Shown here: positions 1 through 64,000 of the stretch, one piece after another
Layout: each line of letters starts with the position of its first letter
Position numbering within the stretch: the stretch's first letter is position 1
Assembly (NCBI GenBank): GCA_029260825.1
Contig: JAJDCM010000367.1
Span: 8,456 to 72,455 of the forward strand
DNA length: 64,000 nt
Direction of reading: 5' to 3'
Source: Planctomycetota bacterium
Lineage (GTDB): Bacteria > Planctomycetota > JACOTG01 > JAJDCM01
Notes under the pieces: model-generated
Seen by the model: the letters and a program-made list of their open reading frames with translations, nothing else
Database searches by the model: none
Told to the model about the DNA's origin: nothing
Made by a program: the position numbers and the translations under genes

Positions 1-1
1 T

Positions 2-247
2 AAAGAAATCAGCAGCTCCGAGTGTTTCCCAGTGAGACGGAAGAAATTGGCTCCAAGAAGTCTTCTTCGACCTCTCTGGAGCGGGCTCGATCCCGCTGTC
101 CTTCAGGACCTTCTTCACTGTGTTGTGAGCAACGCTATGACCGAGCTCGGAAAGTGCACCCTGAATCCTTCGATAGCCCCAACTGGGACTCTCTTTGGCC
201 ACCTTGACGATGAGCCGGGCAATCTCCTTCATGATCCCCGGACGGCC
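2..247 (-). mobile_element. Integrase-core/transposase fragment (HTH-like middle part), runs off the window start
   Basis: Not in the ORF track. The minus strand reads GRPGIMKEIARLIVKVAKESPSWGYRRIQGALSELGHSVAHNTVKKVLKDSGIEPAPERSKKTSWSQFLPSHWETLGAADFF, with the typical WGYRRIQGAL...W..FL..H......DFF signature. The upstream N-terminus is missing. Confidence 0.85.
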
Positions 248-529
248 AAGCCCGTAGCGCCCTTCAGCTCGTAGCGGCCATCAGGAATCGGAGTCAGGAG
301 GCCTTTCATCCACTCGACATAACCTTCGAGCAATGTGATCTCGGCCAGCGCACGAGAATGATGCCCCCTCCGTGCACCACTCCCTGCAAACCTCCCAACC
401 CCACATTCCGTGGCGAGCGATCTGACTGGCACAACGGATTTCATAGATTACCCGGAGCTCGACCTCAGAGGAATCCTAATCCTTGTCTAGTACTGATGTG
501 AAACCACAGCCAACCCGCTGGGTTCCATT

Positions 530-1270
530 GTGATCATCGCAGGAGCGATCCTGTGTGCAGCCTCAGTCCTGGCCCCCTCGTTCGGGACAACAATCCTCAG
601 AGCCGCCGGGGTGTTGATCCTTCTCGCCATCCTCTCCCGAAAGAACCAGGCCGTTCTGGTCTCTGGATTCACACTCTGCGCAGCTCTGCTTGCCCTGATA
701 TATCCTGAAGGCGTCTACTGGCCGATCCACCTCGTCGTCCCCCTGACTGGCTACAGTATCCTGGCCGCGGCTTGGCCCAAGATGAGATCATCAATTCAAT
801 GGCCACGGCTCGGGCAGTGGACTATCGGCGTGAAGCTGCTTGTTGTCGCCGTGGTTCTCCTGTCCACCGCGGGACTGCTTGGTTGGTACCTGCTCGCCCA
901 ACCCAATCTCTCGGAACTCCGGGGCACGATCTCGGGTGTACCGGGTTGGGCAATCCTGTTGGCAGGTCTTGGATTTGCAGCGACAAACGCGGCCTTGGAA
1001 GAAGCCATCTTCCGAGGGGTGTTTCAAGACGCATTCGAAAGTGCGGCGGGAAAAACCTGGCTTGCCGTTGTGCTTCAGGCGACCCTTTTCGGCGTGTACC
1101 ACTACAGCGCTACCTCCGTGCCCGACGGCGTCATCGGGGTCGTGCTGACATTTGCGTACGGGATCATGCTCGGTTACTTACGCGTGGCTGCAAACGGCCT
1201 CATGGCCCCCTGGGTGGCGCATACGATCGCCGATGCGGTGGTGTTTGCGCTGATCATGGGGAACCGATAA
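530..1270 (+). CDS. CPBP family intramembrane glutamic endopeptidase (CAAX protease/Abi)
   Basis: Multi-TM protein with EEAIFRG, FGVYH and HTIAD motifs. Confidence 0.85.
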   Translation: MIIAGAILCAASVLAPSFGTTILRAAGVLILLAILSRKNQAVLVSGFTLCAALLALIYPEGVYWPIHLVVPLTGYSILAAAWPKMRSSIQWPRLGQWTIGVKLLVVAVVLLSTAGLLGWYLLAQPNLSELRGTISGVPGWAILLAGLGFAATNAALEEAIFRGVFQDAFESAAGKTWLAVVLQATLFGVYHYSATSVPDGVIGVVLTFAYGIMLGYLRVAANGLMAPWVAHTIADAVVFALIMGNR

Positions 1271-1325
1271 CCCCCGCACCATCTCCAGCACATCCCGGCA
1301 GAATGCCCGGCAATCACGGTGCGTC
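1271..1325 (+). repeat. 55-bp dispersed repeat, copy 1
   Basis: CCCCCGCACCATCTCCAGCACATCCCGGCAGAATGCCCGGCAATCACGGTGCGTC matches 4573-4626 with 5 substitutions and 1 indel. Confidence 0.8.
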
Positions 1326-1341
1326 ACGCTGTAGGCACAGA

Positions 1342-2094
1342 TCATGTCCCGGTTTCGACGGAGGTTTCCCAGCCGTCGTACAGACCGTCATGCTCGGCGG
1401 CGAGATCGTACAGCTCGAGGACAGCGTTGTTGATCGTCACACTGTCGACCGCACTGACACGAGCGATCTGGAGGGCGAAAGGCCGATCCCCGCTCCCTTC
1501 ATCCCGCTCCTCCTGACTGGAGTAGCCCCTCTCAATAACGCCAGCCAAAAACCGAGAGCGATTCTCGGAGGATCCGAAGTAGAGCCAGTGACAAATTTCT
1601 CGTTCGATCGCGTGGTCGTCTCCCTGGGATTCCAGCTGCTCGAGGACTCGATAATTCTGGATCACCTGCATCTCACGGGGAGATGGATAGAGAAAACTGA
1701 GATAGGTGGACCACTCCGGATCCTCTCCGCTACCTGTCTCGAACTCGTAGTCCGAATAGGCGACCATCACGGACGAGAGGAGGGCCTCCGTGCGGCGACC
1801 GTTCACGCAGTAGAGATAGAAATCTCGACAGCCGTCGCACGTGTTCCGACCCACGTAGACGATCGTTGAATCCGCTGCTACCGCTTCGGTCAGGTCGTCC
1901 TCGATCTTCACGAGCTGCTTGAATTCGGCCTCGCTCGACAGCCCGTCTTCTCGGGGGTTTCGCATGTAGAGGCGAAGCCAGGCCATCTCGGAGAGGCCTT
2001 CGATCGGGGCCTCCGACACGACCCCCAGATCGATGAACAAAGACGCCGGCTTGTGGTCCACGTTGCAGAAGTAGAAGTCCCATTCCTTGCTCAT
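1342..2094 (-). CDS. DUF695 domain protein with C-terminal RraB-like domain
   Basis: MSKEWDFYFCNVDHKPASLFIDL...YVGRNT...DPEWSTYLSFLYP...QGDDHAIEREICHWLYF...GLYDGWET. The frame is open to 2307; the start was chosen at the family-like N-terminus. Confidence 0.75.
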   Translation of the reverse strand: MSKEWDFYFCNVDHKPASLFIDLGVVSEAPIEGLSEMAWLRLYMRNPREDGLSSEAEFKQLVKIEDDLTEAVAADSTIVYVGRNTCDGCRDFYLYCVNGRRTEALLSSVMVAYSDYEFETGSGEDPEWSTYLSFLYPSPREMQVIQNYRVLEQLESQGDDHAIEREICHWLYFGSSENRSRFLAGVIERGYSSQEERDEGSGDRPFALQIARVSAVDSVTINNAVLELYDLAAEHDGLYDGWETSVETGT

Positions 2095-2387
2095 AGGCCT
2101 ATTGTCCGGCAGGAACCGGAGTTCATCAACTGAGAGTTTCTTCCAGTACATCCCGATGATTATAGGGATGAGGAAGATCCCAATAGCCACGGGGCATCCT
2201 AGTCCTTTGGTTTTTTCGTTCATCGTTCGATTTGACTTTGCCGTTAACCTAGCACGATTCGTCAATTGTCGCCGGGAGGCAGGCACAGCACAAAACTCTG
2301 GGCTCATTGATCGAGCGAATTTGAGTAGTTCTCCTGTGGCTCCCGATTATTCTTCATCCCTACACCTCTTGCACTTACGACGATCAT

Positions 2388-2660
2388 GCAGCGCCACAAT
2401 CTCCTTGGCAAAATCCGTACGCGGAAAGAATGATCGGCACCCTCCGGCGAGAGATCCTCAACCACGTTATCGTGCTCGGTGAGAATCACCTCCGGCGGAT
2501 CGTTTCAAGATATTTGAATTATTATCACGAAGTGCGGCCACATCTCTCGTTGGACCGGAACTCTCCGATTCCGCCGAGGGTTGACCCGCCAGGAAACGGA
2601 CAAGTGAATTCCACGCCGATGGTCGGTGGCCTTCATCATCGGTACACGCGAGCTGCGTAA
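2388..2660 (+). mobile_element. Integrase core domain, C-terminal fragment (transposase remnant)
   Basis: APQSPWQNPYAERMIGTLRREILNHVIVLGENHLRR...YYHEVRPHLSL...GGLHHRYTRAA. The N-terminal part is absent. Confidence 0.9.
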
Positions 2661-2847
2661 CGATCCCAATTCAACGAATCACCTCGGTCACTCCCCCGGG
2701 ACTCCATGCGCACTTTCCCGCCCAAGGCCTCTGACGACTTGACTCCTGGACAAATGAAGGTTCATCCAACCATCGGAGCTACCGCGTCGCCAAATGGCAG
2801 GTCAACGCTGGGCTCCTTTCGGTCCGGATGGCATTATCGGGAGGGAC

Positions 2848-2908
2848 AGGAGAACCGCGTTTTCAAAGAGCAACTCCGAGGAAAACGACTCACGGCTCAC
2901 CAACGATC
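2848..2908 (+). pseudogene. Short N-terminal scrap of the same integrase/transposase family
   Basis: QENRVFKEQLRGKRL followed, after a frameshift, by RLTND. This resembles the ENRVLKEQL.GKRLRLTDDQ N-terminus of this family. Confidence 0.55.
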
Positions 2909-3355
2909 TCACAACCTACCAGCCTTGCGTTCCCTCTTCACAGCCTCGACAACCAACGGATTTGAGAGATCTCGGTGCCACCAATGCGTGCACTCTTTTT
3001 CATTCGCTCGTCTTCTATTGTCAGCAATTCTGAAGAGATACAGAAGCAATAGAAAGGAATCTTCCGCATCTGTTCCTTTCAACGAGACAAGTTTTTGGAG
3101 CACTTCGTTATTAACGCCCTTTCGAAGAATCACACAAACACTGCGTGTGGCCTTTATCGGAGCTGCTGAGATCGTAGCCTCCATGTCTTGGTTACTCGCC
3201 GAAGCCTGCTGCACTAGTTCACAAACGTTGCGCAATAGTGAAGGAACTTCTTCGGGCTTCCTCGCCAAGTATATTTTTTGAATCGCCTGATCATCAACAA
3301 CTCCCTGCGCCCATTGATTAATGAGGATTTCCTCATCGATTGAGAGGTAATTCAT
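2909..3355 (-). CDS. DUF5958-like hypothetical protein
   Basis: EEILINQWAQG...LFRIADNRRR...CTHWWHRDL; GGGGA upstream of the ATG at 3355. Confidence 0.6.
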   Translation of the reverse strand: MNYLSIDEEILINQWAQGVVDDQAIQKIYLARKPEEVPSLLRNVCELVQQASASNQDMEATISAAPIKATRSVCVILRKGVNNEVLQKLVSLKGTDAEDSFLLLLYLFRIADNRRRANEKECTHWWHRDLSNPLVVEAVKRERKAGRL

Positions 3356-3521
3356 TGCATCCCCTGGGAGTGAATGTGATGTGAGCTCGCCAGTTCCAGA
3401 ATGTCCGAATATCCTGACAGACATCAATCCGGTGCGTCGGTTGCCCGGATCCTGCTCAGGCACTATGATAGACGTGACGTTAGGTTCTGGCTATGTCGTT
3501 TCAAGAACCATCGAGAAACCC

Positions 3522-3851
3522 ATGCATGAATGGTCCAATGACCCAACCCAAAGCTCTGATCTCGCCCAATACATACGCAAGCACCATTCCGACCTCTATT
3601 CCGCAAATGAAACCCAAGCCCTTAAGACAGCGATTCTACTGTTCAAGCAGCCATCACGGATTAACCTAATGGGCAACTTCGAGGTCACGCGCAATTCCGC
3701 TTCGCTCATCGTGGACGCCGTCCTGGAAAAAGCGGGAAGAAGAATCCTCAGCGAGTCCCGAGATGCGATGCGTCTTCCCTTCTGCCCAAAGCGCAGCGGG
3801 ATCCTTTGCAGTCCCAAGGCGCGGCAATGCCTCGCCTGCGGACATGATTGA
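3522..3851 (+). pseudogene. Hypothetical protein with degenerate C-terminal zinc ribbon, probably decayed
   Basis: Ends CPKRSGILCSPKARQCLACGHD*H. Similar proteins, as I recall them, end CPxC...CxxCGHDWH, which suggests C>R and TGG>TGA changes. Confidence 0.4.
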
Positions 3852-3973
3852 CATGCAGAATAGCGGAAAGGGCAAACCCCAAACGGTTGCCATCTCCAGC
3901 ATATTTCCCACAGTCCTCGTTCTTGAGGAGAAAAATAGGGTAGCTTCAGGGTTTCTTACGTTATCATTCTTGC

Positions 3974-4444
3974 ATGAGTAGCTGGTCGAACCTTAGAAAA
4001 CTGATTCGCGAACGACTTCTGCCGGATCTCCAGAAGCAGGTGGATCTCCATTATACCGTCTACGAGGGAGGAGACGGCGAGGAGAAAAATTGGCGCTTTT
4101 GGGTCACCATTGAAGGAGAAGACGTATTCTCAACTGATTTCTGGGACTATTTCAAATCGGAGGATGTGATCAAGCGTGAGGAAAAACTCGGTCGCCCAGT
4201 TTATTATGACGAAGCGCGAGAGCTTGGCGCACGTGGGGTCGATGATTTCCTGGAGGCGTTGAAGAGTTATCTAAACCTCTCGATTGAGAATGCTCGCAGC
4301 TCGCGGGAACCGATCATTCGCGCTCTCTCTATCATTGACAAGCGAACCGGAAAGAACACCTTCGAAAGGCTCACAATTCCTCCCGGTGAACACGGCTTGG
4401 TAACGGCATTCTACGAACTCCGACGAAAGCTGAACAAAAGATAG
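3974..4444 (+). CDS. SF0329-like conserved hypothetical protein
   Basis: WSNLRK...VDLHYTVY...WVTIEG...YLNLSIE...IIRALSIIDKRTGK pattern. Confidence 0.6.
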   Translation: MSSWSNLRKLIRERLLPDLQKQVDLHYTVYEGGDGEEKNWRFWVTIEGEDVFSTDFWDYFKSEDVIKREEKLGRPVYYDEARELGARGVDDFLEALKSYLNLSIENARSSREPIIRALSIIDKRTGKNTFERLTIPPGEHGLVTAFYELRRKLNKR

Positions 4445-4572
4445 CTCAGCGGTTGGAGCGTATAGAGCTTGCTGCCTATGGCCGTCTGACCGAAGGAAAA
4501 GCATTCCGTTTTCCGAGCATCGAGGCCCGCAAACTACCCGGCCTCCGCCCCGCTCGCGCCATCGACCGCTGA

Positions 4573-4626
4573 CCCCCGCACCTCTCCAGCACATCCCCGC
4601 AGAATTCCCAGCAGTCACAGTGCGTC
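4573..4626 (+). repeat. 55-bp dispersed repeat, copy 2
   Basis: CCCCCGCACCTCTCCAGCACATCCCCGCAGAATTCCCAGCAGTCACAGTGCGTC, in direct orientation to 1271-1325. Confidence 0.8.
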
Positions 4627-4707
4627 TTGTGACCAAGTGGTCGCGTTGCAAGAACTACCGGGATAGTACTCCTCACCGCTCTTCACTCAGGCCTAGAAAT
4701 CCACCGA

Positions 4708-5097
4708 ATGCCATGCTCTCCGAAAATTGAGCATGTCCTACTCATTCACAAGCGAATGATCAAAGAGCTCGGCAGTGCCTCAGAAATCCGGGCCACTGGC
4801 CTCTTGGAGTCCGCCGTCAAGATGCCGTCAGCTCAGTTCGACGGGGAGTTCCTTCATGAAACCATTGCGGTTATGGGAGCCGCTTATCTCTTTCATTTGT
4901 GCAAGAATCATCCCTTTGCGGACGGCAACAAGCACACTGCCCTCGCCGCGGCTGAGTTGTTCATCTTGCTCAACGGCTTGGAACTGCAAGCTACGAACAA
5001 ACAGCTCGAAAAACTCACAGTTGGTGTAGCAACGGGAGAGCACTCCAAAGAACATGCCTCTGGATTCTTTTCCGATCATGTCGTCAAGCCGAAATAG
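4708..5097 (+). CDS. doc: Fic/Doc family (death-on-curing) toxin, variant motif
   Basis: GLLESAV...AAYLFHLCKNHPFADGNKHTA; the canonical Doc motif is HxFxDGNKR. Confidence 0.8.
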   Translation: MPCSPKIEHVLLIHKRMIKELGSASEIRATGLLESAVKMPSAQFDGEFLHETIAVMGAAYLFHLCKNHPFADGNKHTALAAAELFILLNGLELQATNKQLEKLTVGVATGEHSKEHASGFFSDHVVKPK

Positions 5098-5140
5098 CAC
5101 TAAATACTACTACCGCGCCCTCTTGGTTTTCTCGCCCGCA

Positions 5141-5647
5141 TCAAATCACTTTGACCTCCTCCTCCCATTCGACCCCCTCGTCAGGAACCGGGAGAGCTCG
5201 AACGGTGAGAACCGGAACAGGGCTTTTCCGCACGACTTTCTCGGCCGTGCTTCCAAAAAGAACGTGCTTCAAACCGGTGTGGCCATGAGTGGCAATCACG
5301 ACAAGGTCAATGTCCAACCTTTCGATTTGCCTCAGGATTTCTGCGACCGCATTTTCGGCCTCTACGACAGTGACCTCAAAGGGCACCTCTCCAAGACGAT
5401 CCTTGATCCTGTCCTGGATTTTCTCCTTCATGACCTTCCTGTTGTTCACCGCGATTTCCGCGATGTTCGTCGGCACCACCATGCCTCCGTACGGTGACAC
5501 GCAGGTCACGGCCAGAGGGATCACCGAAAGAAAAACAAGCTGACTCTCACCAGGAACGGCCATCGCCAGCGCCGGTTCCAAGGCGGCAAAAGAGCAGTCC
5601 GATCCATCGGTGGTCACGAGAATCTTCTTCGCAACGCTCTTCATCAC
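5141..5647 (-). CDS. Universal stress protein
   Basis: KILVTTDGS...IDLVVIATHGHTG...FGSTAEKVVRKSPVPVL; GGAGGAG RBS. Confidence 0.92.
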   Translation of the reverse strand: MMKSVAKKILVTTDGSDCSFAALEPALAMAVPGESQLVFLSVIPLAVTCVSPYGGMVVPTNIAEIAVNNRKVMKEKIQDRIKDRLGEVPFEVTVVEAENAVAEILRQIERLDIDLVVIATHGHTGLKHVLFGSTAEKVVRKSPVPVLTVRALPVPDEGVEWEEEVKVI

Positions 5648-5737
5648 TCTCCTCCGTTCCTGCCATCAAAGGCACTCTGGTTTCGACGCACTCTCTCAAG
5701 CTACGAGTTGCCCGATATCGCTACCGGCAAGAGTGGA

Positions 5738-6226
5738 CTACCTTCCATCAAGAGGACCAATCGCCTGGGAGGCTCGCCATCGCTGGGCGTCGACATCAAG
5801 GTCATCGGGAAGCGAGAGGCTCCTGATCGTAAGCACGGGAACAGGACTTCTACGGACCAATGCCTCGGCCTTACTTCCGATGAGAACTTGCGAGAGCCCT
5901 GACCAACCGTGAGTGGCCGTTACCACGAGGTCGGCTTTCAGTCGTCGAATACTCACCAGGAGCTCAGAGACAACTCGAGAGGACGTCTCAACCACGATCT
6001 CGATCGGCCGATCAGGCCTCGCCCCGCCCATGGTCAGAGCACGGTTTTCAATCTTCTTCTTCGCGATCTGGAGATTGACTTCGGGTCTCTTCGACGGCGC
6101 GCAAACATGGAGGACGATGAGCTCCGCGCCCCATCGATTCGCAAGCGTAACCGCAGGACCCCACGCTCTCCAGGAGACGTCGGAGAGATCAGTAGTAAGA
6201 ACGATTCGTTTGATGCTGAAGGACAT
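5738..6226 (-). CDS. Universal stress protein
   Basis: RIVLTTDLS...ADLVVTATHG...IGSKAEALVRRSPVPVL; AAGGAGG RBS. Confidence 0.9.
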   Translation of the reverse strand: MSFSIKRIVLTTDLSDVSWRAWGPAVTLANRWGAELIVLHVCAPSKRPEVNLQIAKKKIENRALTMGGARPDRPIEIVVETSSRVVSELLVSIRRLKADLVVTATHGWSGLSQVLIGSKAEALVRRSPVPVLTIRSLSLPDDLDVDAQRWRASQAIGPLDGR

Positions 6227-6299
6227 GTGCCACCTCCTTGAAATGCCGTGCCACTACGAATCAACAACATCAGTTTAGATGAAAGACAAGCCCCCTTCC

Positions 6300-6313
6300 T
6301 TGACACCGATCAA
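6300..6313. promoter_or_regulatory. FNR-type box
   Basis: TTGAC-ACCG-ATCAA, 74 bp upstream of the usp start. Confidence 0.7.
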
Positions 6314-6438
6314 ATCCCAATAATCGTGTCCGCACTCCTGCTCATGGAGAGAGACCTCAGCCCTGACCCTTCCCGGCTTCATCGAGAGTCCAGGACTATC
6401 AGCACACAGAACGAACTCAGTGGAGTTGTGGCGTCACA

Positions 6439-6452
6439 TTGACCAGGATCAA
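6439..6452. promoter_or_regulatory. FNR-type box
   Basis: TTGAC-CAGG-ATCAA in the usp/kynA divergent region. Confidence 0.65.
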
Positions 6453-6530
6453 GGACCGTGGCCCCAGAATCCGTTTAATCTCCTGATCCGAATCCTGGCG
6501 AGTACTGGTCGGTGCGGCATCTATGGACAC

Positions 6531-6710
6531 CTAGCCCGGATTATTCACGAGTTTGGCGAGAATCGCCCCAGGTCGCCACTGGCTGCGTCGTTACGGCAAT
6601 TTCGATCCTCGATGTGTCTCTAAACACGCCTGCGGTCGAAATCACCTAGACTCCTTGCCAGAAACGACCTGGAACAATTCTCCCTCAAACTCGTGAATAA
6701 TCCGGGCTAG
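6531..6710. mobile_element. MITE-like element, 180 bp
   Basis: Perfect 25-bp inverted ends CTAGCCCGGATTATTCACGAGTTTG (6531-6555) and its reverse complement (6686-6710). The repeat extends imperfectly to about 45 bp. The terminal CTAG could be a target duplication. No transposase inside. Confidence 0.85.
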
Positions 6711-6787
6711 TCCTCCCCCTTCCCCTTACCTGCGGAAGCTGGCTGGTACTCGCCTTTTCCCTTTCAATCTCCCTCAGGAGTCCTTCC

Positions 6788-7582
6788 ATGACCATCAAGG
6801 ATGATCTTGACTACTCGACCTATCTGGACGTCGATCACCTTCTTGCTCTCCAGAAAGTCCGCTCTGATCCTCCGGAGCATGACGAGATGCTATTCATCGT
6901 CATCCACCAGGTGTACGAGCTGTGGTTCAAGCTTCTCATTCACGAACTCGACAAGATCGGACAGGACTTCGACTCCAGTGACTTGACAGGAGCGACGAGC
7001 ACCTGGAAGCGCTGCTGCAAGATTCTCAAAGTTCTAGTTCACCAGCTCGATGTGCTGGAGACGATGACGCCGCTTTCATTCAAGAGCTTCCGGGATCGCC
7101 TCGACACCGCCTCCGGGTTTCAATCCCGGCAGTTTCGGGAGCTGGAGTTTTTCCTCGGGTACAAGCGCCAGGGGATGCTCAGGTTCTTTGGAGCGAACTC
7201 GGAAGATCGACGTCACGTCCAGCGACGCCTCGAGGAACCATCCCTGGTCGACCGCTTTCGCCGATTTCTTGAGCAGAGAGGCCTCTCTGCATCCAAAACG
7301 AACCGCCAAAATCCCGTGACTTCTCCCACTGGCCCAGACGCCCTCATCCAGGAACAGATCCTCCGGCTCTACCGAGCCGACGACGAGATGGTTCCTCTGT
7401 TCGAGCTGATGACCGACTTCGACGAAGGGCTTCAGGAATGGCGGTACAGGCACTACATGGTTGTCTTGCGAACCATCGGAGACCGAAAGGGAACCGGAGG
7501 ATCCGAGGGGGCCGGCTTTCTGAAGGAATCGCTATTTGCACCGATCTTCCCGGATCTCTGGGCGATTCGCGGCAGGATGTAG
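6788..7582 (+). CDS. kynA: Tryptophan 2,3-dioxygenase
   Basis: HDEMLFIVIHQVYELWFK, SGFQSRQFRELEF, WRYRH, GTGGSEG. Confidence 0.95.
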   Translation: MTIKDDLDYSTYLDVDHLLALQKVRSDPPEHDEMLFIVIHQVYELWFKLLIHELDKIGQDFDSSDLTGATSTWKRCCKILKVLVHQLDVLETMTPLSFKSFRDRLDTASGFQSRQFRELEFFLGYKRQGMLRFFGANSEDRRHVQRRLEEPSLVDRFRRFLEQRGLSASKTNRQNPVTSPTGPDALIQEQILRLYRADDEMVPLFELMTDFDEGLQEWRYRHYMVVLRTIGDRKGTGGSEGAGFLKESLFAPIFPDLWAIRGRM

Positions 7583-7648
7583 GAACCAGCTCCGGATCAC
7601 TCCCGGGAAACTCAAGGCATCATCATTCCAAGAGTTTCCCGCGATCGA

Positions 7649-9229
7649 TTAATCGTTCTCGAACCATGAATGCTCGGGACGTGAAAGGATCCCGTTGATG
7701 ACGCTCGACACCCGATCCGCAGCTTCGTCCTGACCATCCTCCCTGGCATGTTCAAGGATTTCCCGAGCCTGGGGGATCAGTTCCTGATAGAAGCGTTCGG
7801 CGACCTCGTACATCCCGTGCCAGTGAGTGTAATCGGGAGCCATCATGGACGCGCCATGTCGAGCCCGCCTTCCCTCATGATGCCAGAGGTAGAACCACGT
7901 CCACTCGATCTCCTCATCAAACTGCTTCTTGCTGATGAACTCCTCATCGCTCAACGCCTTCATGATCGCTTGTCCCGGTTTTGCAAACTTCTCATTGAAG
8001 AGGACAAGGAAGTCATCGTACTGGGAATAGAAGGCATCCACGTAGTCAGGAGTGTGGCAGTGAGTGCATACGTTTTTCATCCGTTTGCGCTTGTCGATGG
8101 CGAAGTCGTGGATGAGCGCCTTTCGCTTCACCGGGTCGGTTTCCTTCACGACCTTGCCGTTGATATCAGTATCAAGGACGAGACTCACCGGCGGTCGATT
8201 CGTCCACGAAATGCGCTCACCCGGGTCGTGGGTGACTTTCCCGCCATTTCTGGAATGTCCAGACATGTGACAAGTGGCACAAGTCGGGGCCTGGGCATAG
8301 TCTTCCCCCAAGACCCAGTCCTTGCCATCCAGGTTCATCTTGTCCTTCAGATCCCGGTAAGCAACTCCGTGCTTTGACTCCTCAAAGATCTCTTTCTGGG
8401 GATGATCGGGGCCGAGGTGGCACTTTGCGCAATTCTCCGGCTGCCGAGCCCGACGGGGCGAGAAGTCATGTCGGCTATGGCAAGCAGAGCAAGAGCCGCT
8501 GGATCCATCAAGGTTGAGCCGGCCGATACCTGTGTTGGGCCAGGTTCCAGGGTCGAATAGGGGTCGTCCATTCGCGTCGGTCTTGATCCGGGAGAGAGCC
8601 TCTACGTTGGTCGGAATCCCGTCGGGACCAGGTGCGAGATCATCGACCGTAATCGCCTGCCCCTCGGTCGCCTGGAGTGCCACCTTCGAGCCATGACATT
8701 GCTGGCATCCAAGAAGAGAGCTCGACATCCCGTTAACGGACTGAATATCGGGTCGCCCCGGCGTCGGCGAGTGAGGGTTAAAACTGCCTCGAAACCCCTC
8801 CACGGTCTCGGCAAGAAAGTTGTCAAGAGACGCAAGGATGTTTCCGCCAGCAGCATGATGGCTCTGCGCAAACTCCGCGGCTTCGGTTGGATGACACCGA
8901 CTACAGTCCAAAGGAGTGACGACGGTAGCAATATCCACACCGTAGTGATCAAACGTGTCGGGATCACTCTCGCCGCTCTGGTGACACTCGACACACCCCA
9001 CGCCCTTCTCGGCATGGGTGCTTCCTTCCCAGTGGGCGATGATCCCGGGATTCTGCTGCTGGTGACAGTCAACGCAGCTCCGGGAGCTGTCGGGGACCGA
9101 TATCGAGTGAGAGCTGAGACCCGTTTCCTCTCGACGCCTGACAACCTCGAGGAACTGAACAATCACCAGGGACGCCAGAAACAGCAGGCCCAGGATACCG
9201 ATAATTACCTTCTTGATCTCAAGGTTCAT
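7649..9229 (-). CDS. Membrane-anchored octaheme cytochrome c, hydroxylamine oxidoreductase (HAO) family
   Basis: N-terminal TM helix; eight CxxCH (CVDCH, CVECH, CSRCH, CQQCH, CSACH, CAKCH, CATCH, CTHCH); GPDHPQ and HHEGRRARHGASMMAPDYTHWHG. Confidence 0.9.
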   Translation of the reverse strand: MNLEIKKVIIGILGLLFLASLVIVQFLEVVRRREETGLSSHSISVPDSSRSCVDCHQQQNPGIIAHWEGSTHAEKGVGCVECHQSGESDPDTFDHYGVDIATVVTPLDCSRCHPTEAAEFAQSHHAAGGNILASLDNFLAETVEGFRGSFNPHSPTPGRPDIQSVNGMSSSLLGCQQCHGSKVALQATEGQAITVDDLAPGPDGIPTNVEALSRIKTDANGRPLFDPGTWPNTGIGRLNLDGSSGSCSACHSRHDFSPRRARQPENCAKCHLGPDHPQKEIFEESKHGVAYRDLKDKMNLDGKDWVLGEDYAQAPTCATCHMSGHSRNGGKVTHDPGERISWTNRPPVSLVLDTDINGKVVKETDPVKRKALIHDFAIDKRKRMKNVCTHCHTPDYVDAFYSQYDDFLVLFNEKFAKPGQAIMKALSDEEFISKKQFDEEIEWTWFYLWHHEGRRARHGASMMAPDYTHWHGMYEVAERFYQELIPQAREILEHAREDGQDEAADRVSSVINGILSRPEHSWFEND

Positions 9230-9257
9230 TCTTCACACTCGTTTGGTTGATTGTGGA

Positions 9258-10316
9258 TCAATGGGCGACAAACGCTTCCCAAAGCGTGAGGCCAATCAAG
9301 GCGAACACCGCCAGGATTCCGAGCCACACACTGAATTCCGACCCCTTCCATCGGCGCCGGATCGCAGCGTCAATAAAGGGCCAAAGAAACATGACAAAGA
9401 CGATCAAACCCATGGAGAGAATCGCCGCAGTGCCCGAGAACAACTTCAGCCACCGGAAGGCGACATAAAAGAACCACTCGGGCTTGATGATCTCCGGAGT
9501 GACGAGCGGATTGGCCTCCGGGCCCATGTTTGCGGGCACAACGGTGGCGAGGAAACTCAGAAGGATCATCAGAACCAAGCCGATGAAAATCTCCATCAAG
9601 AAGTGATCGGGGAAAAACGCAAAATGGCCGCCCCCTTCTCCCTTGGCTTGATCCTTCTTGAACTGGAATTCGGTGACGCCCTGCAGCCGGATGAGAGAAA
9701 TGTGGACCACCAGGAGGAACACCATCGAAACCGGAAGCACGGCAGCATGCAGAATGAAGAAGCGAGACAAAGTCTGCTCTCCATAGGAATCTCCGGCGAG
9801 CATCATCCTCTTCATGAAAGGCCCAAGAACAGGGACCATATCCGCAATATTCGCTCCTACCGTCGCACCCCAGTAGCTGAGCTGCTCGTAGACGAGACTG
9901 TAGCCAGTGAAACCGGTCATCAAGGTCAAAACGAGCAACGTCATCCCGATCATCCAGTTGAGATCACGCGGCTTTCGATAGGATCCGGTGAAGTAGACCC
10001 TCATCTGATGGAGAATAATGCTGGCAATCATGAGGGTCGCGGCCCACTTGTGGAGGCTACGAAAATACCAGCCGTATGCGACATCATGAGTGATGTAGCG
10101 AACCGACTCGTACGCGGTGCTCGACGAAGGTTCGTAATAGAACGCGAGCAGAATTCCGGTCACGATCTGGATAACAAAGAGGTAGGCCGGCGTACCGCCA
10201 AGGCAGAACCACCAGTGCTTCAAGTGGTTCGGCACCGGTTCGTTGGTGAATTCCCTCAGCTGCGATCCGCTGACCGGGATTCGTTCTTTCAGCCAGGAGC
10301 CAACAGTATTCATCAC
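9258..10316 (-). CDS. Cytochrome b (b6-like, fused with a subunit-IV-like part) of a Rieske/cyt b complex
   Basis: WFCLGG, RSLHKWAA, ILHQMRVY, FTGYSL...YWG, RFFILH, KPEWFF. Confidence 0.92.
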   Translation of the reverse strand: MMNTVGSWLKERIPVSGSQLREFTNEPVPNHLKHWWFCLGGTPAYLFVIQIVTGILLAFYYEPSSSTAYESVRYITHDVAYGWYFRSLHKWAATLMIASIILHQMRVYFTGSYRKPRDLNWMIGMTLLVLTLMTGFTGYSLVYEQLSYWGATVGANIADMVPVLGPFMKRMMLAGDSYGEQTLSRFFILHAAVLPVSMVFLLVVHISLIRLQGVTEFQFKKDQAKGEGGGHFAFFPDHFLMEIFIGLVLMILLSFLATVVPANMGPEANPLVTPEIIKPEWFFYVAFRWLKLFSGTAAILSMGLIVFVMFLWPFIDAAIRRRWKGSEFSVWLGILAVFALIGLTLWEAFVAH

Positions 10317-10343
10317 GTAGACACCCTTCTTCTCAACGATTTA

Positions 10344-10883
10344 TCAGATGTTGCGCGATGAGCTGGGGCAGCACGAAGCATTTGCTGTCGAGACATTGAG
10401 AGGAACAAGAATATAAAGGAGGGTCCCTACAACCTTGAGTGGGAAGCGGGTTAACGGTTGGTTTGCATCCTTGGGTGGCCCAGCGATGGGCTCTCCCGCG
10501 GCATCAAAGGCACCATTGTGACACGGGCAAAAGAATCGATCATTTTGCGCCTCCCAGTGAACCTGACAGCCGAGGTGAGGACACACGCTCGAGAGAGCGA
10601 CAAAATCCTCTGCGGTCTTCCCGGATCCCTTTCTTGCCAGAGTCACTCCTGCTCCTTCGGGAGTTCGATAATCAAAACTATCTCCCTCCTTGAGGCTTTC
10701 CACGTCGGTGACGAACATCCAGGCTTTCTTTCCATCATCTGTCTGATAGAGGAATCGAGCACCCAGAAAAGCAAAGGTTCCATAGCCAGCGGCAAGGCCA
10801 CCTGCCATGGCGAAGGTCGTGCCCGAAACGAGAAAGTTCCTCCGGGAGACCCCCTCATCGGGTAGCTCAGGTGTTTCGGACAT
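10344..10883 (-). CDS. Rieske 2Fe-2S subunit
   Basis: Tat motif SRRNFL plus TM helix; CPHLGC and CPCHNGAF boxes; GAGGAGG RBS. Confidence 0.95.
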   Translation of the reverse strand: MSETPELPDEGVSRRNFLVSGTTFAMAGGLAAGYGTFAFLGARFLYQTDDGKKAWMFVTDVESLKEGDSFDYRTPEGAGVTLARKGSGKTAEDFVALSSVCPHLGCQVHWEAQNDRFFCPCHNGAFDAAGEPIAGPPKDANQPLTRFPLKVVGTLLYILVPLNVSTANASCCPSSSRNI

Positions 10884-10951
10884 GAAAGCCCCTCCTCACT
10901 GGCGATTTCCGTGCTGGCTGCGAAGAATACCTCGAGCACCGAAGGATTCTC

Positions 10952-10965
10952 TTGACCCAGGTCAA
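10952..10965. promoter_or_regulatory. FNR-type palindrome
   Basis: TTGAC-CCAG-GTCAA upstream of the Rieske gene. Confidence 0.65.
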
Positions 10966-10996
10966 GGTGAGTCAAGAAAGTCGGATTGCTCAATGA

Positions 10997-11010
10997 TTGA
11001 TCTCGATCAA
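10997..11010. promoter_or_regulatory. Consensus FNR box
   Basis: TTGAT-CTCG-ATCAA in the Rieske/porin divergent promoter. Confidence 0.85.
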
Positions 11011-11085
11011 TGTTGCTTTCGCTCTGAAGAGTAGACATGAGGCGGTTCCGGATTCATTCCCATATCGCACCGAGAGGAGGGCTTC

Positions 11086-12501
11086 ATGAGGTTGTCAAGC
11101 CTGGCAATGCTGGCATCAGTTCTGATCGTCCCGATGTCCAGGGAAGTTCAAGCTCAGGAAAAAAACTCGAATACCAAGGAGGACGGCTCGATCAGACAAG
11201 AGCTCAGTGAGCTTCGTCGCGAGGTCGATGACCTGAGAGAGTGGAAGCTTCAGCAGGAGGAGACGGCCCCGGACGGGACGAGCGAGTCTCGGTTCAAACT
11301 CCCGGGATCGATGGGGCTTACCGTGTCGGGACAGATCCGAGTTCGAGAGGAGTACCGCAGTCATCTTTATAGTCCAACCGATCCAGACGGAAACGAGCGA
11401 AACGACTTCACCCGACTGCGGACTCGACTCCGATTCGACTTTGAGGTCAATGAGCAGCTCCAGGCAATCGTGGAACTCCAGGACATTCGCCTTCTCGGAT
11501 CCGAGGGCTCAACGACGGCGGACGCCGAGGGGCTTGATCTCAAACGAGCGGAAATGTTGATCAAAGACCCGTTCGGGCTCCCCGCCGAAATCGAGATCGG
11601 GCGATTTGTCATGTTCTACGGCAAGCAGAGAGTCATTGGCCACCTCGAGTGGTTTGATCAGGGACGTACTTTCGATGGGTTCCGCATCAAAGCTCAGGGG
11701 ACGTCATGGTTTGCCGATCTCTTCGGGGCAAGAATCAATGACCTCGGCGCTTCCGACGAGGACGACAGCGATCTTGTCGGTATCTACGCAGGAACCAAAG
11801 AGCTCATGAGCGGGCTTGATGTCGAGGGGTACATCCTTCATACTCGCGATCAGCGTCGCGGCACCTCGGAGCGTGGAACCCAGGGAACGACCGGGTTCAC
11901 AACATTCGGAAGCCGCTTGTTCGGAACCTGCTGCGGGCTCGAATATGAAACGGAAATTCTGTTCCAGACCGGCGAGGTTTTCGATGACAATCTGACCGCG
12001 TACGGTGGAGTTGTAGCGATCGGATACAAGTTCGAGGACTGTCCAATGACCCCCAGACTCGGGTTCGAAGTCGACTACGCCACGGGCGACCGGAACGGGA
12101 CGGATGGCGATACTGAGCAGTTGCAGGTACTATTCCCCACGAATCACATGCACTATGGAAACGCGGATCTGGCAGCTTTGAGCAACCTCTGGGATTTCCG
12201 GACATCGCTGGGGTTCCAACCATCGGAGACGGTAAGAGTGTCCCTTGATCATCATCACCTCTCCCTTCAAGACGAGGAAGGGGCGTGGGTCAATGCCGGA
12301 GGAGCTACAATCCGCCCAGGCGCCGCGGGAGCTTCCCGTCATCTGGGGGAAGAAGTCGATCTTACGGTCTGGTGGGATGCCATCGAAAACCTCGAGCTCC
12401 AGTTCGGATGGAACCACTTCTTCGGAGGCGGCTTTACGGACGACACGGGAAGACAACGAGACGCGGTGTTCACCTACATCCAGGCGCTTCTCAAATTCTA
12501 G
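11086..12501 (+). CDS. Alginate export family outer-membrane beta-barrel
   Basis: Signal peptide, coiled coil, GQIRVREE, RLRTRL, GRTFDG, LFPTNH, C-terminal Phe. Confidence 0.8.
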   Translation: MRLSSLAMLASVLIVPMSREVQAQEKNSNTKEDGSIRQELSELRREVDDLREWKLQQEETAPDGTSESRFKLPGSMGLTVSGQIRVREEYRSHLYSPTDPDGNERNDFTRLRTRLRFDFEVNEQLQAIVELQDIRLLGSEGSTTADAEGLDLKRAEMLIKDPFGLPAEIEIGRFVMFYGKQRVIGHLEWFDQGRTFDGFRIKAQGTSWFADLFGARINDLGASDEDDSDLVGIYAGTKELMSGLDVEGYILHTRDQRRGTSERGTQGTTGFTTFGSRLFGTCCGLEYETEILFQTGEVFDDNLTAYGGVVAIGYKFEDCPMTPRLGFEVDYATGDRNGTDGDTEQLQVLFPTNHMHYGNADLAALSNLWDFRTSLGFQPSETVRVSLDHHHLSLQDEEGAWVNAGGATIRPGAAGASRHLGEEVDLTVWWDAIENLELQFGWNHFFGGGFTDDTGRQRDAVFTYIQALLKF

Positions 12502-12520
12502 TCACACAACCAGGTCAACC

Positions 12521-13306
12521 ATGATCGAAACCCAGGTCGCGATCGAAGCTGCGGTAGCCGGACTTCTGGCCAGCGTGGCCTGTGGCCTGGGTGCACTGCC
12601 GCTTGGATTCAAAAGAATCAATCTGGGGAAGAGGATCGGTCTTGGCTATGGCTTCGCGGCCGGGTTGATGGTCGCCGCATCGGTCTACAATCTACTGTGG
12701 CCGGCCCTCACCCTCGGGAATGCGGAGCTTCGACTCGGCTCGGTGCTAAAAACAACCGCGGGTCTTTTCCTGGGATGCCTTCTTCTATGGTGGATGGGTC
12801 GCTTTCTGACCACCGAGCGACTGGAGAGCCGTGGAATTGCAAAGTGGTTGGGAGGTCGAACCGAAGCACTCATCTTCCTGACGATGTGCCTTCACTCGGT
12901 CCCGGAGGGAATTGCCGTCGGAGTCGGGTATGCAGGAGAAGCTCGACTCGAGGACGCGGAGGGCCTGGGGGGCTACATTGCGCTCGCCATCTCCATTCAC
13001 AACATACCTGAAGGGCTGGCGGTTGCCCTGCCGCTGCGCCTTCGCGGCGTATCTCTGGCAAAGTGTTTTCTCTTCGCGTTTCTGACCAGTCTACCCCAGC
13101 CCATCGCCTCGGTTCCAGCATGCCTACTGGTCTGGTTCTTCGAACCACTCATCTTGCCTTGCCTCGGACTTGCGGCCGGCGCCATGATGTACCTGACGAT
13201 CGAGGAGCTCGTTCCGGACGCCCTTGAAACCCGAAGTCGAGGACAGGTCGCGTGGGCCTTCATGATCGGTTTCATCAGCATGGTCCTCGTGCAGGCCGTC
13301 CTCTGA
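12521..13306 (+). CDS. ZIP (ZupT/GufA) family metal transporter
   Basis: LHSVPEGIAVG and IHNIPEGLAVA motifs; multi-TM. Confidence 0.9.
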   Translation: MIETQVAIEAAVAGLLASVACGLGALPLGFKRINLGKRIGLGYGFAAGLMVAASVYNLLWPALTLGNAELRLGSVLKTTAGLFLGCLLLWWMGRFLTTERLESRGIAKWLGGRTEALIFLTMCLHSVPEGIAVGVGYAGEARLEDAEGLGGYIALAISIHNIPEGLAVALPLRLRGVSLAKCFLFAFLTSLPQPIASVPACLLVWFFEPLILPCLGLAAGAMMYLTIEELVPDALETRSRGQVAWAFMIGFISMVLVQAVL

Positions 13307-13376
13307 TTGAAGTCGGCCACGGCCTGCATCTTCCATCCGCATCAACGGTCCTTTCGAGATTCATCATCCTGTGAAC

Positions 13377-13390
13377 TTGACCTGAATCAA
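13377..13390. promoter_or_regulatory. FNR-type box
   Basis: TTGAC-CTGA-ATCAA, 82 bp upstream of the CBS gene. Confidence 0.7.
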
Positions 13391-13471
13391 GGATCCGCCA
13401 GATTCACGGGAGTATCGTTTAGAAGCTTGTTATGGGGAATCGACAAGACGAAAAATTCAAGGAGGTAAATC

Positions 13472-14020
13472 ATGAGCCGAAACCGGAGCCTGACCGACGC
13501 GGCATCCCAGTTCCCGGATCGCCTGGCCCTGTTGACGGCCTCGGATTTGATGACTCCAAACCCGGTCACGATCATGATCACCGCGACCGTGCCAGAAGCG
13601 GTTGCCGTGCTCACGGATCTCCATTTCAGTGGGGCGCCGGTTGTCGATGCAGATGGATGCCCGGTCGGCGTCATCAGTCGCACCGACATCGTGCGAAACA
13701 ATCACGAAGAAGTCGATCGAATTCAACCCAGCTCCGAGCCCGATGAGACTGATCTCTGGAGAACTCTGGTCGAATCTCGCGATGACTTCCTGATCGAGAA
13801 GGTGAACGAGACGCGGGTCGAGGACATCATGACTCCCCTTGTGTTCTCAGTGAAGCCGAACTGTGGGGGCGTCGATATCGTGACCAAGATGCTCAGTCAA
13901 GACGTCCACAGGATCCTTGTTGTGGACGATGAGGGAACTCTTCAGGGTGTGATCAGCTCCATGGATATCTTGAGAGAACTGGTAGATTCAACCCGATCCA
14001 GGACGGCGCAAGACACATGA
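13472..14020 (+). CDS. CBS domain pair protein
   Basis: ASDLMTPNP...SGAPVVD...VGVISRTD; VEDIMT...VHRILVVD...GVISSMD; AAGGAGG RBS. Confidence 0.9.
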   Translation: MSRNRSLTDAASQFPDRLALLTASDLMTPNPVTIMITATVPEAVAVLTDLHFSGAPVVDADGCPVGVISRTDIVRNNHEEVDRIQPSSEPDETDLWRTLVESRDDFLIEKVNETRVEDIMTPLVFSVKPNCGGVDIVTKMLSQDVHRILVVDDEGTLQGVISSMDILRELVDSTRSRTAQDT

Positions 14021-14040
14021 TCATAGGCCGTCAAATAGGC

Positions 14041-14706
14041 CTACGACCCTTCCTTCAGCACCCATTCCGTGGCGCGACGTGCGAGCTCGGTGGAAGTCTG
14101 AATCTGGAGCTTTTCCTTGATGTGCTCCCGGTGTGACTCCACGGTCTTCGGGCTGATGGAAAGGCGTTCGGCGATCTTCTTCGTGCCAAGCCCCGTTCCG
14201 ATGAGCTCAAAAATTTCGAGCTCCCTGTTGCTGAGCCGATCAACTGTAGCGGCCTCTACTTTCGCTGAGCGCCCGACGAACTTACCGAGCATTCGGTTCG
14301 CGATCGTGTCACTGACATAAATCTCCCCCTTGTGGACCCGGCGAATCGCTCGAATGAGAAGCTCCGTTCCTTTCTGCTTCATGATGTAGCCGGAGGCGCC
14401 GGCTCGGAGAGCACGCTCAGCGTAGAGAGCTTCGTCATGCATGGAAAGGACGAGAATCCGGATGGCAGAGTTTCGGGCCTGTATCTGCTTGATCAGATCG
14501 AGGCCGCCAATATCTTGCAAGGAGAGGTCGACCACCGCGACATCGGGTGGTGGCTCGATCTTCTTCAGAGCATCGTGATACCCTTCCGCTTCTCCACAGA
14601 CGCAAAGACCTGGCGTCTGGTTGATCATGGCAATGAGGCCTTCCCGGACGATGGGATGATCGTCAACAAGGAGAATCTTGATCGGCGATCCGGAATCACT
14701 CGGCAT
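14041..14706 (-). CDS. NarL/LuxR family response regulator
   Basis: LVDDHPIVREG receiver domain; LSNRELEIFELIGTGL...SPKTVESHR HTH. Confidence 0.95.
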   Translation of the reverse strand: MPSDSGSPIKILLVDDHPIVREGLIAMINQTPGLCVCGEAEGYHDALKKIEPPPDVAVVDLSLQDIGGLDLIKQIQARNSAIRILVLSMHDEALYAERALRAGASGYIMKQKGTELLIRAIRRVHKGEIYVSDTIANRMLGKFVGRSAKVEAATVDRLSNRELEIFELIGTGLGTKKIAERLSISPKTVESHREHIKEKLQIQTSTELARRATEWVLKEGS

Positions 14707-15775
14707 GGGAGCCCCCCATCAAGTTGCTTGCATGGTGGGGATCAAAATGACAATCCACAACCATTCCTCCTCCCTCGCGTGCTCCGATCGTGAGGATTCC
14801 ACCAATGTGTCGAGTCCGGTAGTGCATCATGTGAAGACCACGCCCACCTTGATTCGCCAAGGGAAACGTGAAACCCATGCCGTCGTCCGAAACCATGAGT
14901 CTCCCTTGTCGGCCCTGCACCGTAAGGGTGACCCAGATGTTCTTCGCTTCAGCATGCTTGAGAGCGTTGTTGACCGCCTCGCTTGCAATGTAATAGAGCT
15001 GAAGAGCAACGCTCTGATTATCGACCGGAGCTGGAAGTTCATTGTGGAAGTGACATGCCGGTCCTTGCGCTCGATTCACAGAATCCACAAGCTCTTCCAG
15101 GGAGATCATGAGCCCCTCTTCGTCCACGGTGACGGGAACCAGCCCCCGAACTAACGCGCGAGTGTGGTCGATGGCTCCGTTGACCAGGCTAACGATACGT
15201 GCAGCGTCCTTGGCCGCGGCGGGATTTGTTTTCCCCAGACTTGTCCCAAGAGCGCCAGCAAGGAGCGCGATTCCCGTCAGCTCCTGGCCCAACCCGTCGT
15301 GAAGATCTCGCCCAATGCGTCCTTGCTCCTCACTGCTCGTGTTCAAAACCTCTCGCTCCAGCTGCTTGAGCTCGGATATGTCCCGAACGATGCCGGTGAA
15401 GAGGAGGCGTTCGTTAACTCGAGTCTCACTGATCGCCAGATGAATGGGAAACGTCGACCCGTCTTTCCGCCGGGCCACGACCTCACGCCCGGATCCGATC
15501 ACCTTGGGGATTCTTGTAGCCACGTAGGCCTGGATATAACCGTCGTGCTCGCTCCGATATGGATCGGGCATGAGAATGGAAATGTTCCTTCCCAGGAGTT
15601 CCTCGTCGGTATAGCCAAAAAGGCGGTGGACCGCAGGATTCACCGTGAGGATCGTGCCCAGGGGGTCAATCGTAATAATTGCATCTACCGCGGCCTGAAC
15701 CATGGATTCGAAAACGGCAAGGGACTCCTCCGGATTCGAACCTTGCACGGCATGATTTTCCTTCTTACTTTCCAT
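14696..15775 (-). CDS. Cytoplasmic PAS sensor histidine kinase (FixL-like heme PAS + HisKA_3/HATPase)
   Basis: LMPDPYRSEHDGYI...IGSGREVVARRKDGSTFP; RIGRDLHDGLGQ; EAVNNALKHA; DDGMG; no TM segment. Confidence 0.9.
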   Translation of the reverse strand: MESKKENHAVQGSNPEESLAVFESMVQAAVDAIITIDPLGTILTVNPAVHRLFGYTDEELLGRNISILMPDPYRSEHDGYIQAYVATRIPKVIGSGREVVARRKDGSTFPIHLAISETRVNERLLFTGIVRDISELKQLEREVLNTSSEEQGRIGRDLHDGLGQELTGIALLAGALGTSLGKTNPAAAKDAARIVSLVNGAIDHTRALVRGLVPVTVDEEGLMISLEELVDSVNRAQGPACHFHNELPAPVDNQSVALQLYYIASEAVNNALKHAEAKNIWVTLTVQGRQGRLMVSDDGMGFTFPLANQGGRGLHMMHYRTRHIGGILTIGAREGGGMVVDCHFDPHHASNLMGGSHAE

Positions 15776-15890
15776 TGCTGGGTGAGTGTCCTTTGCTTTC
15801 CTTCACGACCTGAACAGTTCCCCGAAGGCTTCGCCGGGAGGCTGCGTCAGGTTAGCCGGTTCGAACTCCCCCAGCATAGGAAAAATCGGC

Positions 15891-16898
15891 TCAGCACGCG
15901 AGGGCCAGCTCGTCAAGGGATTCCGGATCCTCGATCCAGACCGTCCTTCCTTCCACCTCGATAATTCGGCTCTCCTGCATGCTTCTGAGCCCCCGACTCA
16001 ACGTCTCGGGAGCGACCCCCACAAGGGACGCGATCTCGAACTTGGGGAGGCGGAGTCGGATAGGATTCGGCCCCCGGCGAAATTGCTCCAGCAAGTAGCG
16101 AGCAATTTTGCTCATGGATTGCCCTGTCGCAAGATGGGCGCTCATCCGAAGAAGCTTCTCGTTTCTGAGAGCGAGGACCCGGAGGACTCGCTTGCAGAAT
16201 CCGGAATCCTTTTCCACCAGAGTCCGGAAGGTGGACGGTTTGACAATCAGGACGGTGGCCTCCGTGATGGACTCGGCGTTTCCGGTGTGCGGCTGTTCAA
16301 GGAGAACGGCCTCCTCGGCAAACACATCGCCAGGCTCGAGGGCGAGAAGATTGAAGGGGCGCCCGTCGTAGTTTGTGCGGCAGACCTTCAGCAATCCCTT
16401 GAGGACAACAAAAAATCCGCGGCAGGATTCGCCGTCGTGAACGAGGCTCTCCTTGGGGGAGAGATGACGGACACGGCTCGTCTCAGCGATCAGGGAGAGA
16501 TCCTGAGATGACAGCCCCTTGAAGAACGCGGTATCGGTGACAACCTGGATCATTCGTGCGGCGGGAATCCGAGCCTCACGAGCGCGTCGCGTCACAACAA
16601 GGGGACACTGGGGCAACGTCCCGCAGTTGGCCTTCTCCTGCAAGGTACGAACGACCTCATTGATTCGTTCGGTCGTCCGTGCGTCGAAGGAACGGGGCTT
16701 CCCGTCCAGGTCGCGCACATCCTCCAGCTCGATGGTTGTCTTGCCGCCGTCGAATTGAGCGGAGAGACAGAGTTCAACATCTTCAGAATCGGGTCCGATA
16801 GGTCCGGCGGGAGTTCGAAAACGGACAGGACCTTCCGGGTTCGGGCGAGCCTCACACCACTCACATCGTGTCCCTAGAGCTTCTGCGGACTTCGTCAT
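15891..16898 (-). CDS. Crp/Fnr family regulator with Cys-rich N-terminal extension
   Basis: cNMP-binding domain and GVAPETLSR HTH; AAGGAGG RBS supports the long start. Confidence 0.88.
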   Translation of the reverse strand: MTKSAEALGTRCEWCEARPNPEGPVRFRTPAGPIGPDSEDVELCLSAQFDGGKTTIELEDVRDLDGKPRSFDARTTERINEVVRTLQEKANCGTLPQCPLVVTRRAREARIPAARMIQVVTDTAFFKGLSSQDLSLIAETSRVRHLSPKESLVHDGESCRGFFVVLKGLLKVCRTNYDGRPFNLLALEPGDVFAEEAVLLEQPHTGNAESITEATVLIVKPSTFRTLVEKDSGFCKRVLRVLALRNEKLLRMSAHLATGQSMSKIARYLLEQFRRGPNPIRLRLPKFEIASLVGVAPETLSRGLRSMQESRIIEVEGRTVWIEDPESLDELALAC

Positions 16899-16924
16899 GA
16901 CTGCCTCCTTTTCGATGGACTGCC

Positions 16925-16954
16925 TTGATCACCATCAAACTTGATCACCATCAA
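16925..16954. promoter_or_regulatory. Two tandem identical consensus FNR boxes
   Basis: TTGATCACCATCAA at 16925-16938 and 16941-16954, immediately upstream of the Crp/Fnr gene. Confidence 0.88.
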
Positions 16955-17028
16955 GAGGAAACCATTTCGAGGGCCGTCCCGGTATCGGGAGCAAGTCTGG
17001 ATTCGGGGGTAGGGAGTCTTCCCAGGCG

Positions 17029-17047
17029 CATGGGGAAATCCCCCATG
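17029..17047. promoter_or_regulatory. Palindrome, candidate response-regulator site
   Basis: CATGGGG-AAATC-CCCCATG upstream of the fnr-kinase-regulator cluster; the function is inferred. Confidence 0.35.
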
Positions 17048-17198
17048 GAGACTCGCCAACTGTAGAACTCAGAATCATCTTGACGCGGCTTTGAATGAAC
17101 CCGGTCCCAGGATCAACGCGGAAACGATTGCGCTAGCCCTTTCTAGCCCAGGGAAAATAACGATAGCGCCCCGGAAACAATTGTGCTAAAAAACCAGC

Positions 17199-18560
17199 AT
17201 GAAAACTTCCAAATCAAGCGCCTGGGCCCACCTCAAAGCTTCCTGGATCGTGGCCGCCTGCACCTTCATCCTCGCGACAAACCAGACCGCCCGCGGCGAG
17301 GAATCGCCCTCTCCGCTCGCTCAAGACTTCCAGTCCTTCTGGGAGGCTCCGGGGCCGAAACCTCGTCTCGAGCAAGTCGAGAAACTCCTGAAACACGATG
17401 CATCCTTCGACGAGTTGTTGTCACTCCTTGCCGCCGGTCCGCGGTTTCGTGACGATGTTCCTCGGGGGCGTATTCTGCGGTCACGAAAAGGAGCGGGAAA
17501 TCAGGAACATCCCTGGCTCCTCCTTGTTCCTGAAGATTACCGGCCCGATCGCTCCTACTTCCTTCGGGTTGATCTTCATGGAGGCATGGGAGCACCCCCA
17601 TGGCCAAAAGACGGCAGCTGGGCCAAAGGATGGAATCCACAGTCGAAGCAACTGATCCTCTTTCCCGCGGGCTGGTGGGACTCCATGTGGTGGACAGCGG
17701 GGCAAGTCGAGAACCTCGACGCCATCCTTGACGAGGTAAAACGGACCTGGAATGTAGACGAAAATCGGGTGCTCCTCGTCGGATCCTCCGACGGATGCAT
17801 CGGATCCTGCTTCTACGCCCTCCGTCATTCGACGGCCTTCGCCGGTTTCGGCGGCTTCATCGGCTGTCCGGTCCGCCTGACGAACCCCACCCTCCGAATC
17901 GATGGGCAAATGCATCTCTCTAACCTCGACGGGACTCGATTCTTTCTGGCCAACGGAGGGCGGGATCATCTCTTTCCCGTCAAAGATATCCGTGACTACT
18001 GGGATCTTTTCCAACGTCATGGAGCCGACGTCGAATACATCGAATACCCAAGAGAGGGTCACGGGTTTTCCTTGACGCGGGAGGACGAGCGCAAGTTCGC
18101 CAGGTTCCTGTTCAATACGCGCCGCGACCCCTTGCCCGACAAAATCTCGTGGGCAACCGAGAGAACCGATCGCTATCAACGACGCGGCTGGATCGAAATC
18201 GTGGAACTCGGCAAGGCCTCAAGCGACTCAAAAGAGCTCGAAAAAGACATCGTCATGCCGCGGATCTGCACCGGTAAATATCGTCGGCTTCGCGCTCCTC
18301 GGCCTCGCCCCTGGGGAAGAGTCGACGCAAGCCGATCGGAAAATCGAGTCACCGTGGTTACCCGAGGCGTACGCCGTTTTCGAATCCTGCTTGCCCCGGG
18401 GGAGTTCGACCTCTCAAAGGAAGTCGAGATCATCGTCAACGGAATTCCGGTCCTGAAAAAGATGATCAATCCGGACCCACGCATCCTCTTGACCCGGGCG
18501 GCTCACGATCTCGACCGGACGATGCTGTTCGCCGCGGAGGAAGAGATTCAGGTTCCCTAA
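17199..18560 (+). CDS. Secreted alpha/beta hydrolase (esterase/peptidase-like)
   Basis: Signal peptide, LHGG, DENRVLLVGSSDG nucleophile elbow, GGRD, EGH. Confidence 0.75.
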   Translation: MKTSKSSAWAHLKASWIVAACTFILATNQTARGEESPSPLAQDFQSFWEAPGPKPRLEQVEKLLKHDASFDELLSLLAAGPRFRDDVPRGRILRSRKGAGNQEHPWLLLVPEDYRPDRSYFLRVDLHGGMGAPPWPKDGSWAKGWNPQSKQLILFPAGWWDSMWWTAGQVENLDAILDEVKRTWNVDENRVLLVGSSDGCIGSCFYALRHSTAFAGFGGFIGCPVRLTNPTLRIDGQMHLSNLDGTRFFLANGGRDHLFPVKDIRDYWDLFQRHGADVEYIEYPREGHGFSLTREDERKFARFLFNTRRDPLPDKISWATERTDRYQRRGWIEIVELGKASSDSKELEKDIVMPRICTGKYRRLRAPRPRPWGRVDASRSENRVTVVTRGVRRFRILLAPGEFDLSKEVEIIVNGIPVLKKMINPDPRILLTRAAHDLDRTMLFAAEEEIQVP

Positions 18561-18867
18561 GTTAGCAGCCCGCTGACAAACCCAGATGCTCGCGGCACGG
18601 ATTGCATGGGGTCACAACAGCAGGTCCGAAGCTCCCGCTAGACCATGCGGCAAGAGGAGATCCATCTTGAAGCCGGATGAGATTCTATTCATTTATCCAA
18701 GAAAGTCCTGCAGGGTCACGGAAGCTTCGTCGCCATTCCCATCAGAACGACCGGAACCTCCGGAAGTTCACCGGTGTTCAGCGGCGGCTTTTCCGCTTCG
18801 AAGAGACTTTGCTTGGCGGAAACAAAGTCACCTCTCTTGGTCTGCATCTATTTGACGGAGAACCCTG

Positions 18868-20007
18868 ATGAATCGAAATGGCATCACGTTCGGAATCGCG
18901 TTTGGTATATTCATTGCTCTTGGCCTTCTTGCCAGGCCGGCGAAGGCTATTACGGTGTCGATTCCCTGTGGAACCCAAAGGTGCTTTCCAAATCTCGATC
19001 CCCCTTTAGCCCTTCAGTTCACCGTCGTGAATATCGGAGACTGCGCCGGAAAGATCCTGGCCTTTGACCAGATGGATTGCCAAGGAACGACTCTCGTATC
19101 CGCCTGTATCGATCCTGGAGAAGTGATTACGATTGATCGCGCATCACGGGATGTTCGATCCATCTTGCTTGTGGCAATTGGCACAGGAAGTCAGGCACGA
19201 CTCGACTTCACTCCGATTGCGGAAGAAACCGTTCCCTCCGGGACAGTTCTTCCCTTTGCCGGAACTACGGTTCCTCAGGGCTTCCTTGTTTGTGACGGAT
19301 CCGAGGTCTCCCGAGACAGTTTCTCCCGACTCTTTGATCGTGTGGGAACGACCTACGGTGCCGGAGACGGATCAACCACGTTTAACCTCCCGGACCTGAC
19401 TTCCAGGTTTCCGCTGGGTCTTTCCGCCTCAGGGACAGGTTCGATGCTTGGCGAGACTGGAGGTGAAATCGACCATATGCATGAGGGAGCAAGCCACACC
19501 CACGGAGTACCCGGACATAGTCACGGTCACAATCTCACAGCGTCGGCATCGGGTAATCATCTCCACTCGATCTCCGGAACGACGAACGCAACCGGAAATC
19601 ATTCCCACGCCGTGATCGGGACAACCGCAGTGGGAGGGCTTCATCGCCATTGCTTCAATGCACATCAGGTCGGCAACTACACCAATGATAACAACAACCC
19701 TCCCAGTGGAATCGTGGGACACGTACAAGGCGGAATCGCGGCCAACCAGCCACGAGATATCACGACCCAGAACGGTGAACATTCCCACAGTTTCTCGACC
19801 ACTTCTGCAACAGCAGGGACCCACAATCACTCTGTCTCAGGAACAGCCCTGTCCGCCGGAAATCATGTCCACAGCATTGGCGGCGTTGTAGGAAACAATG
19901 GAGGTGGGAACGGAGATCAAACATTGAACACCGATCCTGGGACGAATGGAACAACAGGGATCGCCAATCCACCCTTCTTGACTCTCCGATTCATCATCAA
20001 GCTGTGA
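18868..20007 (+). CDS. Secreted phage tail-collar domain protein with His-rich fibre repeats
   Basis: Signal peptide (AKA); PSGTVLPFAG...GFLVCDG...LFDRVGTTYGAGDGSTTFNLPDL; nine HxH motifs; PPFLTLRFIIK end. Confidence 0.88.
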   Translation: MNRNGITFGIAFGIFIALGLLARPAKAITVSIPCGTQRCFPNLDPPLALQFTVVNIGDCAGKILAFDQMDCQGTTLVSACIDPGEVITIDRASRDVRSILLVAIGTGSQARLDFTPIAEETVPSGTVLPFAGTTVPQGFLVCDGSEVSRDSFSRLFDRVGTTYGAGDGSTTFNLPDLTSRFPLGLSASGTGSMLGETGGEIDHMHEGASHTHGVPGHSHGHNLTASASGNHLHSISGTTNATGNHSHAVIGTTAVGGLHRHCFNAHQVGNYTNDNNNPPSGIVGHVQGGIAANQPRDITTQNGEHSHSFSTTSATAGTHNHSVSGTALSAGNHVHSIGGVVGNNGGGNGDQTLNTDPGTNGTTGIANPPFLTLRFIIKL

Positions 20008-20173
20008 CAGGTCGCCGGATTCGCGATGCGAGGGTCCCGGCCTGAACACCGGGGTCCTCCAAGAAAGGTCGTTTCCCCAATCAAAGCCCCCTATCGGCTC
20101 ATCCCATGGCACCAACCGGAAACCTGTTTCCCTGGTAGATTCGTCCTGGACTCGTTGCTGTCCATACCCGAGA

Positions 20174-20746
20174 ATGTCCTTTTTTCGGGGGATCTTCTTG
20201 GACGGATCGCGAGAACAGAATGCTCCCCTTGACGAGGAGCTCACCGACGAGGTTTACCGGGAGCTTCGACAGCTCGCCGCCTACTTCATGAAAGGAGAGA
20301 GACGGAATCATACTCTCCAACCAACAGCCTTGGTTCATGAGGCTCTGCTTCGGATCGCTTCGTCCCGGACTTCCGTCCATAGCCGATCCCAGTTACTTGC
20401 CGTCGCTTCCGTCGCTATTCGTCGAGTTCTCGTCGATCACGCCCGGGGGAAACAGCGAATCCGGCGAGGTCGCGGGGTTCCAACTCTTGAATTCACGGAA
20501 GCCGACTCAACGGTTGCTCCTGAATCTCCGTTTCGCATCGAACTCATCGAACTCGATGAAGCATTGATCGAGCTCGAGCAACTCCATCCCCGCCAGGCCC
20601 GGATCATTGAACTTCGCTTCTTTGGCGGCCTGAGTGTGGAGGAAACGTCAAAAACTCTTGGCATTTCTCAACGCTCCGCCTTTGCGGACTGGGAGATGGC
20701 ACGACGATGGTTGAAGCGCCGACTAGCGCCCTGCGAGCCCGAATAA
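20174..20746 (+). CDS. ECF sigma factor (TIGR02999-type, kinase-associated)
   Basis: VYRELRQLAA...HTLQPTALVHEA...VLVDHAR...IIELRFFGGLS...DWEMARRWL. Confidence 0.92.
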   Translation: MSFFRGIFLDGSREQNAPLDEELTDEVYRELRQLAAYFMKGERRNHTLQPTALVHEALLRIASSRTSVHSRSQLLAVASVAIRRVLVDHARGKQRIRRGRGVPTLEFTEADSTVAPESPFRIELIELDEALIELEQLHPRQARIIELRFFGGLSVEETSKTLGISQRSAFADWEMARRWLKRRLAPCEPE

Positions 20747-20747
20747 A

Positions 20748-23468
20748 ATGAGTCGTGCAAGTTTCTTCAAAGTTCGGGAAGCATTTCACACGATGCTAGA
20801 ACTCTCCAAACACGAGCGGTTGTCATTCCTTGCGACAATGGCCTCTCAAGATCCAGAGGTCCATGCGGAAGTTCTTTCCCTCATGGAGCAGGAACCGGAT
20901 GATCTTCTGGACGGTTTCCTCAGGGTGCCAGCGCTGGGAACAGGCTTCAGTGTGTGCGCGGCTGTTTTTCCGCAAGAGCCCCCATCCGTCCCGAATCAAC
21001 TGGGCAGTTTTCGAATCAAGAGGATCTTGGGAGGAGGCCTCTATAGTTTGGTTCTCCATGCCGAAGAGAACCGCCCGGACTGTCCCCCCCGATCGGTTGC
21101 CCTGAAAATCTTGAGGCCTGGATGCTGTTCCGAATCAATGCGTCGCCGCTTTATCGCGGAGGGCGATTCATTGCTTGCCATCACTCATGAGGATGTGGTT
21201 CGTGTCTTTTCTCGGGGAGTTTTCGAAGATTTCGGCCCATGGCAAGGCACCCCCTTCCTCTGTCTCGAATATGTTGACGGCACTTCTATTGACGAATTCT
21301 GTCGTCGGGAAACCCTGAATCGCCAGGAACGCCTTGACCTGTTTGCTCGGGTCTGTGACGCGATCCAGCATGCGCACCACAAAGGGATCATCCATCGCGA
21401 CCTCAAGGTGACCAACATCCTGGTCTCCAGAAGTAACCGCAAATACTCTCCAAAAGTCATCGACTTCGGGGTTGCCTTGAATTCCAAGGATGAACCATCG
21501 GCAACCTTGACGCGACACGGCGAGCTTCTCGGAACAATATCGAACATGAGCCCGGAACAACTTTCCGGAAACTCGAACGGTGTCGATACCCGAACAGATG
21601 TTTACTCCCTGGGCGTCGTCCTCTATGAACTCGTCACGAACCAGCCGCTTTGGGATCTGGAAGGGCTCTCTTTTCTCGAAGCAACTCGCGTCATTGCCGG
21701 GCTCGATCGCCCCCCGGCATGCGGCATCGATGGCGATCTTCGAACAATCATCACAAAAAGCCTGGAAAGAGAACGAGATCAGCGCTACCCGACCGTGTCA
21801 GAGCTTGCCGCGGACGTTCGCCGTTTTCGGGATGGCTTCCCGATCATGGCGCGGCCACCAACAATCCAGGGCATCCTTGCCCGGTGGGCGTGGCGGCATC
21901 GAGCCTTTACCATTCTCTCCGGAGTCACCTCGATCATCCTCCTCTTTGCAGCAATTCACTTCGTGAGGTCGAAAGCGAAGGCTTCCCGGAACAATCGAGA
22001 GATGAGGGACACCCTGAGTGCAGCTCTCGACATTTCCCTGAGCATCGCAGAGTTCCCCGAGAAATCTAAAACGCATGTCGCAAACCTGGAGGATCTGCAT
22101 TCGATCTCAAACGATCTTACCGCTCGTGATCCCGAGAATCGGGACTTTTGGGACTGCCATGCGACGATTCAAGGCGCACTCTCGGATGCGTACGTCAAAG
22201 AAGACAACCATTCCCAAGGTCGGGCCCTGGCCGAAGACTCGCTACGACTGAGACAGCGCCTTGTAGAAAGTGATCCGGGTTCCGTAGACCTTCGCAAGAA
22301 ACTGTCTCTTGCCTATGTCCGTCTCGGGGATGCTAAGAGACGAGAGGATGATTCCCAGGGGTCCCTTGAGGCATACCTGGAAGCTCTTCAAATCGACGAT
22401 TTCCTGGCTGCAGAAGGGCCCAATGAACGAGAGCTGCAGGACAACCTGGGTTGGAGTCACGACCGGATCGGTCACTACTACCTCGAAAGACGAATGGATG
22501 ACCTGGCAGCAGCCTGCATCGCAGATCAACTCAGAATTGCACGTTGGCTCGTTCAACGGTTCAAAGGGGATTACCGTGGTTACTTCCTTCTTTCCGAAGG
22601 ACTCAAGAAATCTCATGTGATCAGCGCTCGCAACAAAGATCCGCTTCAGTTCCGATTGAATCTTCTGGACGAAGCGCTGTCCGCTGCACGAAAGGCGGTG
22701 GAGCTCGAGCCTCGAAACGGGCTCCTTCAAGATCGGCTCGGATCGATTCTTATCCGGATCGGTAATCAACTGGATGACATGGACCCTTTGATGGCTCTTT
22801 CGCACCTCGATCAGGGAATATCCATCACCCGGGATCTCTATCGGGCCGATCCTTCCCGGACAGATTTGTTGAGTCGGATCTATTTCGCAGGAACGGGTCG
22901 AGCGAGAGCTCTTCTGATACTGGGCAGAACCGAGGATGCAGCTGTTCAGATCAATCAATCCGTCCAGGGGATTTCAGCGATTGTCTCGATCCGTGGGACA
23001 CACGTCATGCGCCGTCGACTCGCCAATGCTCTCCTGATCATGGTTGATGTTCTGGAGCGGCAGCTTCGAATCGAGGAAGCTAGCGAGGCACTCGTCCAAG
23101 CACACGGAATCAACCTTGATCTGGCGCGAGAATCCGATGATCCACTCACGGATCAGCTTCGATGCGGTCAATTGCTGATCAACCGCCCCGCACACCCGGA
23201 GGACCGGGACCGTGGGCTCAAAATGCTCCTAAATGGAAGTGACCGATTCCCTCAGGAGCCGTCTTTTCTGGAGGCAGCAATCCGTGAGTTGATTCGCGTC
23301 GAGGAGATCGGGGAAGCGCGCCTGAAATTGAAGGAATGGCTGGAAAAATATGGGGGATCGGTGGGAGCCCAGACAAGAACGAGAGTCATTTCCATCTTCG
23401 ACGAGATCGAAGAGGCCTCCGACAACGATCGATCATCTGAAAGCGGGCTTGAATCAGGATCTCGTTAG
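20748..23468 (+). CDS. Ser/Thr protein kinase with TM helix and TPR-like C-terminus
   Basis: VALK, HRDLK, DFG, MSPEQ, DVYSLG; starts 1 nt after the ECF stop. Confidence 0.9.
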   Translation: MSRASFFKVREAFHTMLELSKHERLSFLATMASQDPEVHAEVLSLMEQEPDDLLDGFLRVPALGTGFSVCAAVFPQEPPSVPNQLGSFRIKRILGGGLYSLVLHAEENRPDCPPRSVALKILRPGCCSESMRRRFIAEGDSLLAITHEDVVRVFSRGVFEDFGPWQGTPFLCLEYVDGTSIDEFCRRETLNRQERLDLFARVCDAIQHAHHKGIIHRDLKVTNILVSRSNRKYSPKVIDFGVALNSKDEPSATLTRHGELLGTISNMSPEQLSGNSNGVDTRTDVYSLGVVLYELVTNQPLWDLEGLSFLEATRVIAGLDRPPACGIDGDLRTIITKSLERERDQRYPTVSELAADVRRFRDGFPIMARPPTIQGILARWAWRHRAFTILSGVTSIILLFAAIHFVRSKAKASRNNREMRDTLSAALDISLSIAEFPEKSKTHVANLEDLHSISNDLTARDPENRDFWDCHATIQGALSDAYVKEDNHSQGRALAEDSLRLRQRLVESDPGSVDLRKKLSLAYVRLGDAKRREDDSQGSLEAYLEALQIDDFLAAEGPNERELQDNLGWSHDRIGHYYLERRMDDLAAACIADQLRIARWLVQRFKGDYRGYFLLSEGLKKSHVISARNKDPLQFRLNLLDEALSAARKAVELEPRNGLLQDRLGSILIRIGNQLDDMDPLMALSHLDQGISITRDLYRADPSRTDLLSRIYFAGTGRARALLILGRTEDAAVQINQSVQGISAIVSIRGTHVMRRRLANALLIMVDVLERQLRIEEASEALVQAHGINLDLARESDDPLTDQLRCGQLLINRPAHPEDRDRGLKMLLNGSDRFPQEPSFLEAAIRELIRVEEIGEARLKLKEWLEKYGGSVGAQTRTRVISIFDEIEEASDNDRSSESGLESGSR

Positions 23469-23543
23469 CTTACCCAAAAAAAATGCCGACAGGCCCGATC
23501 GCCCGCCGGCACGTTCTAGTTCAACGGTTCTTCTCGTTGCTTC

Positions 23544-25826
23544 CTATTCGAAATACAAGAGAATGGAGTTCGTCACGCTGAAGTTTCTGCTAGCCGACGA
23601 ATCCCGGTTGTGAATCAGACCAATGATTGTCCAGTATGTTCCTGGAAGGAAGTTCGCCGGATCTCCACTGGGCCGATGCAGTGCGATCGCCGGAGCAATC
23701 GGGGGATCGGCCATGGGAGTTCCAAAATAGTTCGTGGCGCCGATCTTGTTCGGGCGTCCAATGGTATTCAGAACGATCGACGGATTCCCGCCCTGAGTGA
23801 GGAGAATCTGGTGACAGATCTGCCCCAGGCCAAATGGGAGAGCTACGAGACTGCTCTCATCCGGGATCCCAGGAGTGACATGGATAACGTAAGATCCGTT
23901 ACTGTTCGCAGGAGGGTTCCCCATCACAATCGCCAGACTGCCGGAGGGACTCAGCTGCCTGAAAGGAATCGAGGAGCCATTCACCCTGAGGATGTTCATG
24001 ACATCGCTTCCTTGACAGTCGTCGATGCTGTTCTCAACAAACTCGAAGGCTCCCGGAATCGTGGCGGAACCACACGAGGAGTTTACGTTGACATCGACGA
24101 TTGCGGCCGGGGCAGCCGCCGTCCTCACCAACAGGGTGGTATCCGTCGAGGCCCCATGAACAACCATCGGAGTGCCGCCGAAGTCCACGTTCACATTCCC
24201 CTGAAGAAGTCCGGTTCCGGTGATCGTGACCAGGGTTCCTCCGGTGCTAAGGCCTTCGGTGGGAGTGACTGCACTCACCGAGAACGGAAGACAAGCATCA
24301 TAGGTAAAGCTACCGGCAAGAACATCTGAACCGCAGCTATTGGTGACCGTGACGTCAACAGTACCGGCGGCTCCGGCAGGAGTCACCGCATCGACGAAGC
24401 GAAAACCGGTCGTATCGTACACGGTGACACTCGGGCTCGGGACACCACCAAAAAGGACGGTGGTATCGGCGGAGTGGGTCATTCCATCGGCGGTGATGGT
24501 TACGACCTCGCCGCCTGCATCGTAGCCGTTTGCGGGGTCAAGACTGTTCACGGCGACCGCACTGCACGCTCCTAGCTCCAGGTGCCAGATGCAATCGGAA
24601 TCGGCGACAAGGATCTCGATCAACCCATCGCCGTCCAGATCACCCAGCCCTGCAATACTGTCTCCGAACGAATCACCGGTGACTCCGGAGAAGCCGCCGG
24701 TATTCGAGGCGATCTTCACCTCGGAGAGAGCGCGATAGACCCCATCTTGTGTGAGAAGGTGAATGTATACACCGCCATCGCCGGTGGGCCCAAGATCCCT
24801 GGGAGCGCCAAAGGCAACGTCGTCGATGAGATCACCATCCACATCACCGATGTTGTCGAGGGCATACGCAAACTGGGAGCGGACGTTGGGGATACACTCG
24901 AAGGGTCGATGAACGTGAAAACTGTTGAGATTCAGGCCACCGGTTGAGTCCTTCAAGTAGGCAACCGCTGCCGCCCCCCAGCTATCCATTCCGTTGATCC
25001 AGTCGACCCCGTATGCCCCCACGATGACGTCCTGGAGCCCGTCGCCGTTTCGATCTCCAGCGGAAGCGAGGGAGCTACCGAAGAACTGGTTGTCTTCACC
25101 AAAGAAAGTGAGGCCCGGAAGGTAGGGGCTGAAGTCCTCGGACTTCACGGTTCCGTCCGAGTTGAGCGCGAGGGACCACACACCTCCACTGTCGATCTCA
25201 CCAAAGGTTCCCGATCGGGGAACGCTGACCATGATGTCGGGAACACCATCGGTGTCGAAATCGCCAACGGCGGCGATCGCTGTTCCGAACTCATCGGTCT
25301 GACCGAGGGGCCCGGTGAATCCGGAAAGACCTTCTCCAATGATGGTCTCGTCCTTCACGGTTCCGTTCGTGTTCATGAGAAGAATGTGGACATAGCCCTG
25401 AGTCCCGCCGATGAACCCTCCGTCGGCGGCGGGTGCTCCCACCGCAAGATCGCAGACGCCGTCATCATCGACATCCCCGATGTTCTCGGTGGTGTAGCCA
25501 AAAAAGGTGCCGTCCACATCGGCCTGCAGTCCACCAAGACCGGTACCAATCTGTGCCGTCGAGCTGAAGGTGCCGTCGGTATTGAGGAAGGCGATGGTCA
25601 AGATGTCCGAGGTGACAATCGTGTAGGCGATGTCAACGATCCCATCCCCATCAAGATCACCGATATTGGACAGACCGTTCACGCTGGAGATCGGGATGGC
25701 CGTCTGAGAGACGACCTCACCGGCAATCTGCGCGGCGGAGGGAAAGGCAAAAAGGGCGAGTGAAAGCAGGGTGCACATCAGGATGTGGATTCGGGTTCTC
25801 GTTCCGAATCGAGACTCATCTTGCAT
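23544..25826 (-). CDS. Secreted FG-GAP/integrin-alpha repeat protein with two IPT/TIG domains and an unnamed C-terminal domain
   Basis: Repeated IGDLDGDG/FG...GAP motifs; GGEVVTIT and GGTLVTITGTG TIG domains; AAGGAG RBS before MQDES. Confidence 0.85.
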   Translation of the reverse strand: MQDESRFGTRTRIHILMCTLLSLALFAFPSAAQIAGEVVSQTAIPISSVNGLSNIGDLDGDGIVDIAYTIVTSDILTIAFLNTDGTFSSTAQIGTGLGGLQADVDGTFFGYTTENIGDVDDDGVCDLAVGAPAADGGFIGGTQGYVHILLMNTNGTVKDETIIGEGLSGFTGPLGQTDEFGTAIAAVGDFDTDGVPDIMVSVPRSGTFGEIDSGGVWSLALNSDGTVKSEDFSPYLPGLTFFGEDNQFFGSSLASAGDRNGDGLQDVIVGAYGVDWINGMDSWGAAAVAYLKDSTGGLNLNSFHVHRPFECIPNVRSQFAYALDNIGDVDGDLIDDVAFGAPRDLGPTGDGGVYIHLLTQDGVYRALSEVKIASNTGGFSGVTGDSFGDSIAGLGDLDGDGLIEILVADSDCIWHLELGACSAVAVNSLDPANGYDAGGEVVTITADGMTHSADTTVLFGGVPSPSVTVYDTTGFRFVDAVTPAGAAGTVDVTVTNSCGSDVLAGSFTYDACLPFSVSAVTPTEGLSTGGTLVTITGTGLLQGNVNVDFGGTPMVVHGASTDTTLLVRTAAAPAAIVDVNVNSSCGSATIPGAFEFVENSIDDCQGSDVMNILRVNGSSIPFRQLSPSGSLAIVMGNPPANSNGSYVIHVTPGIPDESSLVALPFGLGQICHQILLTQGGNPSIVLNTIGRPNKIGATNYFGTPMADPPIAPAIALHRPSGDPANFLPGTYWTIIGLIHNRDSSASRNFSVTNSILLYFE

Positions 25827-26029
25827 CGGTTCTCCTTCTCTTGACTGGATGTGGCTCATCAAACTCAGATGACCGGACACTGCCTTCCAGTTCTCGAGAA
25901 GCACGATCCGAACGAGAAATGTGGAAATATTCTGGATCCGATGAATTCAGGTGACTTTGGTGCCCAGATCAGGCGATTAGCACGAGAACGCAGCCCTTCC
26001 ACTCGCTCTGGAATCGATTTTCGATGACA

Positions 26030-28843
26030 TCACGGTCTCACTCGCCGGATCACCCGAACCCCGGGCCGCCCCCACCGGGCGTTGTCCAGGACGCCGGCCC
26101 GGGCCGCTGACCTGCACTTGATGGGAGTATCCGTGCTTCCCCCTCCACGGATCGGGTACCGATGACCTTCCTCCCAGTCCCGGGCAAAATAGCGCAGTCC
26201 ATCGCCGGGCCGGGCTTCCATTGTCGTGTAGGCCCGCCGAATGAAAACATCTGCGGCCAGTTCCCTGGCGTTACCGTGCATGTCGTACAGACCGAACGGA
26301 TTGGGCAAGAAACTGCCAACCGGAGCATTGCCCCGAAAGCGGTCATCGATTTGCTGGCTTGGCTTTCCAAAGACGGGAGATTCCTCCTGCCCCACGGATC
26401 GGTCCCAAACATTGGCGTGATTTTCGAGAGACGCAATGGAGTTGCCTGTGTAGAAAGCCGTCGTGGTCCCCGCCCGGCACGCATATTCCCACTGGGCTTC
26501 GCTTGGAAGTTGAAGCCAGGTTCGATCAAGAACTTTTAGCAGAGCAATCCGATTGGATAGGATCGGAAGAGCACTATGGCTTTGACTTGGCAGCAAGGTT
26601 CCGCCCAGTCGAACAAACTGGGCTCCGGTGAGCTCGTATTTCGAAACAAAGAATGGATCGAGCAGAACGGAGTGGGCCGGTTGCTCCTGATCGAGGTCCA
26701 ACGCGGGAATCGGCTCCTCGAAAGGAACCCCAGTCGATCTCGTCCCAACTTCAACCACACCTCCGGGAAGCAAGACCATCACGATCCCGGTTTCGGCGTC
26801 GATCTCAAGTCGACATGGGTCGTCCGGCGTCGGCTCCGCTCCGGGAATTGCCCCACTGATCACATGGACGAATTCCCACAATCCGCTCTCTGAATTGCGT
26901 CGCAGTGGAAAAAGCCCCATCTGGGGTTCGATCTTGAGGCCCCGGTAGACTTCCAGTTCGGAGATTTCTCTCTTGGCTCGATCCCATTCGGCGGCCGGGT
27001 CCAACATCGATGTCTTGTGTGCAAAGCGAATCCCTTGCTCGTGGGCAAGAACCTTTTTTTCCAGATCCAGTAATTCTCGATATTCCGTTTCGATGAGACG
27101 AGTCAACATGGCATGGCGCCATTCTTCGCTCCGGGTCCCGAACGTCCAGGTTCTTCTGTGGTCCTTGGTGGAAAGCTTGTCGATGAGCCGCTTGAGGTTG
27201 ACAAGCTCAGCGTCGTTGTAGATGTTGAAAGCTTCGGGATCGTCCGCCCGCTCCATGAGATCTTCCAGGCTCCGGAGCTCCTTGCGAAGACCAGCAATCC
27301 TCTCCTCATCGGGGGCTCGATCCATCCTCTCCTCTTCCTCCGTATACGGAAGTGCATTCTCGCGGATGGAGGTGAGCTCCCTCTGATAGATCGAGTACCT
27401 CTTGCGGACCTGGTCAACCTTGCCATACCAGTTCCCCATCTCTTCGAGACGTCCCGGGTCCATCGGCCAGAACGACCAGGCCTCCCGGGTCATCTTGGCG
27501 ATCCAGTGCGAGTCGGCCAGAAGCTGGATGCGTTGAAGGGCCACCCGTTCTCGCGCCGCGGTGAAGACAGCGAAAAAAAGCAACAAGGAAAAAAGCGCCA
27601 GGGAAAGGACGACGATCGGATGGCGTCTCGAGAAGATGCGTGCTCGGGCCGACCACCCAGGACCGGTGGCGACGACGGGCATTCCGGCAAGAACGTTTGC
27701 GAGATCCCGAGAAAAATCGACGGCACCCGAATACCGGGAGTCCGGTTCCCGGCTCATCGCTGTGAGACACACCATCTGAGCGTTCCGCGGGATCGCCGGA
27801 TTCCAGGTACGCGGAGTTCGCACATCCCCCGCAATGATCCGTTGCATCGTCCCCTCGTTGGAACCAGACTCGAAAGGGTCTCGGAGAGTGAGGCTCTTAT
27901 AAAGTGTTACCCCGAGAGAGTAGATGTCGGTTCGCTTGTCGGTTGCGGTCGATCCACGAACCTGCTCGGGCGACATGTATAGCAACGAACCGACCTGGGT
28001 TCCCGTTCGAGTGAGTTGAGTTGCATCGCTCGAACGAGCGAGTCCAAAATCAATCAGGACCGTCCGCCCGGCCGGAGTCACCCAGATATTGGAAGGCTTG
28101 ATGTCTCGATGCACGATCCCCCGGTCGTGGGAGTGATCGAGAGCCCGGGCAACTGCTTGAGTGATACGAATACAGGCCTCGCTCCAGGTTCCTTCGAACA
28201 GGGCTGGAAGCTCCACGGGCGAGACTTCGTCTTTTGCCCCGGAAGACCGAGCCTGAAGATCAAGGATCGCTTTGAAAAGATCCTCGCCGGTGAGTGCTTC
28301 GGGCTGCCGACCTTCGAAACAACCGAGCACATCGTGGAGAGTGGATCCTTCGAGCCATTCCATGACAAAAAACGGGATCTCTCGATCTTGGCCAACGGAA
28401 ATCACCGACACAATGCCCGGATGTTCGAGCCGTGCAATGGCCTCGACTTCCCGCCGAAAACGCGCCACATCTTTTGAGTCGTAGATTCGATCCGGCCGGA
28501 TCACTTTGAGAGCAACGCGGCAAGCCTGAGTCCCCTGCTGGGCCAGGTAAACAACCCCCATCCCCCCGCCGCCGATTTTTCGGATCAGGCGAAACTCACC
28601 GAGCTGTTCGGGAAAGCTTGCAGGAGTGCCGGCGGATTTTGAATCCACCAGCCCCATGGCATCCAATCGTTGAAAGCCTTCCCGGAGCTGCTGAGCATGG
28701 TTCGGATGCTCGGCGCACATCGCCTCGAGAGCACCCCTTCCCTCCTTCGATACGCGCTCAAGGCAAAGAAAGAGCAGCTCGTCTCGGATGGTTGGTGAAC
28801 CGGATTCTTCGGGATTCACAGACATCAGGAGGCCTTTCACCAC
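26030..28843 (-). CDS. Ser/Thr kinase - FGE/SUMF1 domain fusion
   Basis: GGGGMG, HRDIKPSN, DFG; LPSEAQWEYACRAG, PNPFGLYDMHGN. Confidence 0.92.
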   Translation of the reverse strand: MVKGLLMSVNPEESGSPTIRDELLFLCLERVSKEGRGALEAMCAEHPNHAQQLREGFQRLDAMGLVDSKSAGTPASFPEQLGEFRLIRKIGGGGMGVVYLAQQGTQACRVALKVIRPDRIYDSKDVARFRREVEAIARLEHPGIVSVISVGQDREIPFFVMEWLEGSTLHDVLGCFEGRQPEALTGEDLFKAILDLQARSSGAKDEVSPVELPALFEGTWSEACIRITQAVARALDHSHDRGIVHRDIKPSNIWVTPAGRTVLIDFGLARSSDATQLTRTGTQVGSLLYMSPEQVRGSTATDKRTDIYSLGVTLYKSLTLRDPFESGSNEGTMQRIIAGDVRTPRTWNPAIPRNAQMVCLTAMSREPDSRYSGAVDFSRDLANVLAGMPVVATGPGWSARARIFSRRHPIVVLSLALFSLLLFFAVFTAARERVALQRIQLLADSHWIAKMTREAWSFWPMDPGRLEEMGNWYGKVDQVRKRYSIYQRELTSIRENALPYTEEEERMDRAPDEERIAGLRKELRSLEDLMERADDPEAFNIYNDAELVNLKRLIDKLSTKDHRRTWTFGTRSEEWRHAMLTRLIETEYRELLDLEKKVLAHEQGIRFAHKTSMLDPAAEWDRAKREISELEVYRGLKIEPQMGLFPLRRNSESGLWEFVHVISGAIPGAEPTPDDPCRLEIDAETGIVMVLLPGGVVEVGTRSTGVPFEEPIPALDLDQEQPAHSVLLDPFFVSKYELTGAQFVRLGGTLLPSQSHSALPILSNRIALLKVLDRTWLQLPSEAQWEYACRAGTTTAFYTGNSIASLENHANVWDRSVGQEESPVFGKPSQQIDDRFRGNAPVGSFLPNPFGLYDMHGNARELAADVFIRRAYTTMEARPGDGLRYFARDWEEGHRYPIRGGGSTDTPIKCRSAARAGVLDNARWGRPGVRVIRRVRP

Positions 28844-28881
28844 CGATCTCCTCGACGACCAGCGATGATCTCAACAGCTGG

Positions 28882-31788
28882 TTATTCGATGCAAAGCACC
28901 ACCGCATTCGTCACGCTGAATGGGGTGCTCCCAAGACTTCCGCTGTCCTGAAGAAGTCCCTGTAGGGTCAACTTGATCGGGTTTGCAAGACCTTGAGGCC
29001 GGGTAACCGAGAAGGGTGCTCGAGCCGGAGAGGGATTCTCCGTCGCCCCGAAACAGACGATCGGAGGAGTTCCCGTGGATCGAAGGCAGAAAATGGGCTG
29101 GGGCGAAAACCCACTGTTGAGGGGAGTCGGCTTCGCAAAGCACCCGATCAATTCACCGTCCAGCGAGAGAGACGCAGACGGTGCATTCGAAAAGCCACCG
29201 GCCCAGGTCCACAGAACATACCGAGCGTTGGCCGCCGGCCCACTGGCACTTGCGTCCATCGATATCGTGAGAGGAGTACCCGTGCTCAGAGTGACCGTCC
29301 GCTGAGCTCCGCCAATACCACCATTGACCTGCAACACCCCTTGAGGCGTTCCCGACGCCCCCTCATTCACGTTTCCATCCACGCAATTGACGACGGTGAA
29401 CGCCAGAGCCTCAACCTTCCAGATCACAGGCGTGTTCGGCGGAGAAGTGATCGACGTTTCGAGGCCGTCCGTCGCGAAGGCATAGATCACGTGATCACCA
29501 TCTTCAAGAACCTCTGTTTGTCCCGTCCCCATGTCCCCCAATGGCGTTGCCAGGCTCCACTCGCCTCTCACAGTATCGACCTGATAATAGATCTGGGAGA
29601 TCGGGGGCGCGTTTGGCATGAACGTGCTGGTAGCCTGGAATGTGAATTCCGGCTGCCGTGTCACGGAGACATTCCCCGGAAGCGGAGAAATGGTGACATC
29701 AAACGGAACGAACGATTCTACCTGGGAGTCAATCACTGAAACACTATTGCTATTATTGTTCACCACGTAGACCCGTCCCGTGACCTGATTCACGGCAAAA
29801 CCCTGGGGGAGGCTACCGACTGACACGGATCGGGCACAAGAGTCTCCTCCGAAGATCGTCACTCCTCCATCGAAACGAGTCGCGACATAAACGTGGTTTG
29901 TGGCCGGATTGATGGCCAATTCGCTCGGGCTGTCTCCCACGCCGATAAAAGAACTCTGGTTGAAATCTTCGCTCACCACACAGACCTCGTCCTGACCGGG
30001 CAAAGCAACATAGACGGTTCCCGTACAAGGACTCACAACCACTCCTGCCGTTTGAGAATTGAGGGGGAAAGTATCTTCGATCAAATTCGAATCGCCGTTG
30101 ATCCGGGTCAGGGACTCGGAGATTGAACCGGCCACAAAGACCTTGTTGCTAGCCGGACTGATCGCGATCCCCGAGGGAAAGACCCCGACCGAAGAGACCG
30201 TTTGAACAATGTTCTTTCGGTCGTCGATCACCGTCACGTTGTTGCTGTCCTGGTTAAGAACATAGATCTTGTTCGTAGCCTGGTTGATCTCAATCGCGAT
30301 GGGATAGTCACCCACCGGTATGGTCGTCGTTGAATGATCCCGCCCGTCAATGACGGTGACCGAGTCATCATTTTGATTGGCTACGTAGGTCTTGTTCGTT
30401 ACGGAATTTACGGCAACAACTCTCGGGCAGTCTCCAACGAACACAGTCTCTGTCGAGTTGTCCGATCCGTCAATCACCGTCACAGAATTACCTTGATCAT
30501 TGGCGACATAGATCTTGTTGGTGACCTGATTGACTGCGACCGCAGTCGGTGTATCTCCAACGTTGATCGTGTCATCCACCGAGTTGAATCGGCCATCAAT
30601 GACGGTAACCGTGTCATCCAGAGCGTTTGTGACGTAGACAAGATTGGTCACCGGGTTCACGGCGGCTTGAGCTGGGAATCCACCGACAGCAACCGTTCTA
30701 TTCGAGTGCTCCGTCCCATCCAGAACAAGAACATCAAAGGCCATCGCGCAGAAGATTTCGTTCGTCACTGAATTGATTGCGAGACCACGGATTATTCCGG
30801 TATTCCTCCCCTCCATCGCCAAGCTGCTTCCATCCACGATCACCGAATTTGATGAACTATTAGCACCGAGAACAATCTCATTCGTGATTGTGTTCACTAC
30901 AAGCAGACCCATGTCTCCCACGGTGAGACTGGATCCCGAGTTATCCAACCCATCGATGATCCGCAACGTCCCCGCATTGGTGGTCAAATAGATCATATTT
31001 GTCACCGGATTGACTCCGATGGATCGAGGCCGGGCACCAATCAGAATTTCCTGCGTGGAGTTATTCGTGCCATCGATTGCGATCACGCTATCGCTTCCCT
31101 CGTTCATGACATAGATCTTGTTCGTCACCGGGTTCACTGCGAGCGCCGTCGGGCCGACTCCGACTGGCACGGTCTGGGTCGACTCATTGACACCATCGAT
31201 GACGGTGACGGTATTACTTCCGATGTTGACAACATAAGCTTTGTTCGAAACGGGGTTCACCGCAATCGCGATTGGGAACATCCCCGCGGCTACGTGAGTC
31301 ACTGAATGATCGTTCCCATCAATGACTGACACGGTATTGTCATCCGTGTTGCTGACGTAGATCTTGTTAGAAATCGAATTCACGGCAATGTGCCTTGCTT
31401 CCATGCCGACGTCAACCGTGGCGACAGCTGTCTCGCCGATCGTGTCGATAACAGTCACCTTGGCATCACTTCGAGAAACGGCGTAGAGAAAATTCGTCAC
31501 AGGATTCAGAGCCAAAACGCCGTTAGTCCGACCTGTAGATAGGCATCTTTGGGTCCTTGACTTCGAATCGAAAATGTCGATGACATCCGAGTCTTCGGTG
31601 GAAACATAGACCTGCCCCGTAACCACATTCACGACGACAGAATCTGGTGAATCGTTAGTATTGATCAAGGACTCGGCTCGAGCGACGGAAGTCGTCAAAA
31701 CGCTGGTCATGATCCAAAGAGCCATGGCGAATCCGCCGTGCAGCCCCATCTTGCCCGCACGGTTTCCGGGATCCTGAGTCATGTACAT
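28882..31788 (-). CDS. Secreted YVTN/YncE beta-propeller repeat protein with an unnamed C-terminal domain
   Basis: Many AVNPVTNKIYVxN...VTVIDG repeats; signal peptide ending ARA; GAGGAG RBS. Confidence 0.9.
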   Translation of the reverse strand: MYMTQDPGNRAGKMGLHGGFAMALWIMTSVLTTSVARAESLINTNDSPDSVVVNVVTGQVYVSTEDSDVIDIFDSKSRTQRCLSTGRTNGVLALNPVTNFLYAVSRSDAKVTVIDTIGETAVATVDVGMEARHIAVNSISNKIYVSNTDDNTVSVIDGNDHSVTHVAAGMFPIAIAVNPVSNKAYVVNIGSNTVTVIDGVNESTQTVPVGVGPTALAVNPVTNKIYVMNEGSDSVIAIDGTNNSTQEILIGARPRSIGVNPVTNMIYLTTNAGTLRIIDGLDNSGSSLTVGDMGLLVVNTITNEIVLGANSSSNSVIVDGSSLAMEGRNTGIIRGLAINSVTNEIFCAMAFDVLVLDGTEHSNRTVAVGGFPAQAAVNPVTNLVYVTNALDDTVTVIDGRFNSVDDTINVGDTPTAVAVNQVTNKIYVANDQGNSVTVIDGSDNSTETVFVGDCPRVVAVNSVTNKTYVANQNDDSVTVIDGRDHSTTTIPVGDYPIAIEINQATNKIYVLNQDSNNVTVIDDRKNIVQTVSSVGVFPSGIAISPASNKVFVAGSISESLTRINGDSNLIEDTFPLNSQTAGVVVSPCTGTVYVALPGQDEVCVVSEDFNQSSFIGVGDSPSELAINPATNHVYVATRFDGGVTIFGGDSCARSVSVGSLPQGFAVNQVTGRVYVVNNNSNSVSVIDSQVESFVPFDVTISPLPGNVSVTRQPEFTFQATSTFMPNAPPISQIYYQVDTVRGEWSLATPLGDMGTGQTEVLEDGDHVIYAFATDGLETSITSPPNTPVIWKVEALAFTVVNCVDGNVNEGASGTPQGVLQVNGGIGGAQRTVTLSTGTPLTISMDASASGPAANARYVLWTWAGGFSNAPSASLSLDGELIGCFAKPTPLNSGFSPQPIFCLRSTGTPPIVCFGATENPSPARAPFSVTRPQGLANPIKLTLQGLLQDSGSLGSTPFSVTNAVVLCIE

Positions 31789-32138
31789 GTGATCTCCTCT
31801 TTTGCGTCTGAGGCGAACAAGCCATATCGACCGGTTGTTCTTGTAGGTGATTCATTCCAAACAAAAGAGGCTGGCCCTTGTACCCGCCTTCTCCTTTTGC
31901 GCCAAGATTGTATCGAATATCTCGATCTGAAGGGGGGAATTCGGATGAATTCAGCCCGGAACCAGCGATCTAACAGGCTTCAAGAGCCTCCACGGATCAT
32001 CAAGGCGGCTCAGATTCTCCGCGTTGCCGAAGAAATCGTCCTGACGCGACAGGTCACTCGCCTGAAGGAAACCGATGAAGTAGAATGGCCGGGTTCACTG
32101 GCCCGGGCCAGCCTCGATGAGAATCAAGGATCAAATCC

Positions 32139-32330
32139 ATGGACAAAGATTCGAAGGAAAACCAGGTTGCCTCCGACTGGGAGGTCGCTCGCAAATTTGG
32201 AATCGATATGGCCGCAATCGAGTGCAACATGCGAAAGACCGTCGAGGAACGAATTCGGGATCACTCCAGGGCACTTTCCATGGCGGAAACCTTGAAGCGA
32301 GCTCTGGAGAGTGCACGTGGCAGATCTTGA
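32139..32330 (+). CDS. Small protein, putative partner/antitoxin of the nucleotidyltransferase
   Basis: GIDMAAIECNMRKTVEERI pattern; overlaps the start of the next gene. Confidence 0.6.
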   Translation: MDKDSKENQVASDWEVARKFGIDMAAIECNMRKTVEERIRDHSRALSMAETLKRALESARGRS

Positions 32331-32802
32331 GTCCCTTCTGGATCGGCTCCTTACGCATTCCGTTGATTTCGTGATCATCGGCGGATTCGCGGCGATGGCG
32401 CACGGATCCTCACTTCTCACCCAGGATCTTGATATCTGTCTCCCTTTCGAGAAGAGCAATCTTGGCAAATTGGCGGCGGCCATTCAGGATCTAGATCCCC
32501 GCCATCGGATGGCCCCCTCTCGCCCCCTTGTAAATCTCGTGCCGAAAGAACTCGCGACTTACCACAATCTCTACCTCGACACAAAATTTGGTCAGTTGGA
32601 CTGCCTCAGTCAAGTAGAAGGACTTGGTATTTACAAGGTCGTATTCCAGAAGAGCGTACCCATTTCACTGAAGGGGGGAACGTGTCGGATCCTGAGCCTC
32701 GATGCCTTGATTGAATCAAAGGAAGCTCTGGGGCGAGATCGCGATCGAGAAGCTGCTCTGCAGCTCCGAGCCATCAGAGAAAAGCGCTCCGAGGCGCCAT
32801 AG
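32317..32802 (+). CDS. Nucleotidyltransferase (Pol-beta superfamily)
   Basis: VIIGGFAAMAHG...TQDLDI, LIESKEALGRDRD; GGAG RBS before the GTG. Confidence 0.8.
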   Translation: MADLESLLDRLLTHSVDFVIIGGFAAMAHGSSLLTQDLDICLPFEKSNLGKLAAAIQDLDPRHRMAPSRPLVNLVPKELATYHNLYLDTKFGQLDCLSQVEGLGIYKVVFQKSVPISLKGGTCRILSLDALIESKEALGRDRDREAALQLRAIREKRSEAP

Positions 32803-32882
32803 AGGGTCAATCGAGCAAGATGTCGGACAACATCACCCGAGAACAAATTGCTTGCTTCCACCTGAAGACCAAGGAAAAAACC

Positions 32883-34115
32883 ATGACTGCATACCGAACT
32901 CTTGCCTTCCTCCTTTCAGTCGCTGGACTCTTACCGGGTACTCAAGCACAAGCGGAGGCCTCGGAAAACGACATCGTCATCGGTCACCGCAGAATCGTTC
33001 ATTCAAAGGTTCTTGGCGAAGATCGAAAGATCAACATTTACACCCCACAAAGCTACAACTCCGGTAACCACAACTACCCAATTCTCATCCTCCTCGATGG
33101 CGACGGTCATTTCCACCACGCGACCGGAATCATGGAGGTGCTGGCCAAAAACGGCGGCATTCCAGAAATGATCGTCATCGGTGTCACCAACACTCAGCGC
33201 ACCCGAGACCTCACACCCTACGCTAACGAAGGGGAGCCCGGTGGTGGCGCCAACAACTTTCTCCAGTTCCTGACCGATGAACTCACTCCCTGGATCGATA
33301 AAAACTACCGGACTCGCCCTCTCCGCTTTCTGGTAGGCCATTCTCTTGGTGGTCTCTTCGCCGTCCACACCCTAACCAAGAAACCAGACTTTTTTCGCGG
33401 CCTCATCGCAATCAGCCCGAGCATGCAGTGGGCAAAGCAACGCTCGACGAAAGAGTTCGAAACATGGCTTGAAACCAAGCCCAACGTTACGGCTTCCCTC
33501 TACATGACGGCTGGTAATGAAGGGATGGGCCTTCTCGGCGGAACCCTGAAAATATCCGGGTCCCTCAGCGAACATGCACCCGCCACTTTACAGTGGAAAT
33601 TCGATCACCACCCGCTTGAGACTCACAACTCGGTCGTGCATCGAAGCATTTACGATGGCATGGAGTTCATCTTCAAGGGCTGGAGAGTGAGCGATCCGCT
33701 CGCCATTTACGACGAGGGAGGGCTGGAAGCTGTGGCATCAAGCGTCGAGAAGTCTCGCGCTCCCTTCGGGTACGACTTCACGATCCCTCCCTCCACCATG
33801 TTCTTTCTCGTTGCGACCCTACTGATGCAAGATCGACACGATGAGGCCATCGCCATCTTCGTCGGACTCGACCCGGACCAGTACACTTTGCCCGGGTATT
33901 ACCTGAGCTATTTGTCCAAACAGGTGACGACCAAGGCTCCCGTCGCAGTGCAGAAGAAATTTCACCTTCACTGCCTCGAGATAGACCCTCACAACGAGCT
34001 GGCACGCACCAGCCTCCAGAAACTGGGAGTGGAGCCTCCTCCGCCACCCGCGAAAATGGGTGCCCCCATTGCTGCCCCTGATCCCACGACAAGCGAACCC
34101 TCAAACAAGAATTGA
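32883..34115 (+). CDS. Secreted alpha/beta hydrolase (IroE-like esterase)
   Basis: YPILILLDG, RTRDLTP, GHSLGG, ETHNS. Confidence 0.88.
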   Translation: MTAYRTLAFLLSVAGLLPGTQAQAEASENDIVIGHRRIVHSKVLGEDRKINIYTPQSYNSGNHNYPILILLDGDGHFHHATGIMEVLAKNGGIPEMIVIGVTNTQRTRDLTPYANEGEPGGGANNFLQFLTDELTPWIDKNYRTRPLRFLVGHSLGGLFAVHTLTKKPDFFRGLIAISPSMQWAKQRSTKEFETWLETKPNVTASLYMTAGNEGMGLLGGTLKISGSLSEHAPATLQWKFDHHPLETHNSVVHRSIYDGMEFIFKGWRVSDPLAIYDEGGLEAVASSVEKSRAPFGYDFTIPPSTMFFLVATLLMQDRHDEAIAIFVGLDPDQYTLPGYYLSYLSKQVTTKAPVAVQKKFHLHCLEIDPHNELARTSLQKLGVEPPPPPAKMGAPIAAPDPTTSEPSNKN

Positions 34116-34178
34116 GTTGGCCTCAAATTCCAGAGGAATTAGGATGGGAGCGTCATTTGGTTCCATCCGGAGAGGCTC

Positions 34179-35891
34179 ATGCTTTCACGCCGCGACTTTC
34201 TTACTGGCGGCCTCAGCGCCGTTGCAATCGGACTCCTAGCTCGACTTGGCCTGGGACAGGGCCCGCTCCAAACACTCCCCCCGATCCGGGATTCGCTTCC
34301 AGGGTCCGGTCCATTCGCTCGCCTCCCGGCTCTTCCTCCGTCGATCGACATCGACGGTCTCCCGTTTCTCGCTGACTTCACTGGCGATGGGTTCCCCAAC
34401 AGCTCCATCCCCTTTCATTCGTGCGAGAGCTGCTCCGAACTTCCCGAGCCCACCGAAACCACCCGAGTTGCAATTGTTGGCGGAGGAATCTCGGGCCTTG
34501 CCACCGGCTACCTCCTTCGAGGATATAATCCTTTACTCTTCGAACTTCATCCACGATTTGGAGGCAACGCCCAGGGCGAGATCTGGCAAGAAACACCCTT
34601 TTCTCTTGGAAATGCCTACTTCATCACGCCGGATCCTGGCACATTTCTTGAACAATTCTACACAGGTCTTGGCCTGGACAAAGTTGTCCGCGTTCAAACA
34701 GGTGAGGATCTCTATGAGCTCGGGGGCACTCTTGTCTCCGATTTCTTCGAGACAAAAGACCGCAGCCCGGAAGACCAGCTCGCGTTCACGCGATATCGAG
34801 AGCTCGTACTCCGGATGGCCAATGAAGAATACCCCGAAATTCCATTGCCGAAAGGGCAAGACAACCGGGCAATCCTGAACCTGGACCGAAAGAGCTTGAA
34901 ACAGCATATTCAAGAACAGCTGGGCGTCCCGATTCCAACCCATCTTGCCTCGGCGATCCAGGGCTATTGCTATTCTTCGTTTGCAGCCGGCTGGGAAGAA
35001 ATCTCCGCCGCTTCCGGATGGAACTTCCTCGCTGCAGAAGAATTCGGCCGATGGGTTCTTCCCGGTGGAACAGCATACCTGGCCGACGCAATGTGGAATC
35101 AACTGGCCCGACTTGAAAAACCAGTACGAGACGCAAGACATCAACGCCGCCCAAGCTGTCTACGCGGCGGAAGCCGAGTCGTCGATGTCCGGCTCACCCA
35201 AGACAAAGTGCGGGTGACATATCGAGACGCCTCAGGAAGCTATCATGGACTGATCGCCGACAATGTGGTTGTCTGCTGCCCAAAGCACATCTGCAAGTAC
35301 ATTCTCCACGACCTTGAATCCATTGACCCGGAAAAGAGGGCGGCTTTCGACCAGCTTCATCAACGGGCCTACGTGGTAGTCAATGTCCTTCTCGATTCCC
35401 CGGTTGAACTGGATTTCTACGACGCATTCCTTCTCGGAGACGGAAGCCTTCCCACCAACCAAGACGAAGCACTCGCCCAATCTCGGGTCACCGATATGCT
35501 AAGTGGTCATTACAACCGGGGACCGAAAACACGCCACAGCGTACTGACCCTCTACTGGCCTCTCCCCTTCGCGTTCGGCAGGGCGACGCTGATCGAGACT
35601 GGATCTCACACGACCTATGCGGAAAGACTTGTTCCCCAGGTTCGATCCATGCTCAAGCTCCTCGACATTGACCCCAAGAAAGTGGTGCAGATTCGCATGT
35701 CTCGCTGGGGACACGCCATGCCGGTAGCGAGTCCCGACCTCATCGCGAATGGAACCGTCGACAAGCTCCGACGCTCCATCGACGATCGGATCCACTTCGT
35801 CAATCAAGACAACTGGGCCCTTCCGGCCGTCGAGAATTGCCTCCTCGATGCCAAGTCCGTCACCGATTTGATCCGCGCAAAACTCGGCTAG
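34179..35891 (+). CDS. Tat-exported FAD-dependent oxidoreductase (amine oxidase-like)
   Basis: SRRDFL; AIVGGGISGL; RWGHAM. Confidence 0.82.
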   Translation: MLSRRDFLTGGLSAVAIGLLARLGLGQGPLQTLPPIRDSLPGSGPFARLPALPPSIDIDGLPFLADFTGDGFPNSSIPFHSCESCSELPEPTETTRVAIVGGGISGLATGYLLRGYNPLLFELHPRFGGNAQGEIWQETPFSLGNAYFITPDPGTFLEQFYTGLGLDKVVRVQTGEDLYELGGTLVSDFFETKDRSPEDQLAFTRYRELVLRMANEEYPEIPLPKGQDNRAILNLDRKSLKQHIQEQLGVPIPTHLASAIQGYCYSSFAAGWEEISAASGWNFLAAEEFGRWVLPGGTAYLADAMWNQLARLEKPVRDARHQRRPSCLRGGSRVVDVRLTQDKVRVTYRDASGSYHGLIADNVVVCCPKHICKYILHDLESIDPEKRAAFDQLHQRAYVVVNVLLDSPVELDFYDAFLLGDGSLPTNQDEALAQSRVTDMLSGHYNRGPKTRHSVLTLYWPLPFAFGRATLIETGSHTTYAERLVPQVRSMLKLLDIDPKKVVQIRMSRWGHAMPVASPDLIANGTVDKLRRSIDDRIHFVNQDNWALPAVENCLLDAKSVTDLIRAKLG

Positions 35892-35923
35892 TCCGGAAAA
35901 TGGAGCCTGAGGCGCCAGTGGCT

Positions 35924-37384
35924 TCATGGCTTTTCCTGAGAACTGCTCGGAGCGGAATCCGACGACTCGAGGCCATGCCGATAAACATGAACATCCCTCT
36001 GTGGAAATGGAATGGAAACACCCTGTCGATCGAACTCTTCCTTCACCTTTCGAGTCACGTCCCAGTAGACGTCCCAATAGTCCTCAGTCTTGACCCATGG
36101 GCGACAGATGAAGTTGACGGAAGAATCGGCCAGTTCGTGAACCCGAACATTTGGCGCCGGATCTTTCAAGACGGCAGGGTGTTCCGCGAGGATACCCTCC
36201 ATGATCGAATGCGCCTTTTCAATGTCGTCGTCGTAGCCGATGCCGAACACGAGGTCGACGCGGCGCTGGTGACTACCCGTGACATTCGTAATCACGCCTC
36301 CCCAGACCGCGTTGTTGGGAACGACCAACACCTTGTTGTCCAGAGTTTGGATTCTCGTGGACACAAGGTTCAACGAAGACACCTTGCCGGAAACGCCCGC
36401 GACGTCGATCAAATCACCGACATCAAAGGGTCGGTAGACCAGGATCATGATACCGCTGGCAAAGTTGCCAAGGCTCTCCTGCAATGCAAACGCAACGACA
36501 AAACCCGCTGCGCCGACCAAGGCAAGTAGCGGGCCGATGTCCACGCCAAGCGCCGAGATCGCCACAACCAGCCCCATGAGAAAGACGACCCTTCCCGAAA
36601 TCTTCTCGACAAAATCCCCCATCAAGCTCGTGACTCTTCGTGACTTCCTAACTGCCCGGGAAACCACCTTGCGGATAGCGACAGACAGAACCAAGAAAAT
36701 GGCGAAGATCACGATGCTCTTCAACACATTCAATCCCCAGTGAATCCCTCCCTCCGGAGATTTGAGCCAACCGTACAGAGCTGTTCTCGTGGCGCTGACA
36801 TCCGTGAGATCGACGTGCAACTCGGACACCGCATCCAGATAGACCTGCCGGGATGCGGCCTCCCCTCCCTTGGTTTCAAGGGCCGCCAGCACAGCAGCCG
36901 CACGCTGCACAAGGGCGGCACGCTGGCTTCTGAGCAGATTGAGTTCCTCAAGGAGAGTCGTCCTCTGACGTGACAGTTCTTCGGCTTCCCCGCCATCGGG
37001 TAGGAGCGAAGCTTCTTCGAGCACGTTTTCCATCCCCTCGAGCTTCTTTGCCCCATCTCGAATCGGCGGCTCTTTTACTGCTTGTGTCTCGGTAGTCACC
37101 GGGGCTTGTTGCTCAAGCTGCTTCTTGAGCAACAGGATGGCAATATTCGCCTCCGCGATCTCCTCGACTTTCTCCTGCACCAAGGCACACCAGGCGTCAG
37201 CCTCAACCTCAAGCTGATCTTTGTTCAGGGGAAAGATGAGCCAACTAAGCTCTTCCAACGAGACGGTCGGAACCGAAGTCGTCCTTGGCTTTGCTTCTAC
37301 CTTCTCGTCAGCTTTTGCTACGGACCCCTGTAGGCACAAAATGCTGACCAGAAACAGGATCAGACAGAGCAGGTGAGTTCGCAC
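35924..37384 (-). CDS. MscS family mechanosensitive channel with N-terminal extracytoplasmic extension
   Basis: FALQESLGNFASG...RPFDVGD, VPNN, SIPFPQ. The start is uncertain (frame open to 37576). Confidence 0.9.
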   Translation of the reverse strand: MRTHLLCLILFLVSILCLQGSVAKADEKVEAKPRTTSVPTVSLEELSWLIFPLNKDQLEVEADAWCALVQEKVEEIAEANIAILLLKKQLEQQAPVTTETQAVKEPPIRDGAKKLEGMENVLEEASLLPDGGEAEELSRQRTTLLEELNLLRSQRAALVQRAAAVLAALETKGGEAASRQVYLDAVSELHVDLTDVSATRTALYGWLKSPEGGIHWGLNVLKSIVIFAIFLVLSVAIRKVVSRAVRKSRRVTSLMGDFVEKISGRVVFLMGLVVAISALGVDIGPLLALVGAAGFVVAFALQESLGNFASGIMILVYRPFDVGDLIDVAGVSGKVSSLNLVSTRIQTLDNKVLVVPNNAVWGGVITNVTGSHQRRVDLVFGIGYDDDIEKAHSIMEGILAEHPAVLKDPAPNVRVHELADSSVNFICRPWVKTEDYWDVYWDVTRKVKEEFDRQGVSIPFPQRDVHVYRHGLESSDSAPSSSQEKP

Positions 37385-37681
37385 CCTATGAACTCTCGCT
37401 GGTGAGGCTCCCGTGAGTCGTGATCTCCGATACAACGAAAAGTAATGAGACCGGTCGGTTACCAGCTCTGAATTCAAACCGGACCGATCCGACCTGACCG
37501 ACAGAAAGGATCCCAAAGAAGAAGGGCCAAAGTTCACTTCATTTTCCTCGCTTTTCACGGCTTTTTCTCTCAACAAGATCCCCTCACCCGATGTTAGGAT
37601 CGGCCCCCAAATAATCGTGACTCATCAGGACAACGTGAGGTCGCAACACTTGCGATCCTCTCTTCTTGCAAAGGAACTCAC

Positions 37682-38728
37682 ATGCCCCGTGGTGTCTTGC
37701 CTCCGCTCCCTCTCTGGTTGTTCTGCACTTTTCTTCTTGCCTCGCCTGGAGCAGCAGATGAAGTGACTGTCAAGGGCGTTGTGCTTCGAGGCAGCATTAT
37801 CGAGGTAACAGCGGAGAGCATCGTCTTCGAAACCGAGTATGGTGAGGGCTCGATCACAATCCCGTTTGATACCATCGATGCGCTCGTGACGGAAGGCTCT
37901 TTCTTGATTCTTTACGGTGACGACGGCGAGATCTCAGGGAGGCTCCTTGGAGTAAGAGAAGGGAGGCTATTGGTCGGAACGGAGCCCATCAACCTTGACA
38001 CCATTGTCAGAGGATCGTCCGACACGGACCTATCCGGCTACGATCGATTCAGGAATGATTTCCGGCACTGGCATGCAGAGCTAAGCCTCGGAATCGGCTA
38101 CAAAGCCTCCACCACCGATGAGGTTGACGTCGCCGTCGGCTTTCGGGTCGAGCGAATCAAAAACCCCGCTCGCCTCCTGGCGGAAATCAATTGGATCTAT
38201 GAAAATGAAAAGAAAAACAACCAGGATCGAAGTACGACAGACAACGAGATCCGGGGGCTAGTCAAAGCCGAGCACCGCTTCAGCGAACGGTGGTTCGGCT
38301 ACACATCCCACGACGGCGAGTATGATGAGCTGGACAATCTGAGCCTGCGCTACGTTGGCAAGGTTGGCCCGGGCTACTGGCTCTTGAAAAATGATGACTA
38401 TTACTGGCAAATCGAATCCGGAATTGGCTATGCCTATGATCGTTTTTTCGGTGGAGACCGGGAAGAGTTTGCCGCCCTGCCGATCGGCACCGAAGCCATG
38501 GTAAAACTTCCCGGGGGAGCAACATTTCGAGCTCGAGCCGACTACTTACCCTCGCTACAAGACTGGACAGGTGACTATCTACTGCGAGCAGACGCCTCCC
38601 TCACCGTCCCCATCGACAAGAGCCTCTCCCTCAAAGCTTCCATCCTCGAGACCTATGACAGCACCCCTGACCCGGGCTCCGAAAAGAATGAACTGAAGTT
38701 TCTGTTCGGCCTGGCATTGCACTTCTAA
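37682..38728 (+). CDS. DUF481/YdiY family outer-membrane beta-barrel
   Basis: Signal peptide, amphipathic strands, GPGY, C-terminal Phe. Confidence 0.75.
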   Translation: MPRGVLPPLPLWLFCTFLLASPGAADEVTVKGVVLRGSIIEVTAESIVFETEYGEGSITIPFDTIDALVTEGSFLILYGDDGEISGRLLGVREGRLLVGTEPINLDTIVRGSSDTDLSGYDRFRNDFRHWHAELSLGIGYKASTTDEVDVAVGFRVERIKNPARLLAEINWIYENEKKNNQDRSTTDNEIRGLVKAEHRFSERWFGYTSHDGEYDELDNLSLRYVGKVGPGYWLLKNDDYYWQIESGIGYAYDRFFGGDREEFAALPIGTEAMVKLPGGATFRARADYLPSLQDWTGDYLLRADASLTVPIDKSLSLKASILETYDSTPDPGSEKNELKFLFGLALHF

Positions 38729-38749
38729 CCAGTTCACCACGAGAACCGC

Positions 38750-38793
38750 CTAGCCCGGATGAATCATGAGTTTGAGCGAGAATCATCCGGGCC
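38750..38793. repeat. Degenerate MITE-end relic / hairpin
   Basis: CTAGCCCGGATGAATCATGAGTTTGAGCGAGAATC resembles the MITE end at 6531; stem GCCCGGATGA/TCATCCGGGC lies between convergent genes. Confidence 0.6.
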
Positions 38794-38910
38794 TTGTGCC
38801 TGCTTCCGTTTCCACTCGTCCGTGAGCAGACCCTCGAAACCCCAGTTCTCCTCCTCGATCTCCTGGATGACCACGTGGATATGCTGAGGCTTCTTCGCAA
38901 GTTCGCGAGC
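38764..38910 (-). pseudogene. 4-oxalocrotonate tautomerase family, C-terminal fragment
   Basis: KKPQHIHVVIQEIEEENWGFEGLLTDEW; the N-terminal Pro1 half is absent. Confidence 0.65.
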
Positions 38911-38983
38911 TCCGCAAGGAAAATCAAGCAGACGATCGACCTCAAGGAAGAGGTGATCTCGAGGCGCTTGCGAAAGGCCCGAC

Positions 38984-40441
38984 CTAGTTATTCTGAAAAG
39001 CCACGAGCTTCTGATCCAGCTCGGCAAGAACCCTGGGATCAACGGTCAGATGCTGGCTCTGATTCTCCCAGAAGTCAGCCGATCGATCGTAGTACTCGAT
39101 TTCGCCGTTCCCATACTTGATGTACTTGACCCTTTGCGTGATGATGCCGGCATAGCTTGGCATCCGGCACTCCGAGGTGGCCACACACGTGTCATTTGCG
39201 GGGTCCGGAGATCTGCGCTCAATGAATATTTCATCGTGGATCTTGAGCTTGGATCCGTTGAGAATCGGGACAAAGCTTCTTCCGTCAAGAACGGTTTGTG
39301 GATGAGCCCCCGCCAGGTCAACAATTGTCGCGGTCAAATCCACCGTCGTGAGCAGTGCATCAGATGTCACCCCCCTACCCATCCCAGGACCAAATGCCAT
39401 TGCCGGCACTCTCACCGACTCGTCGTAGGGAGAATTCTTCTGGTTGCCAAGTCGATGCTCACCTAGCGAATATCCGTTGTCCGAGAAGAAGAGGATCACC
39501 GTATTCTCAAGGACCTCCAGATCCCGAAGAACCCCAACGATGTCCACAAACGCTCGATCCACCGATCGGAGTGATTCAGCCATGTTCACATGAATCTGGT
39601 CGTAGTGATCGAGTTCCACAGAATCTGGATCCAGATTCCGCACCCATGTCGGCTTGTCGGAGACATCAGACTCGTTATAGTTCGGTGGTCGCGGGATCTC
39701 CCCGGCGTAGGAACCGATATCGGGAGGGGCAGGCGTCGCCGGCACGTGGGGTGCCGAAAAGTTGAGATAGGCAAAGAAGGGTTTTCGATCGACGGCCGTC
39801 GCATTTACCGAAGAGCGAATAAAGGCGATCGTGTGATCACGCAACACCGATGTCGAATAATCCCTCTCTTGAGAGAAGTAGTACCTTCGCCTACCGTTTT
39901 CGATCAGCTGATAGTGGTAGTACAATGGAGAGCCCATGGCTCTCCAGTCATCCCAACCCGGAGGGATGTCGGGCGCGATCGCATCGTACAAATTCATGTA
40001 CTTCCCGTGCAGAGCCGTTCGATATCCTGCGTCTTGCAGCCACACTCCCAGCGTTGATTCATCAAGACCTGAATCTCTGAAATATGCGGCTCCCCCCCGC
40101 CCGATCGAGCCCAGGTCGCTATTCAGCCACATCTGTGTGTGATGGGGATAGCGCCCGGTCAAAACCGCAGCTCGGGACGGATTGCAAAGAGGGGTCACCA
40201 CGAAAAAGTTGTCGAGAATAACTCCCTTTGTCTCGAAGAAGCCAAGTGTTCGATCCAGAAAGACTCGGTGCCGGTTCGCCATATCGTCAACCGAGACGAG
40301 CAAGACGTTCGGTCGCACAAACGGCCGCTGGCCCTGGGCCGATGCCTGGAACAGGCCGAGCGTGAACGAAAGAGCACAGACGCAGCAACATCCTCTAGGC
40401 ACGGTACGATCCTCCCTCGGGGCGAGGTGCGCGGTGATCAC
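38984..40441 (-). CDS. Sulfatase (N-acetylglucosamine-6-sulfatase-like)
   Basis: RPNVLLVSVDD, CNPSRAAVLTG, GKYMN, SDNG. Confidence 0.9.
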   Translation of the reverse strand: MITAHLAPREDRTVPRGCCCVCALSFTLGLFQASAQGQRPFVRPNVLLVSVDDMANRHRVFLDRTLGFFETKGVILDNFFVVTPLCNPSRAAVLTGRYPHHTQMWLNSDLGSIGRGGAAYFRDSGLDESTLGVWLQDAGYRTALHGKYMNLYDAIAPDIPPGWDDWRAMGSPLYYHYQLIENGRRRYYFSQERDYSTSVLRDHTIAFIRSSVNATAVDRKPFFAYLNFSAPHVPATPAPPDIGSYAGEIPRPPNYNESDVSDKPTWVRNLDPDSVELDHYDQIHVNMAESLRSVDRAFVDIVGVLRDLEVLENTVILFFSDNGYSLGEHRLGNQKNSPYDESVRVPAMAFGPGMGRGVTSDALLTTVDLTATIVDLAGAHPQTVLDGRSFVPILNGSKLKIHDEIFIERRSPDPANDTCVATSECRMPSYAGIITQRVKYIKYGNGEIEYYDRSADFWENQSQHLTVDPRVLAELDQKLVAFQNN

Positions 40442-40489
40442 AGATCATCACCTACGCACGGGAAGAACTAAGAGCTACTCGTGTCCTGG

Positions 40490-40534
40490 CTAGCCCGCAT
40501 TACTCATGAAAGGACGGCCGAAACCGCGGGCTAA
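40490..40534. repeat. Possible degenerate MITE-end relic
   Basis: CTAGCCCGCATTACTCATGA...GCGGGCTAA. Confidence 0.4.
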
Positions 40535-40896
40535 TGGGAGTGGATGCGAAATCGACGTTCAAACGGAAGGGAAAAACCTGAGATGGGCGAGCCACAAGGG
40601 TGTCGCCCTCGCTGACTGGAAGAGTTACTCTCCTCTGCTTCATGAAAATTGACGAAGCAGCCTGGAAGCGTCCGACTGACGGACAATCTGGCGAAAACAT
40701 TCGCATCCATCATCTTAACGTCCCCCCACAGAACTGACCGACATTTGACCAGACACCTTCCTGGTAGTCAACACTATTTCCATAATAATCGGTCAGACCA
40801 TCTTCATCGGCACGCTTCGGAACCCACTATCACGAGTAGATCTGGCAATAGATTCATGGTAGCCGTTACTCGGTCAAACTTCACTACCGACGTGGT

Positions 40897-43641
40897 TCAG
40901 TCGACCTTCCTCGCCGGCCGAACCCCAAGTGCGTTATACTTCAAACCCGCTGAATCATAAAACCGGGACGAGGATCTACAGCCGGAAGGAGGATCAAGAA
41001 AGCTACCACCACGCACCACAGCGTTGATCTCCGCACCCGGAAAACTCACCTCACGCAAACCATCTCCTGGGCGAACAGGAAACGAGTAGGAACCGGATGG
41101 GTCGCGGCACCACTCGGAGACATTTCCCAGGACATCATGCAGCCCAAAAAGATTGGGACGAAACGAGCCGACCGGAGCGTGGATCACGTAGCCGTCATCG
41201 AGAGACTCCTCACAATCCAGCCCAGGGCGACGGATCTGTGCCATTCGAAATCCATCCGAAACGTTGGCGGCATTCGCAAGAGAGGAGACCTCATTGCCAG
41301 TCCACCAGCTCCCCGTGGTGGATGCCCGAGCCGAATATTCCCATTGAGCTTCCGTGGGCAGAACGAGTCGGAGTCGACCAAGAACATCGGCGCACTGGTA
41401 TCGATCCACATTCTCAACCGGATGAATGAAAGAGTGTGGAGACTTGGACCGACTCCACCATTCCTCCCAGTTGTTTGCACCACAATAGCTGGGATTCTCG
41501 CCGGTCGTACGCATCCACTGGGCCTGATTCATTTCATACTTGGAAAGAAAGAACGGGTCCAGAGTAACGGTTCGTACAGGACCCTCGTCCCCTCCAGCAA
41601 ACGGATCTCGATTCGGACCTGCAGTCCGTCTCTTTACCGCTCCCATCCGGAATGATCCGCCAGGAATGAGAACAAACACGAGGCCCGTGTCCGTGTCGAT
41701 CAAGATCTTTCCCGTTTCATCACGACCGGGCATCTTGCCCGACTGCAGAAGCAGGAACTCCCACAGCCCCGATTCGGAATCGCGCCCGATGGGAACCAAA
41801 CCGACCTGATGGTCCATCTGCAACCCCTCGTAGGCAGGGCACTCCTCCTGGTTCGCGATGGATCGAATCGCTTCTTTCCATTCCCCCGCGTAGTCTTCGA
41901 CCGACTCCTTGTAGATTGCGCTCGCTCGGTTCAATCTCTGCTGAACATCGGCAATGAGCCCAATCGCGGGATCAGGATCAACAAAGGTTTCAAGTTGAGT
42001 TACGAGTTCCGCCAGGACATCGTTAATCCACTGGGCTTCCGTGTCTTCAAACCTGTAGGAACTCGCGCCAGGAATAGGTTGCCCCGAATCCTCGGCTTGC
42101 TTGATGGCGCCCTTTCGAATCCGGCCCAGGGTTTCCCGATGCTTCTGTCGATTTGCCGCAAGGTCCTTGGCGTTTTCAAGCCAGGCCTCCATGTCATCAA
42201 TTCTCTCGGGATAAGCGGGCCATAGTGATCCGGCGGAGGAGGTAGCATCCGCCAGCCGCTTCGCGTCGGAAAGCTGAAGGATCTCCTTTTTCTGTGCGCG
42301 CTCCCGCTCTTCTGCTCTTTCTGCAGCCTCGCGCGCTTCTCTCTCCTTGGCTTCCGCCTCCTGAGCACGAATTCTCTCCTGATCAGCCAGAGACCAGCCT
42401 TCTTTTGCTTCCGCCTCTCGACGCTCCGCGAGGGAGCGCGCCTCCTGGGCATCGACAGTTGCCGAAGCGGCTCGAAAGTAAAAAACCGTAGCTGTGATTC
42501 CTCCCGCAACGACGACCAACAGGATCGCCGCGATGCTACTCACCAGGCCAGCGTTCTTCTTCACGAACTTCTTGATGCGGTAGCCCCCGCTGGGAGGGCC
42601 CGCAGAAACAGGTTCGTCATTGAGATGACGTTGAATGTCGGCGGCCAGGTCGGATGCGGTGGCATAGCGGCGGGTTCGGTCCTTCTCCAGCGCTTTCATT
42701 GTGATCCAGTCCAGATCACCTTTAAGACGGCGAACCAGCGCATGCCCACTCACCTGACAGCGAGATGACGCAACGGACGTCAGGCTTTCCTCAGATCCGA
42801 TCTTCGTGCTCGGTTTCTTGGGCTCTTCCTCCCAGAGTCGTCTTCGCACCGCATCCACCGCGCCTCGGGGCTCCTGGGTTGGATGCGGCGTCATCTCAAG
42901 AGGAAGAGAACCCACGAGAAGCTGGTAGAGGATGACACCCAGCGAATAGATGTCGGTTCTCGTGTCAATGTCGAGAGTTGTCGGGTCGGCCTGCTCCGGA
43001 CTCATGTAATCCGGAGTTCCCATCATCACGCCGATTGATGTGACACATGTCTTGTCTGTCAACCGGTGCCCTCCGATGGCCTTTGCAAGACCAAAGTCGA
43101 TGATCTTCGGGATGGGCCGGTTGTCTTCTTCCGAGACGATGATGTTGGAGGGTTTGAGATCCCGATGAATGATTGCCTTTTGATGAGCGTGCTGGACGCC
43201 AAGGCAGATGTCCCGGAACAACTCCAGGCGCTCCCGGATCCGGAGCTTCTGCCGATCGCAATGCTCGATGAAAGGGATTCCCTTCACGTACTCCATGGCG
43301 AAATACGGCCGTCCATCCCGGGTAGCACCGGCAAGAAGAATCCGAGAAATATTGGGGTGGCTCATCAGGGCCAGTGCCTGTCTCTCCGATTCAAACCTGG
43401 CGATGACCGATTCGGTGTCCATGCCGGCTCTTATGACTTTGAGCGCGACCTTTTGCCGAACCGGTTCTTGCTGCTCGGCAAGATAAACGGTCCCCATCCC
43501 ACCTTCACCGATCGTGGAAAGGATCTTGTAAGGACCGATGGTCTCGTGAGTCGGGTGTGGAGTGCGAGTAAAACCCGGTTCCTCGTCGGAAAACCGGGTT
43601 GGTTCCTCCGAATCGCCGAAGGAAAAGTCGTCGTTCATCAT
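40897..43641 (-). CDS. Ser/Thr kinase - FGE/SUMF1 domain fusion
   Basis: [27 protein letters not shown]; [25 protein letters not shown]. Confidence 0.92.
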
Positions 43642-43819
43642 TCTTGTTTTGGCCCCTGGAGAGTTTTCTCTCTCCCAATGATAGGGGGCCAAAAGGCCGC
43701 TTGCAAGCCTCCCTCCCATTCGCACGGTCGGTACCAGACGTAGGGCCACCAAATCGGGGGCGTGTCATCCCCCGCGGAGCATCCGGTCGATCCGAGGATT
43801 CGGATCCCAAGACATCCTT

Positions 43820-44527
43820 CTACTGCCGGTTTCCTGCGGCAGGATGACTCATGCTCGAAGCAGAACCCTCGAGGGGGACAAACTGCAGTGGCGGCAGAGC
43901 GATTCTCGTCTTCTCCAGCTCCTCACCGGATAGAAACACCCGGATCAAGCGCCAGGCCTCGGGGAGGCTCATCCAGGTTTCGTGACCGGCGCCATCAATG
44001 ATCAAGTGGGTTGATTCTGAAAACCCCCAGCGCACCTCCTCAGCCTGAAAAGGTGGTGTGTTGCAGTCGAGAGTACCGCTGATGAAACGAGTGGGGGCCG
44101 ATGAGATGACCGGAGCACGAAAGCCGTCACCAAGATCTGGCGCATTCCAGAGCGCATCGACTTTGGCGTATTCAAGATTGACCGCCGACCCCAGGAGGCT
44201 CGCTCTCTCTTCGAAAGCAATCCGGCTTGCCCGTTCCTTTGTCACCCCGGATGCACCGTCCATGACAAACAACAGGCCAGAAAGAAACGGTAGCTGTCCA
44301 AGCCTCCTGGTAACAAACCACTGCAAAACAGACGAATCTCACTGATCAATCGAGTGGAGCAAAAGGGGAAACACGGGTAGATCGGATCGATCCCCCAGAT
44401 CGGCCATCATCAAGAACAGCAGACCGAAAGAACCAACAGGAACAACCACGCTACGGCGAGTTCTCGGCTGGACGATCTTCACTGGCATCGGTTCTTTATT
44501 GAGCTTCGACAGTACACGACGTAGCAA
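43820..44527 (-). pseudogene. Truncated alpha/beta hydrolase (TAP-like C-terminus)
   Basis: Two ORFs in the same frame separated by TGA at 44339-44341; FISGTLDCNTP and GAGHE present; the nucleophile-bearing N-terminal part is missing. Confidence 0.75.
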
Positions 44528-44538
44528 GGGAAGTCAGA

Positions 44539-45282
44539 TCACTTTTTCTTGCGCTCGCGACGAGTCGAGGGTCGCTTCGATCGAGCCTTGAGTGGAACCG
44601 GCGCCTCCATCGGAACCCCCAGATAGAGGACCAGCGCACGAGTCATCTCTTGCACCAGAGCCTCGTCACCGGACACAACGGACTCTGCATGAGGAGCGTT
44701 TCCAAATAGGATCTTTTCTCGACAGGCAGAGATAACAAAGAACAACCCCATTTCGACCGCTCGCTCGGGGTCGGGGTGTTCAATCTCGCCTCGCTTTTCC
44801 AGAAGAACCTCAACAACTCCACGATGCAGACGCGTTCGAGCCGATCGGATTGCGGGAGAAATCTCCTTCGGCCGTTGCCTGGCAAATGCGGTGACTGCTC
44901 TCATCAACCCGCGGCGCTGGCGATAGCTCCGCACGGTCCGGCCAACAAGCCGCTCGGCGCGCTCGACCAGACTCAACCCGACCCACAACTCAGGAGCGAG
45001 GACTTCCTCCATTTGCTCGGTGAGAGTCTTGTCGTACCTTTCATAGAGAGCGGGAAGAAGCGACTCCTTCTGAGGAAAGCGGGTGTAGAACGCCCCCACG
45101 GAGGTCGCGGCCGCGCGAACCACATCGGCGATGGTGATGTCCTCAAAGAGCTTCTCTTCAAGAAGCACTTCCATGGCATCAAGAATGCGCAGAAGAGTAC
45201 GCCGACTTCTCTCCTGGCGTGGCGGGCGGACACCAGCGAGGTTAGCCTCGGGCACCAAAGGAGAAGCGGCGGAGACGTGCAT
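44539..45282 (-). CDS. TetR/AcrR family regulator
   Basis: PRQERSRRT...ITIADVVRAAATSVGAFYTRF. Confidence 0.92.
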   Translation of the reverse strand: MHVSAASPLVPEANLAGVRPPRQERSRRTLLRILDAMEVLLEEKLFEDITIADVVRAAATSVGAFYTRFPQKESLLPALYERYDKTLTEQMEEVLAPELWVGLSLVERAERLVGRTVRSYRQRRGLMRAVTAFARQRPKEISPAIRSARTRLHRGVVEVLLEKRGEIEHPDPERAVEMGLFFVISACREKILFGNAPHAESVVSGDEALVQEMTRALVLYLGVPMEAPVPLKARSKRPSTRRERKKK

Positions 45283-45298
45283 GGCGATACTCTCATTT

Positions 45299-45326
45299 CA
45301 GAATCAGAATCTTGATTCTGATTCTG
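45299..45326. promoter_or_regulatory. Probable TetR operator
   Basis: Perfect inverted repeat CAGAATCAGAATC-TT-GATTCTGATTCTG, 17 bp upstream of tetR. Confidence 0.7.
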
Positions 45327-45415
45327 GCGAAAACAGACCGCTTTGTCAAACCTCGTCCCGGGTCCTGCTCAGGACTTTTTTTTTGGAATTTCAAGCGTAG
45401 AATTGATACCTATAC

Positions 45416-46249
45416 ATGACAATCGGATCTTTAATTAGCTTATTGTTTCTTCGACCCATGACCCTTCGGAAATTCGCGATGCCCTACCCAACTCGAGCAT
45501 CTGCCGACGCTCATCTGATCGACGACCTCTTCAACCTTGCCATCATCTCGACAAGCATTGCCTTCCTGATCGTCCTTGCCATGCTCACCTATTTCGTGAT
45601 CGTGGGAATTCGACGCTCCCGGGGACACTACACCCACGGTACGTCCAAGCAGGCCTACATCTTCACCGCTCTTTTCGCCATCGTCGTCTTCATCGGACTA
45701 GACGTGAACCTCGCCTACTTCGACCAAAAAGCCTACGGCGTCGTGTTCAGCCGCGTTCCCGAGCCCAAGAACAACCTGGTCGTCCAGGTCTTCGCCAAGC
45801 AGTTCGAGTGGAACTTTCGGTACGCAGGAACGGATGAAAAATTCGGAACCGACGACGACATCATGACCGTCAACCAGCTCGTCGTTCCCACCAAAACGGA
45901 CGTCATCCTGAAGATGCAGAGCCTGGACGTCGTGCACTGTCTTTTCCTGCCGTCCCTCCGGATGAAGCAGGACGTCCTACCAGGCATGACGGTTTCTCTG
46001 ATCTTTCAAGCCAACCTGACCACCAAGGCCGAGAAAGAGCGAAGGAACGATCCAGAGTGGGTCTTCGAGATCGCGTGCGCCGAGTTCTGCGGCCTGAATC
46101 ACAGCGATATGAAAGGGAAGTTCCTCATCCTCGAAAAAGACGAGTACACAACCTGGGAAGAAGAGCAGTCGATCGCGGCCGCTGACTTCGTCGCACCCGA
46201 AGTCTGGGAGCACTGGATGGACGGCAACAGCGAGGAGAAAAGCGAATGA
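45416..46249 (+). CDS. coxB: Cytochrome c oxidase subunit II
   Basis: QFEWNFRY, DVVH, CAEFCGLNHSDM CuA motif. Confidence 0.95.
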   Translation: MTIGSLISLLFLRPMTLRKFAMPYPTRASADAHLIDDLFNLAIISTSIAFLIVLAMLTYFVIVGIRRSRGHYTHGTSKQAYIFTALFAIVVFIGLDVNLAYFDQKAYGVVFSRVPEPKNNLVVQVFAKQFEWNFRYAGTDEKFGTDDDIMTVNQLVVPTKTDVILKMQSLDVVHCLFLPSLRMKQDVLPGMTVSLIFQANLTTKAEKERRNDPEWVFEIACAEFCGLNHSDMKGKFLILEKDEYTTWEEEQSIAAADFVAPEVWEHWMDGNSEEKSE

Positions 46250-47982
46250 GTGGCGACGTCGATCCGAAACCGGGGTTCATACGGACCTATGTTTTCTCTA
46301 CCGACCACAAGATGATTGCCAAGCAGTACCTATTCCTGGGCATCTTCTATTTGCTAATAGCCGGTTTGTTCGCGGTTCAAATTCGCATGCAGCTGGCCCA
46401 TCCCGACGCCGAGGCTCCACTGATTGGAAAGGCGCTTTGGCCTCAAACGGACGGAAAGATGCCTCCTGAGTTTTACAATATGCTCTTTACCATGCATGGA
46501 TCACTCATGGTGTTCTTCGCGATCACCCCCATCGTGATCGGAGCCTTTGGTAATTTCGTCATTCCGTTGCAGATCGGGGCCAAAGACATGGCCTTCCCAA
46601 TCCTGAACATGCTGTCCTTCTGGGTGATGTTCATCGGAGGGATCGTCATGGCCGCGTCGTTCTTCGTCCCCCATGGCGCAGCCACCGCTGGCTGGACAGC
46701 TTATGCCTCTCTTTCGTCCAGCTCGGAAGTCACATCCCCCATCTTGGGTCATGGTCAAACATTCTGGCTTCTCGGAATCGCGTTTGCCGGCACATCATCC
46801 CTCATGGGAGGCATCAACTATATTGTTACCGTGCTCAACTTCCGATGCCGCGGAATGAAACTGCTGAGAATGCCTCTTACTACTTGGGGGCTCTTTTTTA
46901 CGGCAATCCTAAACGTCCTTTGGGTTCCAGTTGTGGCTGCCGCCTTGTTCATGGTCCTCGTCGATCGCCTCTTTGGAACTTCTTTCTTCATGGCGGGCCC
47001 CCTTGCATCGGTGGAGGGCGGTCAACCCCTTCTCTACCAGCACCTCTTCTGGGGATTCGGCCATCCCGAGGTCTACATTCTCATTCTTCCCGTCTGGGGA
47101 CTCGTCGGGGATCTGCTCTCGGTGTTCTCGCGAAAGCCGGCGTTCGGATACAAAGCGACGGTTTACTCCATGGCCACAATCGTCATCCTCAGCCAGATCG
47201 TGTGGGGACATCACCTGTTCACATCGGGCATGAATCCACTACTTGGCCATGTTTTTGTGTTTCTCACCATCACGATCAGCGTTCCCACTTCCATCTTCTT
47301 TCTGAACTGGCTGGCAACTCTGTGGCGAGGAGCCATTCGACTGACCGAGCCGATGCTCTATGCTCTTGGCATCGTCTTTGTGTTCTGTATCGGCGGCCTC
47401 ACCGGGCTCTTCAACGCACTCCAAGCTCTGGACATCTACGTCCACGACACCTATTTCGTTGTCGGGCACTTCCATTACACACTCGCCGCAAGCGTTCTGT
47501 TCGGGGTCTTCGCCGGGATCCACTACTGGTTCCCCAAGATGTTCGGTCGCAACATGAATGCAAGGATGGCCAAGGTTCACTTCTGTCTCACGTTTATCTT
47601 TCTCAACTGCGTGTTCTTTTCCATGATGTACGTGGGTGCGGGCGGTCACATGCGACGCATCTCCGACCCGACGACCTATACCTTCCTAAAAGACTTCCAG
47701 GTCTGGAATCGTTTCATGGGCTATTCAACTTTGGCCCTGGCTGCAGCTCAGCTTCTTTTCGCGTGGAACTTTTTTCACAGCCTATTCTTTGGCAAGAAAG
47801 CGCAACAGAATCCTTGGCAGGCGAACACTCTCGAGTGGTCTGCACCAACACCTCCTCCTCACGGCAACTTTCTCTCTCCTCCCAAGGTCGCCCGAGGTCC
47901 GTACGAGTTCAACTCTCCCCTCTCCGGTGACCGAGACTGGCTCATGCAAGACGACCCAGCTGCAACGGCGTCAGACTCCTGA
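46246..47982 (+). CDS. coxA: Cytochrome c oxidase subunit I (A1-type)
   Basis: STDHK, TMHG, GHPEVY, WGHH, HDTYFVVGHFH. Confidence 0.97.
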   Translation: MSGDVDPKPGFIRTYVFSTDHKMIAKQYLFLGIFYLLIAGLFAVQIRMQLAHPDAEAPLIGKALWPQTDGKMPPEFYNMLFTMHGSLMVFFAITPIVIGAFGNFVIPLQIGAKDMAFPILNMLSFWVMFIGGIVMAASFFVPHGAATAGWTAYASLSSSSEVTSPILGHGQTFWLLGIAFAGTSSLMGGINYIVTVLNFRCRGMKLLRMPLTTWGLFFTAILNVLWVPVVAAALFMVLVDRLFGTSFFMAGPLASVEGGQPLLYQHLFWGFGHPEVYILILPVWGLVGDLLSVFSRKPAFGYKATVYSMATIVILSQIVWGHHLFTSGMNPLLGHVFVFLTITISVPTSIFFLNWLATLWRGAIRLTEPMLYALGIVFVFCIGGLTGLFNALQALDIYVHDTYFVVGHFHYTLAASVLFGVFAGIHYWFPKMFGRNMNARMAKVHFCLTFIFLNCVFFSMMYVGAGGHMRRISDPTTYTFLKDFQVWNRFMGYSTLALAAAQLLFAWNFFHSLFFGKKAQQNPWQANTLEWSAPTPPPHGNFLSPPKVARGPYEFNSPLSGDRDWLMQDDPAATASDS

Positions 47983-47991
47983 AAGGAAACG

Positions 47992-48585
47992 ATGGAAGCA
48001 ACTTCAAGCATCGACCCCGAGCTCGAATTCACCTCCACCGGAGTCAATAGCTCCAAACTTGGAATGTGGATTTTCCTCGCTTCCGAGGTCATGTTCTTTA
48101 CCGGGCTCATTGGAAGCTACATCGTCCTTCGCCTCGGAAGCGATACCTGGCCGGATCCCTCCCAGCATCTCGCCACATCGGTCCTCGCCATCAACACCTT
48201 TGTCTTGATCTGCTCCAGCCTGTCCATGGTGCTCGGGCTTCAGGCAATCTCTCAGGGCGACCAGAAGAAGCTCACGAAGTACTTGTTGATAACTATTCTT
48301 CTGGGGACCACATTCCTCGTCATCAAGGTCGCGGACTACGTCCACATGATCCACAACAACTTCACGATCACAAGCAGCCTCTTTGGATCCTGCTACTACT
48401 TCCTGACCGGATTCCATGGCCTGCATGTGGCCGGGGGTATCGTTACCCTGGTGGTCGTCCTCATCATGGCAAAGAAGGGACGATTCTCCAAAAGCCATTA
48501 CGACATGGTTGAGTGCACCGGCCTTTACTGGCACTTTGTGGACCTTGTTTGGATCATCCTTTTCGCAATCCTTTGTCTGGTGTGA
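47992..48585 (+). CDS. coxC: Cytochrome c oxidase subunit III
   Basis: WIFLASEVMFF, TGFHGLHV, YWHFVD. Confidence 0.95.
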   Translation: MEATSSIDPELEFTSTGVNSSKLGMWIFLASEVMFFTGLIGSYIVLRLGSDTWPDPSQHLATSVLAINTFVLICSSLSMVLGLQAISQGDQKKLTKYLLITILLGTTFLVIKVADYVHMIHNNFTITSSLFGSCYYFLTGFHGLHVAGGIVTLVVVLIMAKKGRFSKSHYDMVECTGLYWHFVDLVWIILFAILCLV

Positions 48586-48587
48586 TC

Positions 48588-48878
48588 ATGAGCACAGCCC
48601 CTACCTCGTCGAGCTTCAGCCCACTCAAAGTGTTTGCCTGGCTCACCATCTTGACCGTTCTTGAAATCGGACTGACCTATGTCGATCTCTCCAAACCGAC
48701 TCTAGCCGCAGGACTGATTCTGTCCGCGATCGCAAAAGCAATCCTCGTGGCCCTCTACTTCATGCATATGAAGTTCGAAGGAAAATTGATCTGGGGCATG
48801 GTGGTCGCAAGCATCTTTGTTGGGGTAATCTTCCTGGTCGGACTGGTGCCCGACATAGTAGTCGGATACTGGAGGTAA
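48588..48878 (+). CDS. Cytochrome c oxidase subunit IV family
   Basis: LTVLEI...KAILVALYFMHMK. Confidence 0.88.
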   Translation: MSTAPTSSSFSPLKVFAWLTILTVLEIGLTYVDLSKPTLAAGLILSAIAKAILVALYFMHMKFEGKLIWGMVVASIFVGVIFLVGLVPDIVVGYWR

Positions 48879-48883
48879 CGTTC

Positions 48884-49153
48884 TTGCGAATCCCGACAGT
48901 ACTCAAGCTGGTCGCCACCAGCCTACTGCTTGCCATGCTGTGGGCTGCGGTTGGGGATGCTCAGTGCTCGATGTGCAAAGAAAGCCTGGCCTCAGGCGGG
49001 AAAGGCGGACTCTTGCTCGGATTCAAGCTGAGCGTGGCCTTACTCCTTGCCGTGCCATTCACCATGGTTAGTCTTGCCATCTTGATTCTAGCTCGCTCGT
49101 GCCGCCGCCAGAAACGACGTCAACAAGAAGCTCTCCTGGCTCGGAACCGCTAG
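48884..49153 (+). CDS. Small cox-operon membrane protein (AQCxMC motif)
   Basis: Signal-like N-terminus, AQCSMCK, one TM helix; directly after subunit IV. Confidence 0.65.
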   Translation: MRIPTVLKLVATSLLLAMLWAAVGDAQCSMCKESLASGGKGGLLLGFKLSVALLLAVPFTMVSLAILILARSCRRQKRRQQEALLARNR

Positions 49154-49190
49154 CGCGGTGAGTCGGAGCGATCAAAAATCGAGACTAAGA

Positions 49191-49610
49191 CTAAGCCCCC
49201 CTCCTTTTTTTGGCATCGAATTCCGCCACCTTCGACAAAGTCATTGCCTTCAAGAACGTGACCTGCTTCTCGCGATGGCTTACCCAAAACTCATGGGCGG
49301 GACACGCTCTTTCATCCGAGCACTCTGAAGTCCGAAGCATGCAAATCTTGTTGACGATCGCATCGTCCAGGGCGACGCTAATATCGAAGAGAGATAGCTT
49401 CGACGGATCGCGCTTCAGCCGGATCCCACCCCCGACTCCCCTCTGACTGACAACGATCCCTTTCAACGCGAGGCGATGCATGATCTTCGCCAGATAGGGA
49501 ACAGGAAGATCGGTTTCCTCAGCAATTGTCTTGATGACAACGGGATCACCACCGACTCCAACCAAATAGGAAAGAGCCTTGACCGCATATCCGACTGACA
49601 GCCCCAGCAT
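49191..49610 (-). CDS. Rrf2 family regulator with three Cys
   Basis: YLAKIM...SQRGVGGG; CMLRTSECSDERACPAH. Confidence 0.92.
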   Translation of the reverse strand: MLGLSVGYAVKALSYLVGVGGDPVVIKTIAEETDLPVPYLAKIMHRLALKGIVVSQRGVGGGIRLKRDPSKLSLFDISVALDDAIVNKICMLRTSECSDERACPAHEFWVSHREKQVTFLKAMTLSKVAEFDAKKRRGA

Positions 49611-49828
49611 AGGCTACCCCTTGCGACTTCAGGGTTGAAGCCTCCCAAAGACATCCAGCGCTCCAGGATACAATCGTGTCGGTCCGCGAGAAGCTTCGCG
49701 ACCATGGGTGCTGAGACTATCAGCGACGCTGGCCAAAATCCAGACAGTTTACGTCATTGAAGCCGGTACATCGTTGCGGTCTTCAGTCGAGCACCCTGAC
49801 GGATTCGCTAAGCCGATCAATCGACCAG

Positions 49829-50774
49829 CTATTCCTCCCGAAGATACCCCAGCTCGCTCAACCGATCCCTGACCTCTTTGGAGAGCAGCACTTGATCAGC
49901 CTTTTCCTGGTGAAACCCCGTTCGCTTCACCAGCTGAGAGAAAAACTCGGCAGTTTCCCTCTCAGCTCTGGACAGATCCTGCAGCTCCCCCGGGTCCTTG
50001 CGTAGATCGTAGAGGTATTCGCGCCGGACATCCTCTTCACCGGTCAAATATCCAAACCCCGCCCAACGGATATACCTCCAGGAGTCGCTGCGTACCGAGG
50101 TTTCGTCGACACCTGCCGGAAGGTCTCTTCGGCTAATCGCCATCAGCCTCTCCTCGAACTCACCGGAGTGAATAAGAGGCAAGAGCGAAACACCCTCCAC
50201 ATTCTCAGGAATGACAATGTCGACCATTTCCAGCAGTGTCGGCATGATATCCAGGCCCCGGACTTGCCGTCCGATCCGCTTTCCCCGAAGCGATTCGCCA
50301 GGAGGCTTGATCAACAAGGGGACACGAAGTAACTCGTCGTGCAGAGTGTCTGCGTGCCTGCCAATAGCCCCGTGCTCGTTGAACTCCTCGCCGTGATCCG
50401 ACGTGAACACGATCACGGTGTCCTGATAGACGTTCTTTTCACGCAAGTAGGAAATCAACGCTCCGAAGGCTTCGTCCATTCCTCGCACTTCGGCGTCGTA
50501 GGAGCGAACGATATGAGCGAGATCTCCTGGTCCTAAGTCAATCTTTGGCTGGACGATGCCGTTGAGCCGATCTAGATACTCCACCGAAATATTCAGAGGC
50601 AATGACCAGATGGTCGTATCGGAGCGTATCGATTGAAATCAGAATGACATTGGGTCGAAAACTGAATTGACACTCAGTCCTGGCCAGGATGATGACCCCG
50701 CCCCCGAGGAAAGCACCGAAGATCAAAATAGCAGCGACTATCTTACTCCGACCTTCAGGTGGTTCCACCTTCAC
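49829..50774 (-). pseudogene. Sulfatase with a large internal deletion
   Basis: RPNVILISIDTLRYDHL is joined out of frame, near 50605, to the C-terminal half (YDAEV, TSDHGEEF, LRVPL); no CxPxR motif. Confidence 0.8.
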
Positions 50775-50956
50775 GGGAATTTCCTTCGCTCGTTTCCACA
50801 GGCAAGAAAACTGGCAATGTCATCATGGATCCTCCTCCGCGAACGAGGAGTCCCACAAGCCAAAACACTTTCGGATATTATCGCTCCCTCCTTCCAACGC
50901 GAATCCTCAAGAGCGGTGGCTCAAACCTGCGGATGGGAACGGTGTGATCCATATTG

Positions 50957-51358
50957 CTAGAACGGCCAGAGTTTGTACTCCGCAAGGCTTGAGTAGTCCG
51001 CAGCGTCGATGCTTGTGACAACATCGCTCTGGTCGAGAACGATGATCCAGCCATTCGTCCCGACCTGACTGTGACCGATAGCCAGGAGGGGAAAGGGGCT
51101 GAAACCGACCGTCACGCCGACCCCCATTCCTTTCTGAATCCGCTGGGTATAGACCAGGACCTCGAAGTCTCCAGATGTGTGAAAAACGTCAACGGGGACA
51201 CCGAGCTGATCGTAGATTTGCGCCTTCGTTGTCACCCCAGGGAGGATCGCACTCGTGTCGTCCGGACGAACTCCGATGCGCGCCTGAGTGCAGCTCGTGA
51301 GCCCGAGGAGCACAAGAAAGGCGAGGGCAAAAATGAGTCGGATCGGTTGAACGTTCAT
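50957..51358 (-). CDS. Lipoprotein, SmpA/OmlA(BamE)-like
   Basis: LTSC lipobox; ILPGVTTKAQIYDQLGVP. Confidence 0.7.
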   Translation of the reverse strand: MNVQPIRLIFALAFLVLLGLTSCTQARIGVRPDDTSAILPGVTTKAQIYDQLGVPVDVFHTSGDFEVLVYTQRIQKGMGVGVTVGFSPFPLLAIGHSQVGTNGWIIVLDQSDVVTSIDAADYSSLAEYKLWPF

Positions 51359-51792
51359 ACTTTGGGTTTCTCCGAGCTCAGCTTGTTCGATGAGGGAGCG
51401 CGGTCGGCCGTGTCCTCAAACGGTGGCCGTACGACGTCTCGTCTGCTCCTGGTCACGTACGTGACCCTTCCGTTGAGATCGCACTCGATCAAGAGTTCAT
51501 CGACTTCCACCGATTCCTCCCAACCGAAAGGGAGCCAGAGAAAGTACCGAGCAATGAACCCGGTCGTGCGGACATCCGTTGCGCTGTACTTGAAGGAACG
51601 GGTGTCTTTGATGGGAATGTCTGGAGCACCGAGCTTTCGAAGGACCTCCCGGAAATGTGTCTTTCCGACCTCGATAAACGATGTGTCCAGGTTTCGAGCG
51701 CCGTCGTTGATCACCGTGCGAGAGAAAAAACAACCGGAGGCCGAGAAGGACAAGGCAATTGCCAGGAACATTATCAGGATTGATCGCTGCAT
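51355..51792 (-). CDS. Lipoprotein, SmpA/OmlA(BamE)-like
   Basis: ASGC lipobox; IEVGKTHFREVLRKLGAP. Confidence 0.7.
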   Translation of the reverse strand: MQRSILIMFLAIALSFSASGCFFSRTVINDGARNLDTSFIEVGKTHFREVLRKLGAPDIPIKDTRSFKYSATDVRTTGFIARYFLWLPFGWEESVEVDELLIECDLNGRVTYVTRSRRDVVRPPFEDTADRAPSSNKLSSEKPKV

Positions 51793-51793
51793 G

Positions 51794-52189
51794 TCAGACT
51801 CCAAATGGCCAGTAGTCCCATGTGAGCTCCTTGGAGTTCTCGCTCACGCTCACTTGCTGGACGACTCCGTCCTTGTTCACAATAATCAGCGCCGAGTCGA
51901 CTCCGACATTCGTCCTGCTGAAATTCACGATGAGGAGATTCAAGGAGTTCTTCTTCGAGTCTCCGAACGTATAGAGCAAGACCTGCCCTCCGTCCGAGGT
52001 GGGAATGATGTTGTTGGGAGGACCGCCGACCAATTTGGGTACATCGGCAATCTTCGTCTTGCCAACCACGATTCCCTCGACCCTGTCGTGAAAATCGGAA
52101 ATATTTGTCCGTGATCGATTCCATGCACATCCCCCGGAGAACAAGGTCCCCAGGAAACAGGCCAACAGGACAATTTTCGTGCCGCGCAT
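51794..52189 (-). CDS. Lipoprotein, SmpA/OmlA(BamE)-like
   Basis: SGGC lipobox; IVVGKTKIADVPKLVGGPP; GAGGAG RBS. Confidence 0.7.
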   Translation of the reverse strand: MRGTKIVLLACFLGTLFSGGCAWNRSRTNISDFHDRVEGIVVGKTKIADVPKLVGGPPNNIIPTSDGGQVLLYTFGDSKKNSLNLLIVNFSRTNVGVDSALIIVNKDGVVQQVSVSENSKELTWDYWPFGV

Positions 52190-52433
52190 ATGCTCTCCTC
52201 TTTCTCTTATATTTGTCTGAACCGAATGCCAGCTTCCGACCGCCGAGACGCTTGATCTCCTGGCCGTTACCCGAGCATCCGCCAAGCTCAGGCACCGCAA
52301 GTCTATCAATCCTCCGCTGATAGTCCGGTAATAAAGCGATTTTTGGCGATGCAGAGCCGGGGTGAAAGGACTGTCCTCCGTGAAGCTTCGTTTCTCGAAT
52401 CCCGTCATCGCTCGGCAAACACATGACCCTCTG

Positions 52434-55400
52434 TCACCGGTTGCAAGCTCCATTCTGCTCGGCGAGCTTCCGGGTCTGTTGGCACAACTGCCAGCAGTCG
52501 TCATCCCTGGAGAGAAAGCGCTCGGCTTCGTCAAGAGCATCCAGGGCTTCATCGGCTCTCCCCAGATCAACAAAACCCATCGCCAAAAAGACAAGGGCAC
52601 CAGGTCGAATCTCTTCGACCCCTTTTGCTTCGGAACGAACAAGATCCTCAAGACACATCACACCGTCCAACGAGTCTCCGCACCGAATCCTCGCGGCCCC
52701 CAAATTCCGGAGATAGAGCGGAACTTCCGTATCAAGTCCAAGCGCGATGATCGAAGCATCTCTGGATCTAGACCAGGCGTCGCTCCCGGAACCGGAGTCC
52801 AAGAGGGTTCTCCAGGTGCGCCATGCAAGTCGACGCGGGTCATTTCCCTCGGCCCGAATGACCTGCTTCATGGCCCGGCGCTCGTCGTCACCCCGGAAAG
52901 AGACTCCGGATATGAATTCCAGTCGCTCTCCCACATTCATGTCACTCGAATTCGTTTGATCGAGTCGAGCCGCCACCTCTTCCCGAAGGATTCTCTGCTG
53001 CTTCCGGACCGATTTCTCTTCCACGGAGCGCCCCTGCTCCCAAAGCCTCACCGTTCGATCTTTCGATGCCGACGCCAGAGTTGCTCCTGAAGGACTGAAG
53101 GACACCGAATTGACCCACCAGCTATGACCGAGAAGGCGGGCAACCACCTTCATGGACTCCACGTCCCAGATCAGGATGCTTCGGTCCCTTGCACCCGAAG
53201 CTAGCCGGCTGCCATCCGGTGTAAAGCTAAGGGAGGTGACCCCGCGCGAATGGGCCTTCTCACGACGAAGTGGAACCAGCCCCATCCCCCGGATTTCCCA
53301 GATCTGGATCGATCCGCCGGTGCTCCCTCCGAACAGACGAGATCCATCCGGCGAAAAACAAAGGGACAGGATCGAATCTTCGGCACCGAGACTCGAACTC
53401 ATCGCTGACCAGCTCGAAGTCTGCCACAGCTTCACTTCCCCGTCCGTCGATGCTGAGACAAGCCATCCTTCGTCTGGAGAAAAAACGAGGTCCGTGATGC
53501 CACTCCCATTTCCTTCGAGAACTCGAAGGATGCTCATGGCATCCGGATCCCAGATCAAGATGGTTCCGTCGCTTGATCCCGACGCCAACCATCGGCCGGA
53601 AAGTGAGTAAACGACCGAATCAACCCAGCCCGTGACCTCCGCGCACCGGGTGACGGCACCGGTGGAAAGATCTACAAAGCATACTGCGGGGGACCGGGTC
53701 CCGACGGCAAGCTGGTTTCCCCCGGGGTTAAACGCGACGTCGTGGACATGATGCCTGGCATAGTAAGTACCGATATCGATGGCCGATTCGGCATCCCACA
53801 CCTTGATGACATAGTCCCAGCCTGCGGAAGCAAGCCGCCTTCCTTCAAGATCCCAGGCGACGGCCTGAACATAGACCGGGTGCCCCCTCAGAACCTCCAC
53901 GTCGGAAGAAACCGAATCGCTCCAGAACTTCACGGCTCCCTCGAATCCACCCGAAACAAATATCTTGCCCTTCGGTGATACCGCAAGAGCTGTAATAGGT
54001 TTCTCATGACCTCGAACAATCGACTCAACTTTCTCGGTCTTCGTGTCCCACCACCTCAAACTCCGATCTTCGCCGGCCAGAAGGACCTTGTTGGGAGATG
54101 AGGGATGGGAAAGACCAAAGGCGATCCTGTCCGTATCAGAGCCATAGTGGCTCTCGACCCGATCTTCGCGTCCAAACGTCTGAACTCCATGACTGATGGA
54201 CACGATACTCTCATCGCTTCTGTCGTAGAAAGCCCTGACCTTCCCAGGAAACCGATCCAAACGTCGAACAAGCCGTCCGGTTTCCGCATTCCACTCACAC
54301 ACACCGGACGCGCTCGTGAGAATCCGATCGCCTCCATGATTGTAGGTCAAGCTGATGACATCGGCCCGATCAGCCGCGATCACAAGAATCTCTCGCCCCG
54401 AAACAACGTCGATGACGCGAACTTCCGGTCCGACCGCAATTGCTAGGGAATGCCTTTCCGGATGAAGCGCAATGTCAGGGACCGATCCCCTCTTCGACCG
54501 GAAGAGTTCGCCGACTTCCCCCCCGGTCTTCAGGCTCCACTTTTTGACCGACCCGTCCTCTGATCCGGAAATCAGCACTTGCTTTGAAAGAAATTTCACT
54601 GCATGCACAAGACCCTCATGCCCCTCGAAAGAATGGACCAGGGTTCGCTTTTCCGTATCCCAGACCTCGATCATGTTTCCGTAGGCGACGGCCAGAAGTT
54701 CTCCATCCGGGCCAAAGGAAAGAGATCGAATCCAGCTCCCGAACTCGAGGGTGCAATCACTCTGATCAAGCCTCCCGTAGAAGTGATGCCACTCCCAGTT
54801 CCGGAGAGAAGCCGGTGCCGCCTCGAGCTGCCGCCGTGCTTCCGGCACATCATTGATCCTTAGCGCCGCCTCCGCCGCGCTCATGCTGGCGATATAGCTC
54901 TGAAGCAGAGCCTCTTTCCGCTCGGAGGCAATTGCCCTCTTTGCCCGATTCTCCTGAACCATCAAGGCGGACGGAGTCACCACGACAAAAACAAGGATCA
55001 CCAGAGACGCCGCTGCAATGAAGCGATTTCTTCTGACCCACTTCTGGAGATCAACCAGTGGCCCGATACGATGAGCAGCAACGGCTCGCCCATCAAGATG
55101 GGCTTCGAGATCTTCCGCCATGTCCAGCGCACTCGAATATCGCTTCTTGGGATCGCGCGTCATGGCCTTGCTGCAGATGGCCACGAGCTCGGGATGAGCA
55201 TCGGGATTGATGCGATCGACGGCAACCGGTTCACCCCGATTGATCTTCTCCACGATGTCTTGCTGTTGCCCACCACGCTTCACATCTTCGTACGGCCTTT
55301 GATCCGCGAGAAAAGAATAGAGAATCGCACCAAGAGCATAGATATCCGAAAAGGGCCCGACCGCCAGCGGGTCACCGGAAGCCTGCTCGGGCGACATATA

Positions 55401-56339
55401 ATAAGGAGTACCGAGAACCGCACCAGCAACGGTCATCAAGGGAGAATCCGGAGTGGTCTCGAGCTCATCACGACGATCTGTCCGGATAACATCCAAGTCT
55501 TCAGAGTCGGGTCGACTCTCTTCATCGTCCTTGCAGCGGCCGTTTTCAGCCAGCAATTTAGCGAGCCCCCAGTCCAGGACATAGGCCTCGCCGAACTGGC
55601 CCACCATCACATTCGAGGGCTTGAGATCCCGATGAACGACTCCCTTGGAATGAGCATAGGCAATGGTCTGGCAGATCTTCACAAGAACTCCAAGTGCCCT
55701 CTGCTGATTCCATCCTTTGTTACCCGCTCGAGCAAGGCGGAAGATCTCTCCCAGCTCCTCACCTCCAACCTTCTTCATGGTGAAGAAAACGTGGCCCTCA
55801 GCGTCGACTCCCAGGTCGTGGATCGGGACCACGCCCGGATGATCGAGTTGCCCTGTGATTTGCGCCTCCTCGAGAAAACGAGAGAGCGCCCGGCGTGTCC
55901 GGGAGGTTGCTGCAGGCCCGGATTGGGGGCTCCGGCTGGCACCGGCCACTTTCATGGCCAGTCTTCGCTTGAGGTCGAGATCTTCGACCTCAAGGACGAT
56001 ACCCATCCCTCCACGACCCAGATTGCCGACGATACGATAGCGAGAATCATCATCACCCTTGGCGATGGCTCGCTCAACCAGGCGGTCAAGACGAGCGTCG
56101 GTGGATTCCGAGCCATCGGAAGAACTCGGACGTTCTCGATCGGCGGCGATTCCACAAACCTGCTCCAGCCACACCCAATCCTTGAAGAGAGACTCGACTT
56201 CGGATGCTTCGAGGGGATGCTTCTTACGGAGGATCTCCCAGTCCTCCTGACTCGGGTCTGGTGAAGCTTCCAGAAACTCCAGAAAGACCCGTTCCGTGGA
56301 CGGTGAGATCGACGACGGCCCTGTATTTTCCTTTTTCAT
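52434..56339 (-). CDS. Ser/Thr kinase with WD40 repeats
   Basis: [27 protein letters not shown]; TM helix; many GH...WD repeats. Confidence 0.93.
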   Translation of the reverse strand: MKKENTGPSSISPSTERVFLEFLEASPDPSQEDWEILRKKHPLEASEVESLFKDWVWLEQVCGIAADRERPSSSDGSESTDARLDRLVERAIAKGDDDSRYRIVGNLGRGGMGIVLEVEDLDLKRRLAMKVAGASRSPQSGPAATSRTRRALSRFLEEAQITGQLDHPGVVPIHDLGVDAEGHVFFTMKKVGGEELGEIFRLARAGNKGWNQQRALGVLVKICQTIAYAHSKGVVHRDLKPSNVMVGQFGEAYVLDWGLAKLLAENGRCKDDEESRPDSEDLDVIRTDRRDELETTPDSPLMTVAGAVLGTPYYMSPEQASGDPLAVGPFSDIYALGAILYSFLADQRPYEDVKRGGQQQDIVEKINRGEPVAVDRINPDAHPELVAICSKAMTRDPKKRYSSALDMAEDLEAHLDGRAVAAHRIGPLVDLQKWVRRNRFIAAASLVILVFVVVTPSALMVQENRAKRAIASERKEALLQSYIASMSAAEAALRINDVPEARRQLEAAPASLRNWEWHHFYGRLDQSDCTLEFGSWIRSLSFGPDGELLAVAYGNMIEVWDTEKRTLVHSFEGHEGLVHAVKFLSKQVLISGSEDGSVKKWSLKTGGEVGELFRSKRGSVPDIALHPERHSLAIAVGPEVRVIDVVSGREILVIAADRADVISLTYNHGGDRILTSASGVCEWNAETGRLVRRLDRFPGKVRAFYDRSDESIVSISHGVQTFGREDRVESHYGSDTDRIAFGLSHPSSPNKVLLAGEDRSLRWWDTKTEKVESIVRGHEKPITALAVSPKGKIFVSGGFEGAVKFWSDSVSSDVEVLRGHPVYVQAVAWDLEGRRLASAGWDYVIKVWDAESAIDIGTYYARHHVHDVAFNPGGNQLAVGTRSPAVCFVDLSTGAVTRCAEVTGWVDSVVYSLSGRWLASGSSDGTILIWDPDAMSILRVLEGNGSGITDLVFSPDEGWLVSASTDGEVKLWQTSSWSAMSSSLGAEDSILSLCFSPDGSRLFGGSTGGSIQIWEIRGMGLVPLRREKAHSRGVTSLSFTPDGSRLASGARDRSILIWDVESMKVVARLLGHSWWVNSVSFSPSGATLASASKDRTVRLWEQGRSVEEKSVRKQQRILREEVAARLDQTNSSDMNVGERLEFISGVSFRGDDERRAMKQVIRAEGNDPRRLAWRTWRTLLDSGSGSDAWSRSRDASIIALGLDTEVPLYLRNLGAARIRCGDSLDGVMCLEDLVRSEAKGVEEIRPGALVFLAMGFVDLGRADEALDALDEAERFLSRDDDCWQLCQQTRKLAEQNGACNR

Positions 56340-56655
56340 GCCCGCTATCCGGCCCTACCTTTCCCGTTCGATAATCAGTAGCATAAGGCGGACAAAGGAG
56401 TTCCGCAAGGTACCTGAAACCTCCGCAGACAAGCTTTTCAAAAAAAACTCAGGAAAGTTGTCCCAAAAGCCCCCATTGCATCCGCTAGATGTGTGGAGGA
56501 AGTTGTCTGAACGGGTTTCGAAGCCCACTTTGTTGAGGCGACGGGGCACCGGGTGCTTCTGATCCCACCATATTGGATAAGGAATATTGCTAAGACGGGC
56601 TTCCAACCCGGCGTGGACCGAAACCGTTCGATGAACCACTTCGAGAGAATCTGAT

Positions 56656-57252
56656 TTGGCTTCTACTGGGCCCGACAATCCGGACGACAACAAGCAAACC
56701 TTGATCCGCCAAGCACGCGACGGGGATGAGCAGGCACGGAGCGAACTCTTCAAACTCTGTTCCCCCACTCTCGAAATCTATCTGCGAAAGAGAATGGGAC
56801 CGAGCCTACGCCGATTCGCCTCCTTATCTGACGTTTGCATGGAGACTTTCGGGCGCCTCTTTCGGTCCCTTCATGTACTCCCGGAGGAAGCCTCGCTTGA
56901 CGATGTACAGGGGATCTTGTTTCGCAACGCCAACTGGACCCTCGCCGACCAGGGACGCAAGGCAGCGAAGTTCCGTGGAGAGTCTGCGGGAGGCGCTACA
57001 GGCATCGAGGATCAGCCAATCGGGGAACTCGATGCCGGAACAGTTACTCGAGACGACGAAATGGATTGGATTCGACTTCAGATCCACAGATTGAGTGAGA
57101 ATCAAGCCCAGGTTGTCGAGAGAAGACTTGGGGGCATGAGCTTTGAGGCAATTGCGGAAAACCTGGGCATTGCAAAGGACACGTGTCGAAAACGCTATCT
57201 CCGAGCGTCGCTTCGGCTGAAGAAACTGATCGGATCGGAATCCGACGCCTGA
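56656..57252 (+). CDS. ECF sigma factor
   Basis: LIRQARDGDEQARSELF region 2; LSENQAQVV...MSFEAIAENLGI region 4; divergent from the WD40 kinase. Confidence 0.85.
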   Translation: MASTGPDNPDDNKQTLIRQARDGDEQARSELFKLCSPTLEIYLRKRMGPSLRRFASLSDVCMETFGRLFRSLHVLPEEASLDDVQGILFRNANWTLADQGRKAAKFRGESAGGATGIEDQPIGELDAGTVTRDDEMDWIRLQIHRLSENQAQVVERRLGGMSFEAIAENLGIAKDTCRKRYLRASLRLKKLIGSESDA

Positions 57253-57256
57253 CCCT

Positions 57257-57982
57257 CTACTGGTGAGCCTCCCAAAGGAAGGTGACGTCACTGGCGTTCC
57301 CATCCCACTCCAGAGTGAATCCATCCGGATCAAAGCTCACCAGAGTGGCGCTCTTTCGGGTAAGACTGATGCTGTCGGCAACCGTAACGATCGCCACAAT
57401 CCGGTCACTGAACTCGTGAGGTCGACCGATGTTCGGATTGCCGCTCCAGTGCCCGACCGCATGCTGGTTCTTGACAGAAGTGGCGATGCCAATACTGCTG
57501 GAGACAATTGGCGGGCTCGCGACTCCGATATTGAAGAGTACAGTAATTTTTACCATCGCCGGCTCGAAGCCCACCCCCGTGATGCTCTGGACGAACGGAC
57601 CTTGGGATGGTCCGGTAGCCACACCTGCATCGTGCAGCGGGGTTGCCCCCAAACCTGTGGCGACCAAAAGAGCACCTGTTACTCCCTGGGTGCCGATCGT
57701 CACCCGCACCGAACTCGTACGCGGGAACGGACGATTGACGGTGGCCGACTCTCCTGGCGCCAGGTCGAGATCCAGTAGCACGGTACCTGTTTGGTCGGGT
57801 TGATCAAATGCCTCGATGTGCGCCGAACAGTCTCCCGCATTGACCACCCGAAAGGCGAGGGTCACCGATCGGTTGAAAGTCCGGGTGATACCACAACCGA
57901 AGCTGAACTGAGCCGCACGGGCCGAGCCGACGGCAAGAAGAGGAAGAAAAACGGCCAGAATGGACAACTTACTCATACGCAT
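57257..57982 (-). CDS. Secreted protein: N-terminal domain shared with 18868-20007, possible phage-tail-like C-terminus
   Basis: Signal peptide (ARA); CG...FRVVNAGDC...AFDQPD..GT...PGE; QSITGVGFEP...ATLVSFDPDGFTLEW. Confidence 0.75.
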   Translation of the reverse strand: MRMSKLSILAVFLPLLAVGSARAAQFSFGCGITRTFNRSVTLAFRVVNAGDCSAHIEAFDQPDQTGTVLLDLDLAPGESATVNRPFPRTSSVRVTIGTQGVTGALLVATGLGATPLHDAGVATGPSQGPFVQSITGVGFEPAMVKITVLFNIGVASPPIVSSSIGIATSVKNQHAVGHWSGNPNIGRPHEFSDRIVAIVTVADSISLTRKSATLVSFDPDGFTLEWDGNASDVTFLWEAHQ

Positions 57983-58317
57983 CTTCAAGATCCTTTTTCG
58001 TTGGGTATTCCGTCGGATTCTCTTCCGACCCGGCACAAACCCCGATCGTACCCAGAATAGGGCAGTTGCGGGGAAACAAAAACGATCATTCAGGAGCCCG
58101 AATTGAGGAGACTTCGCACCGAGTGACCGTACCAACCCTCTTCGGTTCGGAGAAATGATCCCGGCCGCGATCTCAGGACCGGAGACCCTCTCCGATCAAG
58201 GGCTGCATCCGGGCCCCCCACACAAAAATGCTAGAAAGGAATCGGAGCCGGGTGTAGCCTTGGATACACCACTGTCATCACGGAGAATAGACAGCCTGCA
58301 TCGAAACTCACGACGCC

Positions 58318-59448
58318 ATGAAAATGTCACACAAAGAAAGCCGTGTCGCCTACGACCCCGAAACGGGAGTGGTCAGAACTCCGCCACAACACATCTTCCT
58401 TGAGCTGAGTTCCCGATGCAATCTGGTGTGTGTGCATTGCTCCAAGGACTATGGATCTCCCGGGGGGCACCCATCTTTGGACATGGACATCGCTCTTGTT
58501 CGGCATCTTTGTCCCTGGCTCCATCAAGCCCACTTTGTCAATCTCAACATGGTGGGAGAACCACTCCTTCACCCGGAGTTTTCCAAAATCCTCAAGCTTG
58601 CCAGTCCCAAGGTTGCCTCGAGCCATCGACCCAATCTCTCCTTCAACACCAACGGCGTACTGCTGAATCCGGAAGTCGACCGGCTCATCGTCGAGCAACG
58701 AGTATCTCACGTCGTGATATCGCTGGACGGAATAGAATCCAACGAGGCGATTCGTGGAGTACCTTATGAACTCCTCAAGAAACGGATTGCCGAGCTCGCT
58801 CACATCCGACGCGAATCAGGGTCGGACCATCCAAAAATCGGTATTGCCTACACTCTGATGCGACGAAACCTCCACGAGCTCCCTCGAGTCATGGCAGATC
58901 TTTGTCCCTCGGGAGACATCGATGAAGTTCATGTTCAACCGTTGATCGTTTTCTATGAAGGACTGGTCGGGGAGAACGCATACCGCCAACCTGAGGTTCA
59001 ATCAGTTCTGTCGCATTGTCAGACGACTGCGAGAAAGTTCGGGACATCACTCCGTGTTTTTCGTTCGACTTTCACCCAGGACGAACGTTACTCCAGCTCC
59101 GAGGATGATCCCGTCTTGCTGGGGCAGACATCTGTTCAATACGGCTGTATCGACCCCTTCTACGAGATCAAGATCCGCTCAACCGGCGACATCATGGCAT
59201 GCTCCAATGGACTCACTCCGGGGCTCAACGTGAAGGACCTGACCCTGGACGAAGCGTGGAACCACTCCTGGTATCGCGATCTTCGAAAAAACCTCGCAGC
59301 GAAATCCTTCAAGGCGGAATGCGAGCGGTGCAGCTTCATTTTCGGGGAAGCCAGCAATCAGGAAGCATCACTACGACCAGGCGTGCACAATTCGGCCGAG
59401 CCCAGGTTCATGACTTCACCTCGGGCGGTCAATGATCCGGCTCCTTGA
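58318..59448 (+). CDS. Radical SAM protein with SPASM/twitch domain
   Basis: CNLVCVHC, GEP, NTNG, ISLDG; C-terminal C...GDIMAC...CERC. Confidence 0.9.
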   Translation: MKMSHKESRVAYDPETGVVRTPPQHIFLELSSRCNLVCVHCSKDYGSPGGHPSLDMDIALVRHLCPWLHQAHFVNLNMVGEPLLHPEFSKILKLASPKVASSHRPNLSFNTNGVLLNPEVDRLIVEQRVSHVVISLDGIESNEAIRGVPYELLKKRIAELAHIRRESGSDHPKIGIAYTLMRRNLHELPRVMADLCPSGDIDEVHVQPLIVFYEGLVGENAYRQPEVQSVLSHCQTTARKFGTSLRVFRSTFTQDERYSSSEDDPVLLGQTSVQYGCIDPFYEIKIRSTGDIMACSNGLTPGLNVKDLTLDEAWNHSWYRDLRKNLAAKSFKAECERCSFIFGEASNQEASLRPGVHNSAEPRFMTSPRAVNDPAP

Positions 59449-59732
59449 AGAGTCTCCGTTACTCTCTGGCCTATGCACATAAACGTGCCACTCATCCGGG
59501 CCCGCCTCGACCGCGTAATGCTCAACCCCCATGTGCTTCCAAAGATCGTACAACACGAAGAGACATGAGCACCTCCTTGGGGTTCAATCTACTCTTCGTA
59601 GCATCGGGAAACTCGTCTCATTCTTTGACCTCTTGCCATGGCATAAAGAGAAATAGGGAAACTTTCCGCTCAAGACATCCGGGAGACGGCCTACAATCAA
59701 CAATGAAGTCCGTCCTGATCGAGGTAACACCA

Positions 59733-59945
59733 GTGATTCAAAGCATAGGAAACAATGCGTTTGAGGCTTACCAGTCCTCCATCAACCGTCACTCGGCGGC
59801 AGCCCAGCGCATCGCCGGCTCGGGCTCTCCGCAGCCTCAGGACATCGTCGATCTCAAGGCCAGCTCACTCGAAGCAAAAACAAGCCTCGCCCTCATCAAG
59901 GCTGAAAACGGGACCATCGGCTCCCTCCTCGATTTGCTCGCCTGA
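59733..59945 (+). CDS. Small protein resembling the flagellar rod/hook terminal helices
   Basis: GAGGT RBS + GTG; AAAQRIA...DIVDLK...IKAENGTIGSLLDLLA. Confidence 0.55.
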   Translation: MIQSIGNNAFEAYQSSINRHSAAAQRIAGSGSPQPQDIVDLKASSLEAKTSLALIKAENGTIGSLLDLLA

Positions 59946-59986
59946 TTGCGGGATTTCCGCTCTCCTCCATTTATCCCTCCACCAAG

Positions 59987-60180
59987 AGTTTTGACGAAGA
60001 CGGTCTTCCCGATGTTCTGGTTCCAAGTTATCTCGAGCATGGAGCAACCATCTTTCCCAACGCTTCTTGAATCCTCAACTATGCCTGGAAGGAAATGTGA
60101 ACGCATCCTTGGGGCCCACGACTGATGTCTTGCAGGTGAATGGTTGCTTCGTAAACCCAACTCGAACCCAACGCTCTTCT
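59987..60180 (+). pseudogene. Remnant of an FG-GAP protein carrying the start of the shared C-terminal domain
   Basis: SFDEDGLPDVLVPSY...TIFPN, then a frameshift to CLEGNVNASLGPTTDVLQVNG. Confidence 0.7.
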
Positions 60181-60275
60181 CATGAATCCCGCTGGTGTTG
60201 TGAGTCAGAAGTTGTGTGGATCAGTTTCGAGGGCAATGGCCCGAAACTTATGTGCAGAGCTTTCGACTCACGCCA

Positions 60276-61409
60276 CTAGGAGTTCTTCACCAGCCAATCG
60301 ATCCATAGATCAAAAAGTGCACTATGGACTGCTCCCCCACGGCTTCCGTTGGTCAGAACGATGAGAGCATCGCCCGACTTTGGAACAAGAGATAGGCGTG
60401 CCATCCACCCACGATTTGCCCCGTTGTGTCCGACCCATTCAATGCCACGAGTCGTCTCGACACTATACCCCAGACCGTATCCGGGGGAGGCCAAGGCCGG
60501 AGTCTGCATCGTCCGAACCGATGCGGCGGAAAGCGGCGACCGGAGCCCTTCAACACGATCATGAAACTCGGCAAGGCTCGCCTGGGCAAACCGGGCGAAT
60601 TCGTTCGGTGACGTCTGGAGTCCGGCGGCCGCCGCTGCGGTAAATCTTGGACCGGCGATTGGCTGTCGCGATCGGTCATAAGGCGTGGCCGCTAACTTAT
60701 CGATTTCTTCGGTCCATCGATAATCGCTCGATTTCATACCCAAAGGCAACAATACATTCTTCTTCATGTACTCAGCAAAGGGAAGCCCACTTGCCTCTTC
60801 GATAGCGAGTTGAGCGATCGTGTAACCTCCCCCAGAATACTTCCATTGAGTACCTGGCTCGAACAACAGATAGACACCCCCTGATCCGTTGGTTGCACCG
60901 GAAAGAGAAGCCTCGACCGTCGGAAGCGCCTCACCCGGTTGAAACCCGGGGTAACCATGGAGCGAAAGCCCTGCGGTGTGACTGAGTAGGCGCCTGAGGG
61001 TGACTTTGCCGGAATCGATCGCAGATTCCGGAAGCTTCCACCGGCTGAGGGATTTCTCGATCGGTGCATCAAGATCGAGCTTGCCCTCTTCGACGAGAAG
61101 CATGGCCCCCCAGGCCGCAACGGTTTTCGACACAGAGCCGACGTTAAAGACCGTATCTCCCGTAACGGGTGTTTCCTGTTCAAGGTCGGAATACCCAAAG
61201 CCACCGGTCCAGGCGATTTCACCCTTTCGAAGGATTGCCACACCCGCTCCAGGAACCCGATTCCGCGCCAGGAGGCCAGGAGCGCGCTTGTTGAACAGGC
61301 GAAGGAGGCTATCGACGGATGAAAGCTCTTCTTGAGCCGAGGCAGGTGACGGGAACCCCCAGATCAAAACCAGAATCAGAAAACAAACGGCCTTGTAAGT
61401 GCGCTTCAT
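60276..61409 (-). CDS. Serine hydrolase (beta-lactamase class C/AmpC-like family)
   Basis: Signal peptide; SVSK, LLSHTAG, YSGGGY, GHNG. Confidence 0.9.
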   Translation of the reverse strand: MKRTYKAVCFLILVLIWGFPSPASAQEELSSVDSLLRLFNKRAPGLLARNRVPGAGVAILRKGEIAWTGGFGYSDLEQETPVTGDTVFNVGSVSKTVAAWGAMLLVEEGKLDLDAPIEKSLSRWKLPESAIDSGKVTLRRLLSHTAGLSLHGYPGFQPGEALPTVEASLSGATNGSGGVYLLFEPGTQWKYSGGGYTIAQLAIEEASGLPFAEYMKKNVLLPLGMKSSDYRWTEEIDKLAATPYDRSRQPIAGPRFTAAAAAGLQTSPNEFARFAQASLAEFHDRVEGLRSPLSAASVRTMQTPALASPGYGLGYSVETTRGIEWVGHNGANRGWMARLSLVPKSGDALIVLTNGSRGGAVHSALFDLWIDWLVKNS

Positions 61410-61499
61410 GGCAGTTCCCCTGAAATATGGATGAAGAGTCGAACACACGCCTGAATACGAACGATCACCACTCTCATTCCAGAGAATCAGTTGGTGAGC

Positions 61500-62399
61500 T
61501 CAATCCGTTAACTGGATTTTCGCCACCTTGGGGGCTCGAGGAAGAAGCACCCGAAGCTCAACCCGTTCGTTCCTGGAGAGCAAACGGACGCGTTGCTCAC
61601 TGAAACCGACAAAAGCTCCTTCCCCATCAAACATCTCGAGGCGGACGTAGCCCCGAGCAAGGGCTTCAACAGCAAGACGCTTCCCCAGGGTTCCACTGTC
61701 TTGCAGAGCCTTCTCATAACTCTTCAGGTCGACGGGGTAGCCGTCTCCCCGACGCAGTACCAGGACCAGCTCTTGAGGATGAGAACCACTTCGAGGTTCT
61801 TCCACGATTACCAGATCGCTAAATTCGCCCGCATCGACTTCGACCAACGCAGGGTCAAGGGGAGAAACCGCAGAAACCAAACTCCGCGTCACTTCCGCGA
61901 CATCGAAGAAGATAGAAAACACTCCGAGAAGTGCCAGGGACACAAGAGCAACCGAGAGAATGGTGATCGCAAGGCGCTGACGGCTCATCGGTTCTCTGGG
62001 CGCAATCGTCTTGGCCTCAACCGAACGCTGGTGGGTTTCTACCGTTCCATCAGGACGAAACCTGAAGACCGTCTGAACTTCTTCTCCCGGGCGAAACTCG
62101 GAACTGCGAAGCGTCGAAGTGAGACCGGGTGGGAATCCTTCGGGGAAGGCCTGGGTGAGGTTGGTGAGAAGCTGGCGCAAACCTTCGTCCGGAAGTGCAC
62201 CGAGTCGGCTCGCCAGCAAAGGACTCTCATCTGGAAGAAGGCTGAAGGTGTCTCCGGAGAGATCAAGGGAAAACGAAGGACCTAGCTTCGCCGCGAAGGA
62301 AACCCACTCCCTGAGTTTGTCCTGGAACTCAAGTTCGCCAGGAAGTCGCCCCTCGACCAGGCCATCCAGAAGGAGTGTTCCTTCTACGTGCTCGGTCAT
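61500..62399 (-). CDS. Hypothetical single-pass membrane protein
   Basis: 299-aa ORF with a central TM helix; ATGA overlap with the upstream gene. Confidence 0.7.
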   Translation of the reverse strand: MTEHVEGTLLLDGLVEGRLPGELEFQDKLREWVSFAAKLGPSFSLDLSGDTFSLLPDESPLLASRLGALPDEGLRQLLTNLTQAFPEGFPPGLTSTLRSSEFRPGEEVQTVFRFRPDGTVETHQRSVEAKTIAPREPMSRQRLAITILSVALVSLALLGVFSIFFDVAEVTRSLVSAVSPLDPALVEVDAGEFSDLVIVEEPRSGSHPQELVLVLRRGDGYPVDLKSYEKALQDSGTLGKRLAVEALARGYVRLEMFDGEGAFVGFSEQRVRLLSRNERVELRVLLPRAPKVAKIQLTD

Positions 62400-63013
62400 A
62401 CAGTAAAGTTCGGCTTGACCTGCGACACCTCGTCAGCACGAATCCATTGCGGCAAGCTTTCGGTCCAAACCAGGTTGCTACCCCGAACTTTTCCCTTCTT
62501 CAAAAGGGCAATCAGCTCGGATTGCTTGACGGGACCAAAGGTCTCTCCATCAATTTCATAGTGCCAAAAAAGCCCGGAACTCTCCTTCTTTGATTCAGGC
62601 CCCGGTTTGCTCTCAACGACATCGGAGGTCGTGTCGGACGCCTCAAAACCCGACTCCCCAAGATGAGGAACCGGCTCCATCGGGGCCCCCATCGCTCGGG
62701 TGTCCATCCCCAGAGCTCGATCATGCTCATCGAGACGAGCCAGACTCTCTCGACGAAGAGCATCCGTCTTCATCTTCTCCTGACGCAGCTGCTCCCGCAT
62801 GCGTCTCTGGTCACCCTTGATTTTCTTCTGATCGGAATCAAGCAGATTCAGATTGGGAAGAACCGCAACGATGATGATCCCGATCACTCCGAGAAAAAAA
62901 CCGCCGAAAAACCATCCGCCAGAGGATCGCCCCCTGTTTGACGCGATGGAGCTGGCGATAATCGCGCAGAGTAGCTTCCACACAATCGTGCCGCCTACGA
63001 TTCTAACGTCCAT
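62396..63013 (-). CDS. Membrane protein with GYF_2 (DUF4339) domain
   Basis: IASNRGRSSGGWFF TM region, coiled coil, WHY...GP...LVWTESLPQW. Confidence 0.8.
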   Translation of the reverse strand: MDVRIVGGTIVWKLLCAIIASSIASNRGRSSGGWFFGGFFLGVIGIIIVAVLPNLNLLDSDQKKIKGDQRRMREQLRQEKMKTDALRRESLARLDEHDRALGMDTRAMGAPMEPVPHLGESGFEASDTTSDVVESKPGPESKKESSGLFWHYEIDGETFGPVKQSELIALLKKGKVRGSNLVWTESLPQWIRADEVSQVKPNFTV

Positions 63014-63221
63014 TGAATCCTCCACTCCTTGAGCGTCTGTTTCCGCTCTCTCAAGTCATCCGGCCGTCGGGCCTATCCTGCGTGTTCCCCACGATTAACG
63101 AAACAATGCGGCGCGGGTTCACTCGGCTTCCATGGTATCTCGAGCGACCCCGGTTTTCCCGGGCTTTCCCTCGTCTTTTAGAGCGTATTCGTGGCAACAT
63201 GGAGAAATGAGGAGGTTTTCC

Positions 63222-64000
63222 ATGATGAAGTCGATTCTTCTGGTATTTCTGGGGCTCTCGTGGGCCCTGACACGACCCGCGGTCGCCCGAGATCACCGAC
63301 CAAAACGGCCCCCGAATATCATCTATGTGCTCGCCGATGACCTGGGTTTCAATGAGGTCGGCTGCTACGGGCAATCCAAGATCAAGACCCCGAACATCGA
63401 CCGGATTGCCCGGGAAGGCATGCGGTTCACCCAGCATTATTCAGGATCTCCGGTCTGCGCGCCCTCTCGATGTGTCCTTCTCACGGGAAAGCACACGGGC
63501 AATGCCTACGTCCGCGACAACTACGAAATGGGAGGCTGGAAACGAGACTCCAAGGAGGGACAGCTCTCTCTCCTGAAGGACACCTTCACGCTACCCAAGC
63601 TCTTGCAGAAGAACGGGTACCGCACCGGGGCCATGGGCAAATGGGGGCTTGGCGGTCCCGATTCCCCGGGACACCCGAACCTCCAGGGATTTGATGAGTG
63701 GTACGGCTACCTCTGCCAGCGAGTTGCCCACAACTACTACCCAACTCACCTCTGGAGGAACCAGGAAAAACACGTTCTTTCCAACCCCTATTTTGCTGCC
63801 CACCAGAAGTTCAGCGGCCGGCCAGACAACCCGGAGTCCTACGCCAAGTATGCAGGAGAGGACTACTCCATGGACTTCATGACCCGGGAGGCTCTCACGT
63901 TCGTTCGAGAAAACAAGGATCGCCCCTTCTTTCTGTATCTTCCGTTTCCCGTTCCCCACGTCTCCCTGCAGGTCCCCGAGGACTCACTCGAAGAATACCG
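63222..64000 (+). CDS. Arylsulfatase (partial, runs off the window end)
   Basis: Not in the ORF track. GAGGAGG RBS; PNIIYVLADDLG, TPNID, CAPSRCVLLTG, GKWGLG. Confidence 0.93.
   Translation, partial: MMKSILLVFLGLSWALTRPAVARDHRPKRPPNIIYVLADDLGFNEVGCYGQSKIKTPNIDRIAREGMRFTQHYSGSPVCAPSRCVLLTGKHTGNAYVRDNYEMGGWKRDSKEGQLSLLKDTFTLPKLLQKNGYRTGAMGKWGLGGPDSPGHPNLQGFDEWYGYLCQRVAHNYYPTHLWRNQEKHVLSNPYFAAHQKFSGRPDNPESYAKYAGEDYSMDFMTREALTFVRENKDRPFFLYLPFPVPHVSLQVPEDSLEEY

Follow-up and report, generated by a model that had tools for sequence, protein, structure and literature searches.

The module formed by a Rieske protein, a cytochrome b, and an octaheme cytochrome c is widespread, has already appeared in genome papers, and is biochemically uncharacterized; papers on Nitrospira, Nitrospina, and Caldithrix describe this architecture. 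The octaheme protein (OCC, or "ONR") of N. moscoviensis and N. japonica is encoded with petBC in the order Rieske, cytochrome b, octaheme, and the Nitrospira ONR gene was co-expressed with its two upstream Rieske/cytochrome b genes when nitrite was the sole nitrogen source (PMC6606698). The hypothesis put forward for Nitrospira, with co-expression data, is a quinol-linked periplasmic reduction of nitrite to ammonium (PMC6311188, PMC12342949, PMC6606698, PMC5767232). In Caldithrix abyssi, Rieske/cytochrome b genes (Cabys_2558/2557) adjoin a Tyr-less epsilon-Hao (Cabys_2556), and it has been proposed that Rieske/cytochrome b hands electrons straight to the octaheme and generates a proton-motive force (PMC5317091). 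The R/b-3 cluster of Kuenenia stuttgartiensis (kuste4569-4574) likewise combines Rieske/cytochrome b with a Tyr-less HAO-like protein, Kuste4574, which is a proposed nitrite reducer (PMC12485887). Among solved structures, IhOCC of Ignicoccus hospitalis (4QO5) has eight CxxCH motifs and no P460 cross-link and has been called an octaheme nitrite reductase (PMC9250108); the passages of PMC4429474 on it describe no Rieske/cytochrome b partner. Epsilon-HAOs without the cross-linking tyrosine, and HAOr, are described as working as reductases (PMC8042395).

The three-gene operon and its predicted electron-input subunits

The window analyzed here, a 64,000-nucleotide stretch of DNA from a Planctomycetota bacterium, contains an operon of three genes only, in the order Rieske, cytochrome b, octaheme, with intergenic gaps of 27 and 28 nt calculated from the coordinates (Table 1). 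The sequence-only reading had described this tight arrangement correctly. Relatives were present in 351 stretches among 185,579 species genomes, from Planctomycetota, Acidobacteriota, Gemmatimonadota, and other groups. A survey of operon conservation, which that reading had suggested as a check, showed that the three genes are kept together: Rieske and cytochrome b genes were collinear with the octaheme gene in 68 of the 70 related loci having at least 1,800 nt upstream of the octaheme, so that the arrangement is beyond chance. The neighbors of the cassette varied across the 80 closest loci; an Alginate_exp family member, such as the divergently encoded porin of the window, was a recurrent neighbor, encoded no more than 6 kb away in 17 of the 80, and no nitrate reductase was found when the 70 largest of the 148 neighbor cluster representatives from these loci were scanned. 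In a protein atlas, the cluster commonest in Nitrospirota ranks second (0.96) and has the same three Pfam families, which we treat as a lead only. While the present operon is likened to the Caldithrix abyssi genes by gene content, those genes lie inside a nap nitrate reductase cluster, whereas here the three genes stand alone.

Table 1. Coordinates of features in the window, counted from its first letter
Feature	Position	Strand	Remarks
Universal stress protein genes	5141-5647, 5738-6226	-	Downstream of one-mismatch boxes 6300-6313 and 6439-6452
Membrane-anchored octaheme cytochrome c gene	7649-9229	-	526 aa; HAO family, IhOCC branch; PF13447
Cytochrome b gene	9258-10316	-	352 aa; PF00033 + PF00032
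Rieske [2Fe-2S] subunit gene	10344-10883	-	179 aa; PF00355
Imperfect palindrome TTGACCTGGGTCAA	10952-10965	.	Two mismatches to the box; overlaps a weak sigma-70-like match
Exact Crp/Fnr-type palindrome TTGATCTCGATCAA (TTGAT-N4-ATCAA)	10997-11010	.	Divergent promoter region
Alginate_exp-family outer-membrane beta-barrel (porin) gene	11086-12501	+	Divergent from the operon; PF13372, E 4.5e-53
One-mismatch box, then CBS-domain protein gene	13377-13390, 13472-14020	+	
LuxR/NarL/FixJ-type response regulator gene	14041-14706	-	Overlaps the kinase gene by 11 nt
Sensor histidine kinase gene	14696-15775	-	FixL-type heme-PAS + HisKA_3; 1d06 match
Crp/Fnr-family regulator gene	15891-16898	-	cNMP-binding + HTH_Crp_2; ETLSR recognition helix
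Two exact boxes by the Crp/Fnr-family regulator gene	16925-16938, 16941-16954		
A-type-like oxidase genes COX2, COX1, COX3	45416-48585		Best NCBIfam match CtaD_CoxA, 588 bits, below cut-off

The Rieske protein (PF00355, E 8.7e-12) carries a twin-arginine motif, RRNFL (Tat signal), and the boxes CPHLGC and CPCHNGAF; its best PDB matches are b6f-type, led by 5cxm (E 1.6e-11). Low-potential, menaquinol-type Rieske proteins have a box II without the Ser and Tyr of CPCHGSxY. Both residues are missing from the box II examined here, as had been read from the sequence, and CPCHNGxF recurs without exception in the 32 family members compared.

PF00033 and PF00032 both fall within the single 352-aa cytochrome b, indicating that b6 and subunit IV are fused. 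This protein is closest to cytochrome b6 (1vf5, E 1.7e-52) and carries a PEWF motif. Its heme ligands are His89/His103 and His190/His205, all four of which are invariant in the family; the alignment is ungapped over the helix-D histidines, with His190 and His205, 14 residues apart as the b6 type demands, falling on those of b6. The segment WWFCLGG aligns to YCLGG of cytochrome b6 (Cys35), with Cys38 at the heme ci position, which bears out the earlier remark on a b6-type cysteine (FCLGG); attachment of heme ci is predicted from this aligned residue. The trait is present here but is not family-wide. Across 80 related loci the position is Cys in 30 and Ala in 50; Cys was found in all 21 Planctomycetota-labeled loci in which the motif could be located, and the Ala forms belong to other loci. 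As judged from these alignments, the heme ci cysteine is lineage specific within one orthologous complex. The complex shares with cytochrome b6f and Firmicute-type menaquinol:cytochrome c reductases a b6-like cytochrome b with Cys at the heme ci position. It differs from them in the fusion of b6 with subunit IV, in having PEWF rather than PEWY, in the replacement of Cys by Ala in 50 of 80 loci of its family, and in having no cytochrome f or c1. It is thus not a b6f complex: cytochrome b is a single fused gene, the operon includes an octaheme, and no gene for cytochrome f or a small subunit was found among the three.

The octaheme subunit and the cross-link position

The octaheme protein has eight CxxCH motifs (at residues 52, 79, 109, 175, 247, 267, 317, and 388), has no CxxCK motif in its sequence, and matches PF13447 (E 1.7e-21); its AlphaFold2 model (pLDDT 82.8) has an N-terminal helix at residues 3-35. 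Its sequence matches in the PDB were IhOCC (4qo5, E 2.6e-45), Kuenenia HAOr (6h5l, 2.2e-24), and N. europaea HAO (~8e-18), and a profile of 38 representatives matched 4qo5 with an E value of 1.1e-107. In line with this, a Foldseek search with the model returned 4qo5 (E 2.7e-17; TM 0.63), 6h5l (3.4e-10), and HAO (3.5e-9), and the ten chains listed, which represent eight HAO-family entries, each had a probability of 1.00; true ONR, NrfA, MccA, and OTR-type folds were not significant in this search. The eight CxxCH motifs, their HAO order, and the HAO fold place the protein in the HAO family ("clade 1" of PMC9250108). ONR sensu stricto, of the Thioalkalivibrio type, has the motif order three CxxCH, one CxxCK, four CxxCH (PMC10716430), and this assignment was rejected, there being no CxxCK in the octaheme and E values of at least 0.37 for 2ot4, 3sxq, and 8rv0 in Foldseek.

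Within the fold, the HAO distal-pocket pair has its counterpart: Asp275-His276 aligned to Asp267-His268 of N. europaea HAO (4fas), the distal-pocket Asp-His pair of that enzyme, and both residues reach 90% conservation or more across 40 family members. The cross-linking tyrosine has none at the aligned column. HMMER placed Tyr467 of N. europaea HAO (NPGgWTYTEGW) on His469 of the octaheme, and MAFFT, given 12 HAO paralogues from G034, an anammox-like genome, placed the "TY" tyrosine found in six of them on Trp470; the two alignments are one column apart, and with a posterior probability of 5-6 of 10 in this loop, the occupancy of the P460 cross-link column of oxidative HAO/HDH enzymes by His469 or Trp470 carries modest alignment confidence. 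A tyrosine of the octaheme, Tyr467, sits 2-3 residues upstream of the column; Tyr467 and His469 were present in 120 of the 120 closest homologues, and IhOCC has an aromatic Trp in place of Tyr467. The number of this octaheme residue, counted on the precursor, matches that of the cross-linking tyrosine in mature N. europaea HAO (Tyr467) by coincidence only. The surrounding motif MMAPDYTHWHG, taken earlier for the end of the protein, in fact spans residues 462-472 and lies 54 residues ahead of the C terminus.

In a 42-row quick tree, a branch with 98% SH-aLRT support parted the group of the octaheme (32 rows, 29 without the tyrosine) from an HAO/HDH-type group; the reference branch was labeled via the G034 paralogues. 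Collectively, sequence, fold, and tree agree on the IhOCC branch, and by these comparisons the octaheme is an HAO-family protein of the IhOCC type without the cross-link. The prediction of a reductive HAO type without the cross-linking tyrosine thus held up, with IhOCC and Kuenenia HAOr as the best solved relatives. IhOCC itself is archaeal, with a Foldseek identity of ~24%, whereas the family described here has a conserved N-terminal membrane helix.

The sequence-only reading had also invoked the anammox Rieske/cytochrome b cluster with an HAO-like subunit. In G034, the HAO paralogue adjacent to cytochrome b fell in the HAO/HDH-type branch, across the 98% split, and matched the octaheme with only 30% identity over residues 240-409. 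The paralogue closest to the octaheme (42% identity, with the PDYTHWHG motif kept) had no Rieske/cytochrome b neighbor within its 18-kb locus. The anammox R/b-3 cluster has further subunits, whereas the operon in the window has none beyond its three. Since the anammox subunit falls in the other major HAO branch, it is an analogue and not an orthologue: the parallel stands, but the kinship does not. The genome does not look like that of an anammox bacterium, as it holds a single HAO-family gene.

Genome context and candidate regulators

The genome encodes NarG and a canonical NrfH-NrfA pair, whereas NirK, NirS, and NosZ (TIGR04246) were not found in the assembly, which is 90% complete. Two MqnA/MqnD-family genes of the futalosine pathway, which leads to menaquinone, are present. 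The genome has only two heme-copper oxidases, both with high oxidase scores; the A-type oxidase noticed earlier in the window was recovered as COX2/COX1/COX3, its CtaD_CoxA match being under the cut-off. Another contig carries a separate cluster of Rieske, cytochrome b, a 1036-aa cytochrome c, and an oxidase, suggesting that the complex in the window is an extra, specialized one.

The center of the exact palindrome TTGATCTCGATCAA precedes the start codon (ATG) of the Rieske gene by ~120 nt and that of the porin gene by ~82 nt. Boxes with at most one mismatch number 9 in the window against 2.54 expected, and none of 100 shuffles reached 9. The sigma-70-like match over TTGACCTGGGTCAA did not exceed chance, with 1 match against 1.6 expected. 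Genome-wide there are 24 exact boxes, some beside unrelated genes, and there is no TTGAT-N4-ATCAA box near nrfHA. Upstream of the Rieske gene, the box was found in 0 of 67 related loci.

Of the adjacent regulators, the Crp/Fnr-family protein scored best in NCBIfam with FtrB (E 4.2e-27), ahead of FixK (1.9e-10) and Fnr (5.2e-7), all under their cut-offs. If the first ATG is used, it has a 115-aa Cys-containing N-terminal extension; its cysteines (Cys12, 15, 44, 91, and 98) have non-canonical spacing, and no canonical FNR cysteine cluster was seen. The PAS domain of the kinase matched the FixL heme domain (1d06, E 1.4e-29), and in this alignment the SEHDGY histidine falls on the R-H-E-H-D histidine of FixL. 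Since the whole kinase scored 116.8 bits (E 1e-33) against the FixL NCBIfam model, whose equivalog cut-off is 850 bits, only its heme-PAS domain qualifies as FixL. The cluster resembles the alpha-proteobacterial FixLJ-FixK(-FtrB) hypoxia cascade in its heme-PAS kinase, LuxR-type regulator, FtrB/FixK-like regulator, and TTGAT-N4-ATCAA boxes; it differs in that the NCBIfam scores all stay under equivalog cut-offs, that the kinase has HisKA_3, and that the Crp/Fnr-family regulator may carry the N-terminal extension. Of the FNR control proposed earlier, the exact upstream box remains, but the neighboring regulators are FixL/FixJ/FixK-FtrB-like and the box is missing from the related loci.

Proposed function and competing explanations

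On balance, we consider the most likely role of the module to be menaquinol-driven periplasmic reduction of nitrite (or hydroxylamine or NO), probably induced at low oxygen. The three proteins would associate such that the low-potential Rieske protein and the b6-type cytochrome b oxidize menaquinol in the membrane, and electrons of the high-potential branch would pass to the eight-heme enzyme, held on the periplasmic side by its N-terminal helix in place of cytochrome c1 or f. The octaheme would most likely reduce nitrite, probably to ammonium, and possibly hydroxylamine or NO as well. Transcription would probably be activated at low oxygen through the Crp/Fnr-type box and the adjacent FixL-like, FixJ-like, and FixK/FtrB-like regulators. 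The Nitrospira system is likened to this one by gene order, but the role proposed for it is assimilatory, in an aerobic nitrite oxidizer; here the genome has NarG, NrfHA, and a hypoxia-type regulator cluster. A nitrite reductase role, as foreseen in the sequence-only reading, would not be exclusive to the operon, and nitrite ammonification by the octaheme would be redundant with NrfH-NrfA.

The presence of NrfH-NrfA for ammonification also speaks for a nitrite reductase that, like Kuenenia HAOr, forms NO, or for an enzyme that chiefly detoxifies NO or hydroxylamine, rather than an ammonium-forming respiratory enzyme. HAOr, the second-best solved relative, is described as turning nitrite into NO (PMC8042395), and at one related locus (L071), where neither a Rieske nor a cytochrome b gene was found, the octaheme gene is immediately preceded by one for a hybrid-cluster protein (Prismane, E 1.8e-169). 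However, the octaheme falls in the branch of IhOCC rather than that of HAOr, NO would have no obvious sink because a NorB-like third heme-copper enzyme, NirK, and NirS were not found in the 90%-complete genome, and a Q-cycle complex is costly machinery if the task is detoxification; we regard both roles as unlikely. Five of 80 related loci have COX1 genes at most 6 kb away from the cassette, which would fit an octaheme that only transfers electrons, as a large replacement of cytochrome c1, with an oxidase, NrfA, or something extracellular as the acceptor. Such a role is improbable, as the Asp-His pair of the active-site pocket and the entire HAO fold are conserved at ~70% identity across phyla, which exceeds the needs of a mere wire.

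Reduction of a substrate that contains no nitrogen, for example sulfite, selenite, or tellurite, is very unlikely: the closest characterized relatives all act on N-oxides, and the MccA and OTR-type folds were not significant in Foldseek. In its favor, the cytochrome b scored highest in NCBIfam with ExtP, a b-type cytochrome encoded in an operon for selenite/tellurite reduction (231 bits, under the cut-off of 290), and multiheme reductases of the superfamily are often promiscuous, with reducers of nitrite, sulfite, and tetrathionate listed in PMC9250108. HAO family membership and the conserved Tyr467 near the cross-link loop could be taken to mean that the complex runs oxidatively, passing electrons from hydroxylamine or hydrazine into the quinone pool. 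We give this hardly any credence, given the His or Trp in the aligned column, the two Tyr-less solved structures as nearest relatives, the single HAO-family gene, and the quinol-oxidizing direction of Rieske/cytochrome b.

Returning to the favored menaquinol-driven nitrite reduction, we propose more tentatively that the module may be a widespread Q-cycle-coupled, proton-motive menaquinol:nitrite (or N-oxide) reductase with an IhOCC-type octaheme standing in for cytochrome c1, and that each nitrite may bring it a larger energy yield than the NrfH-NrfA route of the same genome does. If true, it would be an energy-conserving alternative to NrfHA. Nitrogen-cycle gene surveys count only nrfA and CxxCK-type onr (PMC10716430); if the module works as proposed, HAO-type nitrite reduction wired to Rieske/cytochrome b would be common and omitted from such surveys. 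What this window adds is modest: a regulatory hypothesis and the lineage specificity of the heme ci cysteine. The two natural forms of cytochrome b, with Cys or Ala, offer a ready comparison for studying the function of heme ci, and FixL/FixJ/FixK-like control is a clear regulatory hypothesis that may guide expression experiments.

Operon layout and identity of the octaheme cytochrome

The genes for the Rieske protein, cytochrome b and the octaheme cytochrome c are three ORFs on the minus strand, separated by gaps of only 27 and 28 nt. Since the next gene downstream is convergent and the next gene upstream is divergent, the operon consists of these three genes. Every sequence motif named in the sequence-only reading was found in the window; however, MMAPDYTHWHG, which had been placed at the C-terminus of the octaheme protein, spans its residues 462-472. 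In the AlphaFold2 model of the octaheme protein (pLDDT, 82.8; pTM, 0.72), the N-terminus forms a helix (residues 3-35). We infer that the three gene products associate physically.

Coordinates of the operon, its neighbors and the other loci discussed (window positions unless a locus is named)
Feature	Coordinates	Strand or orientation	Remarks
Tryptophan 2,3-dioxygenase	6788-7582	convergent	next gene downstream of operon
Octaheme cytochrome c, 526 aa	7649-9229	minus	eight CxxCH, no CxxCK, hydrophobic N-terminus; PF13447, E 1.7e-21
Cytochrome b, 352 aa	9258-10316	minus	b6 part (PF00033, E 2.9e-53) and subunit-IV part (PF00032)
Rieske protein, 179 aa	10344-10883	minus	RRNFL Tat motif, CPHLGC, CPCHNGAF; PF00355, E 8.7e-12
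Alginate_exp-family beta-barrel	11086-12501	divergent	next gene upstream of operon
Three regulator genes in a row	14041-16954		kinase, response regulator, Crp-family protein
Kinase gene	20748-23468		
Protein of about 940 aa	26030-28843		Ser/Thr kinase with C-terminal FGE-sulfatase domain
Beta-propeller protein, 968 aa	28882-31788		weak cytochrome D1 heme domain matches, E 3.8e-7
Protein of about 940 aa	40897-43752		Ser/Thr kinase with C-terminal FGE-sulfatase domain
TetR-family gene	44539-45282		upstream of COX2-COX1-COX3
Rrf2-family regulator gene	49191-49610	opposite to COX genes	about 600 nt downstream of COX2-COX1-COX3
Kinase gene	52434-56339		with WD40 repeats
Second respiratory cluster, same genome (L117)	G000:C403:1-14000		Rieske (289 aa), split cytochrome b (301 aa), 309-aa ORF without Pfam match, 1036-aa multiheme cytochrome c, COX2, COX1, CtaA
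Region with a hybrid-cluster protein gene preceding an octaheme gene, Planctomycetota	L071:840-4191		Prismane, E 1.8e-169
PDYTHWHG paralogue of anammox-like genome G034	L102:8700-10364		
Cytochrome-b-linked paralogue of G034	L108:1668-3434		

By sequence, the closest solved relative of the octaheme protein is IhOCC of Ignicoccus (4qo5, E 2.6e-45 against the PDB), followed by the reducing HAO-like Kuenenia protein Kustc0458 (6h5l, 2.2e-24). The oxidative enzymes rank below these (N. europaea HAO, about 8e-18; Kuenenia HOX, 4.4e-14; HDH, 5.9e-13), and with a profile built from 38 diverse representatives 4qo5 was matched at 1.1e-107. The same order was obtained with the AlphaFold2 model, whose structural matches were 4qo5 (E 2.7e-17; TM, 0.63), 6h5l and then the oxidative HAOs; in this search, octaheme nitrite reductases of the CxxCK type and NrfA gave no significant match. 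In PMC9250108, IhOCC is grouped with HAO and HDH in one clade, and is termed an octaheme nitrite reductase that is without the P460 heme. The CxxCK motif is the defining mark of a true octaheme nitrite reductase (ONR) (PMC10716430) and is absent from the window's protein.

The proposal that this octaheme protein lacks the cross-linking tyrosine of HAO held in two alignments. In the HMMER alignment, which pairs NPGgWTYTEGW of 4fas with pd.yaewhg of the profile, Tyr467 of mature N. europaea HAO (residue numbers counted from residue 433) falls on the column of His469 and Trp465 on that of Tyr467, at posteriors of 5-6 of 10. Independently, the 14 multiheme ORFs at HAO-family matches of the anammox-like genome G034 were extracted and the 12 octaheme-like ones aligned with MAFFT; here, the conserved "TY" tyrosine of the G034 paralogues falls on Trp470. 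Tyr467 of the window's protein, which lies within PDYTHWHG, thus occupies the cross-link column in neither alignment. Its number is in precursor numbering and that of N. europaea in mature numbering, so that their agreement is a coincidence and a trap when annotating by residue number. Both Tyr467 and His469 are present in all 120 closest homologues; among the 38 representatives, column 467 is aromatic in 30 and column 469 is Tyr in two. The Asp-His pair aligned to Asp267-His268 of HAO is retained. A quick maximum-likelihood tree (42 rows, midpoint root) was divided into two groups by a branch with 98% SH-aLRT. Six Tyr-bearing and four Tyr-less G034 paralogues make up the HAO/HDH-type group, and 29 of the 32 rows in the other group, to which the window's protein belongs, are without the Tyr.

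Conservation of the cassette and its quinol side

Relatives of the octaheme protein are numerous: 7886 of 8000 candidates scored in a protein database search passed E 0.001, with identities of 71-100% among the best 120 matches, and among representatives at 50% identity 1921 passed E 0.001 and 257 passed 1e-30. A search limited to one genome per species gave 351 stretches that encode such relatives; the best 80 of these loci carry the labels Planctomycetota, Acidobacteriota, Gemmatimonadota, Eiseniibacteriota, Binatia and others. The expectation that the three genes are conserved together was borne out: among the 70 loci whose sequence extends 1800 nt or more upstream of the octaheme gene, 68 have the Rieske and cytochrome b genes there, with order and strand preserved. 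The operon is real and conserved. The exceptions are L076, with cytochrome b only, and L071, with neither gene. The neighbors of the cassette are heterogeneous across the 80 loci: an Alginate_exp-type barrel is present in 17, and a scan of the 70 largest neighbor cluster representatives (148 in total) detected no nitrate reductase. On a FastTree of joined cytochrome b and octaheme rows (71 rows), the window's operon lies inside a Planctomycetota group, and the phylum labels change 7 times versus 27.7 times in shuffles. In each phylum the cassette has therefore been inherited mostly vertically, although identity between phyla is about 70%. Full-length relatives of at least 68% identity occur in 5 of 40 other genomes sampled from the window's phylum, and the trait is thus patchy in the phylum.

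The top alignment of the cytochrome b is to cytochrome b6 (1vf5, E 1.7e-52), with WWFCLGG on YCLGG and the helix-D histidines aligned without a gap between them; His89, His103, His190 and His205 are unchanged in 36 sequences. Its top NCBIfam score is to ExtP, the b-type cytochrome encoded in an operon for selenite/tellurite reduction, at 231 bits (cut-off, 290), slightly ahead of cytochrome b6 at 224 bits. The b6-type Cys, taken before as a mark of heme ci attachment, is present and aligned, but of the related loci that have the motif, 80 in all, 50 carry FALGG in place of FCLGG. Across 86 loci (L002-L081, L083-L087 and L103), the site is Cys in 30 and Ala in 50, and the motif is missing in 6. 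Cys is found in all 21 Planctomycetota-labelled loci with the motif and, in the other labelled groups, only in one Eiseniibacteriota locus, one Binatia locus and one unlabelled bin. The heme ci Cys is not a family trait. On the Rieske side, all 32 sequences compared share CPCHNGxF as box II; the best PDB matches are b6f-type Rieske proteins, and two Kuenenia Rieske proteins match at 1.5e-8 and 3.1e-8. The genome carries two MqnA/MqnD-family genes, consistent with synthesis of menaquinone via the futalosine route.

The likeness to anammox bacteria that had been drawn stands in part. G034 does contain a cytochrome b gene (486.6 kb) followed by an HAO paralogue (489.2-490.9 kb), but this paralogue, although Tyr-less, belongs to the HAO/HDH-type tree group and is only 30% identical to the window's protein (residues 240-409). 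The nearest G034 paralogue (42% identity) shares the PDYTHWHG motif, but neither a Rieske nor a cytochrome b gene lies inside its 18-kb locus. Given the tree position and low identity of the former and the lack of partners of the latter, the anammox cluster is an analogue, not the orthologue, of the operon.

Regulatory neighborhood

Boxes of the form TTGAT-N4-ATCAA with at most one mismatch occur nine times in the window, versus 2.54 expected and a genome average of 3.0 per 64 kb, with seven of them falling within 6.3-17 kb. An exact copy is present in the divergent region between the Rieske and porin genes, and the clustered boxes precede two USP genes, a ZIP-family transporter ORF, a CBS-domain gene and, as two exact copies, the Crp-family regulator gene. 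Exact boxes number 24 in the whole genome, where base composition predicts about 3.5, and the 26 flanking ORFs that were scanned are mixed (USP, AhpC-like, FtsH, NuoD and several probably inside genes). A box with one mismatch is located 2.6 kb from narG, and the genome-wide box scan found no link to nrfHA. A scan for sigma-70 promoters and terminators was not above chance.

Control by FNR had been proposed. An exact box lies upstream of the Rieske gene; the nearby Crp/Fnr-family regulator, with an ETLSR recognition helix, scores nearer to FtrB (4.2e-27) and FixK (1.9e-10) than to Fnr (5.2e-7), all below cut-off, and its cysteines are off the FNR pattern. Its first 115 residues have five cysteines and no Pfam match, and two exact TTGATCACCATCAA boxes separated by 2 nt lie just 5' of its first ATG. 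The adjacent kinase has a PAS domain closely related to the heme domain of FixL (1d06, E 1.4e-29), with the proximal His aligned, and the neighboring response regulator is LuxR-type. Because of the regulator's affinities, its cysteines and the FixL-like kinase beside it, we read the proposed control as FixLJ-FixK-like, and the operon would be under such a low-oxygen circuit. No box with at most one mismatch was found within 300 nt upstream of the Rieske gene in any of 67 related loci, so that the circuit would be specific to the window's lineage. With two mismatches allowed, a box precedes the Rieske gene in 5 of the 67 loci, versus 7.2% of control windows, and no other 5-N4-5 palindrome was enriched there. 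The window also encodes several other kinases, two of them with a formylglycine-generating enzyme-like (FGE-sulfatase) domain.

Standing of the module and its place in the organism

The architecture of Rieske, cytochrome b and octaheme genes is already published. According to PMC6311188, PMC12342949, PMC6606698 and PMC5767232, two Rieske/cytochrome b genes lie upstream of the Nitrospira ONR/OCC gene, are co-expressed with it and have been proposed to connect the quinone pool with assimilatory reduction of nitrite; the review PMC6311188 describes the Nitrospira protein as without biochemical characterization. In Nitrospina gracilis, an atypical octaheme gene adjoins a b6f-like operon whose conservation in Kuenenia and Methylomirabilis is reported (PMC3578206). 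A Rieske/cytochrome b pair adjoins epsilon-Hao in Caldithrix abyssi (PMC5317091), and a Kuenenia R/b-3 complex is described in PMC12485887. For Nitrospira, Nitrospina and Caldithrix, the likeness to the window's operon is one of gene arrangement as described in these papers. Full-text literature searches on this theme revealed no biochemical work on a complex of this type. The operon belongs to a known kind of module that is biochemically unstudied. Specific to the window are the FixL/FixJ/FixK-like regulatory neighborhood and the Cys side of the heme ci Cys/Ala split.

The genome assembly (8.37 Mb in 425 contigs; completeness, 90%) contains a single HAO-family gene. NarG is present above its cut-off; at this completeness, no NapA was found above cut-off, and neither NirK nor NosZ (TIGR04246) was found. 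A search with PF02239 gave weak beta-propeller matches only, and the 968-aa beta-propeller protein in the window is by score no NirS. The genome encodes two heme-copper oxidases and three cytochrome b genes, and NrfH adjoins NrfA on one contig. Because of NrfH-NrfA elsewhere in the genome, the complex encoded in the window is not the sole candidate nitrite reductase of this organism and, given also the second Rieske/cytochrome b cluster on another contig, is an additional, specialized one.

Follow-up and report, generated by a model that had tools for sequence, protein, structure and literature searches.

What do two genes with phage-type tail tips, each encoded behind an export signal and beside a signaling pair, do for a planctomycete-like bacterium? 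Both lie in the window analyzed here, a 64,000-nucleotide stretch of genomic DNA. Gene A (P0001; 18868..20007, + strand) encodes a 379-residue protein consisting of a signal peptide, an N-terminal domain shared with gene B and a tail collar with an HxH needle. Gene B (P0002; 57257..57982, - strand) encodes 241 residues arranged as a signal peptide, the shared N-domain and one phage repeat module. The start of gene B was placed at the ATG that yields a canonical signal peptide, the longest open reading frame beginning at 58135. Signal peptides were assigned by a script that scores a charged n-region, a hydrophobic h-region and a small-x-small site, which placed them at residues 1-27 of A (...ARPAKA|ITV; 18868..18948, + strand) and residues 1-23 of B (...GSARA|AQF; 57914..57982, - strand). 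In gene A, the h-region has a Kyte-Doolittle value of 2.77 over 12 residues and is followed by an A-x-A site, and the script found no second hydrophobic segment beyond the signal peptide. By the same simple script, signal-peptide-like N-termini are present in all 15 family proteins, in which the N-domain begins 1-2 residues past the predicted cleavage site.

The shared N-domain covers residues 28-116 of A (18949..19215, + strand; alignments A3 and A6) and residues 24-117 of B (57632..57913, - strand). BLASTP aligned the two proteins with 37 of 95 residues identical (39%, E 2e-12) over the last part of the signal peptide and ~85 residues after it, and no alignment was found outside the shared domain, in agreement with the original prediction of two genes that join a signal peptide and a common domain of about 90 residues to unrelated C-termini. 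The profile of alignment A3 recovers the N-domain of B with an E-value of 1.5e-35, and the profile search of the genome recovers that of A with 5.1e-30. The domain matches no Pfam, NCBIfam or PHROG family.

A profile search for further tips, suggested with the original prediction, placed the N-domain in three genomes out of 401 from the phylum, which all belong to a single order. A small number of rare metagenome proteins also carry it, with different tips (collagen, NHL propeller, collar and β-lactamase). The N-domain is present in 1-2 copies per genome, its protein clusters have 1-2 members each, and a separate gene for a major subunit was not seen. The nearest N-domain to that of A is 45% identical and comes from a protein of a second genome, G001, that combines neck, collagen and NHL regions, and other members end in collar, Gly-rich, coiled-coil or β-lactamase regions. 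The layout is kept across families of the order, and among 14 aligned members the closest N-domains bear different tips, which bears out the proposal of a constant N-domain with swapped tips. Two small members of the family, G002:C528 and G001:C32, are divergent homologues. Word-index protein searches with the whole of P0002 and with residues 1-120 of P0001 recovered the query alone (one of 3588 and one of 383 candidates, respectively), and searches of the genome contigs for the 4-row N-domain alignment or for loci related to P0088 found no loci. Two 19-residue metagenome-contig matches to the 4-row alignment lay outside any open reading frame and were dropped.

The relatives differ from A and B in having shafts. 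Most of them carry a tail-fiber neck or a collagen shaft, elements that were seen in relatives only; the Gly-X-Y collagen repeats of PF01391, for example, are present in G001:C42 and P0012 and absent from A and B. Neither A nor B has a fiber shaft, each being a short protein of two modules. The earlier proposal of a modular fiber holds for the swapped, phage-related tips; the term fiber may overstate A and B, which lack the neck or collagen shaft of most relatives.

The tip of gene A is of the tail-collar type, as proposed. Its collar core (residues 125-182; 19240..19413, + strand) belongs to Pfam PF07484 with an E-value of 8.1e-21, scoring 74.2 bits where the cut-off is 24, a family for which gene B gave no Pfam match. 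Gene A also matches 23 PHROG families, comprising 17 tail families, five of unknown function and one of head and packaging; the tail family phrog_19618 matches with an E-value of 8.8e-31. The solved long tail fiber 8kec_A aligns with residues 76-297 (E 2.4e-9), including the collar core, and the T4 gp37 tip (2xgf) aligns weakly (E 0.05). An HxH-rich insert follows at residues 203-335 (19474..19872, + strand), and all 21 histidines of the protein fall within residues 200-345. The predicted count of nine HxH motifs is right if the overlapping HSHGH is taken once; taken twice, it gives 10. The last strand, NPPFLTLRFIIKL, which together with the stop codon occupies 19966..20007 (+ strand), closes the collar fold, and this C-terminal ending matches P0078 and the two other collar proteins of the genome that holds A and B. 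Gene A therefore combines homology to a solved tip with HxH motifs located between a collar core and a closing strand, the arrangement of a gp37-type tip. In phages, the HxH needle of gp37 and gp12 is an obligate metal-binding trimer. By analogy, the insert of gene A is a putative metal-binding trimeric needle, and the protein would likewise trimerize.

The C-terminal module of gene B (residues 118-241; 57260..57631, - strand) is a single copy of a phage three-fold repeat. The two strings that the original prediction linked to phage tail proteins, ITGVGFEP and SFDPDGFTL, are both found in this tip, and they hold positions that hardly vary within a large repeat family (G19, F22, P24 ... S99, D101, D103, G104, F105 and T106 in alignment A5). 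The whole protein has no match in Pfam, NCBIfam or PHROG. A HMMER search with gene B returned 396 matches at E≤1e-3, with C-module matches as low as 2.9e-22; the best 150 of the 396 comprise B itself, nine N-domain matches and the remainder C-module matches. Among these best 150, the C-module of ~110 residues mostly occurs in triplicate tandem within proteins of ~410 residues. It is confirmed in at least 47 IMG/VR loci, and the neighbors in the five loci examined include a major head protein (two loci), a head-tail adaptor, an internal virion protein and a tail spike/fiber. In the podovirus record MW202725.1, the module lies within an 886-residue protein at the end of the late operon. The triple-repeat phage proteins tested gave no PHROG match. 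The tip of gene B shares with these podovirus-like proteins one repeat with the conserved GxGFxP ... SxDxDGFT pattern; it differs in that they have three tandem repeats, whereas gene B has one, joined to a signal peptide and the shared N-domain, and this is the sole copy in its genome. Both tips, that of A and that of B, are related to phage tails.

Structure prediction for the C-module of gene B gave a model with a pLDDT of 89.1, which matches BFVD models with TM-scores of 0.67-0.73 and resembles the C-terminal domains of phage baseplate and tailspike proteins (Z-scores of 7.0 and 5.4-5.5, respectively). The trimer prediction proposed as a check was carried out for this tip, which as a homotrimer scores 0.76 compared to 0.23 for the best control. 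Three runs gave 0.76, 0.76 and 0.70, with contacts agreeing by at least 83% and a partner pLDDT of at least 78. Of 30 proteins solved as one-chain pairs, 20 reached the score mark, as did one of 23 solved as single chains; the calibration of the tool differs from the present model, which was built from three copies and an alignment of triple-repeat proteins. Modeling suggests that the tip of gene B probably forms a trimer.

Each of the two genes abuts an ECF sigma factor/Ser-Thr kinase pair, a claim upheld by the Pfam assignments of the neighbors at both loci. Beside gene A lies an ECF sigma gene (20174..20746, + strand; PF07638, E 4.7e-42; TIGR02999, 160 bits, cut-off 126), directly followed by a Ser/Thr kinase gene with a TPR region (20748..23468, + strand; Pkinase, E 1.6e-33; TPR matches below the cut-offs). 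Beside gene B lies an ECF-type sigma gene (56656..57252, + strand; Sigma70_r4_2, E 2.3e-8; PF07638, 31.6 bits, cut-off 21.1), convergent with gene B and with the two stop codons 4 bases apart; a Ser/Thr kinase gene with WD40 propellers (52434..56339, - strand; Pkinase, E 1.3e-30; WD40, E 1.5e-71) is divergent from this sigma gene. The one clear homologue in another genome, that in G001, also adjoins an ECF sigma gene with a Ser/Thr kinase as its partner, so that the arrangement is found in all three clear family loci. The two divergent homologues have no adjoining sigma/kinase pair, the contig of G001:C32 being only 3 kb long.

The genome is rich in such genes, with 50 PF07638 sigma matches, 35 of which have a kinase domain within 2.5 kb, and 121 kinase genes. 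Among its 6118 ORFs, however, only 83 (1.36%) are immediate neighbors of a PF07638 sigma ORF, and the chance that both N-domain genes are is about 1.8e-4 within this genome, which makes a chance adjacency unlikely. The sigma factors of A and B align over 44 residues of region 4 (E 2e-5), and that of B has no match to the sigma factor of G001 below an E-value of 4.7. Since the compared sigma pairs are not closely similar, a single duplicated cassette does not explain the pattern. The upstream regions of the three family genes have no k-mer motif in common, and neither do those of the adjoining sigma genes; among seven upstream regions common 8-10-mers occur at chance level, one 10-mer is common to the upstream regions of gene A and its sigma gene, and sigma-70 and terminator scans gave no excess of sites over shuffled sequence. 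A general tendency of sigma/kinase pairs to be flanked by genes for secreted proteins was considered and rejected (22 of 55 flanking genes, background 364 of 1183; crude signal-peptide script, with 31 of the 35 pairs placed). Radical SAM genes near gene B and both divergent homologues were also rejected as a common partner because they are of unrelated types (22% identity, different NCBIfam families).

We propose, with somewhat more confidence than doubt, that A and B represent a lineage-restricted analogue of the Bdellovibrio MAT fibers, with the N-domain as an anchor, a trimeric tip and control by the sigma/kinase pair. The two proteins are members of a small family that is confined, within a Planctomycetes-like phylum, to a single order. 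Each has a Sec-type signal peptide for export, a private β-sandwich of ~90 residues placed first and a putative ligand-binding module from phage tail fibers or spikes placed last. The tip of gene A is a tail collar bearing a gp37-kind HxH needle, and the single podoviral module of gene B probably trimerizes, restoring the triple unit seen in the phage proteins. The constant N-domain may hold the protein on an envelope or matrix component, or on itself, leaving the variable trimeric tip to bind an outside ligand, probably a glycan. The adjoining ECF sigma factor would drive each gene, with its activity set by the paired Ser/Thr kinase. A Sec signal delivers a protein to the periplasm only, and no outer-membrane export route was identified for A and B; passage beyond the periplasm, display on the surface, anchoring, ligand binding, trimerization of A and control by the neighboring pairs are presumed steps of the scheme.

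The same neighborhood could be read in the opposite direction, with A and B as periplasmic ligand-binding co-sensors that feed the adjoining kinase/sigma pair, inputs rather than outputs. Periplasmic binding proteins do feed some sensor kinases, and a Sec signal by itself predicts the periplasm. The direct contact of sigma and family genes at all three clear loci would fit, as would the variation of the three kinases in their extracytoplasmic-type domains (TPR, WD40, and PDZ with FGE-sulfatase), which parallels that of the tips. The three kinases are nevertheless unlike one another and offer a constant N-domain no partner that is equally constant, the relatives resemble long collagen or neck fibers rather than binding proteins, and phage receptor-binding tips are made for surfaces. 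We regard this reading as rather improbable.

The nature of the presumed anchor bears on a further alternative. The AlphaFold2 model of the N-domain of gene B has eight strands, a pLDDT of 91.8 and a pTM of 0.80, and the domain is predicted with confidence to be a small β-sandwich. Its best fold match is the Ena subunit Ena1B (7a02_A), with a Z-score of 8.7 and an RMSD of 3.7 over 85 residues, near the noise level given that the best Z-score is typically 7-8; Ena2A (7.5), Ena1C (6.2) and Ena3A (6.2) are also matched. The N-domain might accordingly be a disulfide-locked jellyroll that polymerizes or caps an Ena-like fiber, with the tips decorating a pilus-like appendage. Two conserved cysteines, present in 10 and 13 of the 14 rows of alignment A6, are in line with this idea, and Ena fibers are described as disulfide-linked jellyrolls with collagen-like tip proteins (PMC11362473). 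The leading Z-score, however, barely exceeds the usual best of the method, the PirA, GOLD and cupin folds score about equally, the 14 N-domains have no Pfam family in common at E≤1 (the DUF3992 and BclA families included), and each genome has one or two copies, with no major-subunit gene seen beside them. Such an appendage is improbable in our estimate.

Other searches agree with a new small family that has no clear structural relative. With Foldseek, neither the N-domain nor the C-module matched a PDB structure at E≤0.001, and in the ESM Atlas the top score of the N-domain was 0.77, below the level of meaning. A tandem galectin-1 fusion matched in a PDB profile search (E 6.4e-5) was discounted because the fold searches returned no galectins for the N-domain; it is probably a linker or composition match. 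By hhalign, alignment A6 matches a segment of the genome's 2488-residue DUF11/CARDB protein (probability 68%, E 4.9e-5, 51 columns), which a 2-row N-domain profile also matches (E 5.1e-4) and a 12-row profile does not.

A bolder, and in our view unlikely, version would combine these elements: the N-domain as a lineage-private, Ena-like docking or self-assembling jellyroll, fixed by its cysteines, that has repeatedly captured phage tips, with each tip gene wired to its own sigma/kinase sensor. If this were true, the cell could switch surface-binding specificities by signal and would possess a programmable repertoire for adhesion or capture, evolved independently of the Bdellovibrio MAT fibers.

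Both proteins are best explained as products of cellular rather than prophage genes. A Pfam scan of 52 ORFs of the window, which left out 51071-52114 (+ strand) and 56355-56768 (- strand), found no capsid, sheath, baseplate, portal or terminase family, consistent with the predicted lack of capsid, baseplate and sheath genes. In a check for homologues in prophages, the N-domain had no match among 50,697 phage records and was not found in IMG/VR by a pattern scan with the 4-row alignment. To our knowledge, virion fibers carry no signal peptides; A and B have signal-peptide-like N-termini and lie among 52 window ORFs that hold no virion gene set, so neither is classed as a virion tail fiber. Recent horizontal transfer of the tips was rejected, as their GC and GC3 equal those of the genome. 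That A and B are remnants of a decayed phage or tailocin that serve no function in the cell, beside sigma/kinase pairs merely because such pairs are common here, is a disfavored and very improbable reading, which the phage-derived tips and the abundance of these pairs would suit, and against which stand intact frames with signal peptides, an N-domain missing from the searched phage collections, the lack of other phage genes among the 52 ORFs, a family conserved with the same layout across families of the order, a genome-like GC content and the low probability of the adjacency.

If the MAT-like reading is true, bacteria far from Bdellovibrio have independently joined a private N-domain to phage receptor-binding tips, and the reuse of such tips for a cell's own surface recognition would be a recurring solution rather than one predator's curiosity. 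A and B would then offer a first clue to the targets of some of the numerous kinase-linked ECF sigma factors in Planctomycetes-like bacteria, in a genome with 35 such pairs. The analysis would also point to a large uncharacterized phage family, with its 396 relatives at E≤1e-3 outside Pfam and PHROG, whose single-copy form is a predicted trimer.

Several known systems resemble these proteins in part. Similar to the T4 gp37 and gp12 tips, gene A has a collar domain, a long HxH-rich insert and a closing C-terminal strand; it differs from them in its Sec signal peptide and non-phage domain, in the lack of a shaft and in being encoded apart from virion genes. The relatives of A and B resemble BclA and L-BclA of Bacillus in combining an N-terminal targeting domain, a collagen stalk and a globular head, whereas A and B lack the collagen region. 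The N-domain is closest in fold to the jellyroll subunits of Bacillus Ena, near the noise level; compared to the hosts of BclA and Ena, that of A and B does not sporulate and its envelope is of the Gram-negative type. As in the kinase-associated ECF groups (ECF43, ECF59-62 and others) described in PMC7826278, a sigma gene is coupled directly to a Ser/Thr kinase gene at both window loci and in G001, with no anti-sigma factor gene evident between them. This likeness is one of gene neighborhood, and the N-domain genes would be the presumed targets.

Literature searches returned no relevant paper linking the tail collar with Planctomycetes or describing a secreted phage tail collar with a signal peptide, and none among those listed from 2024 that joins "mosaic adhesive trimer" and "Planctomycetota". 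The nine N-domain matches among the best 150 of the 396 show no sequence link to MAT proteins, and none is MAT-sized. The closest parallel is nevertheless the MAT (mosaic adhesive trimer) superfamily of Bdellovibrio bacteriovorus (PMC10769870). Its members have a conserved, β-rich N-domain of ~130 residues without a structural homologue in the PDB, which the authors infer, rather than show, to hold the fiber on the cell (PMC10769870). Like them, A and B place a signal peptide before a conserved β-rich N-domain, and the swappable C-terminal tips and the many paralogues or relatives have counterparts here; the phage-tail-like trimeric body would have one in the trimer modeled for the tip of B (PMC10769870). 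The differences from the MAT fibers are an N-domain of ~90 rather than ~130 residues, the lack of a β-prism shaft or S74 domain, tips formed by a collar with an HxH needle and by a podoviral repeat, only two copies per genome, placed beside ECF sigma/kinase pairs, and a host that is no known predator (PMC10769870). Altogether, the logic of swappable phage tips is not without precedent, and the Bdellovibrio MAT fibers provide it (PMC10769870).

Genes A (18868-20007, plus strand) and B (57257-57982, minus strand) are intact open reading frames of 379 and 241 residues, respectively. The longest gene B frame begins at 58135, and the chosen ATG at 57982, which is preceded by an AAAGGA box, gives a canonical signal peptide. 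In line with the original prediction, a simple script predicted a signal peptide in both proteins from its charged n-region, hydrophobic h-region and small-x-small cleavage site; the same script found these features in all 15 family proteins collected, and no second membrane segment beyond the signal peptide in A or B. Sequence alignment showed that the shared domain begins one or two residues past the predicted cleavage site. BLASTP aligned only the N-termini of A and B (E 2e-12, with identity at 37 of 95 positions), as expected for a common N-terminal domain followed by unrelated C-termini.

Fifty-two open reading frames of the window were searched against Pfam. Their products are those of a normal chromosome, among them cytochrome oxidase, sulfatases, regulators and four Ser/Thr kinases, with no virion or injection-system families, in agreement with the original prediction. 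The kinase genes lie at 20748-23468, 26030-28843, 40897-43752 and 52434-56339, and two of the kinases end in FGE-sulfatase domains. Pfam also bore out the claim that each gene adjoins an ECF sigma/Ser-Thr kinase pair. Downstream of gene A, 166 bases away, lies an ECF sigma gene (PF07638, TIGR02999) running straight into a kinase gene. Gene B and an ECF-type sigma gene converge, four bases separating their stop codons, and this sigma gene is itself divergent from a WD40 kinase gene. The clear homologue in the related genome G001 is also convergent with a sigma gene, upstream of which lies a kinase gene with Pkinase, PDZ and FGE-sulfatase domains; HYR/TIG/PD40 proteins surround this pair. Just downstream of kinase A are two large secreted-type proteins (23544-25904 and 28882-31788, both minus strand), one with FG-GAP and IPT/TIG domains and the other with β-propellers.

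In the genome of the window, PF07638 is matched 50 times, kinase genes number 121, and 35 sigma genes have a kinase domain no more than 2.5 kb away; this type of signalling is extremely expanded. Open reading frames directly flanking a PF07638 sigma frame number 83 of 6118 (1.36%), and the chance that both N-domain genes (2/2) would do so is about 1.8e-4. A duplicated cassette was rejected as the cause of this adjacency, since the compared sigma factors lack close similarity: those of A and B align over only 44 residues of region 4 (E 2e-5), and that of B gave nothing under E 4.7 against that of G001. The regulatory link is weakened by two divergent small homologues with no adjoining sigma/kinase pair (one on a 3-kb contig), by the lack of an upstream motif common to the loci, and by sigma/kinase flanks that are not enriched for signal peptides (22/55 versus 364/1183, with 31 of the 35 pairs placed). 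A radical SAM/SPASM gene (58318-59448, plus strand) is divergent from gene B, its end overlapping a 166-residue frame of no family (59445-59945, plus strand). Radical SAM genes also adjoin both divergent homologues (L015:2-745 and L016:4511-6163, both minus strand), but were set aside as unrelated radical SAM types. We regard a reading of A and B as periplasmic co-sensors of the kinase as unlikely. A and B are probably expressed via the adjoining kinase-linked ECF sigma factor; such sigma groups are described in PMC7826278.

The shared N-domain belongs to no known family, be it of Pfam, NCBIfam or PHROGs: no Pfam match, even at E<=1, is common to the 14 aligned N-domains, and searches of NCBIfam and PHROGs found nothing. 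The confident AlphaFold2 model (pLDDT 91.8, pTM 0.80) adopts an eight-stranded β-sandwich, for which Foldseek gave no PDB match at E<=0.001 and the ESM Atlas nothing meaningful (best 0.77). The exhaustive aligner placed first the Bacillus endospore-appendage (Ena) subunit Ena1B (7a02_A), with a Z of 8.7 and an RMSD of 3.7 over 85 residues, followed at Z 6-8 by PirA, a GOLD domain, other Ena subunits and many cupins; the leading score barely exceeds the usual best for any model. Profile comparison added a weak similarity (68% probability, 51 columns) to a DUF11/CARDB-type repeat of a 2488-residue protein of DUF11/DUF7507/CARDB repeats from the same genome (G000:C80, L010:1966-9432, minus strand). 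Two conserved cysteines occur in 10/14 and 13/14 rows of the alignment, and Ena appendages are described in PMC11362473 as disulfide-linked jellyrolls with collagen-like tips; with the fold match this close to background, we think it quite unlikely that A and B are Ena-like self-assembling subunits. In the preferred reading as binding proteins, the constant N-domain would position the protein on an envelope or matrix partner.

The genome (8.37 Mb, 425 contigs, 90% complete) holds exactly two N-domain copies, and matches at E<=0.001 were found in 3 of 401 genomes sampled from the phylum, namely this one and two of the other three of its order. Relatives in metagenomes are rare and form clusters of one or two sequences. 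Their architectures, read from sequence together with Pfam and PHROG matches, are mosaic. The G001 homologue (contig C42) consists of a signal peptide, the N-domain, a tail-fibre-type neck (GNVGIGT...KLDV), collagen repeats and an NHL/YNCE propeller, a layout that P0071 and P0020 share without collagen. The neck leads to collagen and a Gly-rich end in P0012 and P0129, to a tail collar in P0078 and to a coiled coil in P0043; P0040 has a β-lactamase-family end, and P0154-P0157 are small two-domain proteins. The N-domain of the G001 protein is 45% identical to that of A and 45% identical to that of P0129, and the tips are unlike in both comparisons; the nearest N-domains thus bear different tips, as predicted for a constant domain with variable tips. 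P0089 (metagenome, 572 residues) is a multi-pass membrane protein that ends in the N-domain, which here does not follow a signal peptide. A tblastn search at E<=1 did not find the N-domain in any of 50,697 phage records, nor did a pattern scan of IMG/VR, and the GC content of the tips equals that of the genome. The constant part is therefore cellular and specific to the lineage, and it is joined to phage-derived modules of long residence.

The tip of gene A contains the predicted tail collar (residues 125-182, Pfam Collar PF07484, E 8.1e-21). Among 23 PHROG families matched at E<=0.1 (17 tail, 5 unknown function, 1 head and packaging), the best is the tail collar protein phrog_19618 (E 8.8e-31). 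Among solved structures, the long tail fibre 8kec_A of a phage is the closest (E 2.4e-9), and the T4 gp37 tip (2xgf) aligns weakly (E 0.05). All 21 histidines lie within an insert that separates the collar core from the final strand NPPFLTLRFIIKL and that has 10 HxH motifs, or the nine originally claimed if HSHGH is counted once. HxH ladders in gp37 and gp12 hold metal ions on the trimer axis. The same final strand terminates P0078 and both other collar proteins of the genome. One of these (L069:1267-2040, plus strand, G000:C170; 257 residues) is a second exported collar protein, which has a signal peptide, a coiled coil and HxH-like motifs in its collar but no shared N-domain; the other (L067:1162-1689, minus strand) lacks a signal peptide.

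The whole gene B protein has no match in Pfam, NCBIfam or PHROG. When 1.84 billion representative proteins were searched in full with HMMER, 396 matched at E<=1e-3; among the best 150, one is B itself, nine cover residues ~8-120 (the N-domain), and the rest cover residues ~120-235, nearly always three times per protein of ~400-460 residues. The gene B strings quoted originally as phage-like are indeed nearly invariant columns of this repeat, which occurs once in the genome. The repeat marks a large phage protein family of three tandem ~130-residue repeats (GxGFxP ... SxDxDGFT; IMG/VR loci L020-L066, proteins P0003-P0151) with 396 relatives at this threshold, located in podovirus-like structural modules; its tested members have no Pfam or PHROG match. 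Pattern scanning of IMG/VR confirmed at least 47 viral loci. In five of them, with 40 frames tested against PHROGs, the repeat proteins themselves had no match; major head protein genes lie nearby in L021 and L051, the latter also with head-tail adaptor and internal virion protein genes, and in L037 the repeat gene precedes a tail spike/fibre gene. Five GenBank phage records, each of 41,774 bases, carry the module, which in the one examined (MW202725.1, labelled Podoviridae sp.) lies within an 886-residue protein at the end of the late operon.

The AlphaFold2 model of the gene B module is confident (pLDDT 89.1, pTM 0.82) and similar in fold to proteins predicted from uncultured Caudovirales (TM 0.67-0.73, E about 1e-6). 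Its similarities to a chain of a Klebsiella phage baseplate (9f4a_LA; Z 7.0, RMSD 3.6, 101 residues) and to phage tailspike C-terminal domains (Z 5.4-5.5) are close to the aligner's usual best. As phage chains carry three repeats, we modeled the single repeat of gene B as a homotrimer, which scored 0.76 (runs 0.76, 0.76, 0.70) against 0.23 for the best control, with at least 83% contact agreement and partner pLDDT of at least 78. The same mark was reached by 20/30 proteins solved as one-chain pairs and 1/23 solved as single chains, a calibration unlike this run of three copies with a custom alignment. The modeling supports a predicted homotrimer. With intact frames and predicted signal peptides beside these phage-like tips, it is highly improbable that A and B are inert phage remnants; as parts of exported proteins, the phage-derived tips would bind ligands.

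The N-domain family and its sigma/kinase link appear to be undescribed: we found nothing relevant in the literature searched. The closest precedent is the mosaic adhesive trimer (MAT) fibres of Bdellovibrio (PMC10769870), and supplementary tables of that paper list MAT-like proteins in other bacteria. MAT fibres are displayed on the cell surface and combine a phage-like trimeric body with exchangeable binding tips; they begin with a signal peptide and an invariant β-rich N-domain that has no structural homologues, and whose binding to a surface element is only inferred by the authors. The architecture of A and B follows this logic, and we therefore read them as a candidate Planctomycetes-lineage analogue; they would be exported, probably trimeric binding proteins. 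That they are short members of such an analogue, anchoring and sigma/kinase expression included, is by our analysis somewhat favored; the architecture is considerably more secure, the anchoring and regulation less so. The underlying principle is already known from Bdellovibrio.

Follow-up and report, generated by a model that had tools for sequence, protein, structure and literature searches.

An unnamed C-terminal domain of exported Planctomycetota proteins, a predicted beta-sandwich with a possible role in envelope targeting

We investigated a window of 64,000 nucleotides from the genome of a Planctomycetota bacterium (assembly GCA_029260825.1, contig JAJDCM010000367.1) and found that two of its genes, which encode otherwise different proteins, end in a homologous domain of about 165 residues. 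The same domain is carried by 196 of the 6107 called genes of the source genome (3.2%, or about one gene in thirty). Judging from sequence, it may well be a C-terminal domain that Sec-exported proteins of this deep-branching Planctomycetota order share and that targets them to the envelope or anchors them there, a reading that we hold with about even confidence. This reading is supported by the copy number, the terminal position, the export signals, the lack of other anchors, the diversity of the passengers and the fold, as well as by a phyletic pattern of the kind seen for sorting systems. The features of the window are listed in Table 1.

Table 1. Features of the window that bear on the C-terminal domain (positions count from the first nucleotide of the window).
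Feature	Coordinates	Strand	Description	Evidence
ECF sigma factor	20174..20746	+		Pfam
Second Ser/Thr kinase	20748..23468	+	Adjoins the FG-GAP/TIG gene	Pfam
FG-GAP/TIG gene (P0001)	23544..25904	-	Predicted exported FG-GAP propeller, two TIG domains and the C-terminal domain	ORF list; Pfam FG-GAP, FG-GAP_3, TIG
C-terminal domain, copy 1 (FG-GAP/TIG tail)	23547..24047	-	HMM-aligned part 23550-24035	HMM E 2.4e-27
Ser/Thr kinase (P0002)	26030..28843	-	One predicted membrane helix, C-terminal FGE-sulfatase-like domain, domain copy absent	Pfam
YVTN/lactonase-type beta-propeller gene (P0003)	28882..31788	-	Predicted exported, with the C-terminal domain	Pfam; NCBIfam TIGR02276 beta_rpt_yvtn, E 1.2e-45
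C-terminal domain, copy 2 (YVTN tail)	28885..29400	-		HMM E 1.5e-58, model positions 4-171
FG-GAP-like motif, single	59990..60022	+	Frame differs from that of the relic, 50 bases upstream of it	Three-frame translation
Relic of a third domain copy	60073..60165	+	Model positions 6-37, CLEGNVN...VLQVNG	hmmsearch --max, all window frames, E 1.4e-6

The two tails share 26% identity in a collinear alignment of 179 columns, and BLASTP was significant for their last 28 residues only (E 2e-4); at such weak similarity, pairwise BLAST of the two tails is by itself nearly uninformative. When an HMM was trained on YVTN-tail relatives with the FG-GAP/TIG tail left out, it still matched the latter (E 1.6e-12, model positions 20-169), and the strand order was equal in the beta-sandwiches predicted by AF2 for both tails. 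The two tails are a homologous domain; we accept this because the genome-wide HMM evidence settles it, the pairwise similarity being weak. Copy 2 starts with GNVN...VLQVNG and closes with an SVTN motif, whose invariant Asn lies 7 residues ahead of the stop; the same spacing of 7 residues separates this Asn from the protein end in copy 1. In the FG-GAP/TIG protein, a signal-peptide-like N-terminus starts at a Met 26 codons downstream of the listed GTG start, which is probably too far upstream. The original prediction of collinear tails on different passengers was thus borne out.

Building an HMM and counting its hits in the genome, the check proposed with that prediction, revealed many further copies. 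The source genome (G000; 8.37 Mb, 90% complete) was searched as 71,654 stop-to-stop ORFs with a local domain HMM of 171 positions, which matched 205 ORFs, each with a single copy, and none of the same number of reversed ORFs. The stop followed within 9 residues in 192 of the 196 copies that reached the model end (0 residues in 80 copies, 1 in 46 and 2 in 36), and placement was also C-terminal in 148 of the 150 best database representatives. Additionally, the distance from the invariant Asn to the chain end was exactly 7 residues in 129 of 182 copies and 8 residues in another 28; this constant spacing makes the end of the chain part of a fixed last strand. The domain had been expected always to be C-terminal, which describes nearly all copies but not three full genome copies with 146-352 residues beyond the domain, one near the N-terminus, nor two representatives. 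In one of the latter (P0156) the domain is internal, and in the other (P0136) it directly follows the signal peptide and precedes an apparent FGE-sulfatase-like domain, as read from sequence motifs.

As far as sequence features can tell, the carriers are enriched for signal peptides and otherwise anchorless. Signal-peptide-like N-termini were found in 120 of 156 carriers versus 1275 of 3328 other genes and, under a looser rule, in 126 of 144 versus 1470 of 2963, by a crude home-made heuristic to which 38-50% of control genes are also positive. The expectation that every carrier has a signal peptide therefore stood as an enrichment, but not every carrier was positive. Lipobox-like sites occurred in 5 of the 156 carriers and a membrane-helix-like segment beyond residue 150 in just one.

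The passengers are highly diverse: 54 BLAST clusters among 167 carriers correspond to at least 54 unrelated passenger types. Pfam families, enzymes included, numbered 24 on a random 40 of 153 eligible carrier genes and 31 on 80 database representatives, and no Pfam family was common to all 40 or all 80 scanned carriers. Among the passengers are propellers (FG-GAP, YVTN, PD40 and Kelch), beta-helices, arrays of HYR/TIG, a small number of hydrolases and one multihaem cytochrome. Some passengers matched families that are anchored otherwise elsewhere, namely choice_anch_Q (6/80), a T9SS-dependent M6-like family (3/80) and the Leptospira SBBP lipoprotein family (5/80). A profile search for longer homologous proteins returned just four. 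Mapping passenger labels onto the domain tree required 75 label changes, compared with a minimum of 53 and with 120 for shuffled labels. The domain tree mostly tracks passenger families, so that the expansion came mostly from duplication of whole genes. Accordingly, the idea of a domain shuffled onto unrelated exported proteins is borne out in part only: it agrees with the number of clusters, and less well with a tree that largely follows the passengers.

The domain is confidently predicted to be an independent Ig/macroglobulin-like two-sheet beta-sandwich of about 165 residues, a label that denotes a fold class and not a functional family. AF2 models of the tails, of 169 and 167 residues, contained 10-12 secondary-structure elements (pLDDT 90.5 and pTM 0.87 for copy 1; 95.4 and 0.90 for copy 2). 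VIA-align returned 147 chains at Z>=5, the top rows being macroglobulin (MG) and Ig domains at Z 6-7; the best, a macroglobulin domain, had Z 7.0, so that no structural match reached Z 8 and no close solved structure was found. The best Foldseek rows were weak; the C-terminal sandwich of a laminarinase from family GH158 (E 2.6e-3, TM 0.34) was among them, as were chitin-binding/LPMO folds. Neither tail matched a Pfam or NCBIfam family at E<=10, and no named relative came from PDB sequence search, Foldseek, VIA-align or ESM Atlas, in which the nearest clusters were hypothetical proteins with no Pfam family in common. In addition, a literature search whose coverage lacks most subscription journals turned up no account of a planctomycete domain like this one. 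The domain had been called unnamed, and the family and structure searches confirmed this. In current annotation, its carriers appear under the name of the passenger domain or as 'hypothetical'.

Conserved positions common to all subfamilies are an invariant Asn and near-invariant G, N, G, G, P, Q and D. In 83 of 180 copies a Cys precedes the conserved Gly by three residues, and other Cys are also present; this pattern suggests disulfides formed in an oxidising compartment. An intramolecular isopeptide or ester cross-link was considered and dropped, as neither Lys nor His is invariant alongside the invariant Asn and the near-invariant Gln and Asp.

The domain is lineage-restricted, and its host order is deep-branching and uncultured. 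All four genomes of this order hold many copies (86 of 86 scored candidates matched in each of the four), and 24 of 301 Planctomycetota genomes had a match, with a patchy distribution outside the order; related loci in other genomes were searched for with a 7-row subset of the domain alignment. Besides the four genomes of the order, the matches came from families f13, f71, f44, f47, f84 and f93 and from parts of f6 and f24. A carrier genome with two copies consists of one contig of 6.6 Mb, which leaves room for a cultured relative. The domain had been described as lineage-specific, which holds in the sense of a restricted distribution. We found no shared partner gene in the neighbourhoods of 9 loci of low-copy genomes, where ORFs were called crudely and some domain genes wrongly. 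Likewise, when the 6107 genes of the source genome were compared with the low-copy loci by tblastn, none lay beside the domain in three or more independent families. [quoted passage not shown]

By analogy, we consider the chances about balanced that the domain acts like a T9SS C-terminal domain (CTD) or an S-layer-type anchor, yet belongs to neither family. In type IX secretion, PorU removes the CTD and the cargo is linked to anionic LPS. PMC11285876 describes the CTD as a seven-strand 3+4 Ig-like sandwich of 70-100 residues, whose C-terminal motif is required for export. Our domain resembles the type A/B CTDs of Bacteroidota in its beta-sandwich fold, in its place at the very end of Sec-exported proteins whose passengers differ widely, in its single copy per protein, many cargo genes per genome and low identity between copies, and in a chain end that lies within the conserved last strand. 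It differs in size (about 165 residues and 10-12 predicted strands), in its host phylum, Planctomycetota, and in its rare internal or N-terminal copies; moreover, it matched neither Por_Secre_tail nor any NCBIfam CTD model. A distant topological relation to the CTD is conceivable, although no T9SS CTD was among the best 50 rows of either fold search (Foldseek or VIA-align). The proposed analogy agrees with the terminal, single-copy placement on exported carriers, but not with the size or the family searches.

Short sorting signals such as PEP-CTERM/exosortase, LPXTG, GlyGly-CTERM and MYXO-CTERM are likewise C-terminal tags on many exported proteins, with patchy lineage-specific distributions and large expansions per genome, and our passengers overlap their 'choice-of-anchor' families. 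However, these tags are about 25-35 residues long in all and combine a motif with a membrane helix and a basic tail, whereas the domain is globular, with 165 residues, and the membrane-helix-like segment is confined to a single carrier. Exosortase homologues exist in the genome, and PEP-CTERM (PF07589) matches two ORFs, neither with a domain match. The SLH domains of S-layer proteins are non-covalent envelope anchors with a helical fold. Like them, the domain is a terminal module common to many surface proteins that would tether to a common envelope polymer; unlike them, it is a predicted beta-sandwich, and neither tail matches SLH or another Pfam anchor family at E<=10. The domain also shares its approximate size and beta-sandwich class with CBMs and accessory domains of glycoside hydrolases, in line with the GH158 row, but that match is weak, most carriers are not carbohydrate-active enzymes, and a strict single-copy terminal position is atypical of such modules. 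CBM96 gave one hit in the Pfam scan of the carriers, in a passenger.

If the domain targets or anchors proteins at the envelope, an N-terminal signal peptide would take each carrier across the cytoplasmic membrane, and the domain would fold in the periplasm and be recognised there by one shared partner, perhaps an apparatus of the outer membrane for export or attachment, or else a polymer common to the envelope. This partner would then bring passengers that have no other anchor to the cell envelope or surface, or hold them there. Counting against such anchoring are the absence of a partner and of T9SS matches in our searches, the rare non-terminal copies, the high background of the signal-peptide heuristic, and a length about twice that of a T9SS CTD, such as binding modules also have. 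The domain could instead be a general ligand-binding module, similar to a lectin or CBM or specific for a protein, that gives many exported proteins affinity for a single external target, such as a polysaccharide, a particle or the surface of prey, and have no sorting role. Its size as a beta-sandwich, the weak GH158 and chitin-binding/LPMO rows, the tolerance of internal and N-terminal positions in rare proteins and the mostly adhesin-like repeats of the passengers would fit this. However, binding modules usually vary in position and occur in tandem, whereas all 205 matches were single copies and nearly all lay at the end; no glycoside hydrolase family was among the matches listed for 120 scanned carriers (25 of 31 families for the 80 representatives), and no structural match attained Z 8. 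We therefore regard a purely ligand-binding role as possible but rather unlikely. An elaborated form of the envelope reading seems tentative to a similar degree: the domain might be the cargo signal of an undescribed Planctomycetota pathway for outer-membrane export and surface attachment, which would have evolved independently as a functional counterpart of type IX secretion, with at least 200 cargo proteins per genome in the order, a few in other lineages of planctomycetes, and machinery that has no named family.

A structural or assembly role, as an oligomerisation or lattice-forming foot or as a folding or stabilising cap that is perhaps clipped after export, to which pre-peptidase C-terminal domains can be likened, would need no receptor. 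The compact, confidently predicted independent fold and the putative disulfides are consistent with it, and a tree that tracks the passengers is expected under co-evolution with the passenger. At least 54 unrelated passenger types argue for a passenger-independent role, however, and positions conserved across all subfamilies suggest one common interaction, so that we find this role improbable. In the window, a kinase with an FGE-sulfatase-like domain sits between the two domain carriers. A kinase-family gene lay within two genes of 40 of the 196 domain genes, compared with 15.6 +/- 3.7 at random (maximum 27, 500 draws), and ECF sigma neighbours numbered 8 compared with 2.2 +/- 1.4, a count that chance reached as the maximum of 500 draws. 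The domain could accordingly be a handle sensed by the many neighbouring membrane Ser/Thr kinases, some of which have FGE-sulfatase-like outer domains, with the carriers as ligands or co-sensors in ECF-sigma/kinase signalling cassettes, and the apparent fusion of the domain to an FGE-sulfatase-like domain in P0136 would fit. But co-regulation explains the adjacency equally well, about 80% of the domain genes have no kinase nearby, the fusion is one among 150 representatives, and FGE-domain genes by themselves are weakly enriched; we consider sensing by kinases very improbable. The separate link to FGE-sulfatase genes was weak (10 neighbours versus 5.4 +/- 2.2; 39 of 1000 draws reached the observed value).

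Protein transport across or onto the outer membrane in Planctomycetota is poorly understood, and in this uncultured order about 3% of the genes bear the mark of a single unnamed domain. Its HMM offers a simple sequence handle for predicting the exported or surface proteome of the order and fills an annotation gap for the carrier proteins. Additionally, the patchy phyletic pattern is an input suited to phylogenetic profiling for a cognate sorting or anchoring machinery. If the domain is a self-contained targeting module, it could possibly serve as a display tag.

A third, broken copy had been proposed near position 60080, behind an FG-GAP repeat. This copy is real, but it is a relic: the first 31 or so residues of the domain are all that survives, and hmmsearch --max found no match to the remainder downstream in any frame of the window. 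The supposed repeat is one FG-GAP-like motif in another frame, and the ORFs around 59990-60165 had no Pfam FG-GAP match at E<=1e-4. The stretch 59990-60165 is consistent with a decayed, frameshifted gene that once combined FG-GAP with the domain.

We investigated the unnamed C-terminal domain of about 165 residues shared by two proteins encoded in the window, P0001 and P0003. The two tails aligned collinearly with 26% identity, and BLASTP between them was significant for the last 28 residues only (E 2e-4). Such pairwise likeness is weak, and at the level of sequence it is the genome-wide search that settles homology. The genome holding the window (8.37 Mb, 425 contigs, 56% G+C; the window sits on contig C298) was searched as 71,654 stop-to-stop ORFs, each of at least 60 aa. 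Searches with phmmer from either tail returned many matches, which overlapped between the queries, and two rounds of HMM building converged on 205 of these ORFs, with a single domain in each. The final HMM matched none of the 71,654 ORFs in reversed sequence, and an HMM built without the P0001 tail matched it at E 1.6e-12; thus, the original prediction was correct that the collinear tails are homologous, and counting with an HMM revealed many copies in the genome. In a crude gene set, 196 of 6107 genes (3.2%) carried the domain (gene calls, signal-peptide calls and passenger clusters were made with simple custom scripts).

The domain HMM has 171 positions. The domain starts with the motif G-N-V-N ... 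D-V-L-x-V-N-G-S, which in 83 of 180 copies has a Cys three residues before its first Gly. The centre of the domain has an L-Y-x-W and P-T-P-L region, and further hallmarks are a T-x-Q-G-x-I-x-D strand and an S-V-T-N turn with an invariant Asn. Of 182 copies, 129 have exactly 7 residues after this Asn and another 28 have 8; these residues alternate in a hydrophobic pattern, and the chain ends in a polar or charged one (E 52, Q 42, R 22, P 18, D 16). AlphaFold2 models based on a 78-row alignment gave a beta-sandwich for both the P0003 tail (pLDDT 95.4, pTM 0.90) and the P0001 tail (pLDDT 90.5, pTM 0.87), with identical strand order.

A stop codon followed within 9 residues of the domain end in 192 of the 196 copies reaching the model end; 9 more copies were incomplete, several through contig ends. 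When the profile was run against 1.84 billion cluster representatives, it matched 2131 proteins at E ≤ 1e-3, of which 1821 reached E ≤ 1e-10 and 821 reached E ≤ 1e-30; the domain was C-terminal in 148 of the best 150. The position, predicted to be always C-terminal, is therefore so in nearly all copies, with a few internal or N-terminal ones. Three proteins of the window genome continue for 146–352 residues after a complete copy (see table) and may represent either gene fusions or genuine internal uses; a fourth case there is a short fragment. Among the database representatives, the domain is internal in P0156, whereas P0136 (487 aa), the only clear N-terminal use among the best 150, has a signal peptide, the domain at residues 22–184, and then a part that, from its sequence motifs, looks like an FGE-sulfatase-like domain, possibly linking the domain to the FGE-like outer domains of neighbouring kinases. 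Where a representative is short and "domain-only", its gene call appears to be truncated, starting inside a TIG domain.

Features in the window and on other contigs (C-numbers) of the same genome
Feature	Position	Strand	Description
P0001	window 23544-25904	minus	FG-GAP repeats and two TIG domains, then tail
P0002	window 26030-28843	minus	between the P0001 and P0003 genes; Ser/Thr kinase, one membrane helix, FGE-sulfatase-like C-terminal domain
P0003	window 28882-31788	minus	YVTN/lactonase-type propeller, then tail
ECF sigma/kinase pair	window 20174-23468		ECF sigma factor and Ser/Thr kinase genes, beside the P0001 gene
Third copy of domain	window 60073-60165	plus	model positions 6-37, E 1.4e-6
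Non-terminal copy	C204:4339-8352	minus	complete domain, then 352 residues, FG-GAP repeats
Non-terminal copy	C267:2721-4781	minus	complete domain, then 146 residues, uncharacterised domain
Non-terminal copy	C155:2656-4260	minus	complete domain near N-terminus, then 314 residues, PD40-like repeats
L134	C366:17166-19541	minus	multihaem cytochrome (Cytochrome_C554, C7 matches), CarboxypepD_reg, TIG, domain
Exosortase homologues	C180:1316-2077; C320:9522-9935; C40:7073-7504		three matches
PEP-CTERM	C21:10172-10868		two adjacent matches
Phage tail collar protein	window 18868-20004	plus	collar domain, E 8.1e-21; beside the ECF sigma/kinase pair
Further large Ser/Thr kinases	window 40900-43752; 52437-56339	minus; minus	
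Sulfatase ORF	window 49832-50602	minus	Sulfatase model positions 201-300 only (last third), plus the SGSH_C part
Radical SAM/SPASM gene	window 58318-59445		just upstream of the third copy; pair with next ORF spans 58318-59945

The tail proved to be unnamed, as predicted: at E ≤ 10 neither copy had a match in Pfam or NCBIfam, and no close structure was found by Foldseek or VIA-align. The best Foldseek match in the PDB, where none reached E ≤ 1e-3, was a GH158 accessory domain (E 2.6e-3, TM 0.34), and none of 48,161 chains reached Z ≥ 8 in VIA-align, the top rows being macroglobulin and Ig domains (Z 6–7), a likeness of common fold class only. A profile search against PDB sequences gave nothing significant (best E 0.0057 over 30 residues), and full-length scans of 80 database representatives and 40 own-genome carriers revealed no family common to either set. 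In the ESM Atlas, the closest clusters were hypothetical Planctomycetota proteins with no Pfam family, named database members were annotated after the passenger or as "hypothetical", and a full-text literature search found no description of such a domain.

Among 41 related genomes, all four of the window's order matched in all 86 candidates scored per genome (of 215–325 first-look candidates), compared with 1 of the 37 other genomes of the phylum. A phylum sample yielded matches at E ≤ 1e-5 in 24 of 301 genomes, namely the order, family f13 (5/5), five genomes of family f71, and scattered others; with 11 candidates scored per genome, copies numbered at least 9–11 in f71 and at least 1–8 in the scattered genomes. 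Related loci in named records all came from MAGs, labelled Planctomycetota, Phycisphaerales, Planctomycetia or just "bacterium". These labels, along with the names of database members and the ESM Atlas clusters, are the basis for placing the window genome in the phylum.

Signal-peptide-like N-termini, which P0001 and P0003 also show in translation, were found in 120 of 156 carriers versus 1275 of 3328 other genes of at least 300 aa (126 of 144 versus 1470 of 2963 under a looser rule). Because the heuristic background is high, this excess is to be taken as enrichment, short of proof. Lipobox-like sites occurred in 5 of 156 carriers and a membrane-helix-like segment beyond residue 150 in 1 of 156; the carriers therefore have no other obvious anchor. 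As predicted, different passengers bear the common tail: those of 167 carriers formed 54 BLAST clusters (sizes 38, 24, 16, 14, 8 and smaller, with 35 singletons). In 40 carriers drawn at random from 153 eligible ones, 24 Pfam families were found, led by FG-GAP types with at most 12 members per family, and including PD40, beta-helix, GDSL lipase, arylsulfotransferase, subtilase, glucose/sorbosone dehydrogenase, PHB-depolymerase-type esterase and multihaem cytochrome. One cytochrome carrier, L134, would be an exported redox protein with the common tail. In the 80 database representatives, the leading Pfam families were FG-GAP (18), TIG (13), PD40 (7), Kelch (6), beta-helix (6) and HYR (5); NCBIfam matches comprised choice-of-anchor Q (6), a T9SS-dependent M6-like family (3) and a Leptospira SBBP lipoprotein family (5), which are passenger families using other anchors elsewhere. 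A FastTree phylogeny of the domains required 75 changes of passenger-cluster label (minimum 53; shuffled labels, 120.2 ± 2.5), which argues for growth mostly by whole-gene duplication, over many older joinings to different passengers. The shuffling originally proposed would thus apply to those joinings, and not to most of the growth.

The single copy per protein, the almost invariable place at the extreme C-terminus with a last strand of fixed length, and the export signals, together with the lack of another anchor, dozens of unrelated passengers (enzymes and a cytochrome included) and a patchy, lineage-specific distribution with very large expansions, point to a role in the protein's final location that does not depend on the passenger. 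We put the chances at about even that this is an envelope-targeting or anchoring domain, which one shared partner would recognise after Sec export. Its proposed function resembles that of the T9SS CTD or, alternatively, a non-covalent surface anchor. The T9SS CTD is described as having 70–100 residues, seven strands and a needed C-terminal motif (PMC11285876), and we place the domain outside that family because sequence and size tests failed and the machinery was not found: six T9SS families had no match in the 90% complete genome, although four of the six also lacked a positive-control match. The main rival, in which the domain is a shared module that binds an external ligand, would suit the domain's size and its rare non-terminal copies, but is rather unlikely, given that the domain so strictly occurs once per protein at the chain end and that few passengers are carbohydrate-active. 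An assembly or stabilising module seems less probable still.

A partner for a targeting or anchoring domain was not apparent among gene neighbours: none was shared across nine neighbourhoods in low-copy genomes, and no gene of the window genome had homologues beside a domain gene in three or more independent families. Domain genes were mildly clustered (another within two genes in 48 of 196 versus 22 ± 6 at random). A Ser/Thr kinase gene, from a family of about 169 members, adjoined 40 of the 196 (15.6 ± 3.7 in 500 random draws, maximum 27). The ECF sigma excess was weak (8 versus 2.2 ± 1.4), since the maximum of the 500 draws was also 8, and FGE-domain genes alone were weakly enriched (10 of about 58 versus 5.4 ± 2.2). 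These associations suggest that kinase/sigma cassettes may control or sense individual exported proteins; that the domain is itself the ligand of neighbouring kinases is very improbable. P0002, the kinase between the two window carriers, has no copy of the tail. The genome also encodes exosortase homologues, and its only two PEP-CTERM matches lie in ORFs other than domain carriers, so that a second, small sorting system appears to coexist with the large domain family.

The broken third copy, predicted to follow an FG-GAP repeat near 60080, does preserve the start of the domain, but the rest was absent from every frame by HMM search, and the lone FG-GAP-like motif 50 bases upstream is in another reading frame; it is a decayed gene, not an intact third example. 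Directly after the neighbouring radical SAM/SPASM gene comes an ORF of 166 aa that matches no Pfam family, and the two could be a peptide-maturase pair. No other phage genes were found around the collar-domain protein. One of the two further kinases in the window has an FGE-sulfatase-like domain and the other WD40 propellers (1301 aa), and the sulfatase ORF is probably a truncated gene or has a mis-called start.
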